Assembly: GCA_965140585.1 (NCBI GenBank)
Contig: OZ223268.1
Coordinates: 96,001 to 160,000 of the forward strand
DNA length: 64,000 bases
Source: Spirochaetia bacterium
GTDB lineage: Bacteria > Spirochaetota > Spirochaetia > UBA9216
Reading direction: 5' to 3'
The notes beneath the pieces are model-generated. The model made no database searches. It saw nothing but the letters and a program-made list of their open reading frames with translations, and had not been told where the DNA came from. Positions 1 through 64,000 of the stretch are shown in pieces. The translations under genes and the position numbers were made by a program. How positions within the stretch are numbered: the first letter of the stretch is position 1; every line of letters begins with the position of its first letter.

Positions 1-1645
1 CCTGCTGTCCTGTTTTTTTAGGTATCTGCGCTATAATCTCTTCCCACGGAGTATTTGAGCTAAGCATATTGATTTCTGATTTAAAACGCTCATCGAGGGG
101 CTTCTGCAGCTCATTGTAAAGAATATATGAAACCTTAAAAGGCATCAGAAGCTTATCTTCCTGTATGGCCCGGTAAATTCCCTTAAGGGCATCCTCGTTA
201 CCCTGAATCATCTGCTCAAGATTTTCGGCGGCACCGGAACAGCTATCCCAGTCGGAATGTCTTGCCTGCGGAATATATCTTTTATAATCTTTTTTGTTAA
301 ACAGTGCATCACGTCCGATAAAAGCCTTTTCAGGTCCATCAGGATAATAGCGGTAAAGAAAGAGCGACTGAAAATCATCAAGAGAACTGCCGCCTGCCAG
401 AAAGTAATTCTGAACAAGCCGGGCCGCATTATTCAGATCAAGTACTGACAGCAGCATGGACAGGCTCAGGCTCTGCCTGCTGCCCTTATAAAAAGAATCA
501 ATTCTTGAACCAAAAAGGCTTGAATTAACCGAAAGCAGGCCGGCAAGCCCGGAAACCTTGTGATTCTGCAGAGCCTTAACCTCCCAGTCTTTAAGTATCG
601 ATGACAAATAGCCTGCAAAGAAGGATGAAGGAACAAAGATTCGTACCGGGATTTTTCTGTTTTCCCAGTTCACAGAAGCTGCCAATATGACAGAATCACC
701 AATTTTGCCTGGAGAAGAAAGAAGCTTTCCACCGGCGCTGTCAAAGGAGGATAAAGAGCGTAAAAATGACGCCGATTTCTTCACCAGGGCAGAGAACAGG
801 CTGTTAAAAAAGCCAAGAGTCTGCTTGTCGCGATTTTTGGATTCAACACTGTATGCGATTGAATAATTTTTTCCGCCGGAAGCCAACTGAAACTTGTACC
901 AAATCATGTCTGCCGTTACACGCGATGCGGGATCCCCGGCTGCAATTATCCCCTCAAAAACTACCGAGACATCCTTCTTTCCTATATTTGCTTCGCGCGG
1001 CAGAAAGCAGCTTCCCGCTATAAACTCAAGCGGACTTTTCACTCTGAGCTTTAAATTAGTATCGTACAGCTCTGTGAATGCATCAGCTGTTACTTTTCTT
1101 CCGGACATCTTCTCCTGCAGGGTCTTTTTAAAGGCTGCATCGCTTTTCAGCAATATATCGATCGATTTTTTGAGTTCACTGTTGAGGCTGATATAAAAAG
1201 CAGCAGACCCGACACGGCAAAGATATATAGAAGATTCAGAAAGATTCCATAAAAGTTGATCACTGTGTTCACTGCTAAAAGGCTTCTGCACAGTAAAAGT
1301 GTTTCGCAGCTCTCCCTTTGCTTTGACCGAGCAGATAAAGGGAAGGTTTCCGGTAATAAAGTTGAGCAACCTCGTAACCGCATCCCCGGCAGTTTCACCG
1401 TCTCCGGGTCTATTGAACTTTCCAAATGACTTCAGGGCAGCCGACGGAAGAAAAACAGACATAACAGCGTTATCTGTTTCAGTATAAACATAGAGTACGC
1501 GGCCCGAACCTGCGGATTTTACATCCGCCTGAAATTTTTCAAAGGGCAGCACAGAGGCTGCCGCTTTAATTTCCTGACCGGCAATGGCCGTGAGGTTTTT
1601 AGAAATTGTATGTGAAAGAAATCCGTCAATAAAAGGCTGATTCAT
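1..1645 (-). CDS. Hypothetical protein, partial (>=548 aa, runs off the left edge)
   Basis: Hand translation from ATG at 1645 (MNQPFIDGFLSHTISKNL...) stays open to the window edge. It is absent from the ORF track because no stop codon lies in the window. A sigma70-like promoter sits directly upstream. Confidence 0.75.
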   Translation of the reverse strand, partial: MNQPFIDGFLSHTISKNLTAIAGQEIKAAASVLPFEKFQADVKSAGSGRVLYVYTETDNAVMSVFLPSAALKSFGKFNRPGDGETAGDAVTRLLNFITGNLPFICSVKAKGELRNTFTVQKPFSSEHSDQLLWNLSESSIYLCRVGSAAFYISLNSELKKSIDILLKSDAAFKKTLQEKMSGRKVTADAFTELYDTNLKLRVKSPLEFIAGSCFLPREANIGKKDVSVVFEGIIAAGDPASRVTADMIWYKFQLASGGKNYSIAYSVESKNRDKQTLGFFNSLFSALVKKSASFLRSLSSFDSAGGKLLSSPGKIGDSVILAASVNWENRKIPVRIFVPSSFFAGYLSSILKDWEVKALQNHKVSGLAGLLSVNSSLFGSRIDSFYKGSRQSLSLSMLLSVLDLNNAARLVQNYFLAGGSSLDDFQSLFLYRYYPDGPEKAFIGRDALFNKKDYKRYIPQARHSDWDSCSGAAENLEQMIQGNEDALKGIYRAIQEDKLLMPFKVSYILYNELQKPLDERFKSEINMLSSNTPWEEIIAQIPKKTGQQ

Positions 1646-1652
1646 TGATTAA

Positions 1653-1681
1653 AGCTTAGATTCAATATCGATTTTTGTCAA
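1653..1681 (-). promoter_or_regulatory. Sigma70-type promoter, probably leaderless
   Basis: TTGACA-17 nt-TAAGCT, then 7 nt to ATG 1645; no Shine-Dalgarno sequence. Confidence 0.6.
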
Positions 1682-1701
1682 ATCAGCCTGAAAAAATTTT
1701 C

Positions 1702-3396
1702 TTATTTTGCCTTCTTCTGGCGCTTCAGCCTTTCCAGGATTCTAATCCCCTCACCCCAGGCAAGTTTATCATCTGCAAGTTCATAATGCATTCCTTCAAG
1801 AATCGTGACCTCAACTATGTTGTCAGCCTTATCAATGAGCTGACGGCATTCATCGCTGAGATTCAGCAGGTGAAGTTTCTTGCCCAGCTGTCCGTATTTT
1901 TCTGCAACAAAATTGACTGCCTCAAGTCCCGAATGATCATGAACGTGGGCATTGGCAAAATCAATTACAACATCAAGGGGGTCGCCCTGATAGTCAAAGA
2001 TATCCTTGAATGACTGAACCGAGCCGAAAAACAGGGCCCCGTCCAGGCTGTATATCTTTGCTCCGAACTGGTCTATAGCGGATGAGGCTTCCATCTTTTT
2101 GCCCTTCTTCCAGGCAAAGACCAGGGCTGATAATATGATACCGACGGCGACCGCCACTGCAAGATTTTCAACAACAGTAATCAGCGAAACCAGAATTATC
2201 ACCAGCGCATCCGATTTAGGAATACTCTTTATTACCCTGAAACTCGACCATTCGAATGTGCCTATTACAACCATGAACATGACTCCGACCAGAGCAGCCA
2301 GTGGAATCTGCTCAATCAGGACAGAACCGAAAAGAATAAACCCCAGAAGCCCCAGAGCCGCTGTAATTCCGGAAGTTCTTCCACGGCCTCCGGCACGGAT
2401 ATTGATAACACTCTGTCCAATCATTGCACAGCCGCCCATCCCTCCGAACAAGCTGTTAACGATATTGGCAATTCCCTGCCCCAGGCATTCTTGATTACCG
2501 AAACCGCGGGTTTCAGTCAGCTCATCAACCAGAGTAAGCGTCATAAGTGATTCAATTAAACCGACAGAAGCAGCCAGAACAGAAAAAGGCAGTATTGTCT
2601 TAAATGCCTGCCATGTGAGCGGTATTCGTGGCAGGCTGAACTTCGGAAGTCCTGCTGCAAGGCTTGTCCTTACAGGGCCTTCGGATGGAGCATTATCCCT
2701 TACAAAATCAAGCACTGTCCTGACTTCAATTCCGGATCTATTGAGTACAAATCCTATGAGGCTTACAACAACGAGGGCTGTGAGAGTAGCCGGAACAGCC
2801 TTTGTGAGTTTAGGCATGAAAAAACTTATCGACATAGTCATGGCAATTAAAATCCCCATAACCGTCCAGATAACCAGTTTTTCACGGCTGCTTTCAATAT
2901 GCCCCAGATGAAACATTTCAAACTGTGATCGGAAGATAACGATTGCAAGACCGTTAACAAAGCCAAGCATTACTGGATGCGGAACGAGCCTGATAAACTT
3001 ACCAAGCTTGAGCACTCCGAACAGGACCTGAATAACACCCATCAGCATAACAGCAGCAAACAGATATCCCAGTGCGGACTGCATAGCGGCATCAGTGCTG
3101 AGCCCCGCAGATACTGCAGCATCAATCTGCTGTGCAACCAGCGGAGCAAGAATAACAGCAACAGCACCTGTAGCGCCGGAGATCATCCCGGGACGTCCGC
3201 CAATAAGCGCTGTGACAAGGCCCATCATAAATGCGGCGTACAGCCCGATAATTGGGTCAATTTTCATAATAAATGCAAAGGCGATGGCTTCGGGCACGAG
3301 CGCCAGCGCGACAGTAAGTCCTGAAAGAATATCATTTTTCAGATTACGGGGTTTTGTAACCTGTATAGGAAAAAAGAGATTGTTTGAGTTTTTCAT
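1702..3396 (-). CDS. SulP family inorganic anion transporter with C-terminal STAS domain
   Basis: Motifs DILSGLTVALALVPEAIAF, GGRPGMISGATGA, GGMGGCAMIGQS and STAS LDGALFFGS. ATG 3396 preferred over the ORF-track start 3438. Confidence 0.92.
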   Translation of the reverse strand: MKNSNNLFFPIQVTKPRNLKNDILSGLTVALALVPEAIAFAFIMKIDPIIGLYAAFMMGLVTALIGGRPGMISGATGAVAVILAPLVAQQIDAAVSAGLSTDAAMQSALGYLFAAVMLMGVIQVLFGVLKLGKFIRLVPHPVMLGFVNGLAIVIFRSQFEMFHLGHIESSREKLVIWTVMGILIAMTMSISFFMPKLTKAVPATLTALVVVSLIGFVLNRSGIEVRTVLDFVRDNAPSEGPVRTSLAAGLPKFSLPRIPLTWQAFKTILPFSVLAASVGLIESLMTLTLVDELTETRGFGNQECLGQGIANIVNSLFGGMGGCAMIGQSVINIRAGGRGRTSGITAALGLLGFILFGSVLIEQIPLAALVGVMFMVVIGTFEWSSFRVIKSIPKSDALVIILVSLITVVENLAVAVAVGIILSALVFAWKKGKKMEASSAIDQFGAKIYSLDGALFFGSVQSFKDIFDYQGDPLDVVIDFANAHVHDHSGLEAVNFVAEKYGQLGKKLHLLNLSDECRQLIDKADNIVEVTILEGMHYELADDKLAWGEGIRILERLKRQKKAK

Positions 3397-3519
3397 GTGG
3401 TAGAATAAATCCTTGGTTGGTAATAAATAACGAATCAAGAACTTAACAGATCAAAGAGTTTTATGCAATAGACAGTCTGAAAATCCAAATTTTCTTTCTT
3501 TATAACCTCAACCAATCTT

Positions 3520-4485
3520 TTAAGTTAAAAAATTATTTATTATAGCTGTAATAAAAACTATAAACCAGATAATAAGTATCAATCGAGAAATCTGAATCAT
3601 TATTATCGTTGTAGGTGATTTTTTTAATATCTTATCAAAGTCATCCTGTCTTGGCAGAACAACACGGGTTCCTTTATTTCTGAGCAGAATTCTTTCGATA
3701 TCCATTACTCTTTCTTTTCTATGATTCATATACTTCACACCGCTTTGCAGCGTGATAGTAAATAACAGGGACGAGACAGCACCCAGCCCTGATACCATCA
3801 ATAAGGGATAAAGCAAACTCCCGTTCGACAGTGTTGAAATAGTACTTAAAGCGACAAGTAATCCGCCGGAAATGTAGAATAAATTATTCAGTTTTGACCA
3901 GTTAAGTTTATCTTCATGCAGATACAGCTCAATTGCGGTATCGTACTGATGTTCAATTAATGATATGTCATAGTAGGATGAATCTGAAAATCTATAAATT
4001 AATCTTATTTTCCCATCTTCAGCTTCCACCTCCAGCACTTTTGCAAACTGCAGTTTGAGATGAAAATTAACAGAGGCTTCATTATATGGTTCTTTTACAA
4101 TAGCAACAAAAATCGGGATTTCAATCAGCTCCTTAAGGTACTCATAAAGCTGTGTAGCGACGCCCTTCCCTTTCATTTTACGGGACACACATATCTGCTT
4201 TATAATAAAAAAACTACCTTCTGAATATTCTATGATGCGTTTATTTACAGCCAACGACCTGTCAAGTTCACTATCCAAATATCCAAAAGCAAATGCACAG
4301 ACTTTTCCTCTTTTTTCAGTCACATAAAAATGCACATATTTTTTGAGCATATATATATAGTCACTTCGGGTAAATTCTGAAACTAAAAAACCTTCGTTAT
4401 CTAAAGCATCGTTCCGCAGTTTATTCTCTTCGGCAATTGAAATTATTGCATCAAGATCTGATATTTGAGCTTTTCGAATTCTCAT
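3520..4485 (-). CDS. GNAT N-acetyltransferase fused to a C-terminal membrane domain (RipA-like)
   Basis: GNAT motif A (QICVSRKMKGKGVATQLY) and NEASVNFHLKLQF; C-terminal part has about 3 hydrophobic segments; visibly AT-rich. Confidence 0.7.
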   Translation of the reverse strand: MRIRKAQISDLDAIISIAEENKLRNDALDNEGFLVSEFTRSDYIYMLKKYVHFYVTEKRGKVCAFAFGYLDSELDRSLAVNKRIIEYSEGSFFIIKQICVSRKMKGKGVATQLYEYLKELIEIPIFVAIVKEPYNEASVNFHLKLQFAKVLEVEAEDGKIRLIYRFSDSSYYDISLIEHQYDTAIELYLHEDKLNWSKLNNLFYISGGLLVALSTISTLSNGSLLYPLLMVSGLGAVSSLLFTITLQSGVKYMNHRKERVMDIERILLRNKGTRVVLPRQDDFDKILKKSPTTIIMIQISRLILIIWFIVFITAIINNFLT

Positions 4486-4550
4486 TTTGATTTCCTTAAC
4501 TCTACAGCCTTTATCAATTCATACGAATTCCGCCGAACCCGTTCGGATGA

Positions 4551-6761
4551 TTATACTCCAACAGCCTCCGGTTTTGCAGCACCGTCTTTTGAACCGTTTA
4601 TCATAACTTCCTTTACCTCAGATGCGGTAGTGCATTTAAGAAGCTGACCGGCAATCCAATCCTTGCTTAATATTGCACCGACAGAGGAGAGAAACTGCAG
4701 ATGAGGGCCGGAGGCACTTTTAGGAGACAGGGTCATAATAAATATTCTGGAAGGCTCTCCGTCAAGAGACTTGAAATCAAGGCCGCCCTTCTTAAGGCCT
4801 ATAGCAACAATTAGCTCATCAACACCGTCGGACTTTCCGTGAGGCAGGGCAATGCCGTTCTGCATACCCGTACTCATTGAAGCCTCACGTTCCTTAACAG
4901 CGGCAAGGCAGTCATCATAATCATTTATCAGACCTTCGGTATGCATCAGCCCGAGCATTTCTTCAATAAGACTGTCCTTATCATCGCTTTCAAGCTCGAG
5001 TTTAATACAGTTCTCACGGATATTTTTAAAGTGATTATCCTGAACCCTGGTCTGCTGTTCCGAGGCCAGGCTTTTCATCCCTTCAATAAGTTGTTCAGGT
5101 CTCACAAGCTCCTTGATGCGGGTTACCGTTTCATTCAGTTCTAGCAGGGCCTCGTAAACAAGGCTCTTCACATAGTGAACATCTACAGGGTCTGAGACAA
5201 TTTCGATGCGCTCATCATAATTATGGAAAGTAAGGAAGATATCGTCACGGCGTACCTGGTTTATCTGATGGTCTTCCACACTGAACTCATGGATGTAGAA
5301 ATCCTCATCTCTAAGAAGCTGTATAATCCTGGCCGAGGCCATATGAGTCATCTCTCGTGAAGGAAAATCAAACACCGTGCTTACAGTAGAAGAACCTTTT
5401 TCTGAAGTACGTGTACCCAGCTTTCCGTTTTTAAGAAGTGATGAAAGCAGAGGCGGCGGAATTAATGTGGTGATCAGGGTCATGAATATCGCGACACCGA
5501 AATGACTGTGGGATAGAATCCCCGATGATATACCAATACCGGCAATAATCAGGGCAACCTCGCCTCTGGGAACCATCCCTACACCAATACGTGCAGCACC
5601 CCTAAGGTTGAAGTTGAGAAACAGTGCAGGGATGCCGCAGCCTATAAGCTTGGCAAGAATACCAAGAACCGAGAAAAGCAGGCCGTATAGCAGGACCTGG
5701 GGCTTCAGGACTTCCTGAACATTAACAAGCATACCCATTACACAGAAAAACACAGGAACAAAGAACTCCTGAATAGGGTGAATCTTCTCCTGAATAACGA
5801 AACTCAAATCTGTACGTGATAATGAAAGACCCATTACATAGGCCCCGATAATCATCGCAAGCCCGGCCTTCTCAAATATGCCGGACAGCAGAAGGGCAAG
5901 CCCCAGGCTCATAACGGCAATTGAGTTCTCGGTATGGAAAATCTTCAGAAATTTACCGATACGTCTGGCAAAAAGAAGTCCCAGAGCAGTAAAACCAAGC
6001 CACACACCCACGGCTTTCAGCGCGATAAAGCCAATAACGCTCCAGTGCACATGTCCGCCGCCCGCACCGGTCATTACGGTCACTATACCCACAACAATCG
6101 CGAGGATGATTATGCCGAGAACATCATCAATAACTGCCGCTGCAAGGATGGTCACACCCTCGGGAGAGTCCATCTTACGCTGTTCAGATAGTATACGGGC
6201 GGTGATTCCAACAGAGGTAGCCACCGATATTACGCCTAAAAACAGGTTAACCGGCGCAAGGAGTCCCTGACCGGTTAAGAATCCTCCCGCCCAGGCGCCG
6301 GCGAAAAAGGAAACAACTACCCCGCCTATTCCGATAATAGCGCCCTTAAGCGAGTAGCGCAGAAAGAGAGATATATCGGTCTCAAGACCCGAGTGAAACA
6401 ATAATATAATGGAGGCTATTGTGGATATACCATACAATTCAGGCGTCACAGAGAGGCTTCCGTTTACAATAGGGAAAAGGCCCTCATGAAAACCCGGCAG
6501 TGGAATTCCGCCAAGCAGATAGGGGCCGATTACTATTCCCATCAGAAGTTCACCGAGAACGGACGGCATATTGATTTTCTTCATAAGAAAACCGCCCAAC
6601 CTGGCTGCGAAGAGGATTACTCCGATTTCGAATACGAGTTCGGTCATTTTTTCGGTTAAAACTGATTCTTCATTTTCGGAGGCAAAGACAGGAACGGCTG
6701 AAACAAAAAGTATAATTATAAACAGAAAGACAAATTTCTTCACACCTGACGCATTATTCAT
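4551..6761 (-). CDS. CPA2 cation:proton antiporter fused to a PTS EIIA-type domain
   Basis: PSVLGELLMG, AAVIDDVLG and GMVPRGEVAL motifs; C-terminal REASMSTG...IALPHGK; GGAG RBS before ATG 6761. Confidence 0.88.
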   Translation of the reverse strand: MNNASGVKKFVFLFIIILFVSAVPVFASENEESVLTEKMTELVFEIGVILFAARLGGFLMKKINMPSVLGELLMGIVIGPYLLGGIPLPGFHEGLFPIVNGSLSVTPELYGISTIASIILLFHSGLETDISLFLRYSLKGAIIGIGGVVVSFFAGAWAGGFLTGQGLLAPVNLFLGVISVATSVGITARILSEQRKMDSPEGVTILAAAVIDDVLGIIILAIVVGIVTVMTGAGGGHVHWSVIGFIALKAVGVWLGFTALGLLFARRIGKFLKIFHTENSIAVMSLGLALLLSGIFEKAGLAMIIGAYVMGLSLSRTDLSFVIQEKIHPIQEFFVPVFFCVMGMLVNVQEVLKPQVLLYGLLFSVLGILAKLIGCGIPALFLNFNLRGAARIGVGMVPRGEVALIIAGIGISSGILSHSHFGVAIFMTLITTLIPPPLLSSLLKNGKLGTRTSEKGSSTVSTVFDFPSREMTHMASARIIQLLRDEDFYIHEFSVEDHQINQVRRDDIFLTFHNYDERIEIVSDPVDVHYVKSLVYEALLELNETVTRIKELVRPEQLIEGMKSLASEQQTRVQDNHFKNIRENCIKLELESDDKDSLIEEMLGLMHTEGLINDYDDCLAAVKEREASMSTGMQNGIALPHGKSDGVDELIVAIGLKKGGLDFKSLDGEPSRIFIMTLSPKSASGPHLQFLSSVGAILSKDWIAGQLLKCTTASEVKEVMINGSKDGAAKPEAVGV

Positions 6762-6911
6762 TGTTAATCTCCCTCTCCAGCACACCAAATAAGCTGCAAT
6801 CAACATCATAACGCGTACTGCATTTCTGCATAATAATAGAAAATATCCGCTCAGTCTATTGCCGGCATGTCCTGACAGGGAGAAACAACAGTAAGATTTA
6901 AGAAATTATAT

Positions 6912-6987
6912 AACCACAGATATATATCACGCTATGCGGTCACATATACCACGGAGCAGCCGCAAAAGTGATGGGCACTGATATAAG
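6912..6987 (+). repeat. Degenerate copy 1 of the CCACRGATATAT...TATGYGGTCACA...GGCACNGATATAAG motif
   Basis: AACCACAGATATAT-ATCACGC-TATGCGGTCACA ... GGCACTGATATAAG; shares blocks with 13001-13056 and 15884-15920. Confidence 0.65.
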
Positions 6988-7144
6988 TTAAAAGGTATTT
7001 TTTACGCAGATTTCGCCTGTGGCTTTATCTTTATCAGAACACAGAATGTTTTTTTATCAAACAAAGAGTCTAAGTTTCCGGTATGCCACTGTGAACTTTT
7101 TGTTATAAAGTTGTACCTATATATTTTTACTTCTGTAAACTTGT

Positions 7145-7184
7145 AATGAACTGTTTTCAGATTAAATACCAAAAACAGTTCATT
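7145..7184 (-). terminator. Hairpin after the ribF-like gene, possible terminator
   Basis: 13-bp inverted repeat AATGAACTGTTTT / AAAACAGTTCATT; weak U-tract. Confidence 0.4.
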
Positions 7185-7227
7185 GAAAAATTGAAATTGT
7201 AATTGCTAAAATTATTTTTAGACTCTA

Positions 7228-8118
7228 TTATAACTTATCCAGATATGCTCTTATTGAATCAATATCATGGTTGACCTGCTGTTTAACTTCTTCAATAGAG
7301 TTAAATTTTTTAACACCTCTTATAAATACATGAACCTCAAGACTTATGATCTTTCCATATAAATCACCTGAAAAATCAAGTAAAAATGCTTCAATAGTCA
7401 GGTAGTCATAATCATCTACAGAAGGGCGCTTACCTATATTAGTGAGTCCTTTAACAGCCTTTCCGTCAATGTCTGAAAGCGTGCCGTAGACACCGTCAGA
7501 AGGAAGCTGCTTCCATGGCTCAAACCCGATATTTGCAGTCGGCATGCCCACGGTACGCCCGAGAGCTTTTCCATGCATGACTTCACCCATTATCAGATAT
7601 GGATGCCCAAGCATCCTGTTAGCTTGCTCAAGAGAACCTTTGCTTAGCACATCGAGTATTCGTTCAGAGCTAATAGGTTTATTTTCAAACTCAACTGTAT
7701 CAACTTCTATTATTTTAAAACCATACTTTATAGAGCAAGATTGAATCCTCTTAATGTTGGGATCCTGCTTCCCTGCAACAATGATCTTTGCACTGGCAGT
7801 TTTACAAAGAAAATCATTGATAAAATTTTCGATATCTGTTCCATCAAATTTATTTTCTGCTGCAAAAGAAATAATCTCATCAAGACCAGAATCTTTGAGT
7901 AAGGTATATTTTTCAAGTTTTGTAGAAAGTATTTTTTGTTTCTCCATAATTTCATCTGGATATTCAAAACAAACTATTGCAGGTTTTAATTTATTCTTTT
8001 GAGCCAATTCTACAACTTTATTTATAACACTCATGTGGCCCTGATGAATTCCATCAAAATCACCAAAAGCAATACATCTATTTTCTGTGCAAATTTCTTT
8101 ATTATTCAAAATTCTCAT
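7228..8118 (-). CDS. ribF: Riboflavin kinase/FAD synthetase (RibF) family protein, divergent paralog
   Basis: GDFDGIHQGH, GRTVGMPTAN, NIGKRPSV, IEAFLLDF and IRGVKKF motifs; the adenylyltransferase half lacks the usual GxDFxFG segment. Confidence 0.8.
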   Translation of the reverse strand: MRILNNKEICTENRCIAFGDFDGIHQGHMSVINKVVELAQKNKLKPAIVCFEYPDEIMEKQKILSTKLEKYTLLKDSGLDEIISFAAENKFDGTDIENFINDFLCKTASAKIIVAGKQDPNIKRIQSCSIKYGFKIIEVDTVEFENKPISSERILDVLSKGSLEQANRMLGHPYLIMGEVMHGKALGRTVGMPTANIGFEPWKQLPSDGVYGTLSDIDGKAVKGLTNIGKRPSVDDYDYLTIEAFLLDFSGDLYGKIISLEVHVFIRGVKKFNSIEEVKQQVNHDIDSIRAYLDKL

Positions 8119-8200
8119 ATCAACTCTTTCAGATAAGATTTCAATTCTTTGGATTATAAAAACAGGAATTAACTCTGTTTGATATTGCAGGCAAATGCAA

Positions 8201-8232
8201 GGATTTCGAAGAACTCCAGCCCTTCGAAATCC
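8201..8232. other. Intergenic hairpin between the permease and the ribF-like gene
   Basis: GGATTTCGAAG / CTTCGAAATCC 11-bp arms, 10-nt loop, no strong U-tract. Confidence 0.45.
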
Positions 8233-8241
8233 ATAAAAGTA

Positions 8242-9597
8242 TTATTTAACCAGGCTTGGAGAACTTTTCCTTGTTCCAATCAGAAAAATAATCATACCAA
8301 TTGCAAAATATCCGGCAGTCCAGGCCCATAGCTGCCATCCTCCGGATACAATTCCCGGAATATATGCACAAATTATTATAACAAATGTTGCTATTGGTAG
8401 GAAATTTCCACCTGGTGCCTTGAATACATCTTTAACATCAGGATTCTTTTTTCGAGCTGCAATGATGGTCAAACATACTATAGCAACAACAATTGCGTTA
8501 CAGAGCGCACCAAGATTGACTATCAGATTCGTAAACTTCGGAAATGCTGCTACAACACCGACAACAACCATTACAACTATAAGTGAGTTAACCGGCATAT
8601 TAGTGCTATCGCTCGTTTTAGCAAAAAACTTTGGAAGGATCCCGCTTTCAGCAGAAGCCTGTAATGCCCTGGCGGATAATGCTATAACAACTATTATTGT
8701 AGTAAGAAGCGCCAGAACTGCAGATATTGAAATCAATGGTACAAGCCATGGAATAGATGCAAGCTTAGTAAATGCAGCTGCATAAAGGGGAATGTATGCC
8801 ATACCGGGATTTTCCTGCAGAAAACCGGAGTTCACTAATCCAAGTGTAGCCAGAATTGTCAGTACATATAAGATTAAAACTACAGTCATTGCAATTGACA
8901 TTGCCTTGGGGACAGTTTTATTTGGATTCTTAATTTCGCCAACCATAAATGAAACTGAAACTATCGAACCAAATGCGACCATTGCTACAGGAATAGCTCC
9001 CATAAATCCAAATGTTCCTTCAGCGCCCTGAGTGAAAAATGGTTTTAATAAGCTTGAATCCCAATGTCCGGAAAACAGTGCAATACAAATAAATATTACC
9101 ATTGTTACTGCCAAACCAATGGTCAGGCCGGTGTTTATCTTTCCCATAGCTGTTATTTTTACAACATTTAATATACCGCAGAATAAAACAGCCGCAATTG
9201 CCAAAGGCACCTGATATGCTCCCAATGCAGGAAAACTTACCCCTAGATAAATACTCACGTAAATTGCAGAAAAAGCAGCACCTGCAATACATCCGAATAA
9301 ATATGCCCATGAAGATATCCAGCCCCATAATTTCCCCTGCTTTTCTGTTTTACCAAGAGACTTGGAGGGAAAAACAAAAATACCACCTGAGTGCGGAAAA
9401 ATAGTTGATAATTCCGCAGTTTGAAGACCATAGGCAAAAAGAATAATTGCAGCGATTATCCATGATAAAATTGCAGCCGGGCCTGCATTTAAAATTGTAA
9501 CACCGGATAATGAAAAGATTGCGCTACCAATCATTCCACCGATCAAGATTGATGAACTGTCCATCAACCCCAGCTTTCCCTGTTCCTTTTTTGACAT
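8242..9597 (-). CDS. APC family amino acid/amine permease
   Basis: IGGMIGSAIFSL, AELSTIFPHSGG and GEIKNPNKTVPKA motifs; about 12 hydrophobic segments. Confidence 0.9.
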   Translation of the reverse strand: MSKKEQGKLGLMDSSSILIGGMIGSAIFSLSGVTILNAGPAAILSWIIAAIILFAYGLQTAELSTIFPHSGGIFVFPSKSLGKTEKQGKLWGWISSWAYLFGCIAGAAFSAIYVSIYLGVSFPALGAYQVPLAIAAVLFCGILNVVKITAMGKINTGLTIGLAVTMVIFICIALFSGHWDSSLLKPFFTQGAEGTFGFMGAIPVAMVAFGSIVSVSFMVGEIKNPNKTVPKAMSIAMTVVLILYVLTILATLGLVNSGFLQENPGMAYIPLYAAAFTKLASIPWLVPLISISAVLALLTTIIVVIALSARALQASAESGILPKFFAKTSDSTNMPVNSLIVVMVVVGVVAAFPKFTNLIVNLGALCNAIVVAIVCLTIIAARKKNPDVKDVFKAPGGNFLPIATFVIIICAYIPGIVSGGWQLWAWTAGYFAIGMIIFLIGTRKSSPSLVK

Positions 9598-9654
9598 ACT
9601 AATCTATCCTCCTAATCATTCCTTAAAGATTCAACCTGCTTTAAAACAATGTTT

Positions 9655-10686
9655 TTATGTTTCAATTACAATTCTATATGTAGCCGGATCTATTGCCCTC
9701 TCAAAGGCGTAATCAATGTTTGATAACGGAACAACCTCTGAAACAAGTTTCGATGCATCGATTATTCCGAATGAGAGCAGTCTAACTGCTGACATAAAAT
9801 CCTGAGTGTTTGAATTCACGGCCCCTGTGATAATCTTTTCTGATGAATGGACTGAATTAACATCCAGTTCAATAGGTTTGCCTTTCGGGAAAGAGGAATA
9901 CATAACTACAAAGCCATTATTTCCTGTCATATTGATACTCTGGTCTGCAAGCGATGTTAATGCAGCGGTGCAGAACACAACATCCGCCCCTCTTCCATCA
10001 GTATATTCTTTGACTTTTGCTACAGCATCCTCTTCACGCGAGTTTATAAGAATATCTGCACCCATGAGCTTCGCCAACTCCAGTCGCTTGTCATCAACCT
10101 CACAGGCTATAACTCTGGCCCCCTTAAGCTTTGCCAGCTGAATATGGAAAGCACCCATAATCCCGTTTCCAACAACAACCACATCATTTCCAAGCTGTAT
10201 ATTTGCGTTATTAATACTGTGCACACAACAGGCTAATGGTTCAGTCAAGGCTGCATATTTTAAATCAAGGTCATCAGAAACTTTGTACAGGGCTTTAGCC
10301 TCAATCAGCATGTACTCTGCAAATCCGCCGGGCCCACCGACCCCTTCATGGATATTTGCAATAAAAGCAGTCTCACATTTACTTTCATGACCTGTTCGAC
10401 AGTAATAACATTCACCACAGGTTGTCAAAATCCTGGCGGCTACCTTGTCACCGATTTTCAGATTTTTAACTTTATCGCCTACCGCCTCAACTGTTCCGGC
10501 TGCCTCATGACCTCCCGCATACGGATATCTCTGGAAAATACCGTTATAGATTCTTTGTTCCAGCGTACATATAGCGCAATTGGTGATTTTTACAAGAACC
10601 TGCGATCCCTGTGGTTCCCTGATTTCTTTTTCATCAAAATTGAATTTCTTCACATCTGAATGAATTGCAACTTTGTATGTCTTCAT
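9655..10686 (-). CDS. Zn-dependent alcohol/polyol dehydrogenase (MDR family)
   Basis: Catalytic Cys plus GHE, structural CGECYYC...C, EPLAC and Rossmann GNGIMG motifs. Confidence 0.9.
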   Translation of the reverse strand: MKTYKVAIHSDVKKFNFDEKEIREPQGSQVLVKITNCAICTLEQRIYNGIFQRYPYAGGHEAAGTVEAVGDKVKNLKIGDKVAARILTTCGECYYCRTGHESKCETAFIANIHEGVGGPGGFAEYMLIEAKALYKVSDDLDLKYAALTEPLACCVHSINNANIQLGNDVVVVGNGIMGAFHIQLAKLKGARVIACEVDDKRLELAKLMGADILINSREEDAVAKVKEYTDGRGADVVFCTAALTSLADQSINMTGNNGFVVMYSSFPKGKPIELDVNSVHSSEKIITGAVNSNTQDFMSAVRLLSFGIIDASKLVSEVVPLSNIDYAFERAIDPATYRIVIET

Positions 10687-10694
10687 CTTTTCTC

Positions 10695-11495
10695 CTAGAA
10701 TTTCTTATTCAACTCTTTGAGAGCTGCATCAACACTGCAGTTTTCATGTATCATTTTTGCTATAGCACCTGCATATCTGGCAGGATCTTCATGTCCCCAG
10801 ATATTTCTTCCCATAGCTACACCCGCACCGCCGGCATCAATCGAATCTTTAATTTCTGTGAGAAGTTTCTCTTCCGATACTTTTTTACTGCCCCCGAGAA
10901 TAACTACCGGAACATATACACTTTCACATAACTCATGAAATGTTTCCTGTGACCCCGTATACTCGGTTTTAATGACATCGGCGCCCATCTCAGCACCCAT
11001 TCTGCAGGCGAAGGTTATATTCTCCGGAGTACGTGAATCTTCACCTCCCTCGAACCCCCTGGGAAGCATCTCAGCAACAACCGGAACACCCCACTGATCG
11101 GCGTCCAGTATATTTCTTGAAAGGTCATTCAGTATTTGGTCTTCCCATTTGGATCCAGGGAACCCCATGCTGATAACCGCATCAGCCCCAAGTCTTAATG
11201 CATCTTCAACTTTAACAACAGTCTGCAGAGGCTTTGACTTTGAACCCAAAAATGAACATGAACCATCCAGACGAAGAATTATCCCCCTGCCGTGAAACTT
11301 ATCTGCAAATTTAGCAGCAAGTCCAACGGTAGACAGAAAAGCATCTGCTCCTGCTTTGGCGACTTCACTGATTATTTTTCCAGGTTCTTTCATGGCCGGC
11401 AGAACATTGAACATATTGCCATGGTCCATTGCCATGATAAAAACCTTTCTGTCTTCCCTAAATAGATGATTCATACGATGTGTTTTTGTTGACAT
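10695..11495 (-). CDS. Class I aldolase, DhnA/LsrF family
   Basis: AMDHG, ALRLGADAV, Schiff-base GADVIKT, VVILGG and GVAMGRNIW motifs. Confidence 0.88.
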   Translation of the reverse strand: MSTKTHRMNHLFREDRKVFIMAMDHGNMFNVLPAMKEPGKIISEVAKAGADAFLSTVGLAAKFADKFHGRGIILRLDGSCSFLGSKSKPLQTVVKVEDALRLGADAVISMGFPGSKWEDQILNDLSRNILDADQWGVPVVAEMLPRGFEGGEDSRTPENITFACRMGAEMGADVIKTEYTGSQETFHELCESVYVPVVILGGSKKVSEEKLLTEIKDSIDAGGAGVAMGRNIWGHEDPARYAGAIAKMIHENCSVDAALKELNKKF

Positions 11496-11522
11496 ATATA
11501 TGCTTCCTATTTTTATTCAATT

Positions 11523-11569
11523 TTCAGGTGTTACATATGCTCACTTTGTGTTCATATGTAACACCTGAA
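11523..11569. promoter_or_regulatory. Perfect 17-bp inverted repeat, probable operator of the SorC-family regulator
   Basis: TTCAGGTGTTACATATG-13 nt-CATATGTAACACCTGAA, 27 nt upstream of the aldolase start. Confidence 0.65.
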
Positions 11570-11684
11570 CACAGACTAACACAGCATACCTGAGAAGTAA
11601 AGCTTTTTAAGAAAAAATTTAGAGATTTATAAGCTATTTTTTAAAGTGAGGGTTGCTGTTAAATATCTGGATAAAGAAAAGATT

Positions 11685-12614
11685 TTATTTTTTTAAATTT
11701 CGATGGACTGCAGCAGCAGTAATGGAATCTGTAACTAGTATATTTATCAGGTTTCCGCGTATAGCACCCGTGATAGCAGAAACTTTCTTTTCACCGCCGG
11801 CGATGCCAATCCTGATTGGAATGTTTTTATAACTTTCCAAATCTATCGCAAATACCCTGCCGTTAAGATCACTCTGAATAACATTACCTTTATCATCAAA
11901 AAAGTGGGTACACACTTCACCAACTACATTTTTATCTTTTAAAGATTTTTTTTCCTGTTCAGACAGAAAATCTTCCTGTATGAACGAAGATTCCTCGGAC
12001 ATATCACCAAGGCCGACTACCGCAACAGTACAATTCTTCATTTTCTCATATACCTGAGCAAAAAAACTTTCTTTAAGCATTGAATCTCTGAGCTGCTTAT
12101 TTTCGACAATAATTGGAGCATACATAAAATATGGTGTTGCATCCAGGATTTCTGAAGACTGGCGTACGATGTCATCTGAATTTACATTTGACTCCCTGGC
12201 ATTCAAACCGCCTACCAGTTGTGTAACAATCAGGTTCTTTTTATCAGATTTTTCTAAATTAGCTACAGCTGAAGAAAGGGCTCTGCCCCTGGAAAAACCA
12301 ATAATATCATTATCATTAATAATCCTGTCCAGATAAGCCGCAGCAGCAAGTCCGAGTGAGTTGTTTATATCCTCGTCACAATTTAGAATTATTGCTTCGT
12401 TTAGACCCGAGCATGTCTCGAATTCAGTTTCATATTCAATATTTCGATCTTCAATATCCTGAATTACAATTTTAACAATACCTTTATCTAAACAATATTT
12501 TAATATCCGATTAACTCTTTGTCTGGATGTCAGCATTTTCTTTGCAATTTCATTCTGAGTCATGCCTTTCCTGTAATAATAATGAGCAACCTTGATATAT
12601 TCGTTAAGATTCAT
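11685..12614 (-). CDS. SorC/DeoR family sugar-binding transcriptional regulator
   Basis: N-terminal YYRKGMTQNEIAKKMLTSRQRVNR HTH; sugar-binding domain ending AGGEKK...LVTD. ATG 12614 preferred over 12644. Confidence 0.9.
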   Translation of the reverse strand: MNLNEYIKVAHYYYRKGMTQNEIAKKMLTSRQRVNRILKYCLDKGIVKIVIQDIEDRNIEYETEFETCSGLNEAIILNCDEDINNSLGLAAAAYLDRIINDNDIIGFSRGRALSSAVANLEKSDKKNLIVTQLVGGLNARESNVNSDDIVRQSSEILDATPYFMYAPIIVENKQLRDSMLKESFFAQVYEKMKNCTVAVVGLGDMSEESSFIQEDFLSEQEKKSLKDKNVVGEVCTHFFDDKGNVIQSDLNGRVFAIDLESYKNIPIRIGIAGGEKKVSAITGAIRGNLINILVTDSITAAAVHRNLKK

Positions 12615-12836
12615 AAATGTTCCTACCAGATTATACAATATCATTAATTTATTTTGTAAACTATATAAAATTATGTATCGTTGGGGAACGGAGTTGATGA
12701 TGGTTCTTAAATTATCAGCGCTATTGAATTTATAGGCGGATTTCTTACAGCCGAGAAGAACTTCTACAATGTATAAATTAACTTTCTCTGTACTTTCCGA
12801 CTGTCTATGGATAAATTTAATATAAGGAGGAACATT

Positions 12837-12980
12837 ATGGAAATTGAACCTGTAGATCCTTCGATACCACCGCCGGAAAAGCCTGCCGAACAGCCGCTCC
12901 CGCCTCCGGAAAAAACACCCCCGGAAGCTGAGGTTATCGAGGACGATGAACTCGGAGAAAACGTAGATCTGCTTTCATAA
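12837..12980 (+). CDS. Small proline-rich acidic protein (47 aa), not in the ORF track
   Basis: AAGGAGG RBS 6 nt upstream; MEIEPVDPSIPPPEKPAEQPLPPPEKTPPEAEVIEDDELGENVDLLS*. Confidence 0.7.
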   Translation: MEIEPVDPSIPPPEKPAEQPLPPPEKTPPEAEVIEDDELGENVDLLS

Positions 12981-13000
12981 TATCCGCTGGGAGATTATTG

Positions 13001-13056
13001 AACCACGGATATATGTGGCTTAGATATGTGGTCACACGGATTGGCACGGATATAAG
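13001..13056 (+). repeat. Copy 2 of the CCACGGATATAT-N8-GATATGYGGTCACACGG motif, upstream of GxxExxY
   Basis: 13003-13039 matches the reverse complement of 15884-15920 at 28 of 29 positions outside the 8-nt spacer. Confidence 0.75.
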
Positions 13057-13123
13057 AAAGTTTAAGGTTGAAAAGTAGAACACTTAGGAACTGCCTCCAC
13101 GTAATACTCAATTTTACATCTTA

Positions 13124-13183
13124 TTTCCGGAGGTTCAAGGCCAGAGCAAGCGATCCTTCGGACCGGCCTTGAGCATCCGGAAA
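13124..13183 (+). other. Long imperfect stem-loop upstream of GxxExxY
   Basis: TTTCCGGAGGTTCAAGGCC pairs with GGCCTTGAGCATCCGGAAA (19 positions, one mismatch, one G-U on the + strand). Confidence 0.65.
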
Positions 13184-13211
13184 GTGAGCCTGCCTGTTTT
13201 TAATAAAAACA

Positions 13212-13640
13212 GTGAGGCTGAATCTTTTGTCTTTGACAAAAGATTTGACAGTTTTCGTTGAAAACTGTCAGTTAAGAAACTCTATAACAGAATTATCAAA
13301 TAAAATTGTAGTAGCTTTTTTCAGGGTTCATAATGAACTTGGGCCGGGTTTGCTTGAATCATGCTATCATAATGCACTTTACATTGAGATGAAAGCCACT
13401 GGGTTAAATATTGTCAATAATGCCCAACTTAATGTGCATTACCGGGGTGAAGTTGTCGGTGAGTTTTTCTCTGACCTTGTGGTTAATAACAGTATCATCA
13501 TTGAAATCAAATCTGTTCAGGCGCTTTCATCTGCTCATGAAGCACAGCTTATAAACTATCTCCGCATCAGTAAGCTTAAGGTCGGTTATCTTGTTAATTT
13601 TCAGGGTTCAAGGGTTATATTTAAGCGGTTTGTTGTTTGA
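13212..13640 (+). CDS. GxxExxY protein (PD-(D/E)XK nuclease-like family); start uncertain
   Basis: LGPGLLESCY signature, DLVV...IIIEIK and HEAQLINYL...GYLVNF. Confidence 0.9.
   Translation: MRLNLLSLTKDLTVFVENCQLRNSITELSNKIVVAFFRVHNELGPGLLESCYHNALYIEMKATGLNIVNNAQLNVHYRGEVVGEFFSDLVVNNSIIIEIKSVQALSSAHEAQLINYLRISKLKVGYLVNFQGSRVIFKRFVV
13221..13270. repeat. Two abutting perfect 25-bp palindromes (11-3-11)
   Basis: AATCTTTTGTC-TTT-GACAAAAGATT (13221-13245) directly followed by TGACAGTTTTC-GTT-GAAAACTGTCA (13246-13270). Confidence 0.85.
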
Positions 13641-13825
13641 TAGATCTTGTTCACAGATTTACCAAGAGCATGATATCATAAAGGAACAAAAGAAAAGATT
13701 ACCTGCAGACGATGATATTTCAAATGTCGACTGCCATACCTCAAACTTCTATACATCACTAGCTGAATATATAAAAGCGACATAGAAAAAAAAGTTGCAC
13801 ATTAATATTAAAAAGTCTTATATTT

Positions 13826-14527
13826 TCACCTTATAGCTTTATCAAGGATACTTTCTATCTCTTTCTCAATTTTAGGGATACTTGCTTCCAGCTCTTGAAC
13901 ACTAATAAGTCTCTCAAATGATAACATTTTAGAAATTCCATCTTGGATATTCCCAGCTAAGAAATTTACAAAAGTTGAAGAATATTCTTTAAATTCAGGT
14001 TGATGAAACACTTCTAATGAATAGAAATTAATAATCGTAGGCACTGTAACAAGTTTGAATAAATGAATTTTTGCCCTTAAAAGCTTATCGGAAATATATG
14101 TTTCACTTATAAATTTAATTTTCATGTCTAAAGCAATCGCTTCTGTGACAATTTTGTCATTTCGGTGCGGTAAAAACTCATTCTCTTCACCGTGTGAATC
14201 AATGTTAAAAGGTTTTCCAGAAGCTACAAGCCCTTTATAAATACTAGTTGGATAATACAAATTTAAAAGTTCAGAAATATAATTATTCAATTCGAGAATG
14301 TATTTTTGTCTTTGCTGGTATTTAAATTCACGATCCTGCATATTCAAATTCATAAGTAAAATAATCATCGTCAGCATTGTTAAGATTGGAGTTATAAATG
14401 AACCGAATGCTCCCCAATGATTTGGGTCGTCAGATAGTCCACCATTAAAATTGACAACATAAAGAATGATTGATAACAACGATAGTACTAAAAGAAAAAT
14501 GATTGAAATCTTCAAAATTTTATTCAT
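13826..14527 (-). CDS. Hypothetical protein with two N-terminal TM helices
   Basis: 233-aa AT-rich ORF with GGGG RBS; TM-loop-WGAFGSF-TM arrangement. Confidence 0.75.
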   Translation of the reverse strand: MNKILKISIIFLLVLSLLSIILYVVNFNGGLSDDPNHWGAFGSFITPILTMLTMIILLMNLNMQDREFKYQQRQKYILELNNYISELLNLYYPTSIYKGLVASGKPFNIDSHGEENEFLPHRNDKIVTEAIALDMKIKFISETYISDKLLRAKIHLFKLVTVPTIINFYSLEVFHQPEFKEYSSTFVNFLAGNIQDGISKMLSFERLISVQELEASIPKIEKEIESILDKAIR

Positions 14528-14564
14528 ATTACAATCCCCCTTCTCTTCAATAGTTAATTATTTT

Positions 14565-15230
14565 TTAAGACTGAAATGGATTCTTTGATAGATAATTTTT
14601 CATTTGCTTTATTTTGATATCAAGAAAATCATTGCTGATATGCATTCTTTCATAGATAACTTCAGTCGCTTCAGCGATAATATAGAATATTGTTTCGATA
14701 TGAGCCACAAAGGCTTGAATAGGTCTTTCATTAACCAACATAAAAACATCGCGTTCAGAATTATATGAACGATCCATCAGAACTGCCAAATTATTGTGCG
14801 TCTCACCACAAAGCGTAATATAAGCACCTTTATAGAAATTCTCCAACCCGGCGCTTTTAAATTTGGACTTAATTGACAGTACTTTTCCATTTTCACTTCA
14901 AATTCATTTATTTTAGCCTTTATACTGTCAATCTTTACATCATCCACTTTAAAATCCCCTTCAAACAAACCTTCTTTAAAAACCTTAATTCGATGTTTAT
15001 GGTAATCCAATTCTAATAATGATAAATAGCTCTCATCATTATTAAGATTTATAAAGTCAACAAAGGCTTCCAACATATTTCTTAAAATATGAGAAACAGC
15101 TGCTAAAAGATGCTCCTTAATAAGCACCATACAGGAAAGACAATCCTCGTATATCGTGCAATACAAACAAAGCAATGCAGTAGTGTATTTATCGTTGGAG
15201 ATATCATTTTTCTTTTTTAAATCTTTTTCG
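14565..15230 (-). pseudogene. DUF5677-like (HEPN-related) gene, frameshifted and apparently 5'-truncated
   Basis: ILRNMLEAFVDF in one frame continues as LSIKSKFKSAGLENFYKGAYITLCGETH in another; shift near 14885-14899; no credible start of its own. Confidence 0.6.
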
Positions 15231-15254
15231 ATATTTTTACATATGCATAATCTA

Positions 15255-15605
15255 TCATTCCAAATCCTTATCAGGTTCAACTACATTTTGATTTGAACTT
15301 GCTCTTTTTCTTTTTTTTTCCTGTAATTTTGCATATTGAATCGGGTTTATCTTGTCTTCGATTATAAAATTATCCATCAGGTACAATAAATCAAGAGCTC
15401 GCAATATCTGAATAAGAGAGGAAAGCCTAATTGATTCCCCATTCTCAATTTGAACAAGAGTACCTCTATTTATCCCTGCTTCATATGCTATTTTTTCTTG
15501 AGTTTTGTTTTGTCCCAGTCGCTGATGTTTAATATATGTACCTATAACACTTATAAGTGCGGAATCGGTCATTGAAGCCCAATTATTGTTGATATTTTCC
15601 ATCAT
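15255..15605 (-). CDS. XRE-family HTH regulator, HipB-like antitoxin type
   Basis: RLGQNKTQEKIAYEAGINRGTLVQIENG HTH and KKRKRAS tail. Confidence 0.82.
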   Translation of the reverse strand: MMENINNNWASMTDSALISVIGTYIKHQRLGQNKTQEKIAYEAGINRGTLVQIENGESIRLSSLIQILRALDLLYLMDNFIIEDKINPIQYAKLQEKKRKRASSNQNVVEPDKDLE

Positions 15606-15645
15606 TAACCCTGCAATATTGTTTTAATGTTGGCTTTTTCCAACA
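15587..15645. promoter_or_regulatory. Two probable autoregulatory operator boxes of the XRE gene
   Basis: TGTTGG-N6-CCAACA at 15628-15645, and a degenerate TGTTGA-N6-CCATCA at 15587-15604 over the start codons. Confidence 0.45.
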
Positions 15646-15883
15646 AAGAACCAGTTTTCACATTTAGTTGTGAGAAATGCGGGTTAATCATTATGTTTTT
15701 AGATTACCTCTACGTAAGGAACAGTTTATACTTCACCAGGTAAAAATTAGGTACACTATTCCAGGGGAAATTCATGAAGCGCCTCTGAGTATTTCCACCT
15801 GATACACCAGCAAGAAAAAATTTTTCTACGATAATACAAACAAACGTTCATCTGTGAACCGCTGCCCTTCACCACCCCACTAA

Positions 15884-15920
15884 CCGTGTGACCGCATATC
15901 TTTACCCAATATATCCGTGG
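15884..15920 (-). repeat. Copy 3 (inverted) of the CCACGGATATAT-N8-GATATGYGGTCACACGG motif
   Basis: Minus strand reads CCACGGATATAT-TGGGTAAA-GATATGCGGTCACACGG, followed further on by TTCACAGATGAAC. Confidence 0.75.
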
Positions 15921-15934
15921 CCAACACCCTCTTC

Positions 15935-15946
15935 TCGGGCTGGCCG
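15935..15946 (-). repeat. 12-bp duplication of the tRNA-Pro 3' end (att-like)
   Basis: TCGGGCTGGCCG is identical to 16023-16034. Confidence 0.5.
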
Positions 15947-15985
15947 AAAGACAGCGAAGTGCAGCAGCCCAGGCCACTATGGTGC

Positions 15986-16014
15986 AAAAAAAGCACCTTC
16001 TAAGGTGCTTTTTT
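15986..16014 (-). terminator. Intrinsic terminator of tRNA-Pro (bidirectional form)
   Basis: A7-GCACCT-TCTA-AGGTGC-T6. Confidence 0.85.
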
Positions 16015-16022
16015 AAACGGTA

Positions 16023-16096
16023 TCGGGCTGGCCGGATTTGAACCGGCGACCCCAAGTCCCCCAGACTTGTACGCTAAACCCCTGCGCTACAGCCCG
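16023..16096 (-). tRNA. tRNA-Pro(GGG), CCA not encoded
   Basis: Acceptor stem CGGGCTG/CAGCCCG, anticodon arm CAAGT-CTGGGGG-ACTTG, T arm GCCGG-TTCAAAT-CCGGC. Confidence 0.97.
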
Positions 16097-16130
16097 TTAT
16101 GTGCTGGTAAAGATACCACTTAAATGCTTT

Positions 16131-16934
16131 TTATGTCAATAAATCCGGATACACCTTTTCAATCCATTTCTGCGAATCCATCGGAGGCCTCATATACCCC
16201 TCAGGCGACTGGCGCTCGGGCAGATCTATAGGTTCCGGAGTAAGGTCCTGATACGGAATCTGCTTTAAAAAATGATCTATAGTATTAAGCCTGGTGCAGA
16301 ACTTGTCATCTGCATCAACCACATGCCAGGGAGAATCTGGCAGATCAGAAAATGCAAACATCTCATCCTTCGCCTTAGAATACTCAACCCACTTTGAACG
16401 GGCCGTCATATCCATCGGACTGAGCTTCCACCTCTTTGCAGGGTCTTTAAGCCTGTCCCGGAACCGCTTTTCCTGTTCTTCATCACTTACCGAAAACCAG
16501 TATTTAATCAGAATAATTCCGCTTCGAATCAGCATACGCTCAAATTCAGGAAGCGAACGTTTGAACTCATCATATTCATCATGGGAACAGAAGCCCATAA
16601 CATGCTCTACCCCCGCCCTGTTGTACCAGGAACGATCAAAAAAAACCATTTCACCGGCGGAAGGCAGATGAGTCACATAGCGCTGAAAGTACCACTGACT
16701 CTTCTCCTTTTCTGTAGGAACAGGCAGTGCCACGACCCTGGCTCCGCGGGGGTTTAAACCGGCAGTGATTACCTTTATTACGCCCCCCTTTCCTGCTGCA
16801 TCACGGCCTTCAAAAAGAACAACAACCTTTAATCCCTGTTTTTTAATCCACTGCTGCTGTTTAACAAGCTCAGTGGTAAGCCTTTTCAGTTCCTTCAGAT
16901 AATCTTTCTTCTTCAGCTTTGATTTTGTCCCCAT
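16131..16934 (-). CDS. ppk2: Polyphosphate kinase 2
   Basis: FEGRDAAGKGG, FDRSWYNRAGVE and WKLSPMD motifs; GGAGG RBS before ATG 16934. Confidence 0.95.
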   Translation of the reverse strand: MGTKSKLKKKDYLKELKRLTTELVKQQQWIKKQGLKVVVLFEGRDAAGKGGVIKVITAGLNPRGARVVALPVPTEKEKSQWYFQRYVTHLPSAGEMVFFDRSWYNRAGVEHVMGFCSHDEYDEFKRSLPEFERMLIRSGIILIKYWFSVSDEEQEKRFRDRLKDPAKRWKLSPMDMTARSKWVEYSKAKDEMFAFSDLPDSPWHVVDADDKFCTRLNTIDHFLKQIPYQDLTPEPIDLPERQSPEGYMRPPMDSQKWIEKVYPDLLT

Positions 16935-17081
16935 TTTGGACCTCCTGCAGACGGTATATCCGAATTTTAAACTCATTTGCAGCATGAAAGCAAATTTTAT
17001 TTTTTATTGCCTGTATTGGTTTCTTACTATATACTTCTATAAAATTTCACAAATAGGCGTAAATTACCGAGAAATATACAA

Positions 17082-18197
17082 ATGGCTGATAATAATATAC
17101 TTGAACAGTTCAATAAAATGCAGCAAACCGGTGCACTCAGCGATCTGGCGGCATTACGGCGTGAAAACCGTGAGCTTGAAAAGATAATTACCGATGCGGC
17201 GCTTTTGATTACCAATTCCAATGTAGACGGAATGCTGCAGTTCATGATCAGCAGAATACTCGATCACTTCATCCCCCAGTTTCTGGCCTTTATTATTGAG
17301 CCGCCGAGAGGCAAAAACCTTCGCGAGTATACCTACCGGAACCTCAAAGAAGTCGATGACAAAATCCCTGCGCGGTACTACGACCTTCTCAAAGAACATT
17401 TCATGCATACCCCGGCTGCAGCCAGTTTCAAAGATCTTGAAAAAGCCCTCGGTGAAGAGAACTTCGGAGATGATTTCCGCCGATACGGGCCTGAACTGAT
17501 ATACCCCATGCATGGTATCGGAGGTCTTTACGGCCTTGTTATACTGGGTAAAAAGTTTACAGCCGATGAATACGGAGAACTTGAAAAGCTGTACATGGAC
17601 CGGATGATCCGCTTTCTTTCTGTAAGTATCCAGAACGGTCTTCATCATGAGAGCTCCATCACCGACCCCAAGACCAGTCTGTTTAACTATGATTACTTTA
17701 TAAGCAGGGTTGAAGAGGAAATTGCCCACGCAGGCAGGCACGGAGTTAGATCCGGAATGCTGATACTCGATGTCGACAAGTTCAAGAACTTTAACGATAC
17801 TCACGGGCACGTAGCCGGTGATGAAGCCCTTGTCACACTTGCAAATGTGCTGAGAAAAAGTACAAGGGCCGAAGACTGCGTATCACGCTTCGGTGGTGAA
17901 GAGTTCTCTATACTTATTGCTAACTGCAATTCTGCCCTGCTCAAAGAAATTGCCGAAAGAATCCGTAAATCTGTTGAGGAAACTCCAATCCACTTTGAAT
18001 CAAAGAAACTAAATATTACTGTCAGCATAGGCGCCAGAATGATAGAGTTCACTCCGGGCCGAAATGCAGTAAATTTGCTTGAGGATGCGGACAAAGCCCT
18101 GTATAATGCAAAGGAAGGCGGAAGAAACCGTGTAGTCCTTTACGCCTCCGGCTTTCTTGGAAGGGCCGAGGTTACCAGAAAGGGAATGCAAAAATAG
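17082..18197 (+). CDS. Diguanylate cyclase with N-terminal GAF-like region
   Basis: DVDKFKNFNDTHGHVAGD, RAED I-site, RFGGEEF and ADKALY motifs. Confidence 0.92.
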   Translation: MADNNILEQFNKMQQTGALSDLAALRRENRELEKIITDAALLITNSNVDGMLQFMISRILDHFIPQFLAFIIEPPRGKNLREYTYRNLKEVDDKIPARYYDLLKEHFMHTPAAASFKDLEKALGEENFGDDFRRYGPELIYPMHGIGGLYGLVILGKKFTADEYGELEKLYMDRMIRFLSVSIQNGLHHESSITDPKTSLFNYDYFISRVEEEIAHAGRHGVRSGMLILDVDKFKNFNDTHGHVAGDEALVTLANVLRKSTRAEDCVSRFGGEEFSILIANCNSALLKEIAERIRKSVEETPIHFESKKLNITVSIGARMIEFTPGRNAVNLLEDADKALYNAKEGGRNRVVLYASGFLGRAEVTRKGMQK

Positions 18198-18312
18198 TAG
18201 TACTAATTTACTATATGTTTTACTGAATTCATTAGAAAAATTAATGAAAATAGAGTACTTCTGATGTAGAATATTCCTGATGAGACTTGCATTGGTTTCA
18301 CAGGAGGATACT

Positions 18313-18525
18313 ATGCCGGGTAAACCTAAACTTAAGATTGGGAGTTACCTTGTTTCGAGAGGCCTGATTTCAGTCGAACAGGCAAAAAAGATAAAACTGA
18401 TTCAGGAAAAACTTGGACCGGACAAATCTGAAAGATTCGGCAGAATTGCCGTAGAAGTTGGCTTTATTAAGGAAAGCGAACTGAAACAGGCCATGCGTGA
18501 AAAACATGAGCTTGAAAACAAGTGA
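18313..18525 (+). CDS. Standalone MshEN-like (type II secretion GspE N-terminal) small protein
   Basis: KIGSYLVSRGLIS...Q followed by RFGRIAVEVGFI; CAGGAGG RBS before ATG 18313. Confidence 0.7.
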   Translation: MPGKPKLKIGSYLVSRGLISVEQAKKIKLIQEKLGPDKSERFGRIAVEVGFIKESELKQAMREKHELENK

Positions 18526-18540
18526 GAAAAACAGCCGGAA

Positions 18541-19062
18541 TTGAACAAACGAATATTACTTATCATAGACATGCAGCAGGCTCTGGCTGATGAACAGCCC
18601 CATGACTTTAACATAGTCCTGAATAACATTCAGCAGCTTCTTATCAATCAGCGTATTAATCGCCAGCCCGTTATTCACGTTCAGCACTGCGCCGGACGCG
18701 GAACCGAACTTGAACCTGACACTCCGGGCTGGCAGATAGTCGAAGAGCTGAAACCTGCAGAAGGTGAACTTGTGATAAAAAAGCGGTTCAACTGCTCATT
18801 CAAATACACCAATCTTGAAGAAGAAATAAGAAAACACGGCGATTTTTCAGAACTGGTGATAACCGGAATGCAGACCGAATACTGTGTTGACACAACAATT
18901 CGCTCCGCATATGAAAAAAGCTTCAAAGTGATTGTCCCCGAAAAGACTCACACAACATTCGACAATGAATACCTCACTGCCGAGCAGATCTATAATCACC
19001 ATAACAGAATCTTCAAAAACCGCTTTGCAGAGATAATCCCCGTTGAAGATCTTCTGCAGTAA
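18541..19062 (+). CDS. Isochorismatase-like cysteine hydrolase
   Basis: LLIIDMQ, VIKK and GMQTEYCVDTT catalytic motifs. Confidence 0.9.
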   Translation: MNKRILLIIDMQQALADEQPHDFNIVLNNIQQLLINQRINRQPVIHVQHCAGRGTELEPDTPGWQIVEELKPAEGELVIKKRFNCSFKYTNLEEEIRKHGDFSELVITGMQTEYCVDTTIRSAYEKSFKVIVPEKTHTTFDNEYLTAEQIYNHHNRIFKNRFAEIIPVEDLLQ

Positions 19063-19154
19063 AAAAACCTTAATCAAACAGTTACAATCCTTAAAACCAA
19101 AGCCTTAGCTCCCTCCTTGAAAATTTCGCGGTATTGCTGTAGCTTCAAGATACC

Positions 19155-20747
19155 TTGAAAATAATATTTACCGTAATACATATAGAAAACACCCCTCCGG
19201 CCTTCCCCCTTGCAGCTGCCGTTCTTAAAACCGCAGTTGAACAGAACCCGCAGCTTGCCGGCTGGAGCACAGGAATTCGCGACTTCTACCTTCCTGCAGA
19301 ACCCGATGTAATTGCTTCAAAGCTGACCGGAACAGGAGCCGAGGTTATAGCATTTTCCTGCTATACATGGAATGCTGAAGCAGTTCTGCAGACAGCGGCT
19401 CTCATCCGGAAGAACAACCCCGGAACCATTATGATAGCCGGAGGCTCCCAGGTAACAGCTGCGCCCGATGATTTTGCAGGCTCATCACTTTTTAATTTTA
19501 TAGTTACCGGTGAAGGTGAAAAAGCAGTTCAGCAGATTCTGTCAAATCTGCCTGCTGAAAAAGCAGAGATTGAAAAACTTGCGGTAGAATCTGTAAATAT
19601 TCTTATTCACAGCGATACTGCTGATTTTTCATCATCAGTATCCCCCTACCCGTCTTTACTCTCGGCAAAATCGAGGTACAAGGGAGTCTTATGGGAAATT
19701 ACAAGAGGATGTCCTTATAACTGCAGCTTCTGCTATGAAGCCGGAGGCGAGAAAGGAATCAGGCAGATCAGCCCCACCCGCATCAAAGAGGAGTTAGAAT
19801 TTTTCCGCTCCCTTAAAGTAAAAAAGATATGGGTCCTTGACCCAACCTTCAACTTCAAAAGTTCCGAGGCTGCTGAAATCCTTAGATTGATTATTGAGAC
19901 CTACCCTGATGCCGAATATACATTTGAAATAAGAGTCGAACTGATGACCCTGGAACTCTGCGAGCTTTTTTCAGAGCTTGATTGCAGCCTTCAGATTGGT
20001 CTTCAAAGTACCGATGCTGAGGTTTTAAAGCTGGCGAACAGAAAGCTTGATGTTGAAAAGTTTATCAGCAACTGCCTGATGATGAGTGACTACGGTCTGC
20101 GGTTTGGAATAGATTTGATATATGGGCTGCCGGGTGACAGCATTGACAGGTTTATAGAATCAGTCGATTTTGCGGTATCTGCAATGCCGAACAACATAGA
20201 TATTTTTCCCCTTTCCATTCTCCCCGGAACAAAATTAAGTACACAAACACAGGATTTCGGCATACAGCACACCGGCTTCCCCGATTACAGAATAACCGGC
20301 TCTGAGACATTTTCAGCAGAGGACCTTTCAAAAGCCGATGAACTGACTGCCGTACTGGATCGAATTTATAACATCGAGCGTTCATTTATCTGGCTAGGAG
20401 CCGTCTGCAGAGAGCTGGATCTGAAACCGTCTGCTCTTCTGATGCGTATGGCCGGTACAGAAAACTTTCGCAGCATTACTACCGCAGAGTTTCTGAGAAA
20501 CACATTCCTGAGCACCGGAAAAAAGCAAATCTGGCAGATAATCAGAAGTTTTATAATCTGGAGTGAAGCCGCAGAGAAAGCCTTTTCCTGTCCCGGTGAA
20601 CAGATAAAAATCACGCTTTCCTACCCTCCTGAGATACTCGATGAACTGATTGCCAGCCCTGCATCAGATATCATCAAGGCTAACGGACAAAGCTGTGAGA
20701 AAAGTTACACCCTGTTTTTTGACGGTGAAGAACTCTATATAAATTAG
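19155..20747 (+). CDS. B12-binding domain radical SAM protein
   Basis: FSCYTWN, AGG and GEGE cobalamin-domain motifs; RGCPYNCSFC; GLPGD. Confidence 0.88.
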   Translation: MKIIFTVIHIENTPPAFPLAAAVLKTAVEQNPQLAGWSTGIRDFYLPAEPDVIASKLTGTGAEVIAFSCYTWNAEAVLQTAALIRKNNPGTIMIAGGSQVTAAPDDFAGSSLFNFIVTGEGEKAVQQILSNLPAEKAEIEKLAVESVNILIHSDTADFSSSVSPYPSLLSAKSRYKGVLWEITRGCPYNCSFCYEAGGEKGIRQISPTRIKEELEFFRSLKVKKIWVLDPTFNFKSSEAAEILRLIIETYPDAEYTFEIRVELMTLELCELFSELDCSLQIGLQSTDAEVLKLANRKLDVEKFISNCLMMSDYGLRFGIDLIYGLPGDSIDRFIESVDFAVSAMPNNIDIFPLSILPGTKLSTQTQDFGIQHTGFPDYRITGSETFSAEDLSKADELTAVLDRIYNIERSFIWLGAVCRELDLKPSALLMRMAGTENFRSITTAEFLRNTFLSTGKKQIWQIIRSFIIWSEAAEKAFSCPGEQIKITLSYPPEILDELIASPASDIIKANGQSCEKSYTLFFDGEELYIN

Positions 20748-20759
20748 TAATCTTACCGC

Positions 20760-20788
20760 TTGTACCCCTGCCGGGCCGGTGATATACT
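20760..20788 (+). promoter_or_regulatory. Sigma70-type promoter with extended -10, probably leaderless
   Basis: TTGTAC-17 nt-TATACT preceded by TGn, then 6 nt to ATG 20795. Confidence 0.55.
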
Positions 20789-20794
20789 TAACAT

Positions 20795-22255
20795 ATGTAC
20801 AGTTATTCTATAAAACCTGATGTACCGCAGAAACTTACAGAACTTGCCGAATCAGCCAGATACGATGTCTGTCTTGCAACATGCTCGACTGGAAAAAGCG
20901 GACAGAGAGGCAGGACAAGAGATCCGCAGAATCCGCTCACCGACTGGATCTACCCTGCATCCGTTCCCGGACAGGGGACTGTATTCATCCTCAAAGTACT
21001 GCAGTCCAACCAGTGCAGAAATAAGTGTACATACTGCAAATTCGCAACCAGCAACGGCAGCCTTCGCCGTGTAACAATGTCGCCGGAAGAGCTATCAGCA
21101 TCTTTTATACAGATGTACCGTGCGAGGCTTGTGGACGGTTTGTTTGTTTCATCAGGGGTTTCATGCAGTCCGGACTCATCGATGCAGAATATGGTCAAAA
21201 CCGCAGAAATTCTCCGATTTAAGTACAAATTCAGGGGCTATCTGCATTTAAAAGTAATTCCCGGCTGCTCAGAGAACCTGATAGAAGCAGCAGCCCGTTA
21301 TGCCGACAGACTTTCCATCAACCTTGAAGCCCCTGAAGCCGGCTACCTCCGTCAGATAGCACCCGACAAGGACTTATACAAAGACATATTGCCTGCGGCA
21401 GAATCAGTTGCCGGGCTGCTGCGGAAAAAAGCGGAAGACGGCGGACAATCCTATATCAGAGCTAAAAGCCAAACCACCCAGTTTGTCGTAGGCGCAGCAG
21501 ATGAAAAAGATCTGGACATCATGAATACAGTTGATTACCTTTACCGTGATTTTCACATGTTCAGGGCATACTTCTCAGCCTACCAGGAAAGAGGCGGCCA
21601 TGAGACACCGGCAGCATCCGGAAGGCTGCAGGCAGGCATCGGCAGCATCATGAAAACAGAAGGGGAAGAATTCAGGGGTTCTCCTCTTTTAAGGGAACAC
21701 CGCCTTTATCAGTGCGATTTTCTGTTACGGGCTTACGGGTTCCGCCTCCCCGACCTTGTTTTTGATGAACGGGGAAATATACCTCTTGAGACTGATCCCA
21801 AAACAGCATATGCGGTAATGAATCAAAGCCTCTTCCCTGTTGATATAAACAAAGCATCAATGGAGGAATTGCTCAGGGTGCCTGGTATCGGCCCTCAATC
21901 TGCGGAACGCATAGTCAGCACACGTTCAAATGACAAATTCAGGAGCCTCGATGAGCTCAAGGCAACAGGGGCCTGGACACGGAGGGCCGCTTCATGGATT
22001 GAGATAGACGGAAGAAGACCGGATATCCCCGACAGAAAAAATACCGATCATGAATTCGATGCTGATCAGGGATGGCTTTTTGAGGAGCTTGCGCCTGATA
22101 ACTGGAAGACTTCAATGGAAAGAAAGGATCTTGATTATAAATCCCGGAAAGACCCTGCAAAGGCAGAGGAAAGCATCTATGAATACCCGGGCCAGAAAGG
22201 GAAATGGGTTAATTACCAGATGAAAAAGAAGGATCCGAGAATAATGTGCAGGTAA
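20795..22255 (+). CDS. Putative DNA modification/repair radical SAM protein with helix-hairpin-helix motif
   Basis: CRNKCTYC, YLHLKVIPG, LREHRLYQCDFLLRAYGF and LLRVPGIG motifs. Confidence 0.88.
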   Translation: MYSYSIKPDVPQKLTELAESARYDVCLATCSTGKSGQRGRTRDPQNPLTDWIYPASVPGQGTVFILKVLQSNQCRNKCTYCKFATSNGSLRRVTMSPEELSASFIQMYRARLVDGLFVSSGVSCSPDSSMQNMVKTAEILRFKYKFRGYLHLKVIPGCSENLIEAAARYADRLSINLEAPEAGYLRQIAPDKDLYKDILPAAESVAGLLRKKAEDGGQSYIRAKSQTTQFVVGAADEKDLDIMNTVDYLYRDFHMFRAYFSAYQERGGHETPAASGRLQAGIGSIMKTEGEEFRGSPLLREHRLYQCDFLLRAYGFRLPDLVFDERGNIPLETDPKTAYAVMNQSLFPVDINKASMEELLRVPGIGPQSAERIVSTRSNDKFRSLDELKATGAWTRRAASWIEIDGRRPDIPDRKNTDHEFDADQGWLFEELAPDNWKTSMERKDLDYKSRKDPAKAEESIYEYPGQKGKWVNYQMKKKDPRIMCR

Positions 22256-22256
22256 A

Positions 22257-22988
22257 TCAGACGTTTTCCCGGTACTGCCTCAGCCTGCCGATAATATCAT
22301 TGATATGCTTAATCATCGCATCTTCAGGCTCGGTTTTTGAGGTTCCCCTGATGCTGTTTATTATGGCCATATGCTCCTCTATAGCATAATCATAGCTCTC
22401 GAATATCACATATGTGGCCTTGATTTCCTCAAACATAAAATCGCGAAGAACGTTGTAAATCGACACAAACAGATCATTACCGCTGCTCTTGATGATTACA
22501 TGATGAAAGTTATAATCACATTCAATAAGCTCTTCTATGGACTTGTTGCCGATGGCAATCTTCATCTGCTCAAGAACCTCTTCAAGCTCATCGGCTACAG
22601 CCCTGCGCTTTCCCGGATTCTCATGTTCAGTGTTTTTCAGGTTCTTAAGTGTCCATACTTCCAGAGCGCCGCGCATTTCTACCATGTTGAACAGTTCATT
22701 CTTTCCAAGCAGGATTGCCCAGGTAAGGGCTTCAGATGATATGTTGGCGCTGTCGGCAACAAAAGTTCCCTTGGCAGCCTTTGATTCAAGAATTCCAAGA
22801 TAGTTGAAAACTCTGACAGCCTCCCTTATGGAAGATCTTCCTATGCCGAAGCGTTCAGCAAGCTCATGTTCGGTAGGTATACGATCGCCTGAACTGTATT
22901 TACCCGATGCAATCAGGTCGCGGATCTGTTCCATGACCTGTGCTACGACTGTCTTCTGTTTAATTACTACTCTGGATTCATCACTCAT
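22257..22988 (-). CDS. GntR/FadR family transcriptional regulator
   Basis: PTEHELAERFGIGRSSIREA HTH, GTFV, and FCD domain (DYNFH...EEH). Confidence 0.92.
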   Translation of the reverse strand: MSDESRVVIKQKTVVAQVMEQIRDLIASGKYSSGDRIPTEHELAERFGIGRSSIREAVRVFNYLGILESKAAKGTFVADSANISSEALTWAILLGKNELFNMVEMRGALEVWTLKNLKNTEHENPGKRRAVADELEEVLEQMKIAIGNKSIEELIECDYNFHHVIIKSSGNDLFVSIYNVLRDFMFEEIKATYVIFESYDYAIEEHMAIINSIRGTSKTEPEDAMIKHINDIIGRLRQYRENV

Positions 22989-23051
22989 AACGAATCATTA
23001 TCGAGTATATTGATAATTTTTACAACAACTTCATCAGACAATTAGACATTG

Positions 23052-23086
23052 GAGCAGGTCTAAAAAGTAAATTTTTAGACCTGCTC
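23052..23086. terminator. Perfect 15-bp hairpin right after the paaK stop
   Basis: GAGCAGGTCTAAAAA-GTAAA-TTTTTAGACCTGCTC; no U-tract after it on the minus strand. Confidence 0.5.
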
Positions 23087-23089
23087 TTA

Positions 23090-24403
23090 TTAAAACTGCT
23101 GTTCCCGTTCATCAAGAACCCGTTTTGCCTTGCCCTCTGAAACAGGAAGGACTCCATGTTCATGAAGTTCAACTACAGGACTGATAGAAATAGAAGCCTT
23201 AAGATTCTCACCTATCTTCTTCTTTAATGCATACAGGTCCCTGGTATCGTCGGTAAGGATCTCAGGTGTGATTTCAGTTTTAACAATCAGCTTATCAAGA
23301 GGCCCGTTTTTCTGAACGACAATAAGGTAGTTGGTTCCAACCTCGGGCATCCGCATAATCACCTCTTCAATCTGTGAGGGGAACACATTCACGCCGTTGA
23401 TTATAAGCATGTCGTCAGTTCTGCCCTTCATACGGGCAATTCGGCGATGAGTACGTCCGCACTGGCAGGTCCCGGGAATAATACGTGAAAGATCCCTGGT
23501 CCGGTAGCGCAGCAGCGGCATTGCCTCACGGTTAAGAATTGTAAGAACAAGTTCGCCTTCTTCACCGTCGGGAACCGGCTGCAGGGTATCCGGGTCGATT
23601 ATTTCAACAATGTATGCGTCTTCCCAGACATGCATGCAGTCGCGGTATACACATTCAAAGGCGAGGCCGGGACCGTTCATCTCTGAAAGCCCATATGAAT
23701 TGTATGCCTCGATATTCCAGAGTTTCTCGATCTTTTTTCGGATATCCTCGGAATGCGGTTCGGCACCGATATATGCCTTCTTCAGCTTCAGGTCCCCGGG
23801 CTTGTATCCGAACTCGGACATCCTTGAATGAAGATAAAGCATATAGCTTGGTGTAGCATGAACAACCGAAGTGCTGAAGTCTTTCATCATCTTGAACTGC
23901 TTGGCGGTATTACCTGAACTTGCTGGAATAACCATCATGCCAAGGTTCTCTGCACCGTAATGCAGGCCCAGACCTCCTGTAAAAAGCCCGTAGGTCATCA
24001 TATTCTGAAAAACATCATTAGGCTGTGCTCCGGTCGCCACTATTGATCGGGTAGTAATCTCGGTCGATCTTTTAAGATCAGCAGCTGAGAGATAAATTAC
24101 AGTGGGGGTGCCTGTTGTACCGCTTGATGCATGCATCCGCACAACATCATCACGGTCAACGGCAAGCATTCCATAAGGGTATGAATCACGAAGATCATTC
24201 TTCGTTGTAAAGGGAATCTTTGAAAGATCGGCAAGTGTTCTGATATCATCGCCGGAACTCAGTCCGTGCTCCTTCAGTCTTTTTCCATAAAAATCAGTCT
24301 TAAACGCCTGATCTACTGTCTTTTTCAGACCTTCAAGCTGAATCTTCTCAATGCCTTCCCTGTCAAGAGTTTCTATCTCTTTATCGTAGTATCTAATCTC
24401 CAT
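23090..24403 (-). CDS. paaK: Phenylacetate--CoA ligase family protein
   Basis: HASSGTTG, YGLFTGGLGLHYG, YGLSE, RYRTRDLS and GRTDDMLIINGVNVFP motifs. Confidence 0.92.
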   Translation of the reverse strand: MEIRYYDKEIETLDREGIEKIQLEGLKKTVDQAFKTDFYGKRLKEHGLSSGDDIRTLADLSKIPFTTKNDLRDSYPYGMLAVDRDDVVRMHASSGTTGTPTVIYLSAADLKRSTEITTRSIVATGAQPNDVFQNMMTYGLFTGGLGLHYGAENLGMMVIPASSGNTAKQFKMMKDFSTSVVHATPSYMLYLHSRMSEFGYKPGDLKLKKAYIGAEPHSEDIRKKIEKLWNIEAYNSYGLSEMNGPGLAFECVYRDCMHVWEDAYIVEIIDPDTLQPVPDGEEGELVLTILNREAMPLLRYRTRDLSRIIPGTCQCGRTHRRIARMKGRTDDMLIINGVNVFPSQIEEVIMRMPEVGTNYLIVVQKNGPLDKLIVKTEITPEILTDDTRDLYALKKKIGENLKASISISPVVELHEHGVLPVSEGKAKRVLDEREQQF

Positions 24404-24430
24404 AGTGCTGCCCTTATGATATGTACTTTT

Positions 24431-24994
24431 TCAGCCTCTTCCTGCTCGGAAAGCTGCAATGTTCTGATTTATGATATCCTCACCCTTTGATGAGAAAAGA
24501 TTTTTTATAGCCGATTCAATATTTTCCTGATTAATAGGAAGATATTTGGAAGCGGCACCGATCATTGCCATATTGGTCGATTTCATGTTTCCGGCTTCCT
24601 GGGCAATTGCCTTAGCCTGAACAATCTCAGCCTGACCGGTTTTCTCAACATTCTTGAGAATTTCCGCCTCTTCAGGATAATCGGGGATATTTATTACTGG
24701 TGATGATGCAGTAATAAGCTTTCCGTCTGCCTTAAGGTATTCAAGGTAGCGAAGGCTTTCCAGCGGCTCCATACTCAGAATCATATCCGCAGAACCGAAA
24801 CCAATTAAATCACCGGGGATCTCGCAGTCGGAGATTCTGAGGTGAGACATTACTGCGCCTCCCCTCTGAGCCATTCCGTGAACCTCGGACTGACGGACCT
24901 TAAGCCCCTGAAGCATGGCTCCTGTTGCAATTCCAGCCGCTACCGACAGAACTCCCTGTCCGCCTACTCCGGCTAGTATGATGTCGTATTTCAT
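24431..24994 (-). CDS. iorB: Indolepyruvate:ferredoxin oxidoreductase beta subunit
   Basis: GVGGQG and SEVHGMAQRGG motifs; overlaps the iorA stop. Confidence 0.93.
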   Translation of the reverse strand: MKYDIILAGVGGQGVLSVAAGIATGAMLQGLKVRQSEVHGMAQRGGAVMSHLRISDCEIPGDLIGFGSADMILSMEPLESLRYLEYLKADGKLITASSPVINIPDYPEEAEILKNVEKTGQAEIVQAKAIAQEAGNMKSTNMAMIGAASKYLPINQENIESAIKNLFSSKGEDIINQNIAAFRAGRG

Positions 24995-26595
24995 TTTGCG
25001 CCTCCGGATTTTCTGTTCTTTCTTGCTGTTTCAAGGCATTCTCTCAGTGCAATAATTACTGAAAGGCCTTTGTATTCCATCTCAGCCTTGATGACTGCTG
25101 TATTTTCCTCGTGGTGCTTTTTAAGCGGAGTGATGGTTTTAATGTGCTGCGGATCAACTCCGATGCCTTCAAGAACCGATTTAATCCTTGATGAAGGAAT
25201 AATAGTTTCCTGCCCGCCGGTCATAGCAACTGTTTCATTGTCCAGAATTATAAGAGTCATGGGAGTTTTGCATGCTACCGCGTCAACCAGCGGGGAAAGT
25301 CCGGAATGCATGAAGGTACTGTCTCCGATTACAGCAACTACCGGCTCAAACCCGGCTTCAGCTGCACCCTTTGCGGTACCCACAGATGCGCCCATACAGA
25401 TAATGGTTTCAATTGCATTATACGGAGGCAGAGCCCCAAGCGAGTAACAACCGATATCAGAAGTAACAATAGAGTTGTCAAACGATTTTCTGGCTTCGTT
25501 AAGTGCAGCATAAGTATCCGCATGCGGACAACCCTTGCACAGCTGGGGAGGCCGGCCGGGAAGCGCCATTTCGGCAGAAGGTCCCTTTCTTGAGTCAAGT
25601 CCGAGTGCAGGTCTGATATTATCAGGATTCAGCTCTCCGGCTGCAGGTACAGGGCCGTCAATCTTTCCGGATATTTCTACACTCTGTTTTAAAAATCCCC
25701 GGAGGTAACGTTCAACAAATGAACACCCCTCTTCAAGAATTACAATCTTATCAACTGAATCTGCAAGCTTCCGTACCAGGTCCCGGGGAACAGGATAGGC
25801 GCTTATGTGCAGATGCGAAGGCTTCTGACCAAGTTCTTCGGCGGCTTCATCGTAGTAGTTTCGGCCGAGTCCTGTTGTAATTACACCGAAATCTTTGAAG
25901 CTGCTGTTAATTGTAAGAGAGTTAAATGATGATGCGGATGTGTAGTCTGTAAAATCCTTCTGCTGATCAAGCAGTGTAGCCCAGTTCTTTCTGGCCATTG
26001 CCGGAAGCAGCATCCAGCCTCTTACATTGTCTGTTTTTTCCAGGCTGTTCTGAGCCCTCTTTTCACCGGGAACAACTACTGCACGGGAATGAGCCAGCCT
26101 GGTTACAATTCTTATCATGACAGGAATATGAAACTTCTCTGAAAGGTCAAAGGCCTCCCTGGTCATCTCATAAGTTTCCTGCTGGTTTCTGGGTTCAAGG
26201 CAGATAATACGTGCAAAATCGGCAAAATACCGAGAATCCTGTTCACCCTGTGATGAATGCATCCCCGGGTCATCAGCAACAGCAATAACCAATCCGCCCT
26301 TGATGTCCAGAAGAGCCGAGTTCATAAAGGGGTCAGCCGCAACATTAAGTCCTACATGTTTCATTGTTACAAGCGAACGTTTTCCTACAAAGGAGGCTCC
26401 GAGTGTCTCTTCATATGCTGTCTTTTCGTTTGAACTCCAGGAGGCAAATATATTACCTGTCTTATTTGAATAATTTAAAAGGTATTCCATTATCTCGCTT
26501 GATGGAGTTCCAGGATAACCATATGCCGATGATATACCGGCATCTATTGCGCCCAATGCAAGCGCTTCATCGCCTAAAAGGACCATTTCGCCCAT
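24991..26595 (-). CDS. iorA: Indolepyruvate:ferredoxin oxidoreductase alpha subunit (no C-terminal ferredoxin domain visible)
   Basis: YPGTPS, NEK, MKHVGLNVAAD, LCKGCPH, DIGC and TPP motif GDSTF...DN; GGAG RBS before ATG 26595. Confidence 0.93.
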   Translation of the reverse strand: MGEMVLLGDEALALGAIDAGISSAYGYPGTPSSEIMEYLLNYSNKTGNIFASWSSNEKTAYEETLGASFVGKRSLVTMKHVGLNVAADPFMNSALLDIKGGLVIAVADDPGMHSSQGEQDSRYFADFARIICLEPRNQQETYEMTREAFDLSEKFHIPVMIRIVTRLAHSRAVVVPGEKRAQNSLEKTDNVRGWMLLPAMARKNWATLLDQQKDFTDYTSASSFNSLTINSSFKDFGVITTGLGRNYYDEAAEELGQKPSHLHISAYPVPRDLVRKLADSVDKIVILEEGCSFVERYLRGFLKQSVEISGKIDGPVPAAGELNPDNIRPALGLDSRKGPSAEMALPGRPPQLCKGCPHADTYAALNEARKSFDNSIVTSDIGCYSLGALPPYNAIETIICMGASVGTAKGAAEAGFEPVVAVIGDSTFMHSGLSPLVDAVACKTPMTLIILDNETVAMTGGQETIIPSSRIKSVLEGIGVDPQHIKTITPLKKHHEENTAVIKAEMEYKGLSVIIALRECLETARKNRKSGGAK

Positions 26596-26667
26596 GACAC
26601 TACTCCTTGATGAAAAATTAAAACCGGCACCGTATAACACGATACCGCGTATGGGTCTGTTAAAAGT

Positions 26668-28260
26668 TTATCTGCCTATACCGGCAAAGCACTTGTCTAC
26701 TATTTCAGGATCTTCCACTTTTGTACATAGGCTAACAGCAATTGTTACTATGATGGATACCGGAAGACCGAATACCAGCGGATCAACAAAATCCCAGATT
26801 CCGCCCAGAAGCGTCACCTTTCCGGTAAGAGCCTCGCAAATACCGAAGACCGCAGCCTCTTTTGCGTGCAGAAAAAGATAGGCAAAAATCTGTACACCAA
26901 GACCGGATACAATTCCGGCGATTGCCCCCCGGCGTGTAAGCCGTTTCCAGAAAAGCGAGGCTGTGTAGGGAGCCAGAAAGCCGGAAGCCATTATACCGAA
27001 AAAGATAGCCGTTGCACGGGCAATAATTCCGGGCCCCAGTCTCAGAGAGAGAAGGACAGTAAAAATAATTGATAAAACCATTCCGACACGGGTTATAAGC
27101 ACTCCCCCTGCCTTGGTTTTTCCCTTCATGATTCCGTATTCAAGGACATCGCGGCCGACAGCTGTGCCGACGGTGTGAAACAGAGAGCTGAGTGTGGACA
27201 TTGCTGCCGAGATAATCACCAGCATGAACAGGTATGCAAACCAGGTCGGCATAACATCTGAAATAAGCAGCGGCATTACGCTGTCCGGATTACCTCCGGC
27301 AGCCTGAATTGCAAGCTGTCCTGAAGTCTTCATAAAATACACATTGGATAAAGGCCCTACAACATAGGTTGTTCCCACGCAAACCAGAATAAACAGTCCT
27401 CCTATCAGGACCGCCCGGTGAATTTCCTTATCGCTTTTTACAGTCATATACCTTACAGCAAGCTGCGGCTGGGCTAAAACACCTATTCCGACACCGAAAA
27501 CCAGTGAAGAGTAGATTACCCACCACAGGGGACTGCCTGAGGCAGGAGATTTTGTCCAGCCCTGATGTCCGATAGCCCTCAGATTTTCAGGTACCATATC
27601 CGCCATGGCAGTCAGGGCGGAATGTGCCTCAACGATTCCGCCGAGTTTGTAGTAGATAAAAATCAGCAGAAACAGCATGCCTCCAAGCATTAAAGTGCCC
27701 TGAAAGGCATCGGCATACATGACGCTTTTTATACCGCCCATAATTACATAGGCGGCCACTACAATAGTAAGAATCGTTACAGAATAGATAAAGGGTATTC
27801 CAAGAAGACCTTCCATTATACGGGCGGCGCCGATTAAAACGGCCGCTGTGTATATAGGCATAAAAATAAAAATAACAAGCCCGCCGAACCACTGAATAAA
27901 CGGAGATCCTACTCTTCTTGAAAGGAATTCGGGAAAGGTCTGAGCACCTATATTAAGCCCCATTCGCCTTGTACGCGTTCCGTAGACAATAAATGCCAGA
28001 AAAATACCGACTATAATATTGCAGGCGGCAAGCCAGAGAAGACTCATTCCATACATCGATGAAACCCCTCCGAATCCGACAATTGCAGATGTCGAAATAA
28101 AGGTAGCTCCGTAGGACATGGCCATTATATAGGGATGAACCGAGCGCCCCCCGACCAGGTAGTCAGCAGAGTTTCTGGTTTGACGGTAACCTGCCCAGCC
28201 CAGAGATGCGATGACAGCCAGATATATTATGATGATTACAATTAAAGGAAAAATATGCAT
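26668..28260 (-). CDS. Sodium:solute symporter (SSS family)
   Basis: DYLVGGR, ISTSAIVGFGG, AQPQLAVRYM and SAAMSTLSS motifs. Confidence 0.93.
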   Translation of the reverse strand: MHIFPLIVIIIIYLAVIASLGWAGYRQTRNSADYLVGGRSVHPYIMAMSYGATFISTSAIVGFGGVSSMYGMSLLWLAACNIIVGIFLAFIVYGTRTRRMGLNIGAQTFPEFLSRRVGSPFIQWFGGLVIFIFMPIYTAAVLIGAARIMEGLLGIPFIYSVTILTIVVAAYVIMGGIKSVMYADAFQGTLMLGGMLFLLIFIYYKLGGIVEAHSALTAMADMVPENLRAIGHQGWTKSPASGSPLWWVIYSSLVFGVGIGVLAQPQLAVRYMTVKSDKEIHRAVLIGGLFILVCVGTTYVVGPLSNVYFMKTSGQLAIQAAGGNPDSVMPLLISDVMPTWFAYLFMLVIISAAMSTLSSLFHTVGTAVGRDVLEYGIMKGKTKAGGVLITRVGMVLSIIFTVLLSLRLGPGIIARATAIFFGIMASGFLAPYTASLFWKRLTRRGAIAGIVSGLGVQIFAYLFLHAKEAAVFGICEALTGKVTLLGGIWDFVDPLVFGLPVSIIVTIAVSLCTKVEDPEIVDKCFAGIGR

Positions 28261-28454
28261 CAGTCCATTTCTCCTGAAAGTTCTTTATCTACTTCGTATT
28301 TCTCGGCAAACCAGGCCCTTGCTTCATCCATTTCCTCAGTCGACACCTCGCCTCCAGAATTCCATTTCAGGAACCCGAAAACCGCACAGCCGGCTGCAGA
28401 AAATACTGTAAGGATAAAAGCAAGGAATACCGACAGATCAGGGATTCCAAGCAT
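28260..28454 (-). CDS. Symporter small accessory protein
   Basis: MLGIPD...CAVFGFLKWN single TM with acidic tail; overlaps the symporter start. Confidence 0.8.
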   Translation of the reverse strand: MLGIPDLSVFLAFILTVFSAAGCAVFGFLKWNSGGEVSTEEMDEARAWFAEKYEVDKELSGEMD

Positions 28455-28596
28455 TTTTGATTCTCCAGATTTTTATCTAAAATTATTTCACTGAGTTTAT
28501 CACTGATTTGATTTTTTTTGAAGCAAATTATTAATGAAAAAATAAGCGGAACCAATTCAAAAACCGGAACGGCATTTTGAATTGGTTTTTAAATAT

Positions 28597-28728
28597 TTAG
28601 AAATTATTCTGTTCGTCTTCCCGTACAGTTACAGGCGGAACTGTGCTTTCACGGCTCCAGTTGATAAGACCGTATGCAATGCAGCCAACGATCGAAAGAA
28701 ATAATAATGTGGAAGCGGCAACACCCAT
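28597..28728 (-). CDS. Second symporter small accessory-type protein (43 aa), not in the ORF track
   Basis: CAGGAG RBS; MGVAASTLLFLSIVGCIAYGLINWSRESTVPPVTVREDEQNNF*; same CxxYGxxxW motif as 28260-28454. Confidence 0.65.
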   Translation of the reverse strand: MGVAASTLLFLSIVGCIAYGLINWSRESTVPPVTVREDEQNNF

Positions 28729-28833
28729 AATGAAATCTCCTGTAATATTGTTATATTAATATCCTCGTCAGTATATCACATAACATTTAATTATCCAATT
28801 AATTGAATGTTAATTTTGTAAATAGCACATCAA

Positions 28834-29088
28834 TCAGCGTTCACCTGACCTTCTGCGTTCATGATCGGGTAAATTACTGTCTTCCATGCTGTTTTTTGAG
28901 CGTTTAATGGTTTTATACAGACCTTTCGCAATAAGAGCTTCATACGTACCCGCAGACATAAGGATATTTATATCATCCAGAAGCTCTGTATCTCCGGATG
29001 CATGAAGTTCATTCAGGGCATCCATCATTCTTTTGTTCGTAGCTGAGAAAACCCGTCTTGCATCAAGTGATTTATCCATCAGCCCCAT
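28834..29088 (-). CDS. Hypothetical protein (84 aa)
   Basis: GGGGG RBS; fills the gap after the aminotransferase in the same orientation. Confidence 0.6.
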   Translation of the reverse strand: MGLMDKSLDARRVFSATNKRMMDALNELHASGDTELLDDINILMSAGTYEALIAKGLYKTIKRSKNSMEDSNLPDHERRRSGER

Positions 29089-29133
29089 AACTACCCCCTT
29101 CTACCCATAAGGGACACGTCCTGACGGACATGA

Positions 29134-30312
29134 TTAGAACAGTTCGAAAGCCTTTCTGAATCCCGGCATTGATCCCTCTATTACCTTATCGGCAACACAG
29201 AAAGCAATCCTGAAATATCCCGGCGCAGCAAAGCCTTTACCCGGTACTACAAGTATACGCTCTTTCTGAAGAGTATCAACAAAGGCTGAATCATCTCCGC
29301 CGGGGGCTTTTGGAAAAAGATAGAATGTTCCGGCAGGCTTATGAAAGTCATAACCGATATCAGACAGCCCGTCACAGAGCATATCCCGCTTTCTTTTGTA
29401 CTCATTCATATCAACACTCTCGCCCTGCATCTCGCCGACAATCCGCTGCATTAGAGCCGGAGCATTAACAAAGCCGATAATTCTGTTGCACAGCGTTACT
29501 GCGTTTACAAGATTATTGTAGTCATCTGCGGCAGGATTAATTGCGGCATAACCTATACGTTCACCGGGAATGGAAAGATCCTTCGAATATGAAGTCACAA
29601 CAACAGTGTTTCTGTAGATCGGAAACATTGCAGGAACAACAGCTCCATCAAAAACTATCTTCCGGTACGGCTCATCACAGACAATATAGATTCTGCGACC
29701 GGTTTTTGCTGCAGACCGTTCAAGCATGGCCGCAAACTTCTTTAGATTTTCTTCAGAATAGATTGTACCTGTGGGATTATGGGGAGAATTAAGAATAACT
29801 GCAGCAACATCGGGTCCCATGGCCTTCTCAAAGGCATCAATATCAAGTTCAAAGCCCTCTGCCGGTTCAATTATTTCAAGCTTTCCGCCGTGATTGTCTG
29901 CATAAAACTTGTATTCCATAAAGCATGGAGCACTTACAAGAACACGATCGCCATAATTAATAATTGATTTCAGAACGGCATTCATAGCACCGCCCGCGCC
30001 GCTGGTCATAATAATTCCGGAAGCATCAACTGCCGTATTCTGCTCTTTGGATACCCATTCCGCTATTGATTTTCTTACATCGGGATAGCCTGCATTTGGC
30101 ATATATCCGTGTTTACCTGGAATCTCTGCATCAGCATATTTTTTCAGAATCTCTGCAAATTTTACCGGCGGTTCAATATTGGGGTTACCTATACTGAAAT
30201 CATATACATTGTCCTCACCATATTCAGCCTTAAGCTGTGTACCTGCCTCAAACATCTTCCTTACCAGTGAAGACCCTTTTAACATTTCAAGTATGTGTGC
30301 TGATACTGCCAT
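29134..30312 (-). CDS. Class I PLP-dependent aminotransferase (aspartate/aromatic type)
   Basis: FSIGNP, NSPHNPTG, DEPY and SYSKDLSIPGERIG motifs. Confidence 0.93.
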   Translation of the reverse strand: MAVSAHILEMLKGSSLVRKMFEAGTQLKAEYGEDNVYDFSIGNPNIEPPVKFAEILKKYADAEIPGKHGYMPNAGYPDVRKSIAEWVSKEQNTAVDASGIIMTSGAGGAMNAVLKSIINYGDRVLVSAPCFMEYKFYADNHGGKLEIIEPAEGFELDIDAFEKAMGPDVAAVILNSPHNPTGTIYSEENLKKFAAMLERSAAKTGRRIYIVCDEPYRKIVFDGAVVPAMFPIYRNTVVVTSYSKDLSIPGERIGYAAINPAADDYNNLVNAVTLCNRIIGFVNAPALMQRIVGEMQGESVDMNEYKRKRDMLCDGLSDIGYDFHKPAGTFYLFPKAPGGDDSAFVDTLQKERILVVPGKGFAAPGYFRIAFCVADKVIEGSMPGFRKAFELF

Positions 30313-30434
30313 TCTTTATTCTCCCGATTCTTCAATAATATTGATGATAAAATACCGCAATCGGCTGGTTGTTGCAACTGGTATATTGACAGACTGACTC
30401 AATAGGCTTAAATTATACTAAAGAGGTTTAAGTA

Positions 30435-31013
30435 TTGATTAAGAAGAACGCAGAATTCGGCAACAAGCTCAGGCTTGTGCGTGAAAGGAAAAACATGACG
30501 CTCAAGGACGTAGCAGGACAGGCCGGAGTAAGTGAAAGCCTGGTCAGCCAGATAGAGCGCAACCGGGTTTCACCATCAATCGACACTCTGATTGCCATAG
30601 CAGATGTTCTTAACCTTGATCTGGAATACCTGTTCAGGGATCTCAAGAACAACAGTGCTGTTTCAATAGTTAAACCGCAGGACAGGAATGTCATGATAAT
30701 CAAGGGTGTTGAATACCAGCAGCTTTCCTTCATCCCGGACTCGGATATCAATCCATCGGTAGAAGCCTTTCTGCTTGATATACCTCCCGGAAAGGAAAAG
30801 GGTGATCTGGAGTTCGGACATCCGGGAAGAGAGATGGGAACAATAACCGAAGGCCGTGGTGAGCTTATATATGGAACATCGACATACCAGCTTGAAACAG
30901 GTGACACGGTATCATATTCATCAGACATTCCTCACATTATTAGAAACAACGGAAACGAGCCCCTCAAGGCGATGTGGATCATCACCCCGGGCCGTATATT
31001 TACGGAAAATTAA
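30435..31013 (+). CDS. XRE-family HTH + cupin transcriptional regulator
   Basis: TLKDVA...SLVSQIERNRVSPS HTH; cupin HPGREM...GDTV...PH. Confidence 0.9.
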   Translation: MIKKNAEFGNKLRLVRERKNMTLKDVAGQAGVSESLVSQIERNRVSPSIDTLIAIADVLNLDLEYLFRDLKNNSAVSIVKPQDRNVMIIKGVEYQQLSFIPDSDINPSVEAFLLDIPPGKEKGDLEFGHPGREMGTITEGRGELIYGTSTYQLETGDTVSYSSDIPHIIRNNGNEPLKAMWIITPGRIFTEN

Positions 31014-31028
31014 TTTAAGGAGCCGGAT

Positions 31029-32309
31029 ATGGGTAAAACAACAGCTGAAAAGATTTTTGACTCCCACAGGATAGACTCTCCGTCAGAAGGGATCGAGGTA
31101 ATTAAGCTCGACAGGGTTTTCTGCCACGAAATAACAACCCCTACTGCCATTGTCGATCTTATGGAAAGGGGTAAGGACAGGGTCTTTGATTCTTCAAAAA
31201 TCAAGGCGGTAATCGATCATGTAACGCCAGCAAAGGATTCTCTTACTGCAACACAGGGAAAGGTTCTAAGAGACTGGGCAAGACGTCACGATATCAAGGA
31301 TTTCTTTGATGTAGGAAGAAACGGTGTATGTCATGCTATATTCCCGGAAAAGGGATTTGTAAGACCGGGATTTACCATTATAATGGGCGATTCACACACC
31401 TGTACACACGGAGCCTTCGGAGCCTTTGCTGCAGGTGTAGGTACTACCGACCTTGAAGTTGGTATTCTCAAAGGGATATGCGCCTTCAAATCCCCGAAGA
31501 CCATGAAGATAAATGTAACAGGAAAACTGCCTGAAGGAGTTTACCCCAAGGACATAATCCTTAGCATTATCGGTAAAATCGGGACAGATGGGGCAACAAA
31601 CCATGTTGTAGAGTTTGCCGGACCAGTAATCGAGGAAATGAGCATGGAAGGCAGAATGACTGTCTGCAACATGGCTGTTGAAGCCGGTGCAACATGCGGC
31701 ATCTGCTACCCGGACAGCACAACGGTTGACTATCTCTGGCCCTTCATCAGCTCAGAATATGCAACAAAAGAGGAGGCACTCAAGGATTACTCACAGTGGC
31801 TGCCTGATTCCGATGCCGAATATGCCCAGGTAATTGAGCTTGATGCTGACAGCCTTAAGCCAGTTTCTACATTTGGATACAAGCCCGACCAGATAAAGAA
31901 TGTTGAAGATATGGGTGATGTTAAAGTTGACCAGGTTTACATCGGCTCCTGTACAAACGGAAGAATCGAAGATCTTCGTGCAGCTGCCGCCGTGCTCAGA
32001 GGAAAGAAGATTGCAGACAGTCTCAGAGTTATAGTTTCTCCTGCTACTCCGGACATCTACAAGCAGGCACTTTCAGAAGGCCTCATTGATGTATTCATGG
32101 ATTCAGGCTGCTGTCTTACAAACCCGACCTGCGGTGCATGTCTGGGAATGAGTAATGGAGTTCTTGCCGCTGATGAGGTCTGTGTTTCTACTACAAACCG
32201 TAACTTCAACGGTAGAATGGGAAAGGGTGGAATGGTCCACCTGGTAAGCCCCGAAACAGCAGCAGCAACAGCCGTTAAAGGCTATCTGACTACAGCGGAC
32301 AGACTTTAA
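31029..32309 (+). CDS. leuC: 3-isopropylmalate dehydratase large subunit (LeuC/HacA type 2)
   Basis: DSHTCTHGA, GSCTNGR, CGACLG and STTNRNFNGRMG motifs. Confidence 0.9.
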   Translation: MGKTTAEKIFDSHRIDSPSEGIEVIKLDRVFCHEITTPTAIVDLMERGKDRVFDSSKIKAVIDHVTPAKDSLTATQGKVLRDWARRHDIKDFFDVGRNGVCHAIFPEKGFVRPGFTIIMGDSHTCTHGAFGAFAAGVGTTDLEVGILKGICAFKSPKTMKINVTGKLPEGVYPKDIILSIIGKIGTDGATNHVVEFAGPVIEEMSMEGRMTVCNMAVEAGATCGICYPDSTTVDYLWPFISSEYATKEEALKDYSQWLPDSDAEYAQVIELDADSLKPVSTFGYKPDQIKNVEDMGDVKVDQVYIGSCTNGRIEDLRAAAAVLRGKKIADSLRVIVSPATPDIYKQALSEGLIDVFMDSGCCLTNPTCGACLGMSNGVLAADEVCVSTTNRNFNGRMGKGGMVHLVSPETAAATAVKGYLTTADRL

Positions 32310-32319
32310 GGAGTAAGGA

Positions 32320-32844
32320 ATGAAGAATTTTTCAGGAAAAGCACTGTTCATCGACAGAAGCGATATAAATACAGACGAGATTATCCCGGCAAAATACCTG
32401 ACCGAGATTGAAAAAAAGGCTATGGGTCCTCACCTGCTCGAAGATCTCAAGCTTGACGGCTTTGATCCCAATAAAGATCTTGATGGTATAGAGGTAATTA
32501 TTACAAGAAACAACTTCGGCTGTGGTTCGTCCCGTGAGCATGCTCCCTGGGCACTTGAAGCCAGAGGAATAAATCTTGTAGCGGCTGCGGGTTTTGCAAG
32601 AATTTTCCGTCAGAACATGTACAACTGCGGAATGATGGCCGTAAACCTTCCAGAATCTGTAATAGATGAGCTTTTTGCAGAATTCGCAGGAAAAGAAACT
32701 GAAGTATCAACTGACTTCGAAGCCAGAAAAATGATAGTAAAGTCAGGCAGTATTGAGAAGATGGTTGAATTCAGTATTTCAGGATATGATGAATCACTGG
32801 TTAAAGCAGGTGGCTGGGTAGAATACGCGGACAGTAACTACTGA
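32320..32844 (+). CDS. leuD: 3-isopropylmalate dehydratase small subunit
   Basis: DINTDEIIPAKYL, NFGCGSSREHA and FARIFRQN motifs. Confidence 0.9.
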   Translation: MKNFSGKALFIDRSDINTDEIIPAKYLTEIEKKAMGPHLLEDLKLDGFDPNKDLDGIEVIITRNNFGCGSSREHAPWALEARGINLVAAAGFARIFRQNMYNCGMMAVNLPESVIDELFAEFAGKETEVSTDFEARKMIVKSGSIEKMVEFSISGYDESLVKAGGWVEYADSNY

Positions 32845-32879
32845 ACCGGTATCCACCCTGCCGCAGCTTGATTTGACTG

Positions 32880-33194
32880 CTATTGGATAAGACTGAGGAG
32901 CTCGCCTACTGCGGGCTCTTTTTCTTTTACACCTGTTTTTCTGACGGCTTTCCGGATGATAGTTTCCCACTGTTTCTCAGGTATATCTTCCATCATATTT
33001 TCAAGCAGATCCGGAATTCGGTCATCAATTGCAATATTGTAAATTTTAGTTTCATCGAAGAAAAAGAATGAATGGAGCTCATTTATATAATCTCCAACAC
33101 TCATTTCCGCTCTGTCACCTTTCTGCAGTCGCTCTTCTTTTTTAATTGCTTTCTTGATATCTCTTTCTTTTCGTGCAAGATCAGTACGTTTCAT
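32880..33194 (-). CDS. Hypothetical protein (104 aa)
   Basis: AGGGG RBS; charged helical sequence. Confidence 0.7.
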   Translation of the reverse strand: MKRTDLARKERDIKKAIKKEERLQKGDRAEMSVGDYINELHSFFFFDETKIYNIAIDDRIPDLLENMMEDIPEKQWETIIRKAVRKTGVKEKEPAVGELLSLIQ

Positions 33195-33443
33195 GACTTT
33201 CCCCTGTTCCTGAGAGATATGTGGTCATTCTGCTTTCGATATAATATAACTGAAAAAACGATGATCGGCAAGTATGATAAAGTCTTCGACTTTATCATTT
33301 GAGTTAAGTAAACGGATTCTCCATTTACTTAACTCCGGGTATCAACAGCAAGAACTTTATACTTTTGCGCCCGCGTATTCTTATTCGCGTTATTTTAACA
33401 GTGAGCTAACCCATTTCTAATAAATGAAGCCTAAATATAAATA

Positions 33444-34655
33444 GTGGAAAATATAGATTCTGTTTGTGATTATGGAAATGCAAATCAACAGCTTTCACGT
33501 TTATATGATAACGCGGAATTGTATTCCATATCCAAAACTTCACCGGTTATAATTTTCAGTGATCTTCATATTGGAAACGGCGGTAAAAACGACGATTTCA
33601 AGAAGAATTCAGAACTTTTTACTGATGCACTGAAATCTTTTTACAGTAAAAACGGCTATACACTGGTACTCAACGGCGACATTGAGGAGCTGCAGAAGTT
33701 CCGCATTGACCAGATTAGAAAACAATGGTTGGGACTGTACGAAGTCTTCGACAGTTTCGCCGAAGACAACAGGCTTATAAAACTGACCGGTAACCATGAT
33801 GACATGCTTGAATCGGGACTTATAGACAACCGCTACGGTTCAAGGCAGGCGGCAAAATTGAAAATCGACGGAATCCGCAATCCGCTGTTTATCTTCCATG
33901 GACATCAGGCTTCATGGTATTACCAGCATATGAACAAGCTGAATGAAATTCTGCTGCGCTACATTGTAAACCCGTCGGGAATTGGAAATATTTCGAAGAA
34001 ATACGATTATGCAAGAAGGATGAGACTCGAAAAACGGATATACGATTTCTCCAAGGAAAACAAGCTGATATCGATAATCGGTCACACTCACAGACCTCTT
34101 TTTGAATCTCTTTCAAGGGTAGATTCATTGAGGTTTATGATTGAAAGCCTCCTGCGGGCTTATCGAAATGCTCCCTTGGGAAAGAGGACCGAAATAGCAG
34201 CAAGAATACACCAGCTTAAGCATAACTTTGATGTATGCTCCGGAAAAAACAGGAACAGCGAACCTGTAACACGGCTGTACAGCGGTGAGATTCCTGTTCC
34301 GTGCATGTTCAACAGCGGATGTGCAATCGGCAAGCGTGGAATCACAGGTATTGAAATAAACGAAGGGCGTATATCACTGGTACACTGGTTTGACAGCAGG
34401 GTCAGCAACCGATTTATTCTTTCATCTGAAATGAAACCCAAGAAGCTGTCTGCAAACTCACCGCTTTACCGGGTGGTGCTTCGGGAAGACAGCCTCCATT
34501 ATATCAATGATTCCATCCAGATTCTCGGAGGAAAACCAGGCAGCGAAGATGTTATCATTGAAAAACCCGCTTCAGTATTCTCAGAAAATGAAATTTTTTC
34601 TGATATTTCAGACATTTCTGTTTATTCTAAACAAAACCTAACACTCCGCTATTAA
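33444..34655 (+). CDS. Calcineurin-like metallophosphoesterase
   Basis: SDLH, NGD, GNHD, HGH and GHTH motifs. Confidence 0.88.
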   Translation: MENIDSVCDYGNANQQLSRLYDNAELYSISKTSPVIIFSDLHIGNGGKNDDFKKNSELFTDALKSFYSKNGYTLVLNGDIEELQKFRIDQIRKQWLGLYEVFDSFAEDNRLIKLTGNHDDMLESGLIDNRYGSRQAAKLKIDGIRNPLFIFHGHQASWYYQHMNKLNEILLRYIVNPSGIGNISKKYDYARRMRLEKRIYDFSKENKLISIIGHTHRPLFESLSRVDSLRFMIESLLRAYRNAPLGKRTEIAARIHQLKHNFDVCSGKNRNSEPVTRLYSGEIPVPCMFNSGCAIGKRGITGIEINEGRISLVHWFDSRVSNRFILSSEMKPKKLSANSPLYRVVLREDSLHYINDSIQILGGKPGSEDVIIEKPASVFSENEIFSDISDISVYSKQNLTLRY

Positions 34656-34667
34656 CATGTATTTCCT

Positions 34668-35012
34668 ATGGAAATACAGCATAAAAAATTCAGGGATATA
34701 CACATACTCTTCCTCTCGGGAGAGCTTGATCTCTACAATGCTACAAGTCTAGAAAAACTCTTTACTAATCTCATTAAAAAAGAAGTAAAAAATATAATAT
34801 TGGATTTTGAAAACATTAACTATATTGATTCCAGCGGTATAGGAGTGCTGCTTAAATTAAAAAGTCTGTCATCAGAAAGTTCAGTTTTATTCTCATTGTC
34901 AAATGTAACCGGCGAAGTTCTAAATGTTCTAAAATTAACAAACCTGATTCAGTTTTTTGAGATTGCCGATAACTACGAAACGGCAATACGGAAAGCAATT
35001 AATGGAGCATAA
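34668..35012 (+). CDS. STAS anti-anti-sigma factor
   Basis: LSGELDLYN and YIDSSGIGVL (phosphoacceptor Ser present). Confidence 0.92.
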   Translation: MEIQHKKFRDIHILFLSGELDLYNATSLEKLFTNLIKKEVKNIILDFENINYIDSSGIGVLLKLKSLSSESSVLFSLSNVTGEVLNVLKLTNLIQFFEIADNYETAIRKAINGA

Positions 35013-35014
35013 TA

Positions 35015-36901
35015 ATGACTGTTCAGAAAACCAGACAGACCTTAATTAAAGCAGGATTCATACTGCAGAAAGCCCATCCTCCAAAGGTTTACGGAATGGG
35101 GATAGGCAAAATAGCCTCAATCTTCCATTTTACCCTGGAGGATACTCCTATTGTAGAGCTGGCGGATCGAATGGAACAGGAACAGGAAGTCCAGGCCGTC
35201 GGGGTGATCAACCGGAACGGAAAAGCCGTGGGAATCATCACAAGAAAGGATCTTTTCGGAATGCTGAGTAGGCCTTACGGCAGGGATGTACTCCGAAAAA
35301 AAAGCATCGGCAGCATTGCCCTTAAAACTGATTTTTTCAATTACAACGACAATATCTTTACGGTTTCAGATGAGATAGAAGAAAAAGTTAACAGCAATGA
35401 CCAGTACTACTTTCTTCTAACAGATGACAACGGCGGATACTGCGGTATTTTCTCCGGAAAGGATATGCTTGTTTTCCTTGCAGACATAACAAAACAGGAC
35501 ATTGCTCTCTCAAGAAAAATTCAGACACGAATTGTTAAGGAAGAAGACGAGTACAGCGGTAAAGGATATTCTATAACCGCCAGCTCAGTGATGGCTAAGG
35601 GTATCGGGGGAGATTTCTATTCTGTAAAGAAGATCTCCGACTCGCTTCACCTGCTGATACTCTGTGACGTGTCGGGAAAGGGCATGGCCGCATCACTGCT
35701 GAGTTCACTGCTCTCCGGCTTTTTTAACACCTACCCTATCAGTACCGATCTTCCCGGAATGATTTACGATCTTAACCAGCAGCTGACAAAAAGCTTTGAA
35801 GGCGAAAAGTTTGTTACAGGTGTATTCTGCCTTTATAACTCTGATACGGGTTCGATTGAAATTGCAGATATGGGTCACACTCATTATCTGCACATCAGTG
35901 AAAGCCGACTCAGAAAGTTAAGCAACTCGGCAGTAAATATTCCAATGGGCGTATCATCCGAGCTCGAAGTCCAGACTTATAAAATCACACTTAGAAACAG
36001 CGACTGCTTTATGATAATGACCGATGGTATTCTTGAGCAGAAAAACGCCGAAGGAGAAGTCTTCGATTACGACCGAATTAAACACTCATTAAGCGATCAC
36101 CGGAAAGTCAGTGCAAAAGGGCTTAGAGCCAGACTCCTGGCCGATTTTGACCGATTCAGGGGCAACAGTGCCAGACAGGATGATGTGACATTTCTGCTTT
36201 TAAAGCATTCACCCGAGATCAGCAGCAAAACAGATCTTGCCGCATCATCATCTTTGAGTGGAAATAGAATTGAAGATAAAATTAAGTGGTCCATAGAAAC
36301 AGGCAAGCCGATACAGATACGCTCCTCAAGATATCTGCCGGAAGATCGTGATTTTATCGATACGGTTCTGGACCGATATCTGAATGAAGCAGGCATCAAG
36401 TTTCTAATGAATAAAATTTCCTACTGTGTCCATGAACTGGCTACTAATGCCAAAAAAGCAAATACAAAACGTGTATTTTTCAAACTTAAAGGTCTCGATA
36501 TCAACAATATCAAACATTATCAGCTGGGAATGAAGGACTTCAAGAATGAAACAATCCGTGAAATTGATTATTTTCTTGATCAGCAGAAAAAGCAGGGCTT
36601 TTTCATCGTAATAATGCTGCATCTTACAAAATCACATCTTAAGATATCAGTTACAAATAATGCCGAGATGACCTCAGAAGAAAAACTCAGGGTAAAACAT
36701 AAACTTGAAATTGCCGGTAAATCATCTTCAATCACCGAGATATACGACAAAATTGAAGATTACTCGGAAGGAGCCGGACTTGGAATTGTGATGATGAGCC
36801 AGATGCTGAGGTCTATGGGCCTTGGACCTGATGTTCTAAGCATAAGCTCAGAAAACGGACTCACTGTTTCATCAATCAATATTGAACTCAGGACACATTA
36901 A
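35015..36901 (+). CDS. CBS + SpoIIE/PP2C phosphatase + HATPase-like fusion protein
   Basis: CBS VGIITRKDL; PP2C GGDFY, DVSGKG, TDG and DDVT; C-terminal HELATNA...EGAGLG. Confidence 0.82.
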   Translation: MTVQKTRQTLIKAGFILQKAHPPKVYGMGIGKIASIFHFTLEDTPIVELADRMEQEQEVQAVGVINRNGKAVGIITRKDLFGMLSRPYGRDVLRKKSIGSIALKTDFFNYNDNIFTVSDEIEEKVNSNDQYYFLLTDDNGGYCGIFSGKDMLVFLADITKQDIALSRKIQTRIVKEEDEYSGKGYSITASSVMAKGIGGDFYSVKKISDSLHLLILCDVSGKGMAASLLSSLLSGFFNTYPISTDLPGMIYDLNQQLTKSFEGEKFVTGVFCLYNSDTGSIEIADMGHTHYLHISESRLRKLSNSAVNIPMGVSSELEVQTYKITLRNSDCFMIMTDGILEQKNAEGEVFDYDRIKHSLSDHRKVSAKGLRARLLADFDRFRGNSARQDDVTFLLLKHSPEISSKTDLAASSSLSGNRIEDKIKWSIETGKPIQIRSSRYLPEDRDFIDTVLDRYLNEAGIKFLMNKISYCVHELATNAKKANTKRVFFKLKGLDINNIKHYQLGMKDFKNETIREIDYFLDQQKKQGFFIVIMLHLTKSHLKISVTNNAEMTSEEKLRVKHKLEIAGKSSSITEIYDKIEDYSEGAGLGIVMMSQMLRSMGLGPDVLSISSENGLTVSSINIELRTH

Positions 36902-36902
36902 T

Positions 36903-36937
36903 AAAAAAGAGTCTGTCATTCGACAGACTCCCTTTTT
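36903..36937. terminator. Bidirectional intrinsic terminator
   Basis: A-run, GAGTCTGTC-ATTC-GACAGACTC, T-run, between convergent genes. Confidence 0.8.
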
Positions 36938-36956
36938 ACGTGGTTGTTTCTGATTT

Positions 36957-37307
36957 TTAAAGAAGACTCTCGTCAATGATCTTCTTTAACTGGGCTTCCG
37001 GAAGAGCACCTGCAGCCATCTGAGGCTGACCTTCCATCGGGATAAATAGAAGTGAGGGAATACTCTGAATACCAAATGCACCGGCAAGTTCAGGTTCATC
37101 CTCGGTATTAACCTTGTAGAAAGCTACCTTTCCATCATAATCCTTTGAAAGTTTTTCAATGGTAGGGGCAAGCATTTTACAGGGCATGCACCAGTCTGCA
37201 TAGAAGTCTACTACTGCGGGAACTCCGCCCTCATATTTCCATTCTTTATTATTCTCATAATCAAAAACCTTGGTTTTGAATTCTGCGGATGTTAAATGTT
37301 CAGCCAT
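36957..37307 (-). CDS. trxA: Thioredoxin
   Basis: VDFYADWCMPCK and cis-Pro SIP motifs. Confidence 0.92.
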   Translation of the reverse strand: MAEHLTSAEFKTKVFDYENNKEWKYEGGVPAVVDFYADWCMPCKMLAPTIEKLSKDYDGKVAFYKVNTEDEPELAGAFGIQSIPSLLFIPMEGQPQMAAGALPEAQLKKIIDESLL

Positions 37308-37444
37308 AATGGGCCTCCTTTATATTTTCTCTATATATAGAATAACTAATATTTAGACAGAGGTCAACACAAATCGATATTTTTTAATTCATATTAATAT
37401 CTACCGCTATTATAAATATAGTATCTGCCGCCCTTCAAAATCCA

Positions 37445-38461
37445 CTAAAAAATCTGTATTTCAGCATTTTCTTTCAGTTCTGCAGTGAAAGTGCGTACTT
37501 TGTTATTCAGTTTCTCGTTGTTCAGATAATATTCAATGCTTTCCTGTACATCTTCATATGATGCGGTGGTTTCTTCTGTCCGGTCTGTAAGAAGAATAAT
37601 ATGGTAGCCGAACTGCGTTCTGACCGGCTGACTCAGCTCTCCTACTTCAAGCTGAAGCACTGCCTGTTCAAAAGGAGGTACCATGTCGCCCTTTCTGAAG
37701 ACTCCAAGCTCCCCGCCTCTTACGTTGCTAGGGCCTTGCGAAAATTCCTTTGCCATTTCAGCAAAATCTTCACCATTAACAATTCTTTCACGTATGCCGG
37801 TAATCTTCTCTTTTACAGCCTGGACCTCTTCTTCAGAAGCGTCCTCATCTATCAGAAGCAGGATGTGGCTGGCCTGGAAGGTTTCCTCCTGAATAAAGTA
37901 ATCAGGATTGTTATTGTAGAAATCTTCCTTTTCAGATTCCGGAATCTCAATACCGGCCTGAAATTCGGCAATAACAAAATCACGTACGACGTAATACCGT
38001 TTTGTATCAGTACGAAGCTGTTCCATATCTGTACCGCTTTGTACCAGCATAGCTTCAAGAGCCTCTAGGCCTCCGTAATTCATTGAAAGATCATTAATGT
38101 ACTGTTCAACTTCTGCCTCATCAGCAACGTATCCCTTTTCAACTGCAGCCTGAAAAAGCAGCTCACGGCTTATCAGCGTGTCTAAAGAGTTCATACTCAT
38201 CTGTTCAATCATGGCGGAATCGGGGTACTGACCTCTGGACATCATTTCCTGGTAGGCTATCTGTATTTCCCTGTTGAGACTGTTCTCAGAAATAGCAACG
38301 CCATTGACGGAGGCGACGTTTTTTTCAGCTTCAGCTTGAGCTGCAGTGTCAGCTGCCGCTTCCGGATCTGCATCTGCAGCAGTATCCTGAGCTGTAACAG
38401 CCTGCAGGGGTATTAAAAATGCAATTAAGACAAATAAATGTAGTAGATTTTTTCTGTTCAA
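37445..38461 (-). CDS. Exported PpiC-type peptidylprolyl isomerase (SurA/PrsA-like)
   Basis: Signal peptide; ASHIL, GGELG, MVPPFE and TQFGYHII motifs. Confidence 0.92.
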   Translation of the reverse strand: MNRKNLLHLFVLIAFLIPLQAVTAQDTAADADPEAAADTAAQAEAEKNVASVNGVAISENSLNREIQIAYQEMMSRGQYPDSAMIEQMSMNSLDTLISRELLFQAAVEKGYVADEAEVEQYINDLSMNYGGLEALEAMLVQSGTDMEQLRTDTKRYYVVRDFVIAEFQAGIEIPESEKEDFYNNNPDYFIQEETFQASHILLLIDEDASEEEVQAVKEKITGIRERIVNGEDFAEMAKEFSQGPSNVRGGELGVFRKGDMVPPFEQAVLQLEVGELSQPVRTQFGYHIILLTDRTEETTASYEDVQESIEYYLNNEKLNNKVRTFTAELKENAEIQIF

Positions 38462-38592
38462 ATTATGCTCCTGTTCGTATGGCTACAGCATATCCCATCA
38501 CCCTTCTGATGTCCATTAGAATTGTGCTAATCGTGCGAAGTCTGAACAAATGTGTTTGAAATCAAATATATGTTCGTGATATGCTTCTTCGT

Positions 38593-40185
38593 ATGAATAC
38601 AGAACATATTGATTTGGATTTGGCAAAACGGATTCTTCATAATTACAATGAAGGACTTTATGATAATGTAAAACCGGTAGAGGTTACAGGAATACCCGGT
38701 ATCGACGGAAGAAGCATAATTGACCGTGCAAACCTTGAAAACTGGTCAAATCCGCTTGAAACAGTCACTGAAAACCTGAACAGAATTCATCCAGGCTTTA
38801 ACGCAGCGCTTCTGGGAACAGTATTCGGTAAAAAGGAAACTGCTAACGGAGAGACTGCAATTACTTTTTCCAGGAAAGATCTGCATGATATTGGAGTCCA
38901 GCTCTACCCCTTTGTATCATTTGGAATCTTAAACGGAGGCTCAGCAACCAGCTACGCTGATCTGAAAAAGAATTCAGCACTGAGCAGGGAACTCATGAGT
39001 ATATATGAGGATATCTTTGAGGATGCTTCAGAGAACGCCACGGGAAAGGCAAAGGGGATTACCCCCGCCTACATGAACCCGGATGGTAGCTATGGCCCCG
39101 ATTTCATCGAAATAAAAATCAGAGCCCTGCTGATTGAAAACCTGAGATACAGTCTCAGCGTAAATGAAGACAACGCCCTGTACAGTGATTTCAGCAATCT
39201 GAAAAAACAGGCATGCTTTCCAATGTTTCAGATGACAAGTTTCAGCACCGATTCGCAGATTAGGGAAGCACTTGAAAAATATACAAATAGCCCCGTACTC
39301 ACGGATCTAATAGAAAAAACAGGAATAGACATTACAGAAATACTTACAGGAATTCAGCCTCTTATAGCCGCGTATACACACTCGGATGTAGGCAGACCCA
39401 AGCAGATTTTTACCTTTGCCAACGGCAGAGACGGAGAAATGCTGCCGCTGCCGGGAGGACACGGACAAAACTTTCTTGTGTTGTCTGAAATTTACCGTTA
39501 TCTGCATTCTGAGCTTGGTAAAAAATTCATCTATATAACAAATGTTGACAACCTGGGTAATATGCCCGACCCTGTATCACTTGCAGTTACTGCAATGTCC
39601 GGTAAACAGGCAGCCTTCGATTTCTGTTTCAGAACACCCGTTGATGTAAAGGGCGGGATACTTGTCCTGGACGGCAGAGGACGACTCAACTGCGCTGATA
39701 TCGGACCTGCAGTCTCAAAAGAGGAAGTTCACAGGCAGGAAGAATCAGGTAAAAAGATTCTTTACAACTGTGCAACCGGACTTTTCAGCCTGGATTACCT
39801 GGTTCCGAACCTGGAGGATGTCATAAACAAACTCCCCATGCGATTTACAGACCAGGTAAAGGATGCCGGCTCATACTCACAGGCTGAGCAGGTCACCTGG
39901 GAAATAATCGGCATACTTGATGATTTCCTGATTTTCGGGGTAGATAAATACCGAAGGTTTCTTGCAGCCAAACTGCTTCTTGAATCCTTTATAACAAGCG
40001 GTCTGCGTATAGACCTGCCCGGGTTCCCTACAGATCCCGATCCTGCTGAAGATTTCAAGGCAACAGCCGAAAATCTATACAGGGGACTCAGGGAAAACCT
40101 TGAACAGGTATACGGAATGAATTCGGACGGTGCTAAATGGCATCCTGATTCAATAGAAAAACTCGAAGAAATTATCAGAGGTTGA
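38593..40185 (+). CDS. UTP--glucose-1-phosphate uridylyltransferase, UDPGP (eukaryote-like) family
   Basis: LNGG, PGGHG, NVDNLG and DVKGG motifs. ATG 38593 preferred because TTGAAA-18 nt-TATGCT overlaps the ORF-track start 38581. Confidence 0.8.
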   Translation: MNTEHIDLDLAKRILHNYNEGLYDNVKPVEVTGIPGIDGRSIIDRANLENWSNPLETVTENLNRIHPGFNAALLGTVFGKKETANGETAITFSRKDLHDIGVQLYPFVSFGILNGGSATSYADLKKNSALSRELMSIYEDIFEDASENATGKAKGITPAYMNPDGSYGPDFIEIKIRALLIENLRYSLSVNEDNALYSDFSNLKKQACFPMFQMTSFSTDSQIREALEKYTNSPVLTDLIEKTGIDITEILTGIQPLIAAYTHSDVGRPKQIFTFANGRDGEMLPLPGGHGQNFLVLSEIYRYLHSELGKKFIYITNVDNLGNMPDPVSLAVTAMSGKQAAFDFCFRTPVDVKGGILVLDGRGRLNCADIGPAVSKEEVHRQEESGKKILYNCATGLFSLDYLVPNLEDVINKLPMRFTDQVKDAGSYSQAEQVTWEIIGILDDFLIFGVDKYRRFLAAKLLLESFITSGLRIDLPGFPTDPDPAEDFKATAENLYRGLRENLEQVYGMNSDGAKWHPDSIEKLEEIIRG

Positions 40186-40186
40186 A

Positions 40187-41365
40187 ATGAAGTTAAACAG
40201 CTTTAGAAAATTATGGCTTGTGCTGCTCTTAACAGCAGCTGCCGCCGCCATGTATGCGCAGGATATTACCGAGGACGAAAAGGTTCTTGCGCTGATTGAG
40301 TTTGAGAACATGGAGGACAACGGTGAACATGATTACCTTGCAAGCCTGATTTCTGCTGTACTTCGCGAGGACCTCTCACATACAGAGGGCATAACCCTCG
40401 TTGAACGCTCCAGGATTGACAGTATAATCAACGAGCAGCAGCTGCAGCTTTCCGGACTCACGGCTGAAGACGACGCCCTTAGAGCCGGACGGATGCTTGG
40501 AAGCGATTACTTAAGCGGCGGCAGTTTCATAGTCATAGGCGGTGAAGTGCTTCTGGATGTAACCCTGATAAATGTAGAAACTTCAAGGGTGCTGTCCTTC
40601 GCAAGCCGCGGAAGCACTGATGATCTGATTCATGTAGCAGCCGAAAAAATTGCCCGTGAACTTACCGGAAAAACAAGGGTATTCAGATCAGCTGAATCAG
40701 GCAGGCCAATAATCAAGAATGAACTGCTGCCGCCGGGAAAACTCAAGCTTTTCTCCCATCTGATTGATGCAAGAATATATATAGATGATGAGTTTATCGG
40801 ATATACAAGCGGCGACAGAACTATTCCGGTTGAAATTGAACTTCAGCCCGGCGAACATACTATTGAAACAGATCTGGGAAACAGCTTCGGAGTTATTAAG
40901 GAACCGGAAATCATATTCGAACACTGGAAGGTACCGTTTACTGTTGAATCAGGCAGTGTGACTATACTTGAAGACGGAACCAGACATTACAACAGCATTC
41001 TTTATGAGCTGCTTAGGCTGACCCATAACGACAAAGAGTTTAGAAACGGCGAAAGTGAGCCATACCAGACTGAAGAATCATTCAGTTTTACCGACAGGGA
41101 GGGAAATCCTGTTGCCGGAAGCTTTACAATCTACATCACACCTACAGAGGAAAAAGGTCTGAAGATGCAGATGATGCTTATCTACAACGGCAACAGAGAG
41201 GTTTTTGATTATTCCTGCGAGCCGGGTGAAGATGAAGATTTCGAGCATGAAACAGGACATATCAAAATGGAAGTTGAGCTCAGCTGCAGATACCCGGACA
41301 GACTCGAAGCCTCATGGGACCTCGAACGTACGGATATCTGGCAGAGCATGTTCTACAATAACTGA
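40187..41365 (+). CDS. Exported protein with CsgG/FlgO-like N-terminal domain and PEGA-like domain
   Basis: Signal peptide; LVERSRIDSIINEQQLQLSG...GRMLG; ARIYIDDEFIG...PGEH. Confidence 0.75.
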   Translation: MKLNSFRKLWLVLLLTAAAAAMYAQDITEDEKVLALIEFENMEDNGEHDYLASLISAVLREDLSHTEGITLVERSRIDSIINEQQLQLSGLTAEDDALRAGRMLGSDYLSGGSFIVIGGEVLLDVTLINVETSRVLSFASRGSTDDLIHVAAEKIARELTGKTRVFRSAESGRPIIKNELLPPGKLKLFSHLIDARIYIDDEFIGYTSGDRTIPVEIELQPGEHTIETDLGNSFGVIKEPEIIFEHWKVPFTVESGSVTILEDGTRHYNSILYELLRLTHNDKEFRNGESEPYQTEESFSFTDREGNPVAGSFTIYITPTEEKGLKMQMMLIYNGNREVFDYSCEPGEDEDFEHETGHIKMEVELSCRYPDRLEASWDLERTDIWQSMFYNN

Positions 41366-41374
41366 GGCAGCGTA

Positions 41375-42661
41375 TTATCTCATGTTTACGGGGATATAAT
41401 CCGGAGCCTTCTTTTCAATAAAATCTCTCTTTAACCTGGCAAAGCGCATTCTCCCGTTCTCATATGGTACAGCGGGAGGTGCCGAACCGGTCAGAGGCAT
41501 GGCATATTCAATAAAATCATCGGTAACATCAAGCCCGTCCGGAGTAATCCAGGAGTATGGAAGATGCCTTACCGAATTGGCTACAATATCAAGCCTTACC
41601 TTGTCGTAATATACACTGTACCCGCTTACCGAGCGATCACGCAGAATTGTAGCCATCCACCCTGAACCGTCTTTTACTGCAGTTTTAACCGCAAATTTTC
41701 CGACCTGAAAGGCTTCTTCAATATCAACCGAAGAAGCAAAAAGGCTGGTGCTACGCTGCAGAATTCCGGGAACCTGACCGGTAGCCTGTCCTCGGGCTTT
41801 GAGACCATTACTGTTAAGGTAATTCACTATTTTCTGGGCCACAGTTGATTCACTTGCACCGTATTCGATATGCCCGAATCCGTCACGGGCTTCTCCAAGG
41901 CTGCCTGCATTGAATCCCTCGCTTGCAACAACTATACAGCGGCCCCGTTCTATCAAGCAGCGGTTAACGTTTTCAGCAAGTGATTCAAGATTATGATTGG
42001 TTTCAGCGAGATAAAGCTGTAGAGGGGCTTCACGGTCAGGGTCGGCCAGTCTTGCGGCGGCCGGTATAAACCCGCTGGTCCGGCCCATTGCCTGGAAAAC
42101 GGATACAGGTTCCGATACATCTATAGCCCGGTTCTCTTCATTGGTCTGCTGAATAATGTGTTTCCAGTAGCTTGCAGCCGAACCGTAACCTGGAGTATGG
42201 TCGATAATAGAAAACTCTTCATCTCCGAGATCATTATCGATAGTCTTGGGCACTCCTGCGACAATCAGCTCATACCCTTCCCTTTTTGCAAGAGCGGCAA
42301 CCTTGTCGGCTGTATCCATAGAGTCATTTCCTCCGATGTAGAAAAACCAGCCGACATCCTGTGATCTGCATACATCGATAATACGCTGAAAATCTTCGGT
42401 GTTTTCCTCTTTCAGCTTATATCGACAGGTTCCTATTGCTCCAGATGCAGGAGTATAACGCAAAAGTGATAATTCATAATCATCCTCAGCATCAATATCT
42501 ATCAGTTCTTCTTTCAAAACTCCCTCAATGCCGTGCCATCCGGCAAATATACGTCCGAACTTCTCAGGCATTGACCTGCAGGCTTCTATAACGCCAAGCA
42601 GAGAGGCATTGATTACCGGCGAGGGACCGCCGGATTGTGCTACGATTACATTGCTTTTCAT
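41375..42661 (-). CDS. pfp: Pyrophosphate-dependent phosphofructokinase family protein
   Basis: QSGGP, GGNDS (Asp at the PPi-specificity position), PKTIDND and MGR motifs. Confidence 0.85.
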   Translation of the reverse strand: MKSNVIVAQSGGPSPVINASLLGVIEACRSMPEKFGRIFAGWHGIEGVLKEELIDIDAEDDYELSLLRYTPASGAIGTCRYKLKEENTEDFQRIIDVCRSQDVGWFFYIGGNDSMDTADKVAALAKREGYELIVAGVPKTIDNDLGDEEFSIIDHTPGYGSAASYWKHIIQQTNEENRAIDVSEPVSVFQAMGRTSGFIPAAARLADPDREAPLQLYLAETNHNLESLAENVNRCLIERGRCIVVASEGFNAGSLGEARDGFGHIEYGASESTVAQKIVNYLNSNGLKARGQATGQVPGILQRSTSLFASSVDIEEAFQVGKFAVKTAVKDGSGWMATILRDRSVSGYSVYYDKVRLDIVANSVRHLPYSWITPDGLDVTDDFIEYAMPLTGSAPPAVPYENGRMRFARLKRDFIEKKAPDYIPVNMR

Positions 42662-42794
42662 AGTTTTATAATATTACATCACTCATGCATTCATCAATAT
42701 TCATAACTGTCCTGATTTTTTTATTTCGAAATTTGTAAATTTTAAAATGATCTACTATCATTTTAATAGACAATATCCGGAAGAGGAAGAAAAT

Positions 42795-44030
42795 ATGCCC
42801 GAATTTTCAATTCTGATTGTTGATGATGAAGCAAATGTACTCGCTGCACTGCACAGGCTCTTCAGAGCGAATAAAAAGCTGAAGATTTATACTGCAGCTG
42901 ATGCCCGTGCCGGTGTAGAGGTTCTTAGAAATAACGATATAGATCTCGTGATCAGTGATGAAAGGATGCCTGAGGTTGAAGGACATAAATTTCTGGCCTA
43001 TCTTCGTAAGAATTTCCCTGATGTAGTACGGATAATGCTCAGCGGCTATGCCGAGCAGGATGCCATTCTGGATGCTATTAATAAGGGTGAGGTTTACCGC
43101 TTTATTACAAAACCCTGGAATAACCAGGAACTGATGATAACAATTGAAAAAGCCCTTGAACACGGCAGGCTTGCAAAGGAAAATCGGAAACTTGCAGAGG
43201 AATTGAAAAAGAAAAACCGGGAACTGTCAGAAATAAATAAAACTCTTGAGCAGAAGGTTAAACAGCGGACTGAAGAACTTGAAAAGGCTATGGTTCAGAT
43301 AAGCAGTCAGCGTGATGCGGCCCAGAACGGCCTTGCCGACACCGCAACCTTTCTCACCAGTATGGTAGGTCTCATACGTAAGGATATACGCGATCATGTA
43401 AAGAGAATTGCCGATACCGCCCAGAAGGTGGTGCGGGAACTTAAACTGCCTGCAGACGAAGTTCAGCCGATTATTATGGCTTCATATTTTCATGAGCTTG
43501 GCCGCTTCGGTGGCAGTACAGAAGGCGGTGAAGATGAAGAAAAAACATCTGAATTAAGTGAACACCTGATCCGCAGTGTCCTTAAAATGACCGAACTGGC
43601 TGTTATTGTGCGGCATTACCGGGAGAACTGGGACGGTTCAGGAGTGCCTGACCATCTGAAGGGCGGGGATATTCCTATAGGGAGCAGGATTCTCAGAGTC
43701 TGTAAAGACTATGATCACCTGCTTTTTGTACGCAACAATAATAATGCCGAAACTGAAGACTTTCTTATCCAGCATTCCGGAATCTATTATGACCGAGATG
43801 TTGTAGCAGCCCTTCTGAGCAAGGTAAAAAATGATAATCAGGACGGAAAATGGGTTAAGGTTACCGAACTGAAAGACAATATGGTGCTTTACGGTAATGT
43901 TTATCTTGAGAGCGGAGTTCTTTTTCTGCCCTCGAATACTGTAGTTGACGAAAATGTGATCAGGCGTATTGAGGATTTTGCTGAGCTGATAGACCTTGAA
44001 AAGCAGGTATATGTAAAAATACTGAAATGA
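42795..44030 (+). CDS. Response regulator with degenerate HD-GYP domain
   Basis: REC domain (VDDE, SDERMP, KPW), coiled coil, HE in place of HD and GVP in place of GYP. ATG 42795 preferred. Confidence 0.85.
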   Translation: MPEFSILIVDDEANVLAALHRLFRANKKLKIYTAADARAGVEVLRNNDIDLVISDERMPEVEGHKFLAYLRKNFPDVVRIMLSGYAEQDAILDAINKGEVYRFITKPWNNQELMITIEKALEHGRLAKENRKLAEELKKKNRELSEINKTLEQKVKQRTEELEKAMVQISSQRDAAQNGLADTATFLTSMVGLIRKDIRDHVKRIADTAQKVVRELKLPADEVQPIIMASYFHELGRFGGSTEGGEDEEKTSELSEHLIRSVLKMTELAVIVRHYRENWDGSGVPDHLKGGDIPIGSRILRVCKDYDHLLFVRNNNNAETEDFLIQHSGIYYDRDVVAALLSKVKNDNQDGKWVKVTELKDNMVLYGNVYLESGVLFLPSNTVVDENVIRRIEDFAELIDLEKQVYVKILK

Positions 44031-44050
44031 CCGACAGCTGCTGTGATTAA

Positions 44051-45400
44051 TCAGCCAAGACCGTATTTCTTAATTTTGCGGTAAATTGTGGCCTCACCTA
44101 TTTTCAGAAACTGCGCGGCAAGTCTTCTGTTGCCTTCGGCTCTGTCCAGGGCATGAATTATTGCATGCCGCTCCTGCTCCTCCATCGGAGCATCAAGAAC
44201 AGCCTTATGAACAGTGCTGTCTTCTGCAGCCTCTGCAATTCTGACCGGCAGGTGTGCAACGGTCACCAGCTCATCCTGACAGAATGCTGCCGCGTGTCTG
44301 GCGGTATTCTGAAGTTCCCGGACGTTTCCGGGCCAATCGTAATCTATAAGAAGATCCAGTATTCGTTCCTCTATGCGCGGCACCTCCTGCGACATTGAAT
44401 ATTCACCAAGAAAGTGTCTGAAAAGAACAACAGCATCGTCACCGCGTTCTCTCAGCGGAGGTATATTGAGTTTTATCACATTCAGCCTGTAGAGAAGATC
44501 CTTCCTGAAATTACCCTGCTCGGCTTCAAGCTCAAGATCCCTGTTAGTCGCGGCAAGAAGCCTTACATCGACAGACACAGGCTTAACCCCGCCTACCGGC
44601 CTGACCTCACGTTCCTGAAGCGTACGCAGCAGCTTTGCCTGAACCTGAAGAGGAAGCTCTCCAATCTCATCAAAAAATACCGTACCCCCATCTGCAGCCC
44701 TAAGCAGCCCCTGGTTTGAGGCGGCAGCCCCTGTAAAGGCTCCCTTCTGGTGGCCGAAAAGTTCACTTTCAAAGGTGGTATCGTTTATGGCCGCGCAGTC
44801 AACAGCGATAAAAGGCTTATCAGATCTTGAGCTCTGAAAATGCAGCTCCCTGGCAACAAGTTCTTTTCCGGTACCTGTCTCTCCATGAATAAGGACTGTT
44901 GAATCGGTTAATGCAATACGATTGATAAGATCCCGCAAACTAAGCATTGCTGAAGAATTCCCGAGAAGACTCCCGGTTCCCGAGCGTTTTCTAAGCTCTT
45001 CTTTAAGCCTTGTATTCTCTGTATCGAGTTCCCAGATTCTGCAGCGCTGAAGAAGCTGGAGCGGCAGTTTCTCGGCCATGAACTCCTTCTCGATAAAATC
45101 TACAGCACCGATATTTACAGCCTCAACTGCATCGCTGACTGTAGCATAGCCTGTCATAATGATTACCGGAATGCTAGGATATCTCAATTTGATAGAACGA
45201 AGCATGCTCAGTCCGTCAGTGTCTGGAAGTTTCATATCAAGAACAATACAGTCCGGCTGTTGTTTTTCAAGTATTGAGTCTGCTTCCCGACCGCTTAGTG
45301 CACTGATTATTTCATATTTTTCCTGTCTGAGCAGTCTTTTAACACTTTTGTGGATATCAGGCTCGTCATCGATCATTAAAATCGTGAAAACTTCGGTCAT
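44051..45400 (-). CDS. Sigma54-dependent response regulator (NtrC/AtoC type)
   Basis: REC domain, [22 protein letters not shown] and Fis-type HTH. Confidence 0.95.
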
Positions 45401-45480
45401 GATTAAAGCATAAGAGATTCATATTAGGGAGGCAAGAATTTATGGCATGAATATTGCAATAAATAGGCAGGAGATACTAA

Positions 45481-46509
45481 ATGACGGGAAAGGATATCAA
45501 TTTTATCGATGAAGAACTTCTTGAAGCTGTAGTAGCTGCAGTGACTTCAGCAGTTGAAACCAATGAACCCGGGAAGCTTGGACATGGAAAAAGGGTGGCC
45601 CAATACTGTATGATGCTGGCCGATGCAGCAAATAAGGAAAACGGGGGTGCTTTCGGGGTGATCAGCTTTTCAAAAGAAGAGATGATTGAATTGAAGTATT
45701 CGGCTCTGCTTCATGATATCGGAAAAATAAATGTAAAGCCTCAAATTCTTCAGAAAAGCAGCAGGCTTTATCCCGGTGAAGTATCTGATATCAATATCAG
45801 GTTTGAATATATACTCCGATACCATGAGCTTCTTCTTTCTCAGCAGAAACTGCAGCTTGCGTATAATGAAAGTTTCATAAGGAGATCGGAGCTGCTTAAA
45901 GAAATTGAGCAGGATTTTCAGCTGACGGTGAAAAATCTTAAGAAGATGATGCAGAAAATCAGGGAATTGAATAACAGCGGAATTACCCCAAACAATGCAG
46001 AAAATCTGCATGAGATTGAGTTTCTCAGAGACCATGTATTTGCCAGGGATCTTAACGGTAAAAGAATTGACCTGATTACTGATTCACAGCTTGAATCTCT
46101 GCGTGTAAAACATGGGAATCTCACTGAATCTGAGAGGCTGCAGATTCAGGAGCATGTTAATCACGGTTATGAGATACTTCGAAAGATCCCCTGGCCGAAA
46201 GCACTTAAAAACATACCTGAAATAGTAAGAAACCACCATGAAAGGGCAGATGGAAGCAGATACCCCAACAGCAGAACTGCAGAAGCCATCCCCCTTCAAT
46301 CTATGATAATCGCTGTAGCAGATGTTTTCGACGCTCTTACTGCTTCTGATGTACCATACCGGAAAGGACTGGACTCTGCCGATGCAGTATCAGTCCTGCG
46401 GCAGGAGGCAGAACTGAATAATCTCGATGCTGATGTGGTTGATCTTTTCTGCCGTAGCTGTGTTCCGGCTTATGAGAAAATTGCAGAAGGAGCAATTACT
46501 CCTCAATAA
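45481..46509 (+). CDS. HD-GYP family phosphodiesterase
   Basis: GHGKRVA, LLHDIGK, HHERADGSRYP and ADVFDALT motifs. Confidence 0.88.
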   Translation: MTGKDINFIDEELLEAVVAAVTSAVETNEPGKLGHGKRVAQYCMMLADAANKENGGAFGVISFSKEEMIELKYSALLHDIGKINVKPQILQKSSRLYPGEVSDINIRFEYILRYHELLLSQQKLQLAYNESFIRRSELLKEIEQDFQLTVKNLKKMMQKIRELNNSGITPNNAENLHEIEFLRDHVFARDLNGKRIDLITDSQLESLRVKHGNLTESERLQIQEHVNHGYEILRKIPWPKALKNIPEIVRNHHERADGSRYPNSRTAEAIPLQSMIIAVADVFDALTASDVPYRKGLDSADAVSVLRQEAELNNLDADVVDLFCRSCVPAYEKIAEGAITPQ

Positions 46510-47725
46510 TATCGCAGCAGAGAATATAGGGTATATTGTTTCCATCAGAAAAAGGCAGGGCTATAGTTGTACAGAGGTGTCCTGAGTTCCTTGAAATGTA
46601 TTTCTTTGTAGTATATTTATGAAGCCCGGTGCTGAAGTGAAAGAAATAACTCTTGTAGGAATGATCAAACCCGGCAGACGAGGCATGAAAGAGCCTGCTC
46701 TTCGGGGAAAAGTCATCGCTGAAAACACAGTCGCCAACCTGAATACCGTTCTCATCAAGGATGTAGACACAGTCTATAACAGTCTGCCGGTTCACGGCAT
46801 TTTGCAGGTATTTGTGAAAACCATGATTTGGCATTGCTGACAGTTCAAGTATAAACTGGGACATGACCGTATCGTATCTTGTAAAATTAAGGTGACGGTT
46901 CTTAACCATCTGGAGGGTCCTGTTCCTGAATCCCGAAGCAACCGGCACAGCATCAGCGGCCTGAAGTACTGAAAGCTCCTCTGTTTCCTGAGGATGCAGG
47001 ATAAGAAAGCCCTGAAGCAGGTCGGAACCGTATTCAAGCGAAGTTACGGCTTCATCTTCAGTTTCAACACCTTCGACTATGACCACAGCTCCAACCTGAT
47101 GTGAAATCGAGTTTATCGCCTGAACTATTTCTTTCTTATAGATATCATTCTCAATGTTTCTTACCAGAGCACTGTCTATTTTAATAATATCCGGCTGAAG
47201 AATTACAACCCTCTCAAGATTTGACAGTGTTTTTCCTGCGCCTGTGAGCGCTATTAGAAATCCGGATTTTTTGAAGGCATCAATCGAGTTTTTCAGAATC
47301 TCGATGCTGTTGACATCCGACTCCAGGATTTCAAGTATTATTGAAGCGGGGCTTAAACCGGCTTTGATTGCCATATCAGTAATTTCTTCTGCCGAGGTAT
47401 CTATACTTAATATAGTAGGCTCCAGGTTTACTGCAAGAAGCAGGTCATGATCATCTTTCTGAATCCTGCTAAAGCGTCCAAAAGCTTTTCTCAGGCAAAG
47501 CCTGTCAAGATCAGCTGCAGTTGTAGTTCTCCGGCCCATATAAAAAAGCAGTTCCGGATTGACCAGTTCTCTGTCGGAAGTCAAGCCACGACTTAAAGCT
47601 TCTACTATCACGGTTCTGTTCTCTGAACCTGAGACAATAGGCTGAAAACAGGTGATGACAGATTCATTCTCTAAAATCCAGTGATAGTCTTTTTCTGTGA
47701 CATTCTGTAGCACTTTATATTCCAT
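46496..47725 (-). CDS. EAL domain protein with YkuI-like C-terminal domain; loop 6 degenerate
   Basis: FQPI, EALSR, IKID, EGVET and QGF motifs; DDFG replaced by TGAG. Confidence 0.85.
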   Translation of the reverse strand: MEYKVLQNVTEKDYHWILENESVITCFQPIVSGSENRTVIVEALSRGLTSDRELVNPELLFYMGRRTTTAADLDRLCLRKAFGRFSRIQKDDHDLLLAVNLEPTILSIDTSAEEITDMAIKAGLSPASIILEILESDVNSIEILKNSIDAFKKSGFLIALTGAGKTLSNLERVVILQPDIIKIDSALVRNIENDIYKKEIVQAINSISHQVGAVVIVEGVETEDEAVTSLEYGSDLLQGFLILHPQETEELSVLQAADAVPVASGFRNRTLQMVKNRHLNFTRYDTVMSQFILELSAMPNHGFHKYLQNAVNRQTVIDCVYILDENGIQVGDCVFSDDFSPKSRLFHASSAGFDHSYKSYFFHFSTGLHKYTTKKYISRNSGHLCTTIALPFSDGNNIPYILCCDIIEE

Positions 47726-47782
47726 ATCAGTTTATTCCTGTTCTATTAATCGGCCTGGGCTCATGTAAATTATAGGAAAAAA

Positions 47783-49420
47783 CTATCTCCTATTCAAATC
47801 AAGCGCATAATTTGCCGCATGCTCAAATGTATCAATAAAATGTATTTTTTCTGTGGTTTCAGTTATACCGCTCCGGTTAAGTTCTCCAAGTACAGATTCA
47901 TTAACGCCAGAAAAAATAACTGTAACACCTGAGTGTCTAAGAACTCTTAAAACGCCCTTTATATTCATAAGTCCTGTCATATCAATAAATGGTACATGTC
48001 TCATCCTTATAATAAGTATATGACAGTCACAGGCAATTGAACGGATATTCTCTGCATAATGCCTGGCCAGGCCGAAGAACATCGGTCCGCTAATCTCATA
48101 GACACAGATATCTTCAGGAAGGTCGGAATAGCTGTCTATTATATCTATGTCCACCTCCGAAGGAATCTTTCCGCTCATATCAGCCATTCTGCGCATAAAC
48201 AGCATGGACGCAAGAACAACTCCGACTTCGATTGCCATTGTCAAATCAACCAGTACAGTCAGAATAAATGTTACCAGAAGTATGAGGATATCCGAAGCGG
48301 CGCCTCTGAATACTGAGACAAAAGATCTCCATTCACTCATATTATATGCTACAACAATCAAAATACCGGCAAGCGTGGACATCGGAATTAATTTGGCAAA
48401 TCGACCGAGAAAAAGCATAATCATCAACAGAGTCAGAGAATGAATGATACCTGCAATCGGAGTTCGTCCCCCGTTTTTAACGTTGGTTGCTGTACGAGCA
48501 ATTGCCCCGGTTGCCGGGATGCCGCCGAAAAACGGTGCCACGATGTTGGCAATCCCCTGCGCTATCAGTTCAGTGTTGGAACGGTGATTACCGCTTATCA
48601 TTCCGTCCGAAACAACAGCCGAAAGCAGCGACTCAATGCCTCCAAGCAGTGCGATTGTTATTGCGGGTTGAATATAACGGGTCAAATCTCCGGGACTGAA
48701 ATGCGGCAGAATAAAGATCATACCTGAGGGGATTTCGCCGAAAAACGATTCAATCGTGGTCACAGGAAGCCCGAACAGCTGTACAACCAGAGTTGTGACA
48801 ACAAGAGCAAATATTGACCCCGGAACCTTTGAAGTCAGCTTCTTTGACAGCAGAACGATAAGTATGGTTACAGCCGTAATTATTAGCGCATAAGGATTTA
48901 TTGTGTGAAGTTCTGAAATATACAGCTTCCATTTTCCGATAAAATCAGCCGGAACAGATGCTATATCAAGGCCGAGTGCGTCCTTGATCTGTGTGGAGAA
49001 TATCACAAGTGCTATTCCGCTTGTGAATCCGATTATCAGCGGCTGGGGTATGTATTTTAAAAGTGAACCGAATTTTATCAGTCCGAAAATTACCAGAAGG
49101 ATCCCGGCCATTATAGTCGAAATCATAAGTCCTTCTATTCCGTATTCCATTGCAATTCCGTTCACAATTACAATGAAAGCACCGGTCGGACCGCCTATCT
49201 GGACCCGGCTGCCGCCGAGCAGTGATATTATAAATCCTGCAATAACAGCAGTAATAATTCCTTTTTCAGGAGAAACCCCGGAAGCAACGGCAAAGGCTAT
49301 CGAAAGCGGCAGTGCAACTATTCCGACAACTATGCCGGACATTATATCCGCACTAATCTGCTGTCTGCTTATTCCCGCTTTGAGAAGTGAAAACAATTTT
49401 GGTTTGAATATTTTTTCCAT
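47783..49420 (-). CDS. SulP family anion transporter with STAS domain
   Basis: VALPLSIAFA, GGSRVQIGGPTGAF and TGAIARTATN motifs. Confidence 0.93.
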   Translation of the reverse strand: MEKIFKPKLFSLLKAGISRQQISADIMSGIVVGIVALPLSIAFAVASGVSPEKGIITAVIAGFIISLLGGSRVQIGGPTGAFIVIVNGIAMEYGIEGLMISTIMAGILLVIFGLIKFGSLLKYIPQPLIIGFTSGIALVIFSTQIKDALGLDIASVPADFIGKWKLYISELHTINPYALIITAVTILIVLLSKKLTSKVPGSIFALVVTTLVVQLFGLPVTTIESFFGEIPSGMIFILPHFSPGDLTRYIQPAITIALLGGIESLLSAVVSDGMISGNHRSNTELIAQGIANIVAPFFGGIPATGAIARTATNVKNGGRTPIAGIIHSLTLLMIMLFLGRFAKLIPMSTLAGILIVVAYNMSEWRSFVSVFRGAASDILILLVTFILTVLVDLTMAIEVGVVLASMLFMRRMADMSGKIPSEVDIDIIDSYSDLPEDICVYEISGPMFFGLARHYAENIRSIACDCHILIIRMRHVPFIDMTGLMNIKGVLRVLRHSGVTVIFSGVNESVLGELNRSGITETTEKIHFIDTFEHAANYALDLNRR

Positions 49421-49487
49421 ATATCTCAGAGGATTACCCTATCTGAGAAACAAAATCAATCAGTTAGACTGATTTTTCGTCAGAATT

Positions 49488-50618
49488 TCAACTATCCTGC
49501 GAAACTACCATATTTCTGCCGTGAGTCTTAGCATAGTACAGCCTTACATCAGCAGATTTAAGAATTCCCTGAATTGTCCCGGCTTCCGAAAAAGCTGCAA
49601 TACCGAAGCTAGCAGTCAGCTGATATTTACCGCAGAATCGGTGTTCTGCTATTATAGTCTTCAGTCTCTGGGCAAGCTGCTCAGTACTGTACAGCGGAGT
49701 TTCGGGACAGATAATGAGAAACTCCTCACCGCCCCAGCGGCCGCAGACATCGACTTCCCTGATATGAGTACTAATTAATCCGGCAAATTCTACAAGAACC
49801 TTATCGCCCGTATCATGACCGTAGCTGTCATTAACATTCTTGAATAAGTCAATATCCATCAGTATTACACTGTATTCCTTGTTATACCGGATGGTCTTTC
49901 CAGTGACTTCTTTCAGCACATCATCAAGTTTTCTTCTATTATACATTGCTGTAAGACTATCCCGGATTGACTGCTCAACAAGAACAGCATTGACAGCTTC
50001 TATCTCTTTTTTATGATGAAAGCCTCGCACAAAACTGCGGTAATTCAGACTGATAAGAATAAAAGCGATCATTCCGTTGGAGATAACATCTGCACTGTAG
50101 CTTGATAAAATGATCTCCGGATGATAAACAGGAAGAAGGACCAGAGCCGCAACACTTACCGCTGCGTAGCAGACTAAACTCTGAATGTAATCGAGATAGA
50201 AAATTACCGCTATACCGTAGAGGGCAGCAATATATATTGTTGGAATCCGGCCAAGTTCCACTTCAATCAGAATAAACCGGTAAAGAGCTATACCCATACC
50301 GGATAGAATGAAAAGCTGAACAAATATCTGTTTGGCAAAGATTTTATCTCTAAGCCCGGTTTTCATAAAAAGAATACTGAAAAGAACAAAAAGAGCCATC
50401 AAGAGTGCCGAATGTATATAGACGGTCTTCATCAAAGATGGAATATTGCTCACCCTGAATGCATAAAAAAACTGTTCTACTACCAGAAATATAGAAATTA
50501 TAAGAATCCGGAACACATTATTCTCAGACTGATACTTTCTGAATTCGTGCATTTCACTGGAACTTACAGGCTTCCCGAATATTCTGATTTTAAGTTTTAC
50601 AAACGTTTCCATAAACAC
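49488..50618 (-). CDS. Membrane diguanylate cyclase
   Basis: About 6 TM segments; DIDLFKNVND and RWGGEEF motifs. Confidence 0.9.
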   Translation of the reverse strand: MFMETFVKLKIRIFGKPVSSSEMHEFRKYQSENNVFRILIISIFLVVEQFFYAFRVSNIPSLMKTVYIHSALLMALFVLFSILFMKTGLRDKIFAKQIFVQLFILSGMGIALYRFILIEVELGRIPTIYIAALYGIAVIFYLDYIQSLVCYAAVSVAALVLLPVYHPEIILSSYSADVISNGMIAFILISLNYRSFVRGFHHKKEIEAVNAVLVEQSIRDSLTAMYNRRKLDDVLKEVTGKTIRYNKEYSVILMDIDLFKNVNDSYGHDTGDKVLVEFAGLISTHIREVDVCGRWGGEEFLIICPETPLYSTEQLAQRLKTIIAEHRFCGKYQLTASFGIAAFSEAGTIQGILKSADVRLYYAKTHGRNMVVSQDS

Positions 50619-50652
50619 TGCGGCACTATACTAAATCGATTAACCCAAAACT

Positions 50653-52224
50653 TCAATCGGTAAAATAGGCGATTGCATTTTTGCCCGATTTTTTTACCCT
50701 GTACATTGCAGTATCAGCTTCATGAAGAATCTGTTCGAGATTTTCATGATTGCCGCCTTCAACAATACTGATTCCGATGCTTGCTCCAATATTTATCTCA
50801 TGCCCTTCGATTATCAGTTTCTCATCAATCGCATTAAGAATTTTTTTTGTTACAACATCGCATTCTTCTTCACTGGAGACACGAGGAAGAAGTACTATAA
50901 ATTCGTCACCTCCGTATCTGCCTACAGTGTCTGAACTGCGCAGAACAGCCTTCATTTTAAGACCAACAGTCTGAAGTAGTGAATCTCCTACATCATGGCC
51001 GAACTGATCATTGACACTTTTAAATCCGTCAAGATCAATGAAGCAGACAGCCATTTTTAATTTATACCGGTCAGCAAGCTCCAGCTGCTTCGTAATTCTG
51101 TCGTATATAAGATTACGGTTCGGCAAATCCGTCAAATTATCATATAGGGCGGCATGCTCCATTGATTTACGGTATTTATTCCTCTGTATTATTATCCTGG
51201 ATATAAGCAGAGCCCCGACAATATCAAGAAATAAAATAATTATTGCAAGAATGGTATACCGGTATTGAAAATCTTTGAGTCCCAGTCCGAATTCCTTAGC
51301 TGTTATATAGTTAATAAGAAACCAGGAATTTTCTGAGTTATAAATAAAATCAAGCTCCTCATACGGGTTTATCTTTAAAGCTGAAACCAGAACCCTATTT
51401 TTATAAACCTGATAAAAATCATTATTCTGCATATACTCCCAGACTTGAGGACATTCAATGCTGAAAGAAACGGCCTCCCGATCGGGAAACATGAAACCCC
51501 ATTCTTTATCAGGGTCATCACGATAAAGCCAGTCACCGTTTTCATTAGCCAGAAAAAAACTGCCCGGATTATTCAGGGTCAGGTTTTCAAAAATATCAAT
51601 TAAATTATGCCCCAGGAAATTCAGTACAACAGCGCCCTTCACTTCACCCTCATTATAGACAGGACTTCCTATCCGAATCATAGGCTTTAAAGGTTTTTCA
51701 ATCCTTTCGTTCTCTACATTCAAATCAAACAGTGAGATGTAAACCTGGCCTTCATGAAGTTTAACCGTCTCTGAAAAATAATACCTGTTAGATTTATCCT
51801 GCATCTGTTCTTCTGAAACAAGTACAGGCTTTCCATCAACCAGATTAACACGAACAATTTCCATTCCGGTTTGATCAATATATCGAACCTGATCAAAAAC
51901 TCTCTTATTTTCGCTGAAATTAAGCAGATCCTGCTGCAGATCATTTTTGCCAAGACCTGTTTCAATCATGTTGTGCAGTGACGATAAACCTGCCAGGAAT
52001 TTCACATCGTATACAAGTTCCCTATAATAATTTGAAACAATTTCAGATTGGGCCTGAAGCAATCGTTCAGAATCAAGACTTTGTGTGTTTATATGCTCTG
52101 ATCTATGCGAAATGATGAAGATCGTATACAGGCCGAAACTTAATATTATCACTGCTGAAAGTGTTTTGACTGCTATACTTCCTGACGCTAAAGCTTCTTT
52201 AAAAATCATTTTATATTTGTGCAT
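50653..52224 (-). CDS. Cache-sensor diguanylate cyclase
   Basis: TM-periplasmic domain (DKSNRYYF...KPMIR)-TM, then DLDGFKSVND and RYGGDEF. Confidence 0.9.
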   Translation of the reverse strand: MHKYKMIFKEALASGSIAVKTLSAVIILSFGLYTIFIISHRSEHINTQSLDSERLLQAQSEIVSNYYRELVYDVKFLAGLSSLHNMIETGLGKNDLQQDLLNFSENKRVFDQVRYIDQTGMEIVRVNLVDGKPVLVSEEQMQDKSNRYYFSETVKLHEGQVYISLFDLNVENERIEKPLKPMIRIGSPVYNEGEVKGAVVLNFLGHNLIDIFENLTLNNPGSFFLANENGDWLYRDDPDKEWGFMFPDREAVSFSIECPQVWEYMQNNDFYQVYKNRVLVSALKINPYEELDFIYNSENSWFLINYITAKEFGLGLKDFQYRYTILAIIILFLDIVGALLISRIIIQRNKYRKSMEHAALYDNLTDLPNRNLIYDRITKQLELADRYKLKMAVCFIDLDGFKSVNDQFGHDVGDSLLQTVGLKMKAVLRSSDTVGRYGGDEFIVLLPRVSSEEECDVVTKKILNAIDEKLIIEGHEINIGASIGISIVEGGNHENLEQILHEADTAMYRVKKSGKNAIAYFTD

Positions 52225-52279
52225 TTCTTTTTAATGATATAGATTTATCCTATTATATGCAAATTTCAGTCTTATGAAT

Positions 52280-52316
52280 AAAAAAAGGCTGTCCGGATAT
52301 TACTCACGGACAGCCT
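52280..52316 (-). terminator. Intrinsic terminator of the decarboxylase operon
   Basis: AGGCTGTCCG / CGGACAGCCT stem followed by a U-run on the minus strand. Confidence 0.8.
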
Positions 52317-52336
52317 GAATTGAAATCAGTTTAAAA

Positions 52337-53506
52337 CTAATTAAGCGACAACAGAACACCCGCAGCAATTGCAGAGCCTATAACTCCGGCTACGTTTGGT
52401 CCCATTGCGTTCATCAGCAGAAAGTTGCCCGGGTCTTCTTTCTGACCGACCTTCTGTACTACTCGTGCAGCCATAGGTACGGCAGATACTCCTGCAGCTC
52501 CAATCATCGGATTGATCTTTCCGCCGCTTATCTTGCTCATCAGCTTTCCAAGCATTACTCCGCCGCCGGTTCCTACTCCGAATGCTATACATCCAAGCAC
52601 AATAATGAAGATTGTCTCAAATGTAAGGAAGTGGTCGGCTGACATCTTCGAACCTACTGATATTCCAAGGAATATGGTAACTATGTTTATAAGCTCGTTC
52701 TGGGCTGTCTTTGAAAGCCTGTCTACAACTCCGCACTCCTTGAACAGGTTTCCAAGCATTAGCATTCCGATTAGAGGTGCTGATGCCGGAATAAGCAGGG
52801 CTGTAACTATTGTTGTGATTATCGGGAAAAGAATCTTTGTCCGCTTTGATACGGGTTTCGGATCTTCCATCCTGATAAGTCTTTCCTTCTTGGTTGTGAG
52901 AGCCTTGATAATAGGCGGCTGTATAATCGGTACAAGCGCCATATACGTATAGGCTGCTACTGCAATAGGTCCAAGCAGATGCGGTGCAAGCTTCGATGTA
53001 AGATATATCGCTGTAGGACCGTCAGCTCCTCCGATTATTGCGATGGAAGAGGCCTCTGCGAAGTTGAAGCCCAGATCATGCGCCGCAAGAAAGGGTATTG
53101 CTCCAAGCGCCTTTGCTCCAAGCAGGGTTATAAATATACCAAGCTGTGCAGCGGCTCCAAGAAGAAAGGTCTGCGGCTTGCCCAGTAGCGGTCCAAAGTC
53201 CGTCATCGCACCAATTCCCATGAAGATAATCGGCGGAAACAGTCCAAGCTGAACACCCTGGTAAAAATAGTATATAAGTCCGCCGGCCTGGTCTCCGATT
53301 GGGCCTTCCAGAAGCCCTGTAAGCGGAAGGTTTACCAGTATTGCTCCAAACCCTATCGGGATAAGCAGCAGCGGCTCATAACCCTTTGCTATTGCAAGGT
53401 AAACAAGCAGACAGCCGATTGCAATCATCACAATGTTCTGCCAGGTGATTGCTGTGAAGGCGGTGCTGCTTAGAAATCTCAATATTAGATCTACGAAATT
53501 CACCAA
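52337..53506 (-). CDS. mmdB: Na+-translocating decarboxylase beta subunit
   Basis: [25 protein letters not shown] and MGPNVAG motifs. Confidence 0.93.
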
Positions 53507-53515
53507 ATCCCTCCG

Positions 53516-54001
53516 TTAGCCGATGTCTACAAGCGGCTGTCCTTCGGTTACGTTTGTACCCGGAGTTACATGGATGGCTGCTACTGTACCGGCATTGCTT
53601 GCAAATACTTCAATGTCCATCTTCATTGCTTCCATTATCAGTAGAAGATCTCCCTTGGCTACACTTGCACCCTGGGCTACCTTGATTTCCTTGATTGTTC
53701 CTGTGATTGCAGCCTTCTCAGTTCCGGCTCCGGCTGCTACAGGGGCGGCGGCTGGTGCAGGCGCGGCAGCTGCGGGAGCGGGGGCGGCAGCTGCCGGTGC
53801 TGGTGCGGCCGGTGCAGCAGCTGCAGCAGGGGCTGCAGGCGCAGCGGCCGGTGCAGCAGGAGCTGCTGTTGCTCCTGCAGGGGTTGCAAGGCTTACAAGG
53901 TAACTATCGCCTTCATGCTCAATTGTAAGGACATTTCCGTTTCTTGTTACGTTTATGTCGTAAAGTGTTCCTTCATATTCAAACTTAATATTCTTGCTCA
54001 T
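53516..54001 (-). CDS. mmdC: Biotin carboxyl carrier subunit with Ala/Pro linker
   Basis: EAMKM biotinylation motif and long Ala/Pro-rich hinge. Confidence 0.92.
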   Translation of the reverse strand: MSKNIKFEYEGTLYDINVTRNGNVLTIEHEGDSYLVSLATPAGATAAPAAPAAAPAAPAAAAAPAAPAPAAAAPAPAAAAPAPAAAPVAAGAGTEKAAITGTIKEIKVAQGASVAKGDLLLIMEAMKMDIEVFASNAGTVAAIHVTPGTNVTEGQPLVDIG

Positions 54002-54006
54002 AACTC

Positions 54007-54393
54007 TTATACTCCTGGTGCTTTTCTTGTAATTTTATTGCTAGCGACCCACGGGTCATACTTTGCTGCTCCCGCTGAGCTCCATCCTGAAGCCTTCGGG
54101 GCATTCTGCTCATCTTCCTCTGCTGCCAGAAACGCTGATACCGCAGCCGAAAGCCATTTGGCGTTGTCGGCCATTGTTGCTGTAGCTGCTGCAACTATTA
54201 CAGGCAGGGGCAGACCGCCGCTCTTCTTTGCTGAAGAAGCCCTGGCAGATTTCGGCGCTGTGCTTTTGGCTGTATCACCGTCTGCGAATTTCCTTATCAG
54301 AACCATCAGCAGACTCAGAAGGACTAACAGCGTAAATACTATCAGTATTCCAAGTATGGATGTCATAACACTGTAAATAAATTCTTCCTGCAT
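54007..54393 (-). CDS. mmdD: OadG/MmdD-type anchor subunit
   Basis: N-terminal TM GILIVFTLLVLL, AAVSA and late Trp motif; position in the operon. Confidence 0.8.
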   Translation of the reverse strand: MQEEFIYSVMTSILGILIVFTLLVLLSLLMVLIRKFADGDTAKSTAPKSARASSAKKSGGLPLPVIVAAATATMADNAKWLSAAVSAFLAAEEDEQNAPKASGWSSAGAAKYDPWVASNKITRKAPGV

Positions 54394-54408
54394 AAAACTC
54401 TCCGCCTC

Positions 54409-55959
54409 CTACAGTGGTATATTGCCGTGTTTCTTGGCAGGTCTGTCTTCACGCTTTTTGATGTTGATCTCAAGCGCTCTGATGAGTTCTGCACGGGTGT
54501 ATTCGGGATCGATTATATCGTCTACAAGACCAAGTCCTGCGGCTACGTAGGGGTTCATGAACTCTGTCTGGAACTCTGCTATCTTTTCCTGTCTCTTTGC
54601 TTCAGGATCCGATGCTGAACTGATGTCCTTTCGAAAGATGATGTTTGCTGCACCCTCTGCTCCCATTACTGCTATTTCTGCTGTCGGGTAGGCAAGGACT
54701 CTGTCGTATCCAAGTGACTTGGAGGACATTGCTATCATTGAACCGCCGTAGGATTTTCTCATAATCAGCGAAATCTTGGGCACTGTTGCCTCTGCTATTG
54801 CGTAGAGGATCTTTGCTCCGTGCCTGATGATTCCACCGTGCTCCTGGGCAACGCCTGGAAGGTAGCCGGGAACGTCAACGAGTGTGATTACCGGAATATT
54901 GAAAGCATCGCAGAAGCGAATGAATCTTGCTCCCTTGTCTGATGAGTTGATATCAAGTGATGCAGCCATGAACTTCGGCTGGTTGGCAAAGATTCCTACA
55001 GTGCGTCCGTTTAGCTTTGCGAAACCTACTACTACGCTTTTGGCGAAGTCTTCCTGTACTTCAAGAAATGAACCTGCGTCGAAGGCGCTTCCGATTATAT
55101 CGCGTACATCGTAGGGCTTTCTGGGCTCTTCGGGGATGATCGACATTATTTCGGGGGTGGTTCTCTCAAGTGAATCTGTACATGCGCTTACTGGCGGCTG
55201 CTCTGTGTTATTTGACGGCAGGTAGTCCATAAGCCTTCTGATGAAATCAAAACATTCCTGCTCGGATGAAAAACGGAAGTGGGCGACTCCGCTTTTTGCA
55301 CAGTGAGCTGATGCTCCACCGAGGTCTTCGTGGCTGATAACCTCACCGGTTACTGTCTTGATTACATCCGGACCGGTGATGTACATGTGACTTGAACCGT
55401 CTACCATGAATATGAAGTCGGTTATGGCCGGTGAGTAAACTGCACCTCCGGCACAGGGACCGAGTATTACTGAAAACTGAGGAATTACACCTGATGAGAG
55501 TGTGTTGTTCCGAAAGATTTTGGCGTATCCGTTTAGTGAGAGTATTCCCTCCTGGATTCTTGCTCCGCCTGAATCGTTGACCTGGATAAACGGTGAGCCG
55601 TTTTTGAGTGCAAGACTTTGGGCCTCTGCAATCTTTTCGGCATGCATTTCTCCAAGTGAACCGCCGAGAACTGTAAAATCCTGAGCTGACAGGAATACCT
55701 GCTTGCCGTTCATCTTGCCTGTTCCGGTTACTACTCCGTCGCCGGCAAACTTGTTTTTATCCATTCCGAACTGGCTTGTTCTTGTCTGGATGTATGCCTG
55801 GCTTTCAACGAAACTTCCCTCATCCAGAAGTCCGGTGATCCTTTCTCTGGCGGTAAATTTCCCTTTATCATGCTGGGCTTTGATTCTGGCGTCGCCGCCG
55901 CCCTTCTGCATTTTTGCTCTGAAGTCTTTAAACTCCTGAAGCCGCTCGTTGTTATTCAT
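54409..55959 (-). CDS. mmdA: Acyl-CoA carboxyltransferase subunit ((methyl)malonyl-CoA decarboxylase alpha type)
   Basis: DSGGARIQEG, GPCAGGAVYSPA, DVPGYLPG and KKHGNIPL motifs. Confidence 0.9.
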   Translation of the reverse strand: MNNNERLQEFKDFRAKMQKGGGDARIKAQHDKGKFTARERITGLLDEGSFVESQAYIQTRTSQFGMDKNKFAGDGVVTGTGKMNGKQVFLSAQDFTVLGGSLGEMHAEKIAEAQSLALKNGSPFIQVNDSGGARIQEGILSLNGYAKIFRNNTLSSGVIPQFSVILGPCAGGAVYSPAITDFIFMVDGSSHMYITGPDVIKTVTGEVISHEDLGGASAHCAKSGVAHFRFSSEQECFDFIRRLMDYLPSNNTEQPPVSACTDSLERTTPEIMSIIPEEPRKPYDVRDIIGSAFDAGSFLEVQEDFAKSVVVGFAKLNGRTVGIFANQPKFMAASLDINSSDKGARFIRFCDAFNIPVITLVDVPGYLPGVAQEHGGIIRHGAKILYAIAEATVPKISLIMRKSYGGSMIAMSSKSLGYDRVLAYPTAEIAVMGAEGAANIIFRKDISSASDPEAKRQEKIAEFQTEFMNPYVAAGLGLVDDIIDPEYTRAELIRALEINIKKREDRPAKKHGNIPL

Positions 55960-56076
55960 TCTAAGCTCCTGAATTTCTCAAAAAAATTGTGAAAGAATGT
56001 AATTTAATTCTTAATACTCACATTATCCGTAATATAGATTCCGGATAATCAGATTTCCATTTATATACTAAACTTA

Positions 56077-56838
56077 CTAGAAAATGGCGTTAACTATCAG
56101 ATATCCTACTGAAGGACAAAGAAGTGTTCCAAGTCCTGTATAGAAAGTTGCAGTCATTGCACCGTAGGGAACAAGCTTGATATCAGTAGCCGCAAGTCCG
56201 CCTGCAACACCACTGGTTGTTCCGATAATTCCGCCGTATACCATTGCTGTAGTCGGGTTATCAAGACCGATCTTCTTGGCAATAAGCGGGGTCATGATCA
56301 TCGTCAGTACAGACTTAACAACACCTGCCGCAACAGACAGGGCTACAACCGACGAGCTTACGCCTAGGGCATCACCTGTTACCGGTCCTACAATAAAAGT
56401 AACTGTACCTGCACCGATTGTTGTTAGTTCTTTGGGGTCAACAAAACCCAGTATACGGGCAATTATAACTCCGACAACGAATGAAAAAATAACACCGATG
56501 AAAAGAGCTACAACACCTGCAAGCCCTGCTTTCTTGAGATTCTCCATCTTAACACCATATGCTGTTGATACAATGGTGTAGTCTCTGAGGGCACTTCCTC
56601 CAAGTATGAGAAAACCTGCAAAAAGAGGCAGATCAGCAAGACCTTTTTTTCCGCCGGTGAATTTACCAGCAACATATGCAAGAATAAGGGCAAGTATGAT
56701 TGCAAAAGCAGATCCCATCTTTCCCTGTTTGATCATTTTTGCTACATAGTAAGCAAGAAGCATCGCAAGAGCGACAAAACCGAAAGCGAGGACAAGGTGA
56801 TCACGTCCCATGATACTGTTCATTATTTTTGCAATCAT
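56077..56838 (-). CDS. madM: Malonate transporter subunit MadM
   Basis: GGKKGLAD, LRDYTIVSTA, GTTSGVAGGLAA and LVPYGAMTATFYTG motifs. Confidence 0.9.
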   Translation of the reverse strand: MIAKIMNSIMGRDHLVLAFGFVALAMLLAYYVAKMIKQGKMGSAFAIILALILAYVAGKFTGGKKGLADLPLFAGFLILGGSALRDYTIVSTAYGVKMENLKKAGLAGVVALFIGVIFSFVVGVIIARILGFVDPKELTTIGAGTVTFIVGPVTGDALGVSSSVVALSVAAGVVKSVLTMIMTPLIAKKIGLDNPTTAMVYGGIIGTTSGVAGGLAATDIKLVPYGAMTATFYTGLGTLLCPSVGYLIVNAIF

Positions 56839-57212
56839 ACTTCTTCTCCTTTATCTTTACCAAGCTTGGCTACTAATGGTACAAGAAACAGTGAAGCTAT
56901 AGTTGCAATGCCTCCGGCCAGAAATGCAACCGCACCGCCGTCAACTGCAGCTACAACATTCTGGGATGCTGCCATAGCAACAACAACCGGAATGTAGATA
57001 GAACTCAGAAAAAGTATTCCGTTTTCAGTTTTTGCACTGAAACCGCCCTTTTTTGATTTTTGAACTCTTGCAGTAACAATAACCAGAAGAAGCATTGCTA
57101 TACCTACACCGCCGACATTACCCCCGATGCCGATTACCGCACCAAGAATTCTGCCGATGAAATTTCCGACAAAGTAACAGGCTGCTACTATTCCAAGGCC
57201 GTATATTTCCAT
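56835..57212 (-). CDS. madL: Malonate transporter subunit MadL
   Basis: MEIYG, NVGGVGIAMLLL and YIPVVVAMAASQNV motifs; overlaps the madM start. Confidence 0.9.
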   Translation of the reverse strand: MEIYGLGIVAACYFVGNFIGRILGAVIGIGGNVGGVGIAMLLLVIVTARVQKSKKGGFSAKTENGILFLSSIYIPVVVAMAASQNVVAAVDGGAVAFLAGGIATIASLFLVPLVAKLGKDKGEEV

Positions 57213-57251
57213 ATCCTTTTCTCCTTAAACTTAAATTTGGTTTTAATAGTT

Positions 57252-58475
57252 TTATTTTTTGTCGAAGACAACTCCGCTGTTCAGCAGTTCTTCAACTTTT
57301 TCTTTTGAATATCCGAGTTCATTCTGCAGATATTCAATTGTGTGCTCCCCAAGTCCGGGAGCCGGTGTTCTGACTGTACCGGGAGTTTCCGTCATTTTAA
57401 ACGGAGATCCGGCCATAGTTACTTTACCAACTCCGGGCTGTTCAACATCAACTATCATTTCGCGGTAAAGCAGGTTCGGGTCTTTTACAACCTTATCAAT
57501 TGTGTTCAATGGTGAATACGGCAGGCCGTTTTCATCAAGAAGCTTGATCCATTCTTCGGATGTCTTCTTTTTCATTTCAACATCCAGAATTCTGACCAGT
57601 TCATCTCGGTTCTGTGTTCTGAGAGGATTAGTTTTGAAAAGTTCATGATCAGTCAGATCTTCTCTTTCAATAAGTGTACAGAATTTCTTCCAGAGAGAAT
57701 CATTACCGATAGGTGTTATAACCCAGCTGCCGTCACTTGTTTCAAATGCCTGAAACGGAGTTATGGTCGGGTGAGCACTTCCGAGAGGTACGGGAATTTC
57801 ACCTTTGGCAGTGTATCTGACAATTGCATTCTCAAGAATGTACACGAGACCATCTACCATAGAAATATCTATATGCTGTCCTTCGCCGGTTCGGTTTTTA
57901 TGCTGCAGAGCTGCAAGAATGCCGATCGCACCCTGATGTCCTGCAACTACATCACCTACAGACGAGCCTACGCGTACCGGAGCTCCGCCGAGGGGGCCTG
58001 TGATACTCATCAAACCGCTGAATCCCTGTGCAACCATGTCGTATGCCGGACGGGTTGCATACTCGGGAAGAGCATCATGTCCGAATCCGCAGATTGAGCA
58101 ATAAATAATTCCGGGATTTATTTTTTTTAATTCTTCATATGAGAAACCAAGTTTTCTCATGGTTGTCGGACGGTAGTTTTCAACTACGATATCCGCATCC
58201 TTAATCATGTCTGTCAGTAGAGCCTTACCTTCATCTTTTTTAAGGTCAACACAAATACTCTTTTTATTTCTGTTGATACTGATGAAATATCCGCTCTGCT
58301 TTCCGTTGCCGTCCTGTTCATCAAGGAAGGGTCCGAATGCCCTTGAATCATCACCAATAGGGGGTTCAACTTTTACAACTTCAGCCCCCATATCTGCCAG
58401 AATCATCGTGCAGAACGGTGCAGCAAGTACATGACTAAGATCGACTATTTTAATTCCTTCCAATGCCTTTTTCAT
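57252..58475 (-). CDS. Family III (CaiB/BaiF) CoA-transferase
   Basis: LADMGAEVVKVE, NRNKKS, ENYRP, GD catalytic Asp and APGLGEHT motifs. Confidence 0.92.
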   Translation of the reverse strand: MKKALEGIKIVDLSHVLAAPFCTMILADMGAEVVKVEPPIGDDSRAFGPFLDEQDGNGKQSGYFISINRNKKSICVDLKKDEGKALLTDMIKDADIVVENYRPTTMRKLGFSYEELKKINPGIIYCSICGFGHDALPEYATRPAYDMVAQGFSGLMSITGPLGGAPVRVGSSVGDVVAGHQGAIGILAALQHKNRTGEGQHIDISMVDGLVYILENAIVRYTAKGEIPVPLGSAHPTITPFQAFETSDGSWVITPIGNDSLWKKFCTLIEREDLTDHELFKTNPLRTQNRDELVRILDVEMKKKTSEEWIKLLDENGLPYSPLNTIDKVVKDPNLLYREMIVDVEQPGVGKVTMAGSPFKMTETPGTVRTPAPGLGEHTIEYLQNELGYSKEKVEELLNSGVVFDKK

Positions 58476-58596
58476 AAAGGCCTCCTGTGATTTTTGTTTT
58501 CACAAAATCACTTGATCACTAATAAATTGAATTAAACACACTCTTTCACAATGTTATTTTCTTGATACCTCCAGGGGCTCTCTTTTCTTTATGAGC

Positions 58597-58631
58597 AAAA
58601 AAAAAGAGAAGTATTCTGACACTACTTCTCT
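58597..58631 (-). terminator. Leader terminator (attenuator) between the hutP-like gene and the CoA-transferase
   Basis: RNA AGAGAAGUA-9 nt-UACUUCUCU followed by U8; two UAG triplets overlap the 5' arm. Confidence 0.85.
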
Positions 58632-58700
58632 AATACACGCGTTAATAAAATTTCACTACAGGGACTGAACACTAATACACACTAAATTTTTTCAGTCCTG
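58620..58700 (-). promoter_or_regulatory. UAG-repeat leader, putative binding site of the HutP-family protein
   Basis: UAG at plus-strand positions 58682, 58672, 58656, 58630 and 58622 (four as UAGUG); hairpin CAGGACUGAA/UUCAGUCCCUG displays two of them in its loop. Confidence 0.7.
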
Positions 58701-58718
58701 TTTATACACAAATAAAAA

Positions 58719-59141
58719 TTATTTTAAATGCATAACCCCAAGCGCACACCGCTCATGGTTTGTTATTGGATAGAAGGCGGAATCACCGTAAATCGCAACG
58801 GCAACCCATTCCTCATTTGTTACAATGCCCACCTTAAGTTTCAGGCTGGCCTCTGCCGGAACACTGCTGATAACACCGTTAAGCGCTTCAAGAGCAGCAT
58901 GAAGAACAGCATGAACCTGCGTTCCGTTTTTTTTGATCAATCCATTCTGAAGCGAACAACCGACGATTGATTTTACAAAACTCTTCTTGATATCGGAGGT
59001 CAGACCGGTAATAAAAGTCACCGCAAGTTTTTCCTTTCCGATAGTGTTATTGACTTCAGCCTTAATCTGGCGCTCTTCTTCTTCATCAGACATAGCAGCA
59101 AGAAGTGCCATTTTTCCAATACGATCTGTATTCAGCTTCAT
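58719..59141 (-). CDS. hutP: HutP-family RNA-binding antiterminator
   Basis: IGKMALL, HAVLHAALEAL (HxxxH) and WVAVAIYG...HERCALGVMHL match the HutP fold and its metal-binding His residues. Confidence 0.85.
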   Translation of the reverse strand: MKLNTDRIGKMALLAAMSDEEEERQIKAEVNNTIGKEKLAVTFITGLTSDIKKSFVKSIVGCSLQNGLIKKNGTQVHAVLHAALEALNGVISSVPAEASLKLKVGIVTNEEWVAVAIYGDSAFYPITNHERCALGVMHLK

Positions 59142-59149
59142 GTTTAGTC

Positions 59150-59179
59150 ATACTACACTCGGAAATGCACAATTGTCAA
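59150..59179 (-). promoter_or_regulatory. Sigma70-type promoter of the hutP-like gene
   Basis: TTGACA-18 nt-TAGTAT, then 8 nt to ATG; no Shine-Dalgarno sequence. Confidence 0.55.
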
Positions 59180-59247
59180 TAAAAAAACTAAAGCTATCGG
59201 GATTTTTTTATCTATATATTCTGGTTTAAATTGTTGATTTTAACTTT

Positions 59248-61437
59248 TCAGGGTTGAAATCGACCTGGAATCCTAATACGAAAAACAGTCCCCTGCCCCG
59301 GTTCCGAATCGACTGCAATATATCCATCGAGTGTATCAATAATATTTTTCACAATTGCAAGACCAAGCCCCATTCCGCGATGTATTTTAGTATAAATATT
59401 TTCAAGTTGCTGGAAAGGCTGAAAAATAAGCGGAAGATCCTCCTTCTTAATTCCGGGCCCTTCATCCGCTATTTCAAGAATCAGCTCATCAGCCGATTCT
59501 ATTATGCTGCAGGTAATCTTTCCATTCTCTGAATATTTTATTGCATTTGTAATAAGGTTGTTTACTATCTGAGCAATACGGGTTTCATCACCGTAGAAAA
59601 AACCTGATTTATATTTTTTGCAAGCCGACAGGTGAAGATCCTTTTTTTCCAGAGAATCACTGAATATTTCAGAAGCAAGCATACCGATATTATTCAGTTT
59701 GAAAACCTGTTTACTGATAGAAATTTTACCAATGCTGAACTGGGTAAAATTCAAAAGATCCTCAATTATTGTTTTTAGATTATCGGTAGAAACAAGGGCA
59801 AGATTGTACCACTCTTGTTCTTCTGTATTAAAAGAAACTCCTGCCAGAAGCCTTAGCATGCCGTAGACTCCGTTAAGCGGAGTCCGCAGTTCATGACTGA
59901 TATTTGCAAGAAAATCATTTTTTACCCGAAGTGCTGTTTCAGCCTTGATTCTTGCGTGTTCTATCTGTTCTGAAATTTTGATTTTTTCAGTTACATCATG
60001 TATGATTGCATAAAGATATTCATGGCTGCCGGCATTCAGACGCCCGCTGAATAACTCTATATGCCGGGTATCTCTTTTTGCAAGCTTGATCCTCATTGTT
60101 TTGCCTGATAATTCATCAAACTTAAAAAAACCTTCTTCAATATTTTCTTCATCGGCAAGCAGATTGTAAAGTGAGAGATTTTTCAGTGCATTTTCAGGAT
60201 AACCAAGATAATCCACAGCAGCCTGATTCAAATCAATTATTCTGCTTGTAACCGGTTCGAATAAAATAATGACTGATGTGTTATCATAAAAAAGGCTTCT
60301 GTATTTTAATTCACTTAAACGAAGTGCAGATTCAGCCTTTTTCCTGATATTAATATTTATAAGTGAAAACAGAAGTAAAACTGCCATTATACTGAAAATG
60401 CTCACCGAACTCAGCACCAGAGCCTTATTTTCCCTGAGAAAACTGTATGGTCTGTTGATGATTTCAGAATCTTCCGGAAGCTTCCTCAAACTGATTCCAA
60501 AGCGTTTCAGTTCCTGATAATCAAATATGTAGTGATTATCAGCATCACTCCGGATAGGAATTGAAGCCGGAGATGCACCATCAAGTATTTTTAGAGCAGT
60601 TTCTGCGGCACTGATTGCCTGCTCATAGTGACTAATCACCCTTCCTCCGAAAACACCATCACCGAAACCGTGATACCATAGATGAAAAAGCGGTATTTTA
60701 AGATTCTCATAAATTATCTTCAAACTCTCATTAAAAAGAAGATTATTTCCTTCACTGTCCTGATAGGCAGAAAGCAGAAGTAAACTAGTATCCCGTCCTA
60801 AACCGGAGAGAATTGCTGCAAATTCCTGCCATGTATAATCTTTAAGAGATATTGTTCTGAACTCATATGAAGGAAATTGGTTTTGAAGCTCATTAAAAGC
60901 CCTTAAATCAGCAGCTCCGCTGGTTGTTGCATCGGAAATGGCCGTAATTGTTTCAGTCTGGGGAAAAAGAGAAATCATCAATTCTATAGTATCTTTCATC
61001 GATACGGCTTCAATCAGCCCTGTTACCATCGGGTCATTATTATAACTCAGAGCTTTCTTAATATCATTGACCCCGAAAAAAACTATCGGAACATCGTTAA
61101 AAAACTCATTCCGCATACTCATACATAAATCAAGCGCATTATCATCTGCAGTTATTACCAAATCATATTCAGGAACATGCTGAAACTTGTAGATAAAAAA
61201 TTCCCTTCTAAGCTTTATTACCTCATCAGTATTAAACCGTTTTGAATCCAGAAATTCCATATCCAGAAGAACATGTTCTTCATCAAGCACTGAACGCAAT
61301 CCGTCAATCTGATGATTGAAAGTCGGAAACGAAGGGTTATATGAGCTGATAAATAAAATTCTTTTAAAATGATCATGTGTATAGGCAGGTAGACCAGTAA
61401 CCAGCATAATCAGAATCAGGACACACTTACGGAACAT
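59248..61437 (-). CDS. Sensor histidine kinase (ABC substrate-binding-like periplasmic domain, PAS, HisKA, HATPase)
   Basis: SHELRTPL, NLITNAIKY, DEGPGI and GMGLGL motifs. Confidence 0.92.
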   Translation of the reverse strand: MFRKCVLILIMLVTGLPAYTHDHFKRILFISSYNPSFPTFNHQIDGLRSVLDEEHVLLDMEFLDSKRFNTDEVIKLRREFFIYKFQHVPEYDLVITADDNALDLCMSMRNEFFNDVPIVFFGVNDIKKALSYNNDPMVTGLIEAVSMKDTIELMISLFPQTETITAISDATTSGAADLRAFNELQNQFPSYEFRTISLKDYTWQEFAAILSGLGRDTSLLLLSAYQDSEGNNLLFNESLKIIYENLKIPLFHLWYHGFGDGVFGGRVISHYEQAISAAETALKILDGASPASIPIRSDADNHYIFDYQELKRFGISLRKLPEDSEIINRPYSFLRENKALVLSSVSIFSIMAVLLLFSLININIRKKAESALRLSELKYRSLFYDNTSVIILFEPVTSRIIDLNQAAVDYLGYPENALKNLSLYNLLADEENIEEGFFKFDELSGKTMRIKLAKRDTRHIELFSGRLNAGSHEYLYAIIHDVTEKIKISEQIEHARIKAETALRVKNDFLANISHELRTPLNGVYGMLRLLAGVSFNTEEQEWYNLALVSTDNLKTIIEDLLNFTQFSIGKISISKQVFKLNNIGMLASEIFSDSLEKKDLHLSACKKYKSGFFYGDETRIAQIVNNLITNAIKYSENGKITCSIIESADELILEIADEGPGIKKEDLPLIFQPFQQLENIYTKIHRGMGLGLAIVKNIIDTLDGYIAVDSEPGQGTVFRIRIPGRFQP

Positions 61438-61443
61438 ACAAAA

Positions 61444-61472
61444 ATTATAAGAAACATGAAACCGTAATGCAA
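61444..61472 (-). promoter_or_regulatory. Sigma70-type promoter, probably leaderless
   Basis: TTGCAT-17 nt-TATAAT, then 6 nt to ATG 61437. Confidence 0.6.
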
Positions 61473-61535
61473 TTTTTATTTAATTTCTTCCGGTTTTCCT
61501 TGAATTAAATAGAGAATAACTCAGTTTAATTCAGT

Positions 61536-63047
61536 ATGCCCACAAACCTTATTTTAGATGATCCAGTTCTGCATACCGCCGCGGAGAGTTTCGGACTGAA
61601 ATTCCTTTATCCTTATCAAAGGCTGGTGATTGCAAACATTCTTGAGACTGCAGGCTTTTATAGTTCCGAAACAACCAATAAGGAAACAGATTACCGTTCC
61701 AGGCAGATAGTAATTCTTCCGACCGGTGCAGGCAAAAGCCTCTGCTTCATGCTGCCTTCTCTCCTGCTGTCAGGACCTACACTCATAATCTTCCCGCTTT
61801 TATCACTTATATCCGATCAGAAACGCCGCTGCGATGATGCCGGAATCAGTTCCGCAGCGCTTACCGGAGGACAGAGCAGGAATGAAAGGGATGAAATATT
61901 CAGGAATATTGAAAACGGAAGTCTGCGTATAATACTGACTAATCCGGAAACAGCTCTATCTCCGCCGGTATTCAAGCGTTTGTTGAGGGCCGGGATATCA
62001 CATCTGGTTTTTGATGAGGTACATACAGTATCTGAGTGGGGAGACAGTTTCCGCCCAGTATACCTGGAGTGCCGGAGGCTGATCGCTGAAATGAATATTC
62101 CTGTGGTAACAGCATTCACCGCTACGGCGTCTGAAACCGTGCTGTCCAGGATTATCGAGATACTTTTTCCAGGCGAATCACCTCATATAATATCAGCAAA
62201 CCCTGACCGTCCCAATATTTCATACAGCGTTGTTCCCTGCCTGTCAAAAATCCATGAACTTGAAATACAGATAAGAACTGCCTGCAGACCAATCCTGGTC
62301 TTTTGCGGAAAAAGAAAGACCGCTGAAAAGACAGCTGTGCTTCTGAGGCTCAGACTTTACGAAAAGCAGATTTTTTTCTACCATGCAGGGCTCACAAAGC
62401 CGGAAAAAAAGAAGATCGAAAACTGGTACTTCAGTTCCACCGACGGGATTCTGCTCGCAACAACGGCGTACGGAATGGGTGTGGACAAACCTGATATTCG
62501 AACTGTAATACACTATGATCTTTCACCATCTGTTGAGGCATATCTGCAGGAATCAGGCCGTGCGGGACGTGATCGTGAGCCCGCAGCAGCAGTCCTGCTT
62601 TTAAAAAAAACAGATTATCTACACCACACCGTCATTGCCCCTGCATCAGAGCTCGACAGCCACTCTTCTTTATCGACGAGGTTCCAAAAGCTGCTTGGAT
62701 TTGCACTTAACACTTCTAAATGCAGGCGTGAATCACTGATGGAGCTGCTCGGAGCGGAACCTGAAGCCTGTTTCGGCTGTGATGTTTGCAGCGGCAGCGC
62801 TGTTAAGACCGATAAATGGGAAAAGCGAATAATCAGTTTTATCAGAAGAAATCGATTGCACTACACACCTGCAGGTGCCGCAGAAAAACTCAGCACCCTG
62901 TCTGACGAACTTCAGAAGGATGACGCGGAAGAGATGATAGAAGAGCTGCTGCTGACAGGGGCGCTTTCTTTATCAAAGAATGGATTTCTGAAAAAAAGAG
63001 AAGGATCTAAGCCCTTCTCTAAAACAATGATCAATTCAATTGTTTAG
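61536..63047 (+). CDS. recQ: RecQ family DNA helicase (short form, no HRDC domain visible)
   Basis: [29 protein letters not shown] and Zn-binding CRR...CDVC motifs. Confidence 0.9.
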
Positions 63048-63658
63048 CGCTGCAGTTCTGCCAGATAAATTTCATTTACCTTTTTCCAGTTGATTACTTT
63101 GAAAAAATTCTCAATATACTCCGGGCGCCTGTTCTGATATTTGAGATAGTATGCATGCTCCCAGACATCCAGCCCAAGAACAGGAGTCAGCCCCTCAGAG
63201 AGAGGGTTATCCTGATTGGCCGTGCTGATAACACCTACCTTGCCGTTGCTTTCTGAAACAAGCCAGGCCCAGCCGCTTCCGAATCTTGTGGCGGCAGCAT
63301 TGGAAAAGGCCGTAACAAAACCGGAAAAACCGCCGATATCCCGGGTAATAGCTTCAGCAATTGCGCCATCAGGCGGCCCTCCTGCTTTCGGTGACATTAT
63401 CTCCCAGAAAAGACTGTGATTATAATGTCCGCCCCCGTTATTCTGCACTGCGGTTCGAATATCAGAGGGAAGCTGCTCCAAATCTTTCAAAAGTTTTTCT
63501 ACAGGCCAGCTGCTGTATTCTGTTCCTTCAACAGCAGCATTGAGTTTTGACGTGTAACCGGTGTGATGTTTATCATGATGAATCTGCATTGTAGTCTCAT
63601 CAATATAAGGCTCAAGTGCATCGTATGCATATGGTAAATCTGGTGTTGTAAAAGACAT
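63044..63658 (-). CDS. sodA: Superoxide dismutase, Mn/Fe family (Mn-type GGGHYNH)
   Basis: [15 protein letters not shown] and DVWEHAYY motifs. Confidence 0.93.
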
Positions 63659-63792
63659 TTATGTCCTCCTTACTTTTTTATATTACTAATTTACTCATAT
63701 ATTATAAAAAAGTAAAATTTTCACCCGGCAATAATCATACTTTATGCTAACAGACTGTTCATAATAGTTTTTACAGGGTATTATCGTGATTG

Positions 63793-64000
63793 ATGGAAAT
63801 TACTGTACTCGGGTCAGGTACATCCTGCGGGGTTCCAACAATAAACTGCAGCTGTGATGTCTGCAGTTCCGACGATCCACATGACAACAGAACCAGGGCT
63901 TCAATCTGGATACAGTCAGAGAATCTCTCAATTATCATTGATACTTCAACAGACCTCAGATTCCAGGCCCTGCGGGAACATATAACAGCCCTTGATTGTA
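63793..64000 (+). CDS. MBL-fold metallohydrolase, PhnP type, partial (runs off the right edge)
   Basis: Hand translation MEITVLGSGTSCGVPTINCSCDVCSSDDPHDNRTRAS...IIIDTSTDLRFQ. Confidence 0.88.
   Translation, partial: MEITVLGSGTSCGVPTINCSCDVCSSDDPHDNRTRASIWIQSENLSIIIDTSTDLRFQALREHITALDC

What the first reader, a model, noticed from the sequence alone, without database searches (positions are those of the whole stretch)
57252..59179. HutP-type antitermination switch apparently rewired to a malonate operon
Seen in sequence: promoter, then a HutP-family gene, then a leader with five UAG triplets (four UAGUG; GUGUAUUAG occurs twice), then a 9-bp terminator with U8 whose 5' arm overlaps two of the UAGs, then CoA-transferase, madL and madM. 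A second hairpin presents two UAGs in its loop. Established: Bacillus subtilis HutP binds clustered NAG/UAG triplets at a terminator between hutP and hutH, in response to L-histidine and a divalent metal. The layout and the metal-binding His residues are kept here, but no hut gene is in the window. Inference: this HutP-family protein senses malonate or a related dicarboxylate and gates a Na+-pumping decarboxylation operon. I do not know of this being characterised.
Basis: partly seen in the sequence, partly recalled or inferred. Interest (0 to 1): 0.88.

Follow-up and report, generated by a model that had tools for sequence, protein, structure and literature searches.

The report
HutP-like antiterminator on a malonate operon
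A relative of the Bacillus histidine-sensing RNA-binding protein HutP sits in front of a repeat-studded leader with a transcription terminator and most likely switches on a malonate uptake and sodium-pumping decarboxylation operon, a use of this regulator family for which I found no published description.

Summary
On the minus strand lie a sigma-70-like promoter, a 140-aa HutP-family gene, and a 243-nt leader with a 9-bp hairpin plus U8. A family III CoA-transferase, madL, madM and a four-gene Na+-translocating biotin decarboxylase follow.

The repeated word is better described as (U)AGUG than UAG. It occurs 7 times in the leader, one of only 3 such clusters in the 4.85-Mb genome, and often as a dyad AGUG-N4-AGUG. 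In 10 non-redundant leaders between hutP-like genes and CoA-transferase or decarboxylase genes, AGTG is the most enriched 4-mer (49 seen, 13.6 expected). It lies in or next to the 5' arm of a predicted terminator in 9 loci.

The genome has one HutP gene and no urocanase, histidase or methylmalonyl-CoA mutase. Relatives of this protein flank two non-homologous malonate pathways: CoA-transferase plus Mmd-type decarboxylase, and the Malonomonas-type ACP-dependent mad cluster, including one on Rhodobacter capsulatus plasmid pRCB133. That makes malonate the likely signal.

The metal-binding His triad is conserved; the residues I recall as holding L-histidine are not. RNA binding, the ligand and read-through are untested. 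I found no paper on this. Verdict: a new variant of a known kind of switch.

The parts
59150..59179 (-). Sigma-70-like promoter of the hutP-like gene: TTGACA, 18 nt, TAGTAT. The start codon lies 8 nt after the -10 hexamer, so the mRNA would be nearly leaderless (inference).
   Evidence: 10 of 12 consensus matches; sequence.
58719..59141 (-). HutP-family protein, 140 aa. H77, H81 and H129 align with B. subtilis His73, His77 and His138.
   Evidence: Pfam; PDB sequence alignment; AF2 model pLDDT 90.2; Foldseek top 10 hits all HutP, TM 0.69-0.79; conservation.
58476..58718 (-). Leader RNA between the hutP-like gene and the CoA-transferase gene. It carries 7 AGUG.
58659..58700 (-). Hairpin P1 (CAGGACUGAA / UUCAGUCCCUG). 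Its loop presents UAGUG at 58684-58680 and 58674-58670.
   Evidence: RNAfold. Similar hairpins with different stem sequences occur in L010 and L028.
58654..58658 (-). Third UAGUG, just 3' of P1.
58620..58632 (-). UAGAG-N3-UAGUG (an AGAG-N4-AGUG dyad) overlapping the 5' arm and loop of the terminator.
   Evidence: The block GUGUAnnAGnGAAnUAGUGU is invariant in 5 of 5 aligned leaders.
58597..58631 (-). Intrinsic terminator: 9-bp stem, 9-nt loop, U8 (58604-58597).
   Evidence: -9.9 kcal/mol. Not called by the consensus scanner.
58568..58572 (-). GGAGG element shortly after the terminator. No start codon follows at a usable distance. Function unexplained. RNAfold pairs it with the CCUUU spacer between the Shine-Dalgarno sequence and AUG.
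   Evidence: (GGAGG 15 seen against 0.8 expected over 10 leaders, true Shine-Dalgarno sites included).
58539..58549 (-). Conserved block GUGAAAGAGUG, which contains an AGUG.
58509..58521 (-). UAGUG-N3-AAGUG (an AGUG-N4-AGUG dyad) overlapping the 5' arm of the hairpin next to the ribosome-binding site.
   Evidence: invariant AGUG...AGUGAUUUUGUG.
58481..58511 (-). Hairpin GUGAUUUUGU-GAAA-ACAAAAAUCAC (58511-58487) abutting the Shine-Dalgarno sequence AGGAGG (58486-58481).
57252..58475 (-). Family III CoA-transferase, proposed to act as malonate:acetyl-CoA CoA-transferase (specificity inferred).
   Evidence: Pfam. It scores below every NCBIfam equivalog cut-off.
56835..57212 (-). MadL, malonate transporter subunit.
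   Evidence: TIGR00807 127.4 bits against cut-off 113.45.
56077..56838 (-). MadM, malonate/Na+ symporter subunit.
   Evidence: TIGR00808 307.8 bits against cut-off 236.3.
54409..55959 (-). Carboxyltransferase (alpha) subunit of a biotin decarboxylase, MmdA-like.
   Evidence: TIGR01117 781.7 bits, below cut-off 998.8.
54007..54393 (-). Small membrane subunit, OadG-like (weak match).
   Evidence: Pfam 26.1 bits against cut-off 27; TIGR01195 29.8 against 36.05.
53516..54001 (-). Biotin carboxyl carrier subunit with an Ala/Pro linker.
52337..53506 (-). Na+-translocating decarboxylase beta subunit.
   Evidence: TIGR01109 520.9 bits against cut-off 190.6.

Best explanation
This is a ligand-gated transcription antitermination switch of the HutP type that controls a malonate fermentation operon.

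Proposed mechanism:
1. The hutP-like gene is transcribed from its own promoter.
2. Without inducer, transcripts end at the hairpin plus U8 (58631-58597).
3. With inducer, the HutP-like oligomer binds single-stranded (U)AGUG words in two places: the loop of hairpin P1 and just after it, and the dyad that forms the 5' arm and loop of the terminator.
4. The terminator then cannot fold, and RNA polymerase reads into the downstream genes.

Pathway encoded downstream (function of each step inferred):
- MadLM takes up malonate with Na+.
- The CoA-transferase makes malonyl-CoA from malonate and acetyl-CoA.
- The biotin decarboxylase converts malonyl-CoA to acetyl-CoA plus CO2 while pumping Na+.

Shown here: the family and fold of the protein, the anatomy of the leader, the enrichment, strand bias and conservation of the AGUG words next to terminators, and the recurrent link of this clade to malonate genes.

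Inferred: RNA binding, the direction of the effect, the oligomeric state, and the effector. I put malonate as effector at about 0.55-0.6. One possible mode is malonate chelating the divalent metal held by the conserved His triad, in the place of the amino and carboxylate groups of L-histidine. A second AGUG dyad at the hairpin next to the Shine-Dalgarno sequence suggests a further layer of control on translation or stability, which I cannot explain.
For: Protein:
- PF09021, E 3.1e-31.
- AF2 model pLDDT 90.2. Its 10 best PDB matches are all HutP, TM 0.69-0.79.
- H77, H81 and H129 are invariant in 48 of 48 clade members and at least 90% conserved in 45 diverse representatives. They align with B. 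subtilis His73, His77 and His138.

Leader:
- 7 AGTG against 2.4 expected.
- One of 3 such clusters in 4.85 Mb, and the only one of the three outside a long open frame.
- No CACT (the reverse complement) in the leader.

Conservation:
- Over 10 non-redundant leaders AGTG is the top 4-mer (49 against 13.6 expected, sd 3.2, shuffle maximum 24). TAGTG is the top 5-mer (32 against 4.4) and is present in 10 of 10.
- AGTG-N4-AGTG occurs 20 times in 19,648 nt downstream of hutP-like genes, against 7 times in 697,438 nt elsewhere in the same loci. It is present downstream in 13 of 46 loci.
- A predicted hairpin plus U-tract with AGUG inside it or within 14 nt upstream was found in 9 loci with clustered AGUG: win, L003, L004, L010, L013, L020, L023, L025 and L028. 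Their stem sequences differ.
- In L003, L010 and L028 the AGUG is itself paired in the terminator stem.

Malonate link:
- MadL and MadM pass their equivalog cut-offs.
- There is one HutP gene in the genome. No urocanase, histidase or methylmalonyl-CoA mutase was found in a genome that is 98.5% complete.
- 26 of 46 non-redundant loci carry malonate or decarboxylase genes in the fetched flank: 9 CoA-transferase type, 1 Mmd type, 11 ACP-type mad, 3 with OAD-beta upstream, 2 with MadLM upstream. L047 was classed by eye.
- The two pathway types interleave on the HutP tree. Well-supported branches force at least 5 changes of the ACP-type label and at least 2 of the CoA-transferase label.
- On R. capsulatus pRCB133 a gene annotated as a HutP family protein leads an mdcB-madB-mdcA...madL cluster. 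Its leader has GUGA-N4-GUGA twice in 316 nt and nowhere else in the 20-kb locus on either strand.

B. subtilis precedent: hutP is promoter-proximal, and the protein binds XAG sites at the terminator. The A, the G and the second base after the G are contacted (PMC2425495, passages and section 18).
Against: - There is no expression or 3'-end data.
- The terminator was not called by the consensus scanner, and the whole-leader fold is unexceptional (z -1.38).
- The protein fails the HutP equivalog model: 40.6 bits against 155.
- The site geometry differs from B. subtilis: dyads with an 8-nt period rather than three NAG with a 7-nt period.
- 33 of 46 loci have no AGUG dyad downstream of the gene. 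The 37-40%-identity branch next to madA (L044-L054) and L043/L056 show no AGUG enrichment. In Caldisericota the gene sits inside another operon with no leader.
- In five loci with clustered AGUG (L014, L015, L018, L019, L033) no terminator was found in the stretch examined. In L027 one was seen only by eye.
- The residues I recall as binding L-histidine (Arg88, Arg98, Tyr69) are Ser, Leu and Thr here. This fits a different ligand but does not identify it.
- The CoA-transferase specificity is unknown, and the alpha subunit scores below the mmdA cut-off.
- Three AGUG words and a conserved hairpin lie after the terminator. Pure antitermination does not explain them.
Confidence: 0.68

Rival explanations
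1. The switch works as described, but the effector is not malonate. It could be another small acid (methylmalonate, succinate, oxalate), a CoA thioester such as malonyl-CoA or acetyl-CoA, or only a divalent metal.
For: The ligand was never tested. The pocket residues differ from B. subtilis HutP without pointing to a particular ligand. The CoA-transferase is closest to succinyl-CoA:mesaconate, succinate-glutarate and oxalate CoA-transferase models, all below cut-off. Relatives also sit in a purine- or oxamate-like operon, beside TctA plus an isocitrate-dehydrogenase-like gene, and before a sodium:solute symporter-like gene, judged by eye from the sequence.
Against: The only theme shared by the two non-homologous pathway types next to this clade is malonate itself. 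MadL and MadM pass the malonate-transporter equivalog cut-offs. No methylmalonyl-CoA mutase was found in the genome.
Confidence: 0.2
2. The hairpin plus U8 simply ends the hutP-like transcript. The operon has its own promoter in 58476-58596, and the protein, or another factor, acts at the AGUG dyad and hairpin next to the ribosome-binding site to control translation or mRNA stability.
For: Three AGUG words, a conserved dyad and an almost invariant hairpin abut the Shine-Dalgarno sequence. L014 has the dyad near the Shine-Dalgarno sequence but no detectable terminator. By eye, several loci (L018, L019, L020, L023, L025) have a good -35/-10 pair between the hutP-like gene and the AGUG leader, so separate transcription of regulator and target occurs in this family (sequences).
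Against: The scanner found no promoter-like site on the minus strand in 58476-58596. In the loci with an internal promoter, that promoter lies before the AGUG words and the terminator, not after them. AGUG words sit in the terminator 5' arm in 9 loci.
Confidence: 0.1
3. The AGUG words are bound by some other factor, or reflect shared ancestry of the leaders, and the HutP-like protein has a role unrelated to RNA.
For: No binding data exist. The five closest leaders are alignable, so part of the conservation is inherited.
Against: The word recurs in leaders that I could not align by eye and that differ in G+C content (L013, L018, L020, L023, L025, L033, and R. capsulatus as GUGA). It is about 100-fold denser just downstream of hutP-like genes than elsewhere in the same loci. 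It is strand-specific. It contains the AG that HutP recognises (PMC2425495).
Confidence: 0.04

Closest known systems
Bacillus subtilis HutP and the hutP-hutH terminator
   Same: Same Pfam family and fold. The regulator gene is promoter-proximal and followed by a terminator-bearing leader and then catabolic genes. Single-stranded AG-containing repeats lie before and within the terminator. The three histidines that align with the metal site are conserved.
   Different: About 22-28% identity, and it fails the HutP equivalog model. There are no hut genes in the genome. The target is a malonate operon. The word is (U)AGUG, often as a dyad with an 8-nt period, rather than two sets of three NAG separated by two to four spacer nucleotides (review PMC12591593, section 27). 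The residues aligned with Arg88, Arg98 and Tyr69 are changed (their roles are recalled, not checked). Extra sites lie near the ribosome-binding site.
TRAP (trp RNA-binding attenuation protein) of Bacillus
   Same: An oligomeric protein that reads repeated XAG triplets in a leader to control termination. PMC2425495 makes this comparison.
   Different: The fold is unrelated. By my recollection, TRAP binding promotes termination. Here the sites overlap the terminator arm, which predicts antitermination.
Malonomonas rubra-type mad cluster (biotin- and ACP-dependent Na+-pumping malonate decarboxylase) and the MadLM symporter
   Same: MadL and MadM are shared. Relatives of the window's regulator lead or sit inside such clusters. 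Background from review PMC8085960, passages.
   Different: The window has no MadA, ACP or CitG genes. It pairs MadLM with a family III CoA-transferase and an Mmd-type decarboxylase, a malonyl-CoA route that I recall being described biochemically for Sporomusa malonica and R. capsulatus (Dehning and Schink; recalled, not read). Whether M. rubra madY, the first gene of that cluster, is a HutP-family gene is my guess from gene order in R. capsulatus. It was not tested.
Known malonate-responsive DNA-binding regulators (MdcY of the GntR type, MdcR of the LysR type, MatR)
   Same: They control malonate catabolic genes in response to malonate (recalled). A LysR gene lies next to the Klebsiella cluster that also holds a HutP-family gene.
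   Different: They are DNA-binding repressors or activators that act at promoters. The system here acts on RNA at a terminator.

Membership tests
HutP family (Pfam PF09021) | Match to the family model above the gathering score | tested here: met
   108.7 bits against 25, covering 128 of 128 profile positions.
HutP family (Pfam PF09021) | HutP fold | tested here: met
   AF2 model pLDDT 90.2, pTM 0.87. The top 10 PDB chains are all HutP, TM 0.69-0.79. The next hits have E of 0.02 or worse.
HutP family (Pfam PF09021) | Three histidines of the divalent-metal site (B. subtilis His73, His77, His138; roles recalled) | tested here: met
   H77, H81 and H129 align with them. They are invariant in 48 of 48 and at least 90% conserved in 45 representatives.
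HutP family (Pfam PF09021) | Homohexamer with two RNA-binding faces | not tested
   No oligomer prediction was run; assumed from homology.
HutP proper (histidine utilization antiterminator, NCBIfam NF002838 equivalog) | Score above the equivalog cut-off | tested here: not met
   40.6 bits against 155. 0 of 10 sampled relatives pass.
HutP proper (histidine utilization antiterminator, NCBIfam NF002838 equivalog) | Adjacent hut genes (hutH, hutU ...) | tested here: not met
   None in the window. No urocanase or aromatic-lyase match in the genome, which is 98.5% complete.
HutP proper (histidine utilization antiterminator, NCBIfam NF002838 equivalog) | L-histidine-binding residues (Arg88, Arg98, Tyr69; roles recalled) | tested here: not met
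   They align with S92, L102 and T74.
HutP-type antitermination leader | Intrinsic terminator between the regulator gene and the structural genes | tested here: met
   9-bp stem plus U8, -9.9 kcal/mol. Counterparts occur in 8 other loci. Function untested.
HutP-type antitermination leader | Two clusters of three NAG with a 12-20-nt linker at the terminator | tested here: inconclusive
   Five UAG plus one CAG can be read as 3 + 3 with a 23-nt linker. What is actually conserved is (U)AGUG, often as dyads with an 8-nt period.
HutP-type antitermination leader | Ligand-dependent RNA binding and read-through | not testable with these tools
   Needs biochemistry or RNA 3'-end mapping.
MadLM malonate:Na+ symporter | Both subunits above equivalog cut-offs | tested here: met
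   MadL 127.4 against 113.45; MadM 307.8 against 236.3.
Na+-translocating biotin decarboxylase (Mmd/Oad/Gcd type) | Beta (pump), carboxyltransferase, biotin carrier and small subunit all present | tested here: met
   The beta subunit passes TIGR01109 (520.9 against 190.6). Carboxyl_trans and Biotin_lipoyl pass Pfam. The small subunit is just below both cut-offs. The alpha subunit is below the mmdA cut-off. The substrate (malonyl-CoA) is inferred.

The most novel reading that the evidence does not exclude
HutP of Bacillus is one specialised branch of a small, phylum-hopping family of metal-bridged small-acid sensors. A whole subfamily, found in Spirochaetota, Thermodesulfobacteriota, Alphaproteobacteria (R. 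capsulatus pRCB133) and probably the classic Malonomonas-type mad clusters, would be the previously unrecognised malonate sensor of anaerobic malonate fermentation. It would read a (A/C)GUG(A)-N4 dyad code rather than triple NAG. Malonate would take the place of L-histidine by chelating the His-triad metal with its two carboxylates. Through a second dyad at the ribosome-binding site the protein would control translation as well as termination.
Probability: 0.35. Interest if true: 0.82.

Novelty: new variant of a known kind. Interest (0 to 1): 0.72.

Why it matters
HutP is a textbook RNA-binding antiterminator, but the 2025 review I read treats it only as a Bacillus histidine regulator (PMC12591593).

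If this reading holds:
- The HutP fold is a re-usable ligand and metal sensor whose specificity has been retuned to a dicarboxylate, with a different RNA code.
- It would supply a missing regulator for Na+-pumping malonate fermentation operons, for which I know of no regulator.
- It would offer a compact, protein-based, malonate-responsive RNA switch for synthetic biology.
- It gives a natural pair (histidine against malonate) for studying how ligand specificity and RNA-repeat geometry co-evolve in one small scaffold.
- It is directly testable in R. capsulatus SB 1003, which I recall is cultured and genetically tractable (locus).

Tried and rejected
- Rfam, on 58300-59400 with permissive thresholds: only 3 chance-level matches (E 1.2-8.1, far below gathering scores). 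No known riboswitch or leader family is present.
- Consensus terminator scan: none called. I rejected this as evidence of absence because the loop (9 nt) exceeds the scanner's limit, and RNAfold and my own scan find the hairpin.
- Internal promoter after the terminator: none found by the scanner. By eye the candidate -10 boxes are poor and not conserved.
- Leader peptide after the post-terminator GGAGG: no start codon at a usable distance in win, L003, L010, L020 or L028 (read by eye). Rejected.
- An anti-Shine-Dalgarno sequence (GCCCCUG pairing with CAGGAGGC) seen in the window is not conserved in L003, L010 or L028. Rejected as a general feature. RNAfold does pair the GGAGG-like element with the CCUUU spacer in win, L003 and L010; this is left unexplained.
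- Succinate-to-propionate reading of the decarboxylase: no methylmalonyl-CoA mutase in the genome, so it is not favoured.
- Other AGUG clusters as further regulon members: the other two places with at least 7 AGUG, and four other clusters I inspected, lie in long open frames or in what looks like an rRNA gene. No second target was found.
- Expression: no RNA holder listed for the stretch.
- Literature searches: HutP + antitermination, HutP + malonate, HutP family/-like/homolog, HutP + L-histidine + Arg88, Malonomonas + madY/madN/madZ (only irrelevant hits), malonate decarboxylase + madLM + regulator + antiterminator, PF09021/IPR numbers/HutP superfamily/domain (0 papers). None describes a HutP-family regulator of malonate genes. 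The library lacks most subscription journals, among them the 1997 M. rubra cluster paper.
- Residue roles in B. subtilis HutP could not be confirmed in the papers held, so they are marked as recalled. Supplementary Figure 3 of PMC2425495, an alignment of Bacillus hut terminators, could bear on the repeat geometry but supplements are closed.
- Complex prediction was not used. A homo-oligomer pass would rest on likeness to solved HutP hexamers and would not change my odds.


Full report
WHAT IS THERE. Everything in the finding lies on the minus strand. Reading 5' to 3':
- a sigma-70-like promoter, TTGACA-18 nt-TAGTAT, 59179-59150;
- a 140-aa ORF, 59141-58719;
- a 243-nt non-coding leader, 58718-58476;
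- seven further genes: a family III CoA-transferase, MadL, MadM, a carboxyltransferase, an OadG-like small membrane protein, a biotin carrier and an OAD-beta pump subunit.

A histidine kinase lies upstream. It has no tblastn match in L003 or L004, so I leave it out. A GGDEF protein lies downstream; I found no link to the switch and leave it out too.

THE PROTEIN.
- It matches Pfam HutP over the whole model (108.7 bits, cut-off 25).
- A model built on 48 relatives is confident (pLDDT 90.2, pTM 0.87). Its ten best PDB matches are all HutP (TM 0.69-0.79).
- It is not a HutP ortholog. It scores 40.6 bits against an equivalog cut-off of 155, and is only 22-28% identical to solved HutPs.
- In the sequence alignment to B. 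subtilis HutP, H77, H81 and H129 fall on His73, His77 and His138, which I recall as the divalent-metal ligands.
- These three are invariant in 48 of 48 clade members. They are at least 90% conserved in 45 diverse representatives with 25-57% identity to the query.
- The positions I recall as holding L-histidine (Arg88, Arg98, Tyr69) are Ser92, Leu102 and Thr74.
- The family is small: 68 clusters at E up to 0.001 among 1.84 billion representatives. It is rare in this phylum: 2 of 401 genomes searched, the window's own included.

THE LEADER.
- five UAG before the terminator, four of them UAGUG;
- GUGUAUUAG twice;
- a hairpin (58700-58659) with two UAGUG in its loop;
- a 9-bp hairpin (58631-58605) with U8 (58604-58597), whose 5' arm and loop carry UAGAG and UAGUG.

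The better description of the repeat is AGUG. It occurs 7 times in 249 nt against 2.4 in dinucleotide shuffles, and 2 of 1000 shuffles reach 7. Its reverse complement occurs 0 times. Genome-wide AGTG runs at 2.1 per kb per strand, and only 3 places reach 7 per 250 nt. The other two are inside long open frames.

Three of the seven AGUG lie after the terminator: one in GUGAAAGAGUG and two as a dyad AGUG-N4-AGUG (58520-58509). That dyad forms the 5' side of a hairpin (58511-58487) abutting the Shine-Dalgarno sequence.

Points against:
- The whole-leader folding energy is not unusual (z -1.38).
- The consensus scanner calls no terminator.
- Rfam has nothing here.

RELATED LOCI. Eight genome loci, 48 metagenome loci, a second Spirochaetota genome and two plasmid-collection records were fetched. 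After I dropped near-duplicates this gave 46 non-redundant loci, the window included.
- Dropped: L001, L002 and L061, which match the window; L011 and L012, which match L004; L024, which matches L015; L026; L046; L049; L051; L053-L057; and L062 and L063, which lie inside L064.
- In 9 loci the gene is followed by the same CoA-transferase, with MadL/MadM where the contig goes on.
- In 10 non-redundant leaders of this kind (9 CoA-transferase loci plus L027, where an Mmd-type decarboxylase follows), an unbiased k-mer count puts AGTG first among 4-mers (49 against 13.6 expected) and TAGTG first among 5-mers (32 against 4.4; present in 10 of 10).
- The dyad AGTG-N4-AGTG occurs 20 times in the 19.6 kb just downstream of the hutP-like genes, against 7 times in 697 kb of the rest of the loci on both strands. 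It is present downstream in 13 of 46 loci.
- With A or C allowed at the first position: 29 in 22.5 kb against 18 in 695 kb, present in 16 of 46 loci.
- A hairpin plus U-tract with AGUG in or within 14 nt of its 5' arm was predicted in win, L003, L004, L010, L013 (two of them), L020, L023, L025 and L028. The stems differ in sequence. In L003, L010 and L028 the AGUG is paired inside the stem.
- The five closest leaders align, with invariant blocks at the terminator dyad and at the dyad and hairpin next to the ribosome-binding site.
- The upstream hairpin recurs with other stem sequences in L010 and L028.

Results against a universal rule:
- L014, L015, L018, L019 and L033 have AGUG clusters but no terminator in the stretch examined.
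- L043/L056 and the 37-40% branch (L044-L054) show no AGUG enrichment.
- Where the gene is last in its operon or faces a convergent gene, there is no cluster downstream.

WHY MALONATE.
- MadL and MadM pass NCBIfam equivalog cut-offs for the malonate transporter.
- The genome (98.5% complete) has a single HutP-family gene. It has no urocanase, no histidase-type lyase and no methylmalonyl-CoA mutase. So neither histidine nor succinate-derived methylmalonyl-CoA is a likely input.
- The comparative result is the strongest. Relatives flank two non-homologous malonate routes. One is the CoA-transferase/Mmd-type route seen here. The other is the ACP-dependent Malonomonas-type route (MadA PF16957, ACP PF06857, CitG PF01874, MadB-like OAD-beta, biotin ligase) in L013, L015, L035, L038, L045, L048, L050 and L052, and also L047, which I classed by eye.
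- R. capsulatus pRCB133 and a Klebsiella record have the ACP-dependent route as well. PGAP labels the gene there as a HutP family protein inside annotated mdc/mad clusters.
- In all, 26 of 46 loci carry such genes in the fetched flank. Thirteen are too short or uninformative, 5 are Caldisericota loci of another kind, and 2 are other contexts.
- On a maximum-likelihood tree of 47 proteins the two pathway types interleave. Well-supported branches force at least 5 changes of the ACP-type label and at least 2 of the CoA-transferase label.
- The R. capsulatus leader carries GUGA-N4-GUGA twice in 316 nt and nowhere else in the 20-kb locus on either strand. So the dyad geometry, with C tolerated in place of A, reaches a G+C-rich alphaproteobacterium.

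MECHANISM. In B. subtilis, HutP activated by L-histidine and Mg2+ binds XAG repeats before and within the terminator and prevents its folding (PMC2425495 abstract and passages; review PMC12591593 section 27). The A, the G and the second base after the G are contacted (PMC2425495 section 18). In (U)AGUG that second base is the conserved G.

Here the sites occupy the loop of P1 and the 5' arm and loop of the terminator. Binding should therefore block the terminator and turn the operon on, which suits a substrate-induced catabolic operon.

The effector is inferred. Malonate is favoured by the comparative data. Because the His triad is kept while the histidine-holding residues are not, one chemically plausible mode is bidentate chelation of the bound metal by malonate. 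This is speculation.

The ribosome-binding-site-proximal dyad, the hairpin and a GGAGG element just after the terminator are conserved but unexplained. They may add translational or stability control.

KNOWN OR NEW. Seven searches of the paper library found nothing on a HutP-family regulator outside hut. The 2025 review mentions only Bacillus orthologs. Public annotation already shows HutP family proteins next to mad/mdc genes, so the association is visible. As far as these searches reach, it is not interpreted.

I class the finding as a new variant of a known kind: same fold and logic, but a new regulon, a probable new ligand and a different repeat geometry. Confidence that it is an antitermination switch on this operon is about 0.7-0.8. 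Confidence that malonate is the effector is about 0.55-0.6.

LIMITS.
- There are no RNA data.
- Residue roles in B. subtilis HutP, the Sporomusa/Rhodobacter malonyl-CoA route, the M. rubra gene order and the MdcY/MdcR/MatR regulators are recalled, not read.
- Supplements were closed.

Noticed in passing
window 52337-55959; own genome G000:C6:677660-681323 (L060): The four-gene decarboxylase module (carboxyltransferase, OadG-like, biotin carrier, OAD-beta) exists twice in the genome at 98% nucleotide identity over 3.67 kb. The second copy has no HutP, CoA-transferase or MadLM. It follows a xanthine/uracil-family permease and two small membrane proteins with no Pfam match. An aldehyde dehydrogenase and a class III aminotransferase lie divergently upstream.
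   Followed up: partly
L005-L009, e.g. L007 6419-16733: In Caldisericota the HutP-family gene (46-48% identical) sits inside an operon with no leader: about 15 nt to the next gene. The operon has a xanthine/uracil-family permease, two small membrane proteins, AllH, an FdrA-like protein, AllG, cyclases and a molybdenum-dehydrogenase FAD subunit. The permease and the two small proteins are homologous to those before the second decarboxylase copy in the window's genome (59%, 29% and 29% identity). A link to pyrimidine or purine breakdown yielding malonate is only a guess.
   Followed up: partly
L015 4927-5300: Two hutP-like genes in tandem are followed by a leader made of at least 4 tandem copies of a 56-nt unit. 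Each unit carries AGUG-N4-AGUG plus a further UAGUG. A CitG gene and a MadB-like gene come next.
   Followed up: no
L064 (G273:C57) 8395-10785: A second Spirochaetota genome has two tandem hutP-like genes. Between them lie a promoter-like site, two AGUG-N4-AGUG dyads and a hairpin plus U-tract, which suggests one paralog gates the other. Further AGUG words and two terminator-like hairpins follow the second copy. After these come a small membrane protein and what looks, by eye, like a sodium:solute symporter.
   Followed up: no
window 58568-58572 and 58476-58486; L003, L010, L019, L020, L025, L028: A Shine-Dalgarno-like GGAGG lies shortly after the terminator in most leaders, with no usable start codon behind it. 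RNAfold pairs it with the CCUUU spacer between the real Shine-Dalgarno sequence and AUG in win, L003 and L010. Function unknown.
   Followed up: partly
window 59141-59155: The hutP-like start codon lies only 8 nt after the -10 hexamer, and no Shine-Dalgarno sequence is visible. If the promoter call is right, the mRNA would be leaderless or nearly so.
   Followed up: no
L066 (Klebsiella pneumoniae record CP125156.1, listed among plasmids but 5.37 Mb) 5759-8309: A distant HutP-family gene (22% identical) is the last gene after madL and madM in an mdc/mad cluster. It overlaps a divergent LysR regulator gene. Two kinds of regulator may therefore coexist at one malonate locus.
   Followed up: no
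L018, L019, L020, L023, L025: In these loci a good -35/-10 pair, judged by eye, lies between the hutP-like stop codon and the first AGUG. Regulator and target would then be separate transcripts, unlike in the window.
   Followed up: no
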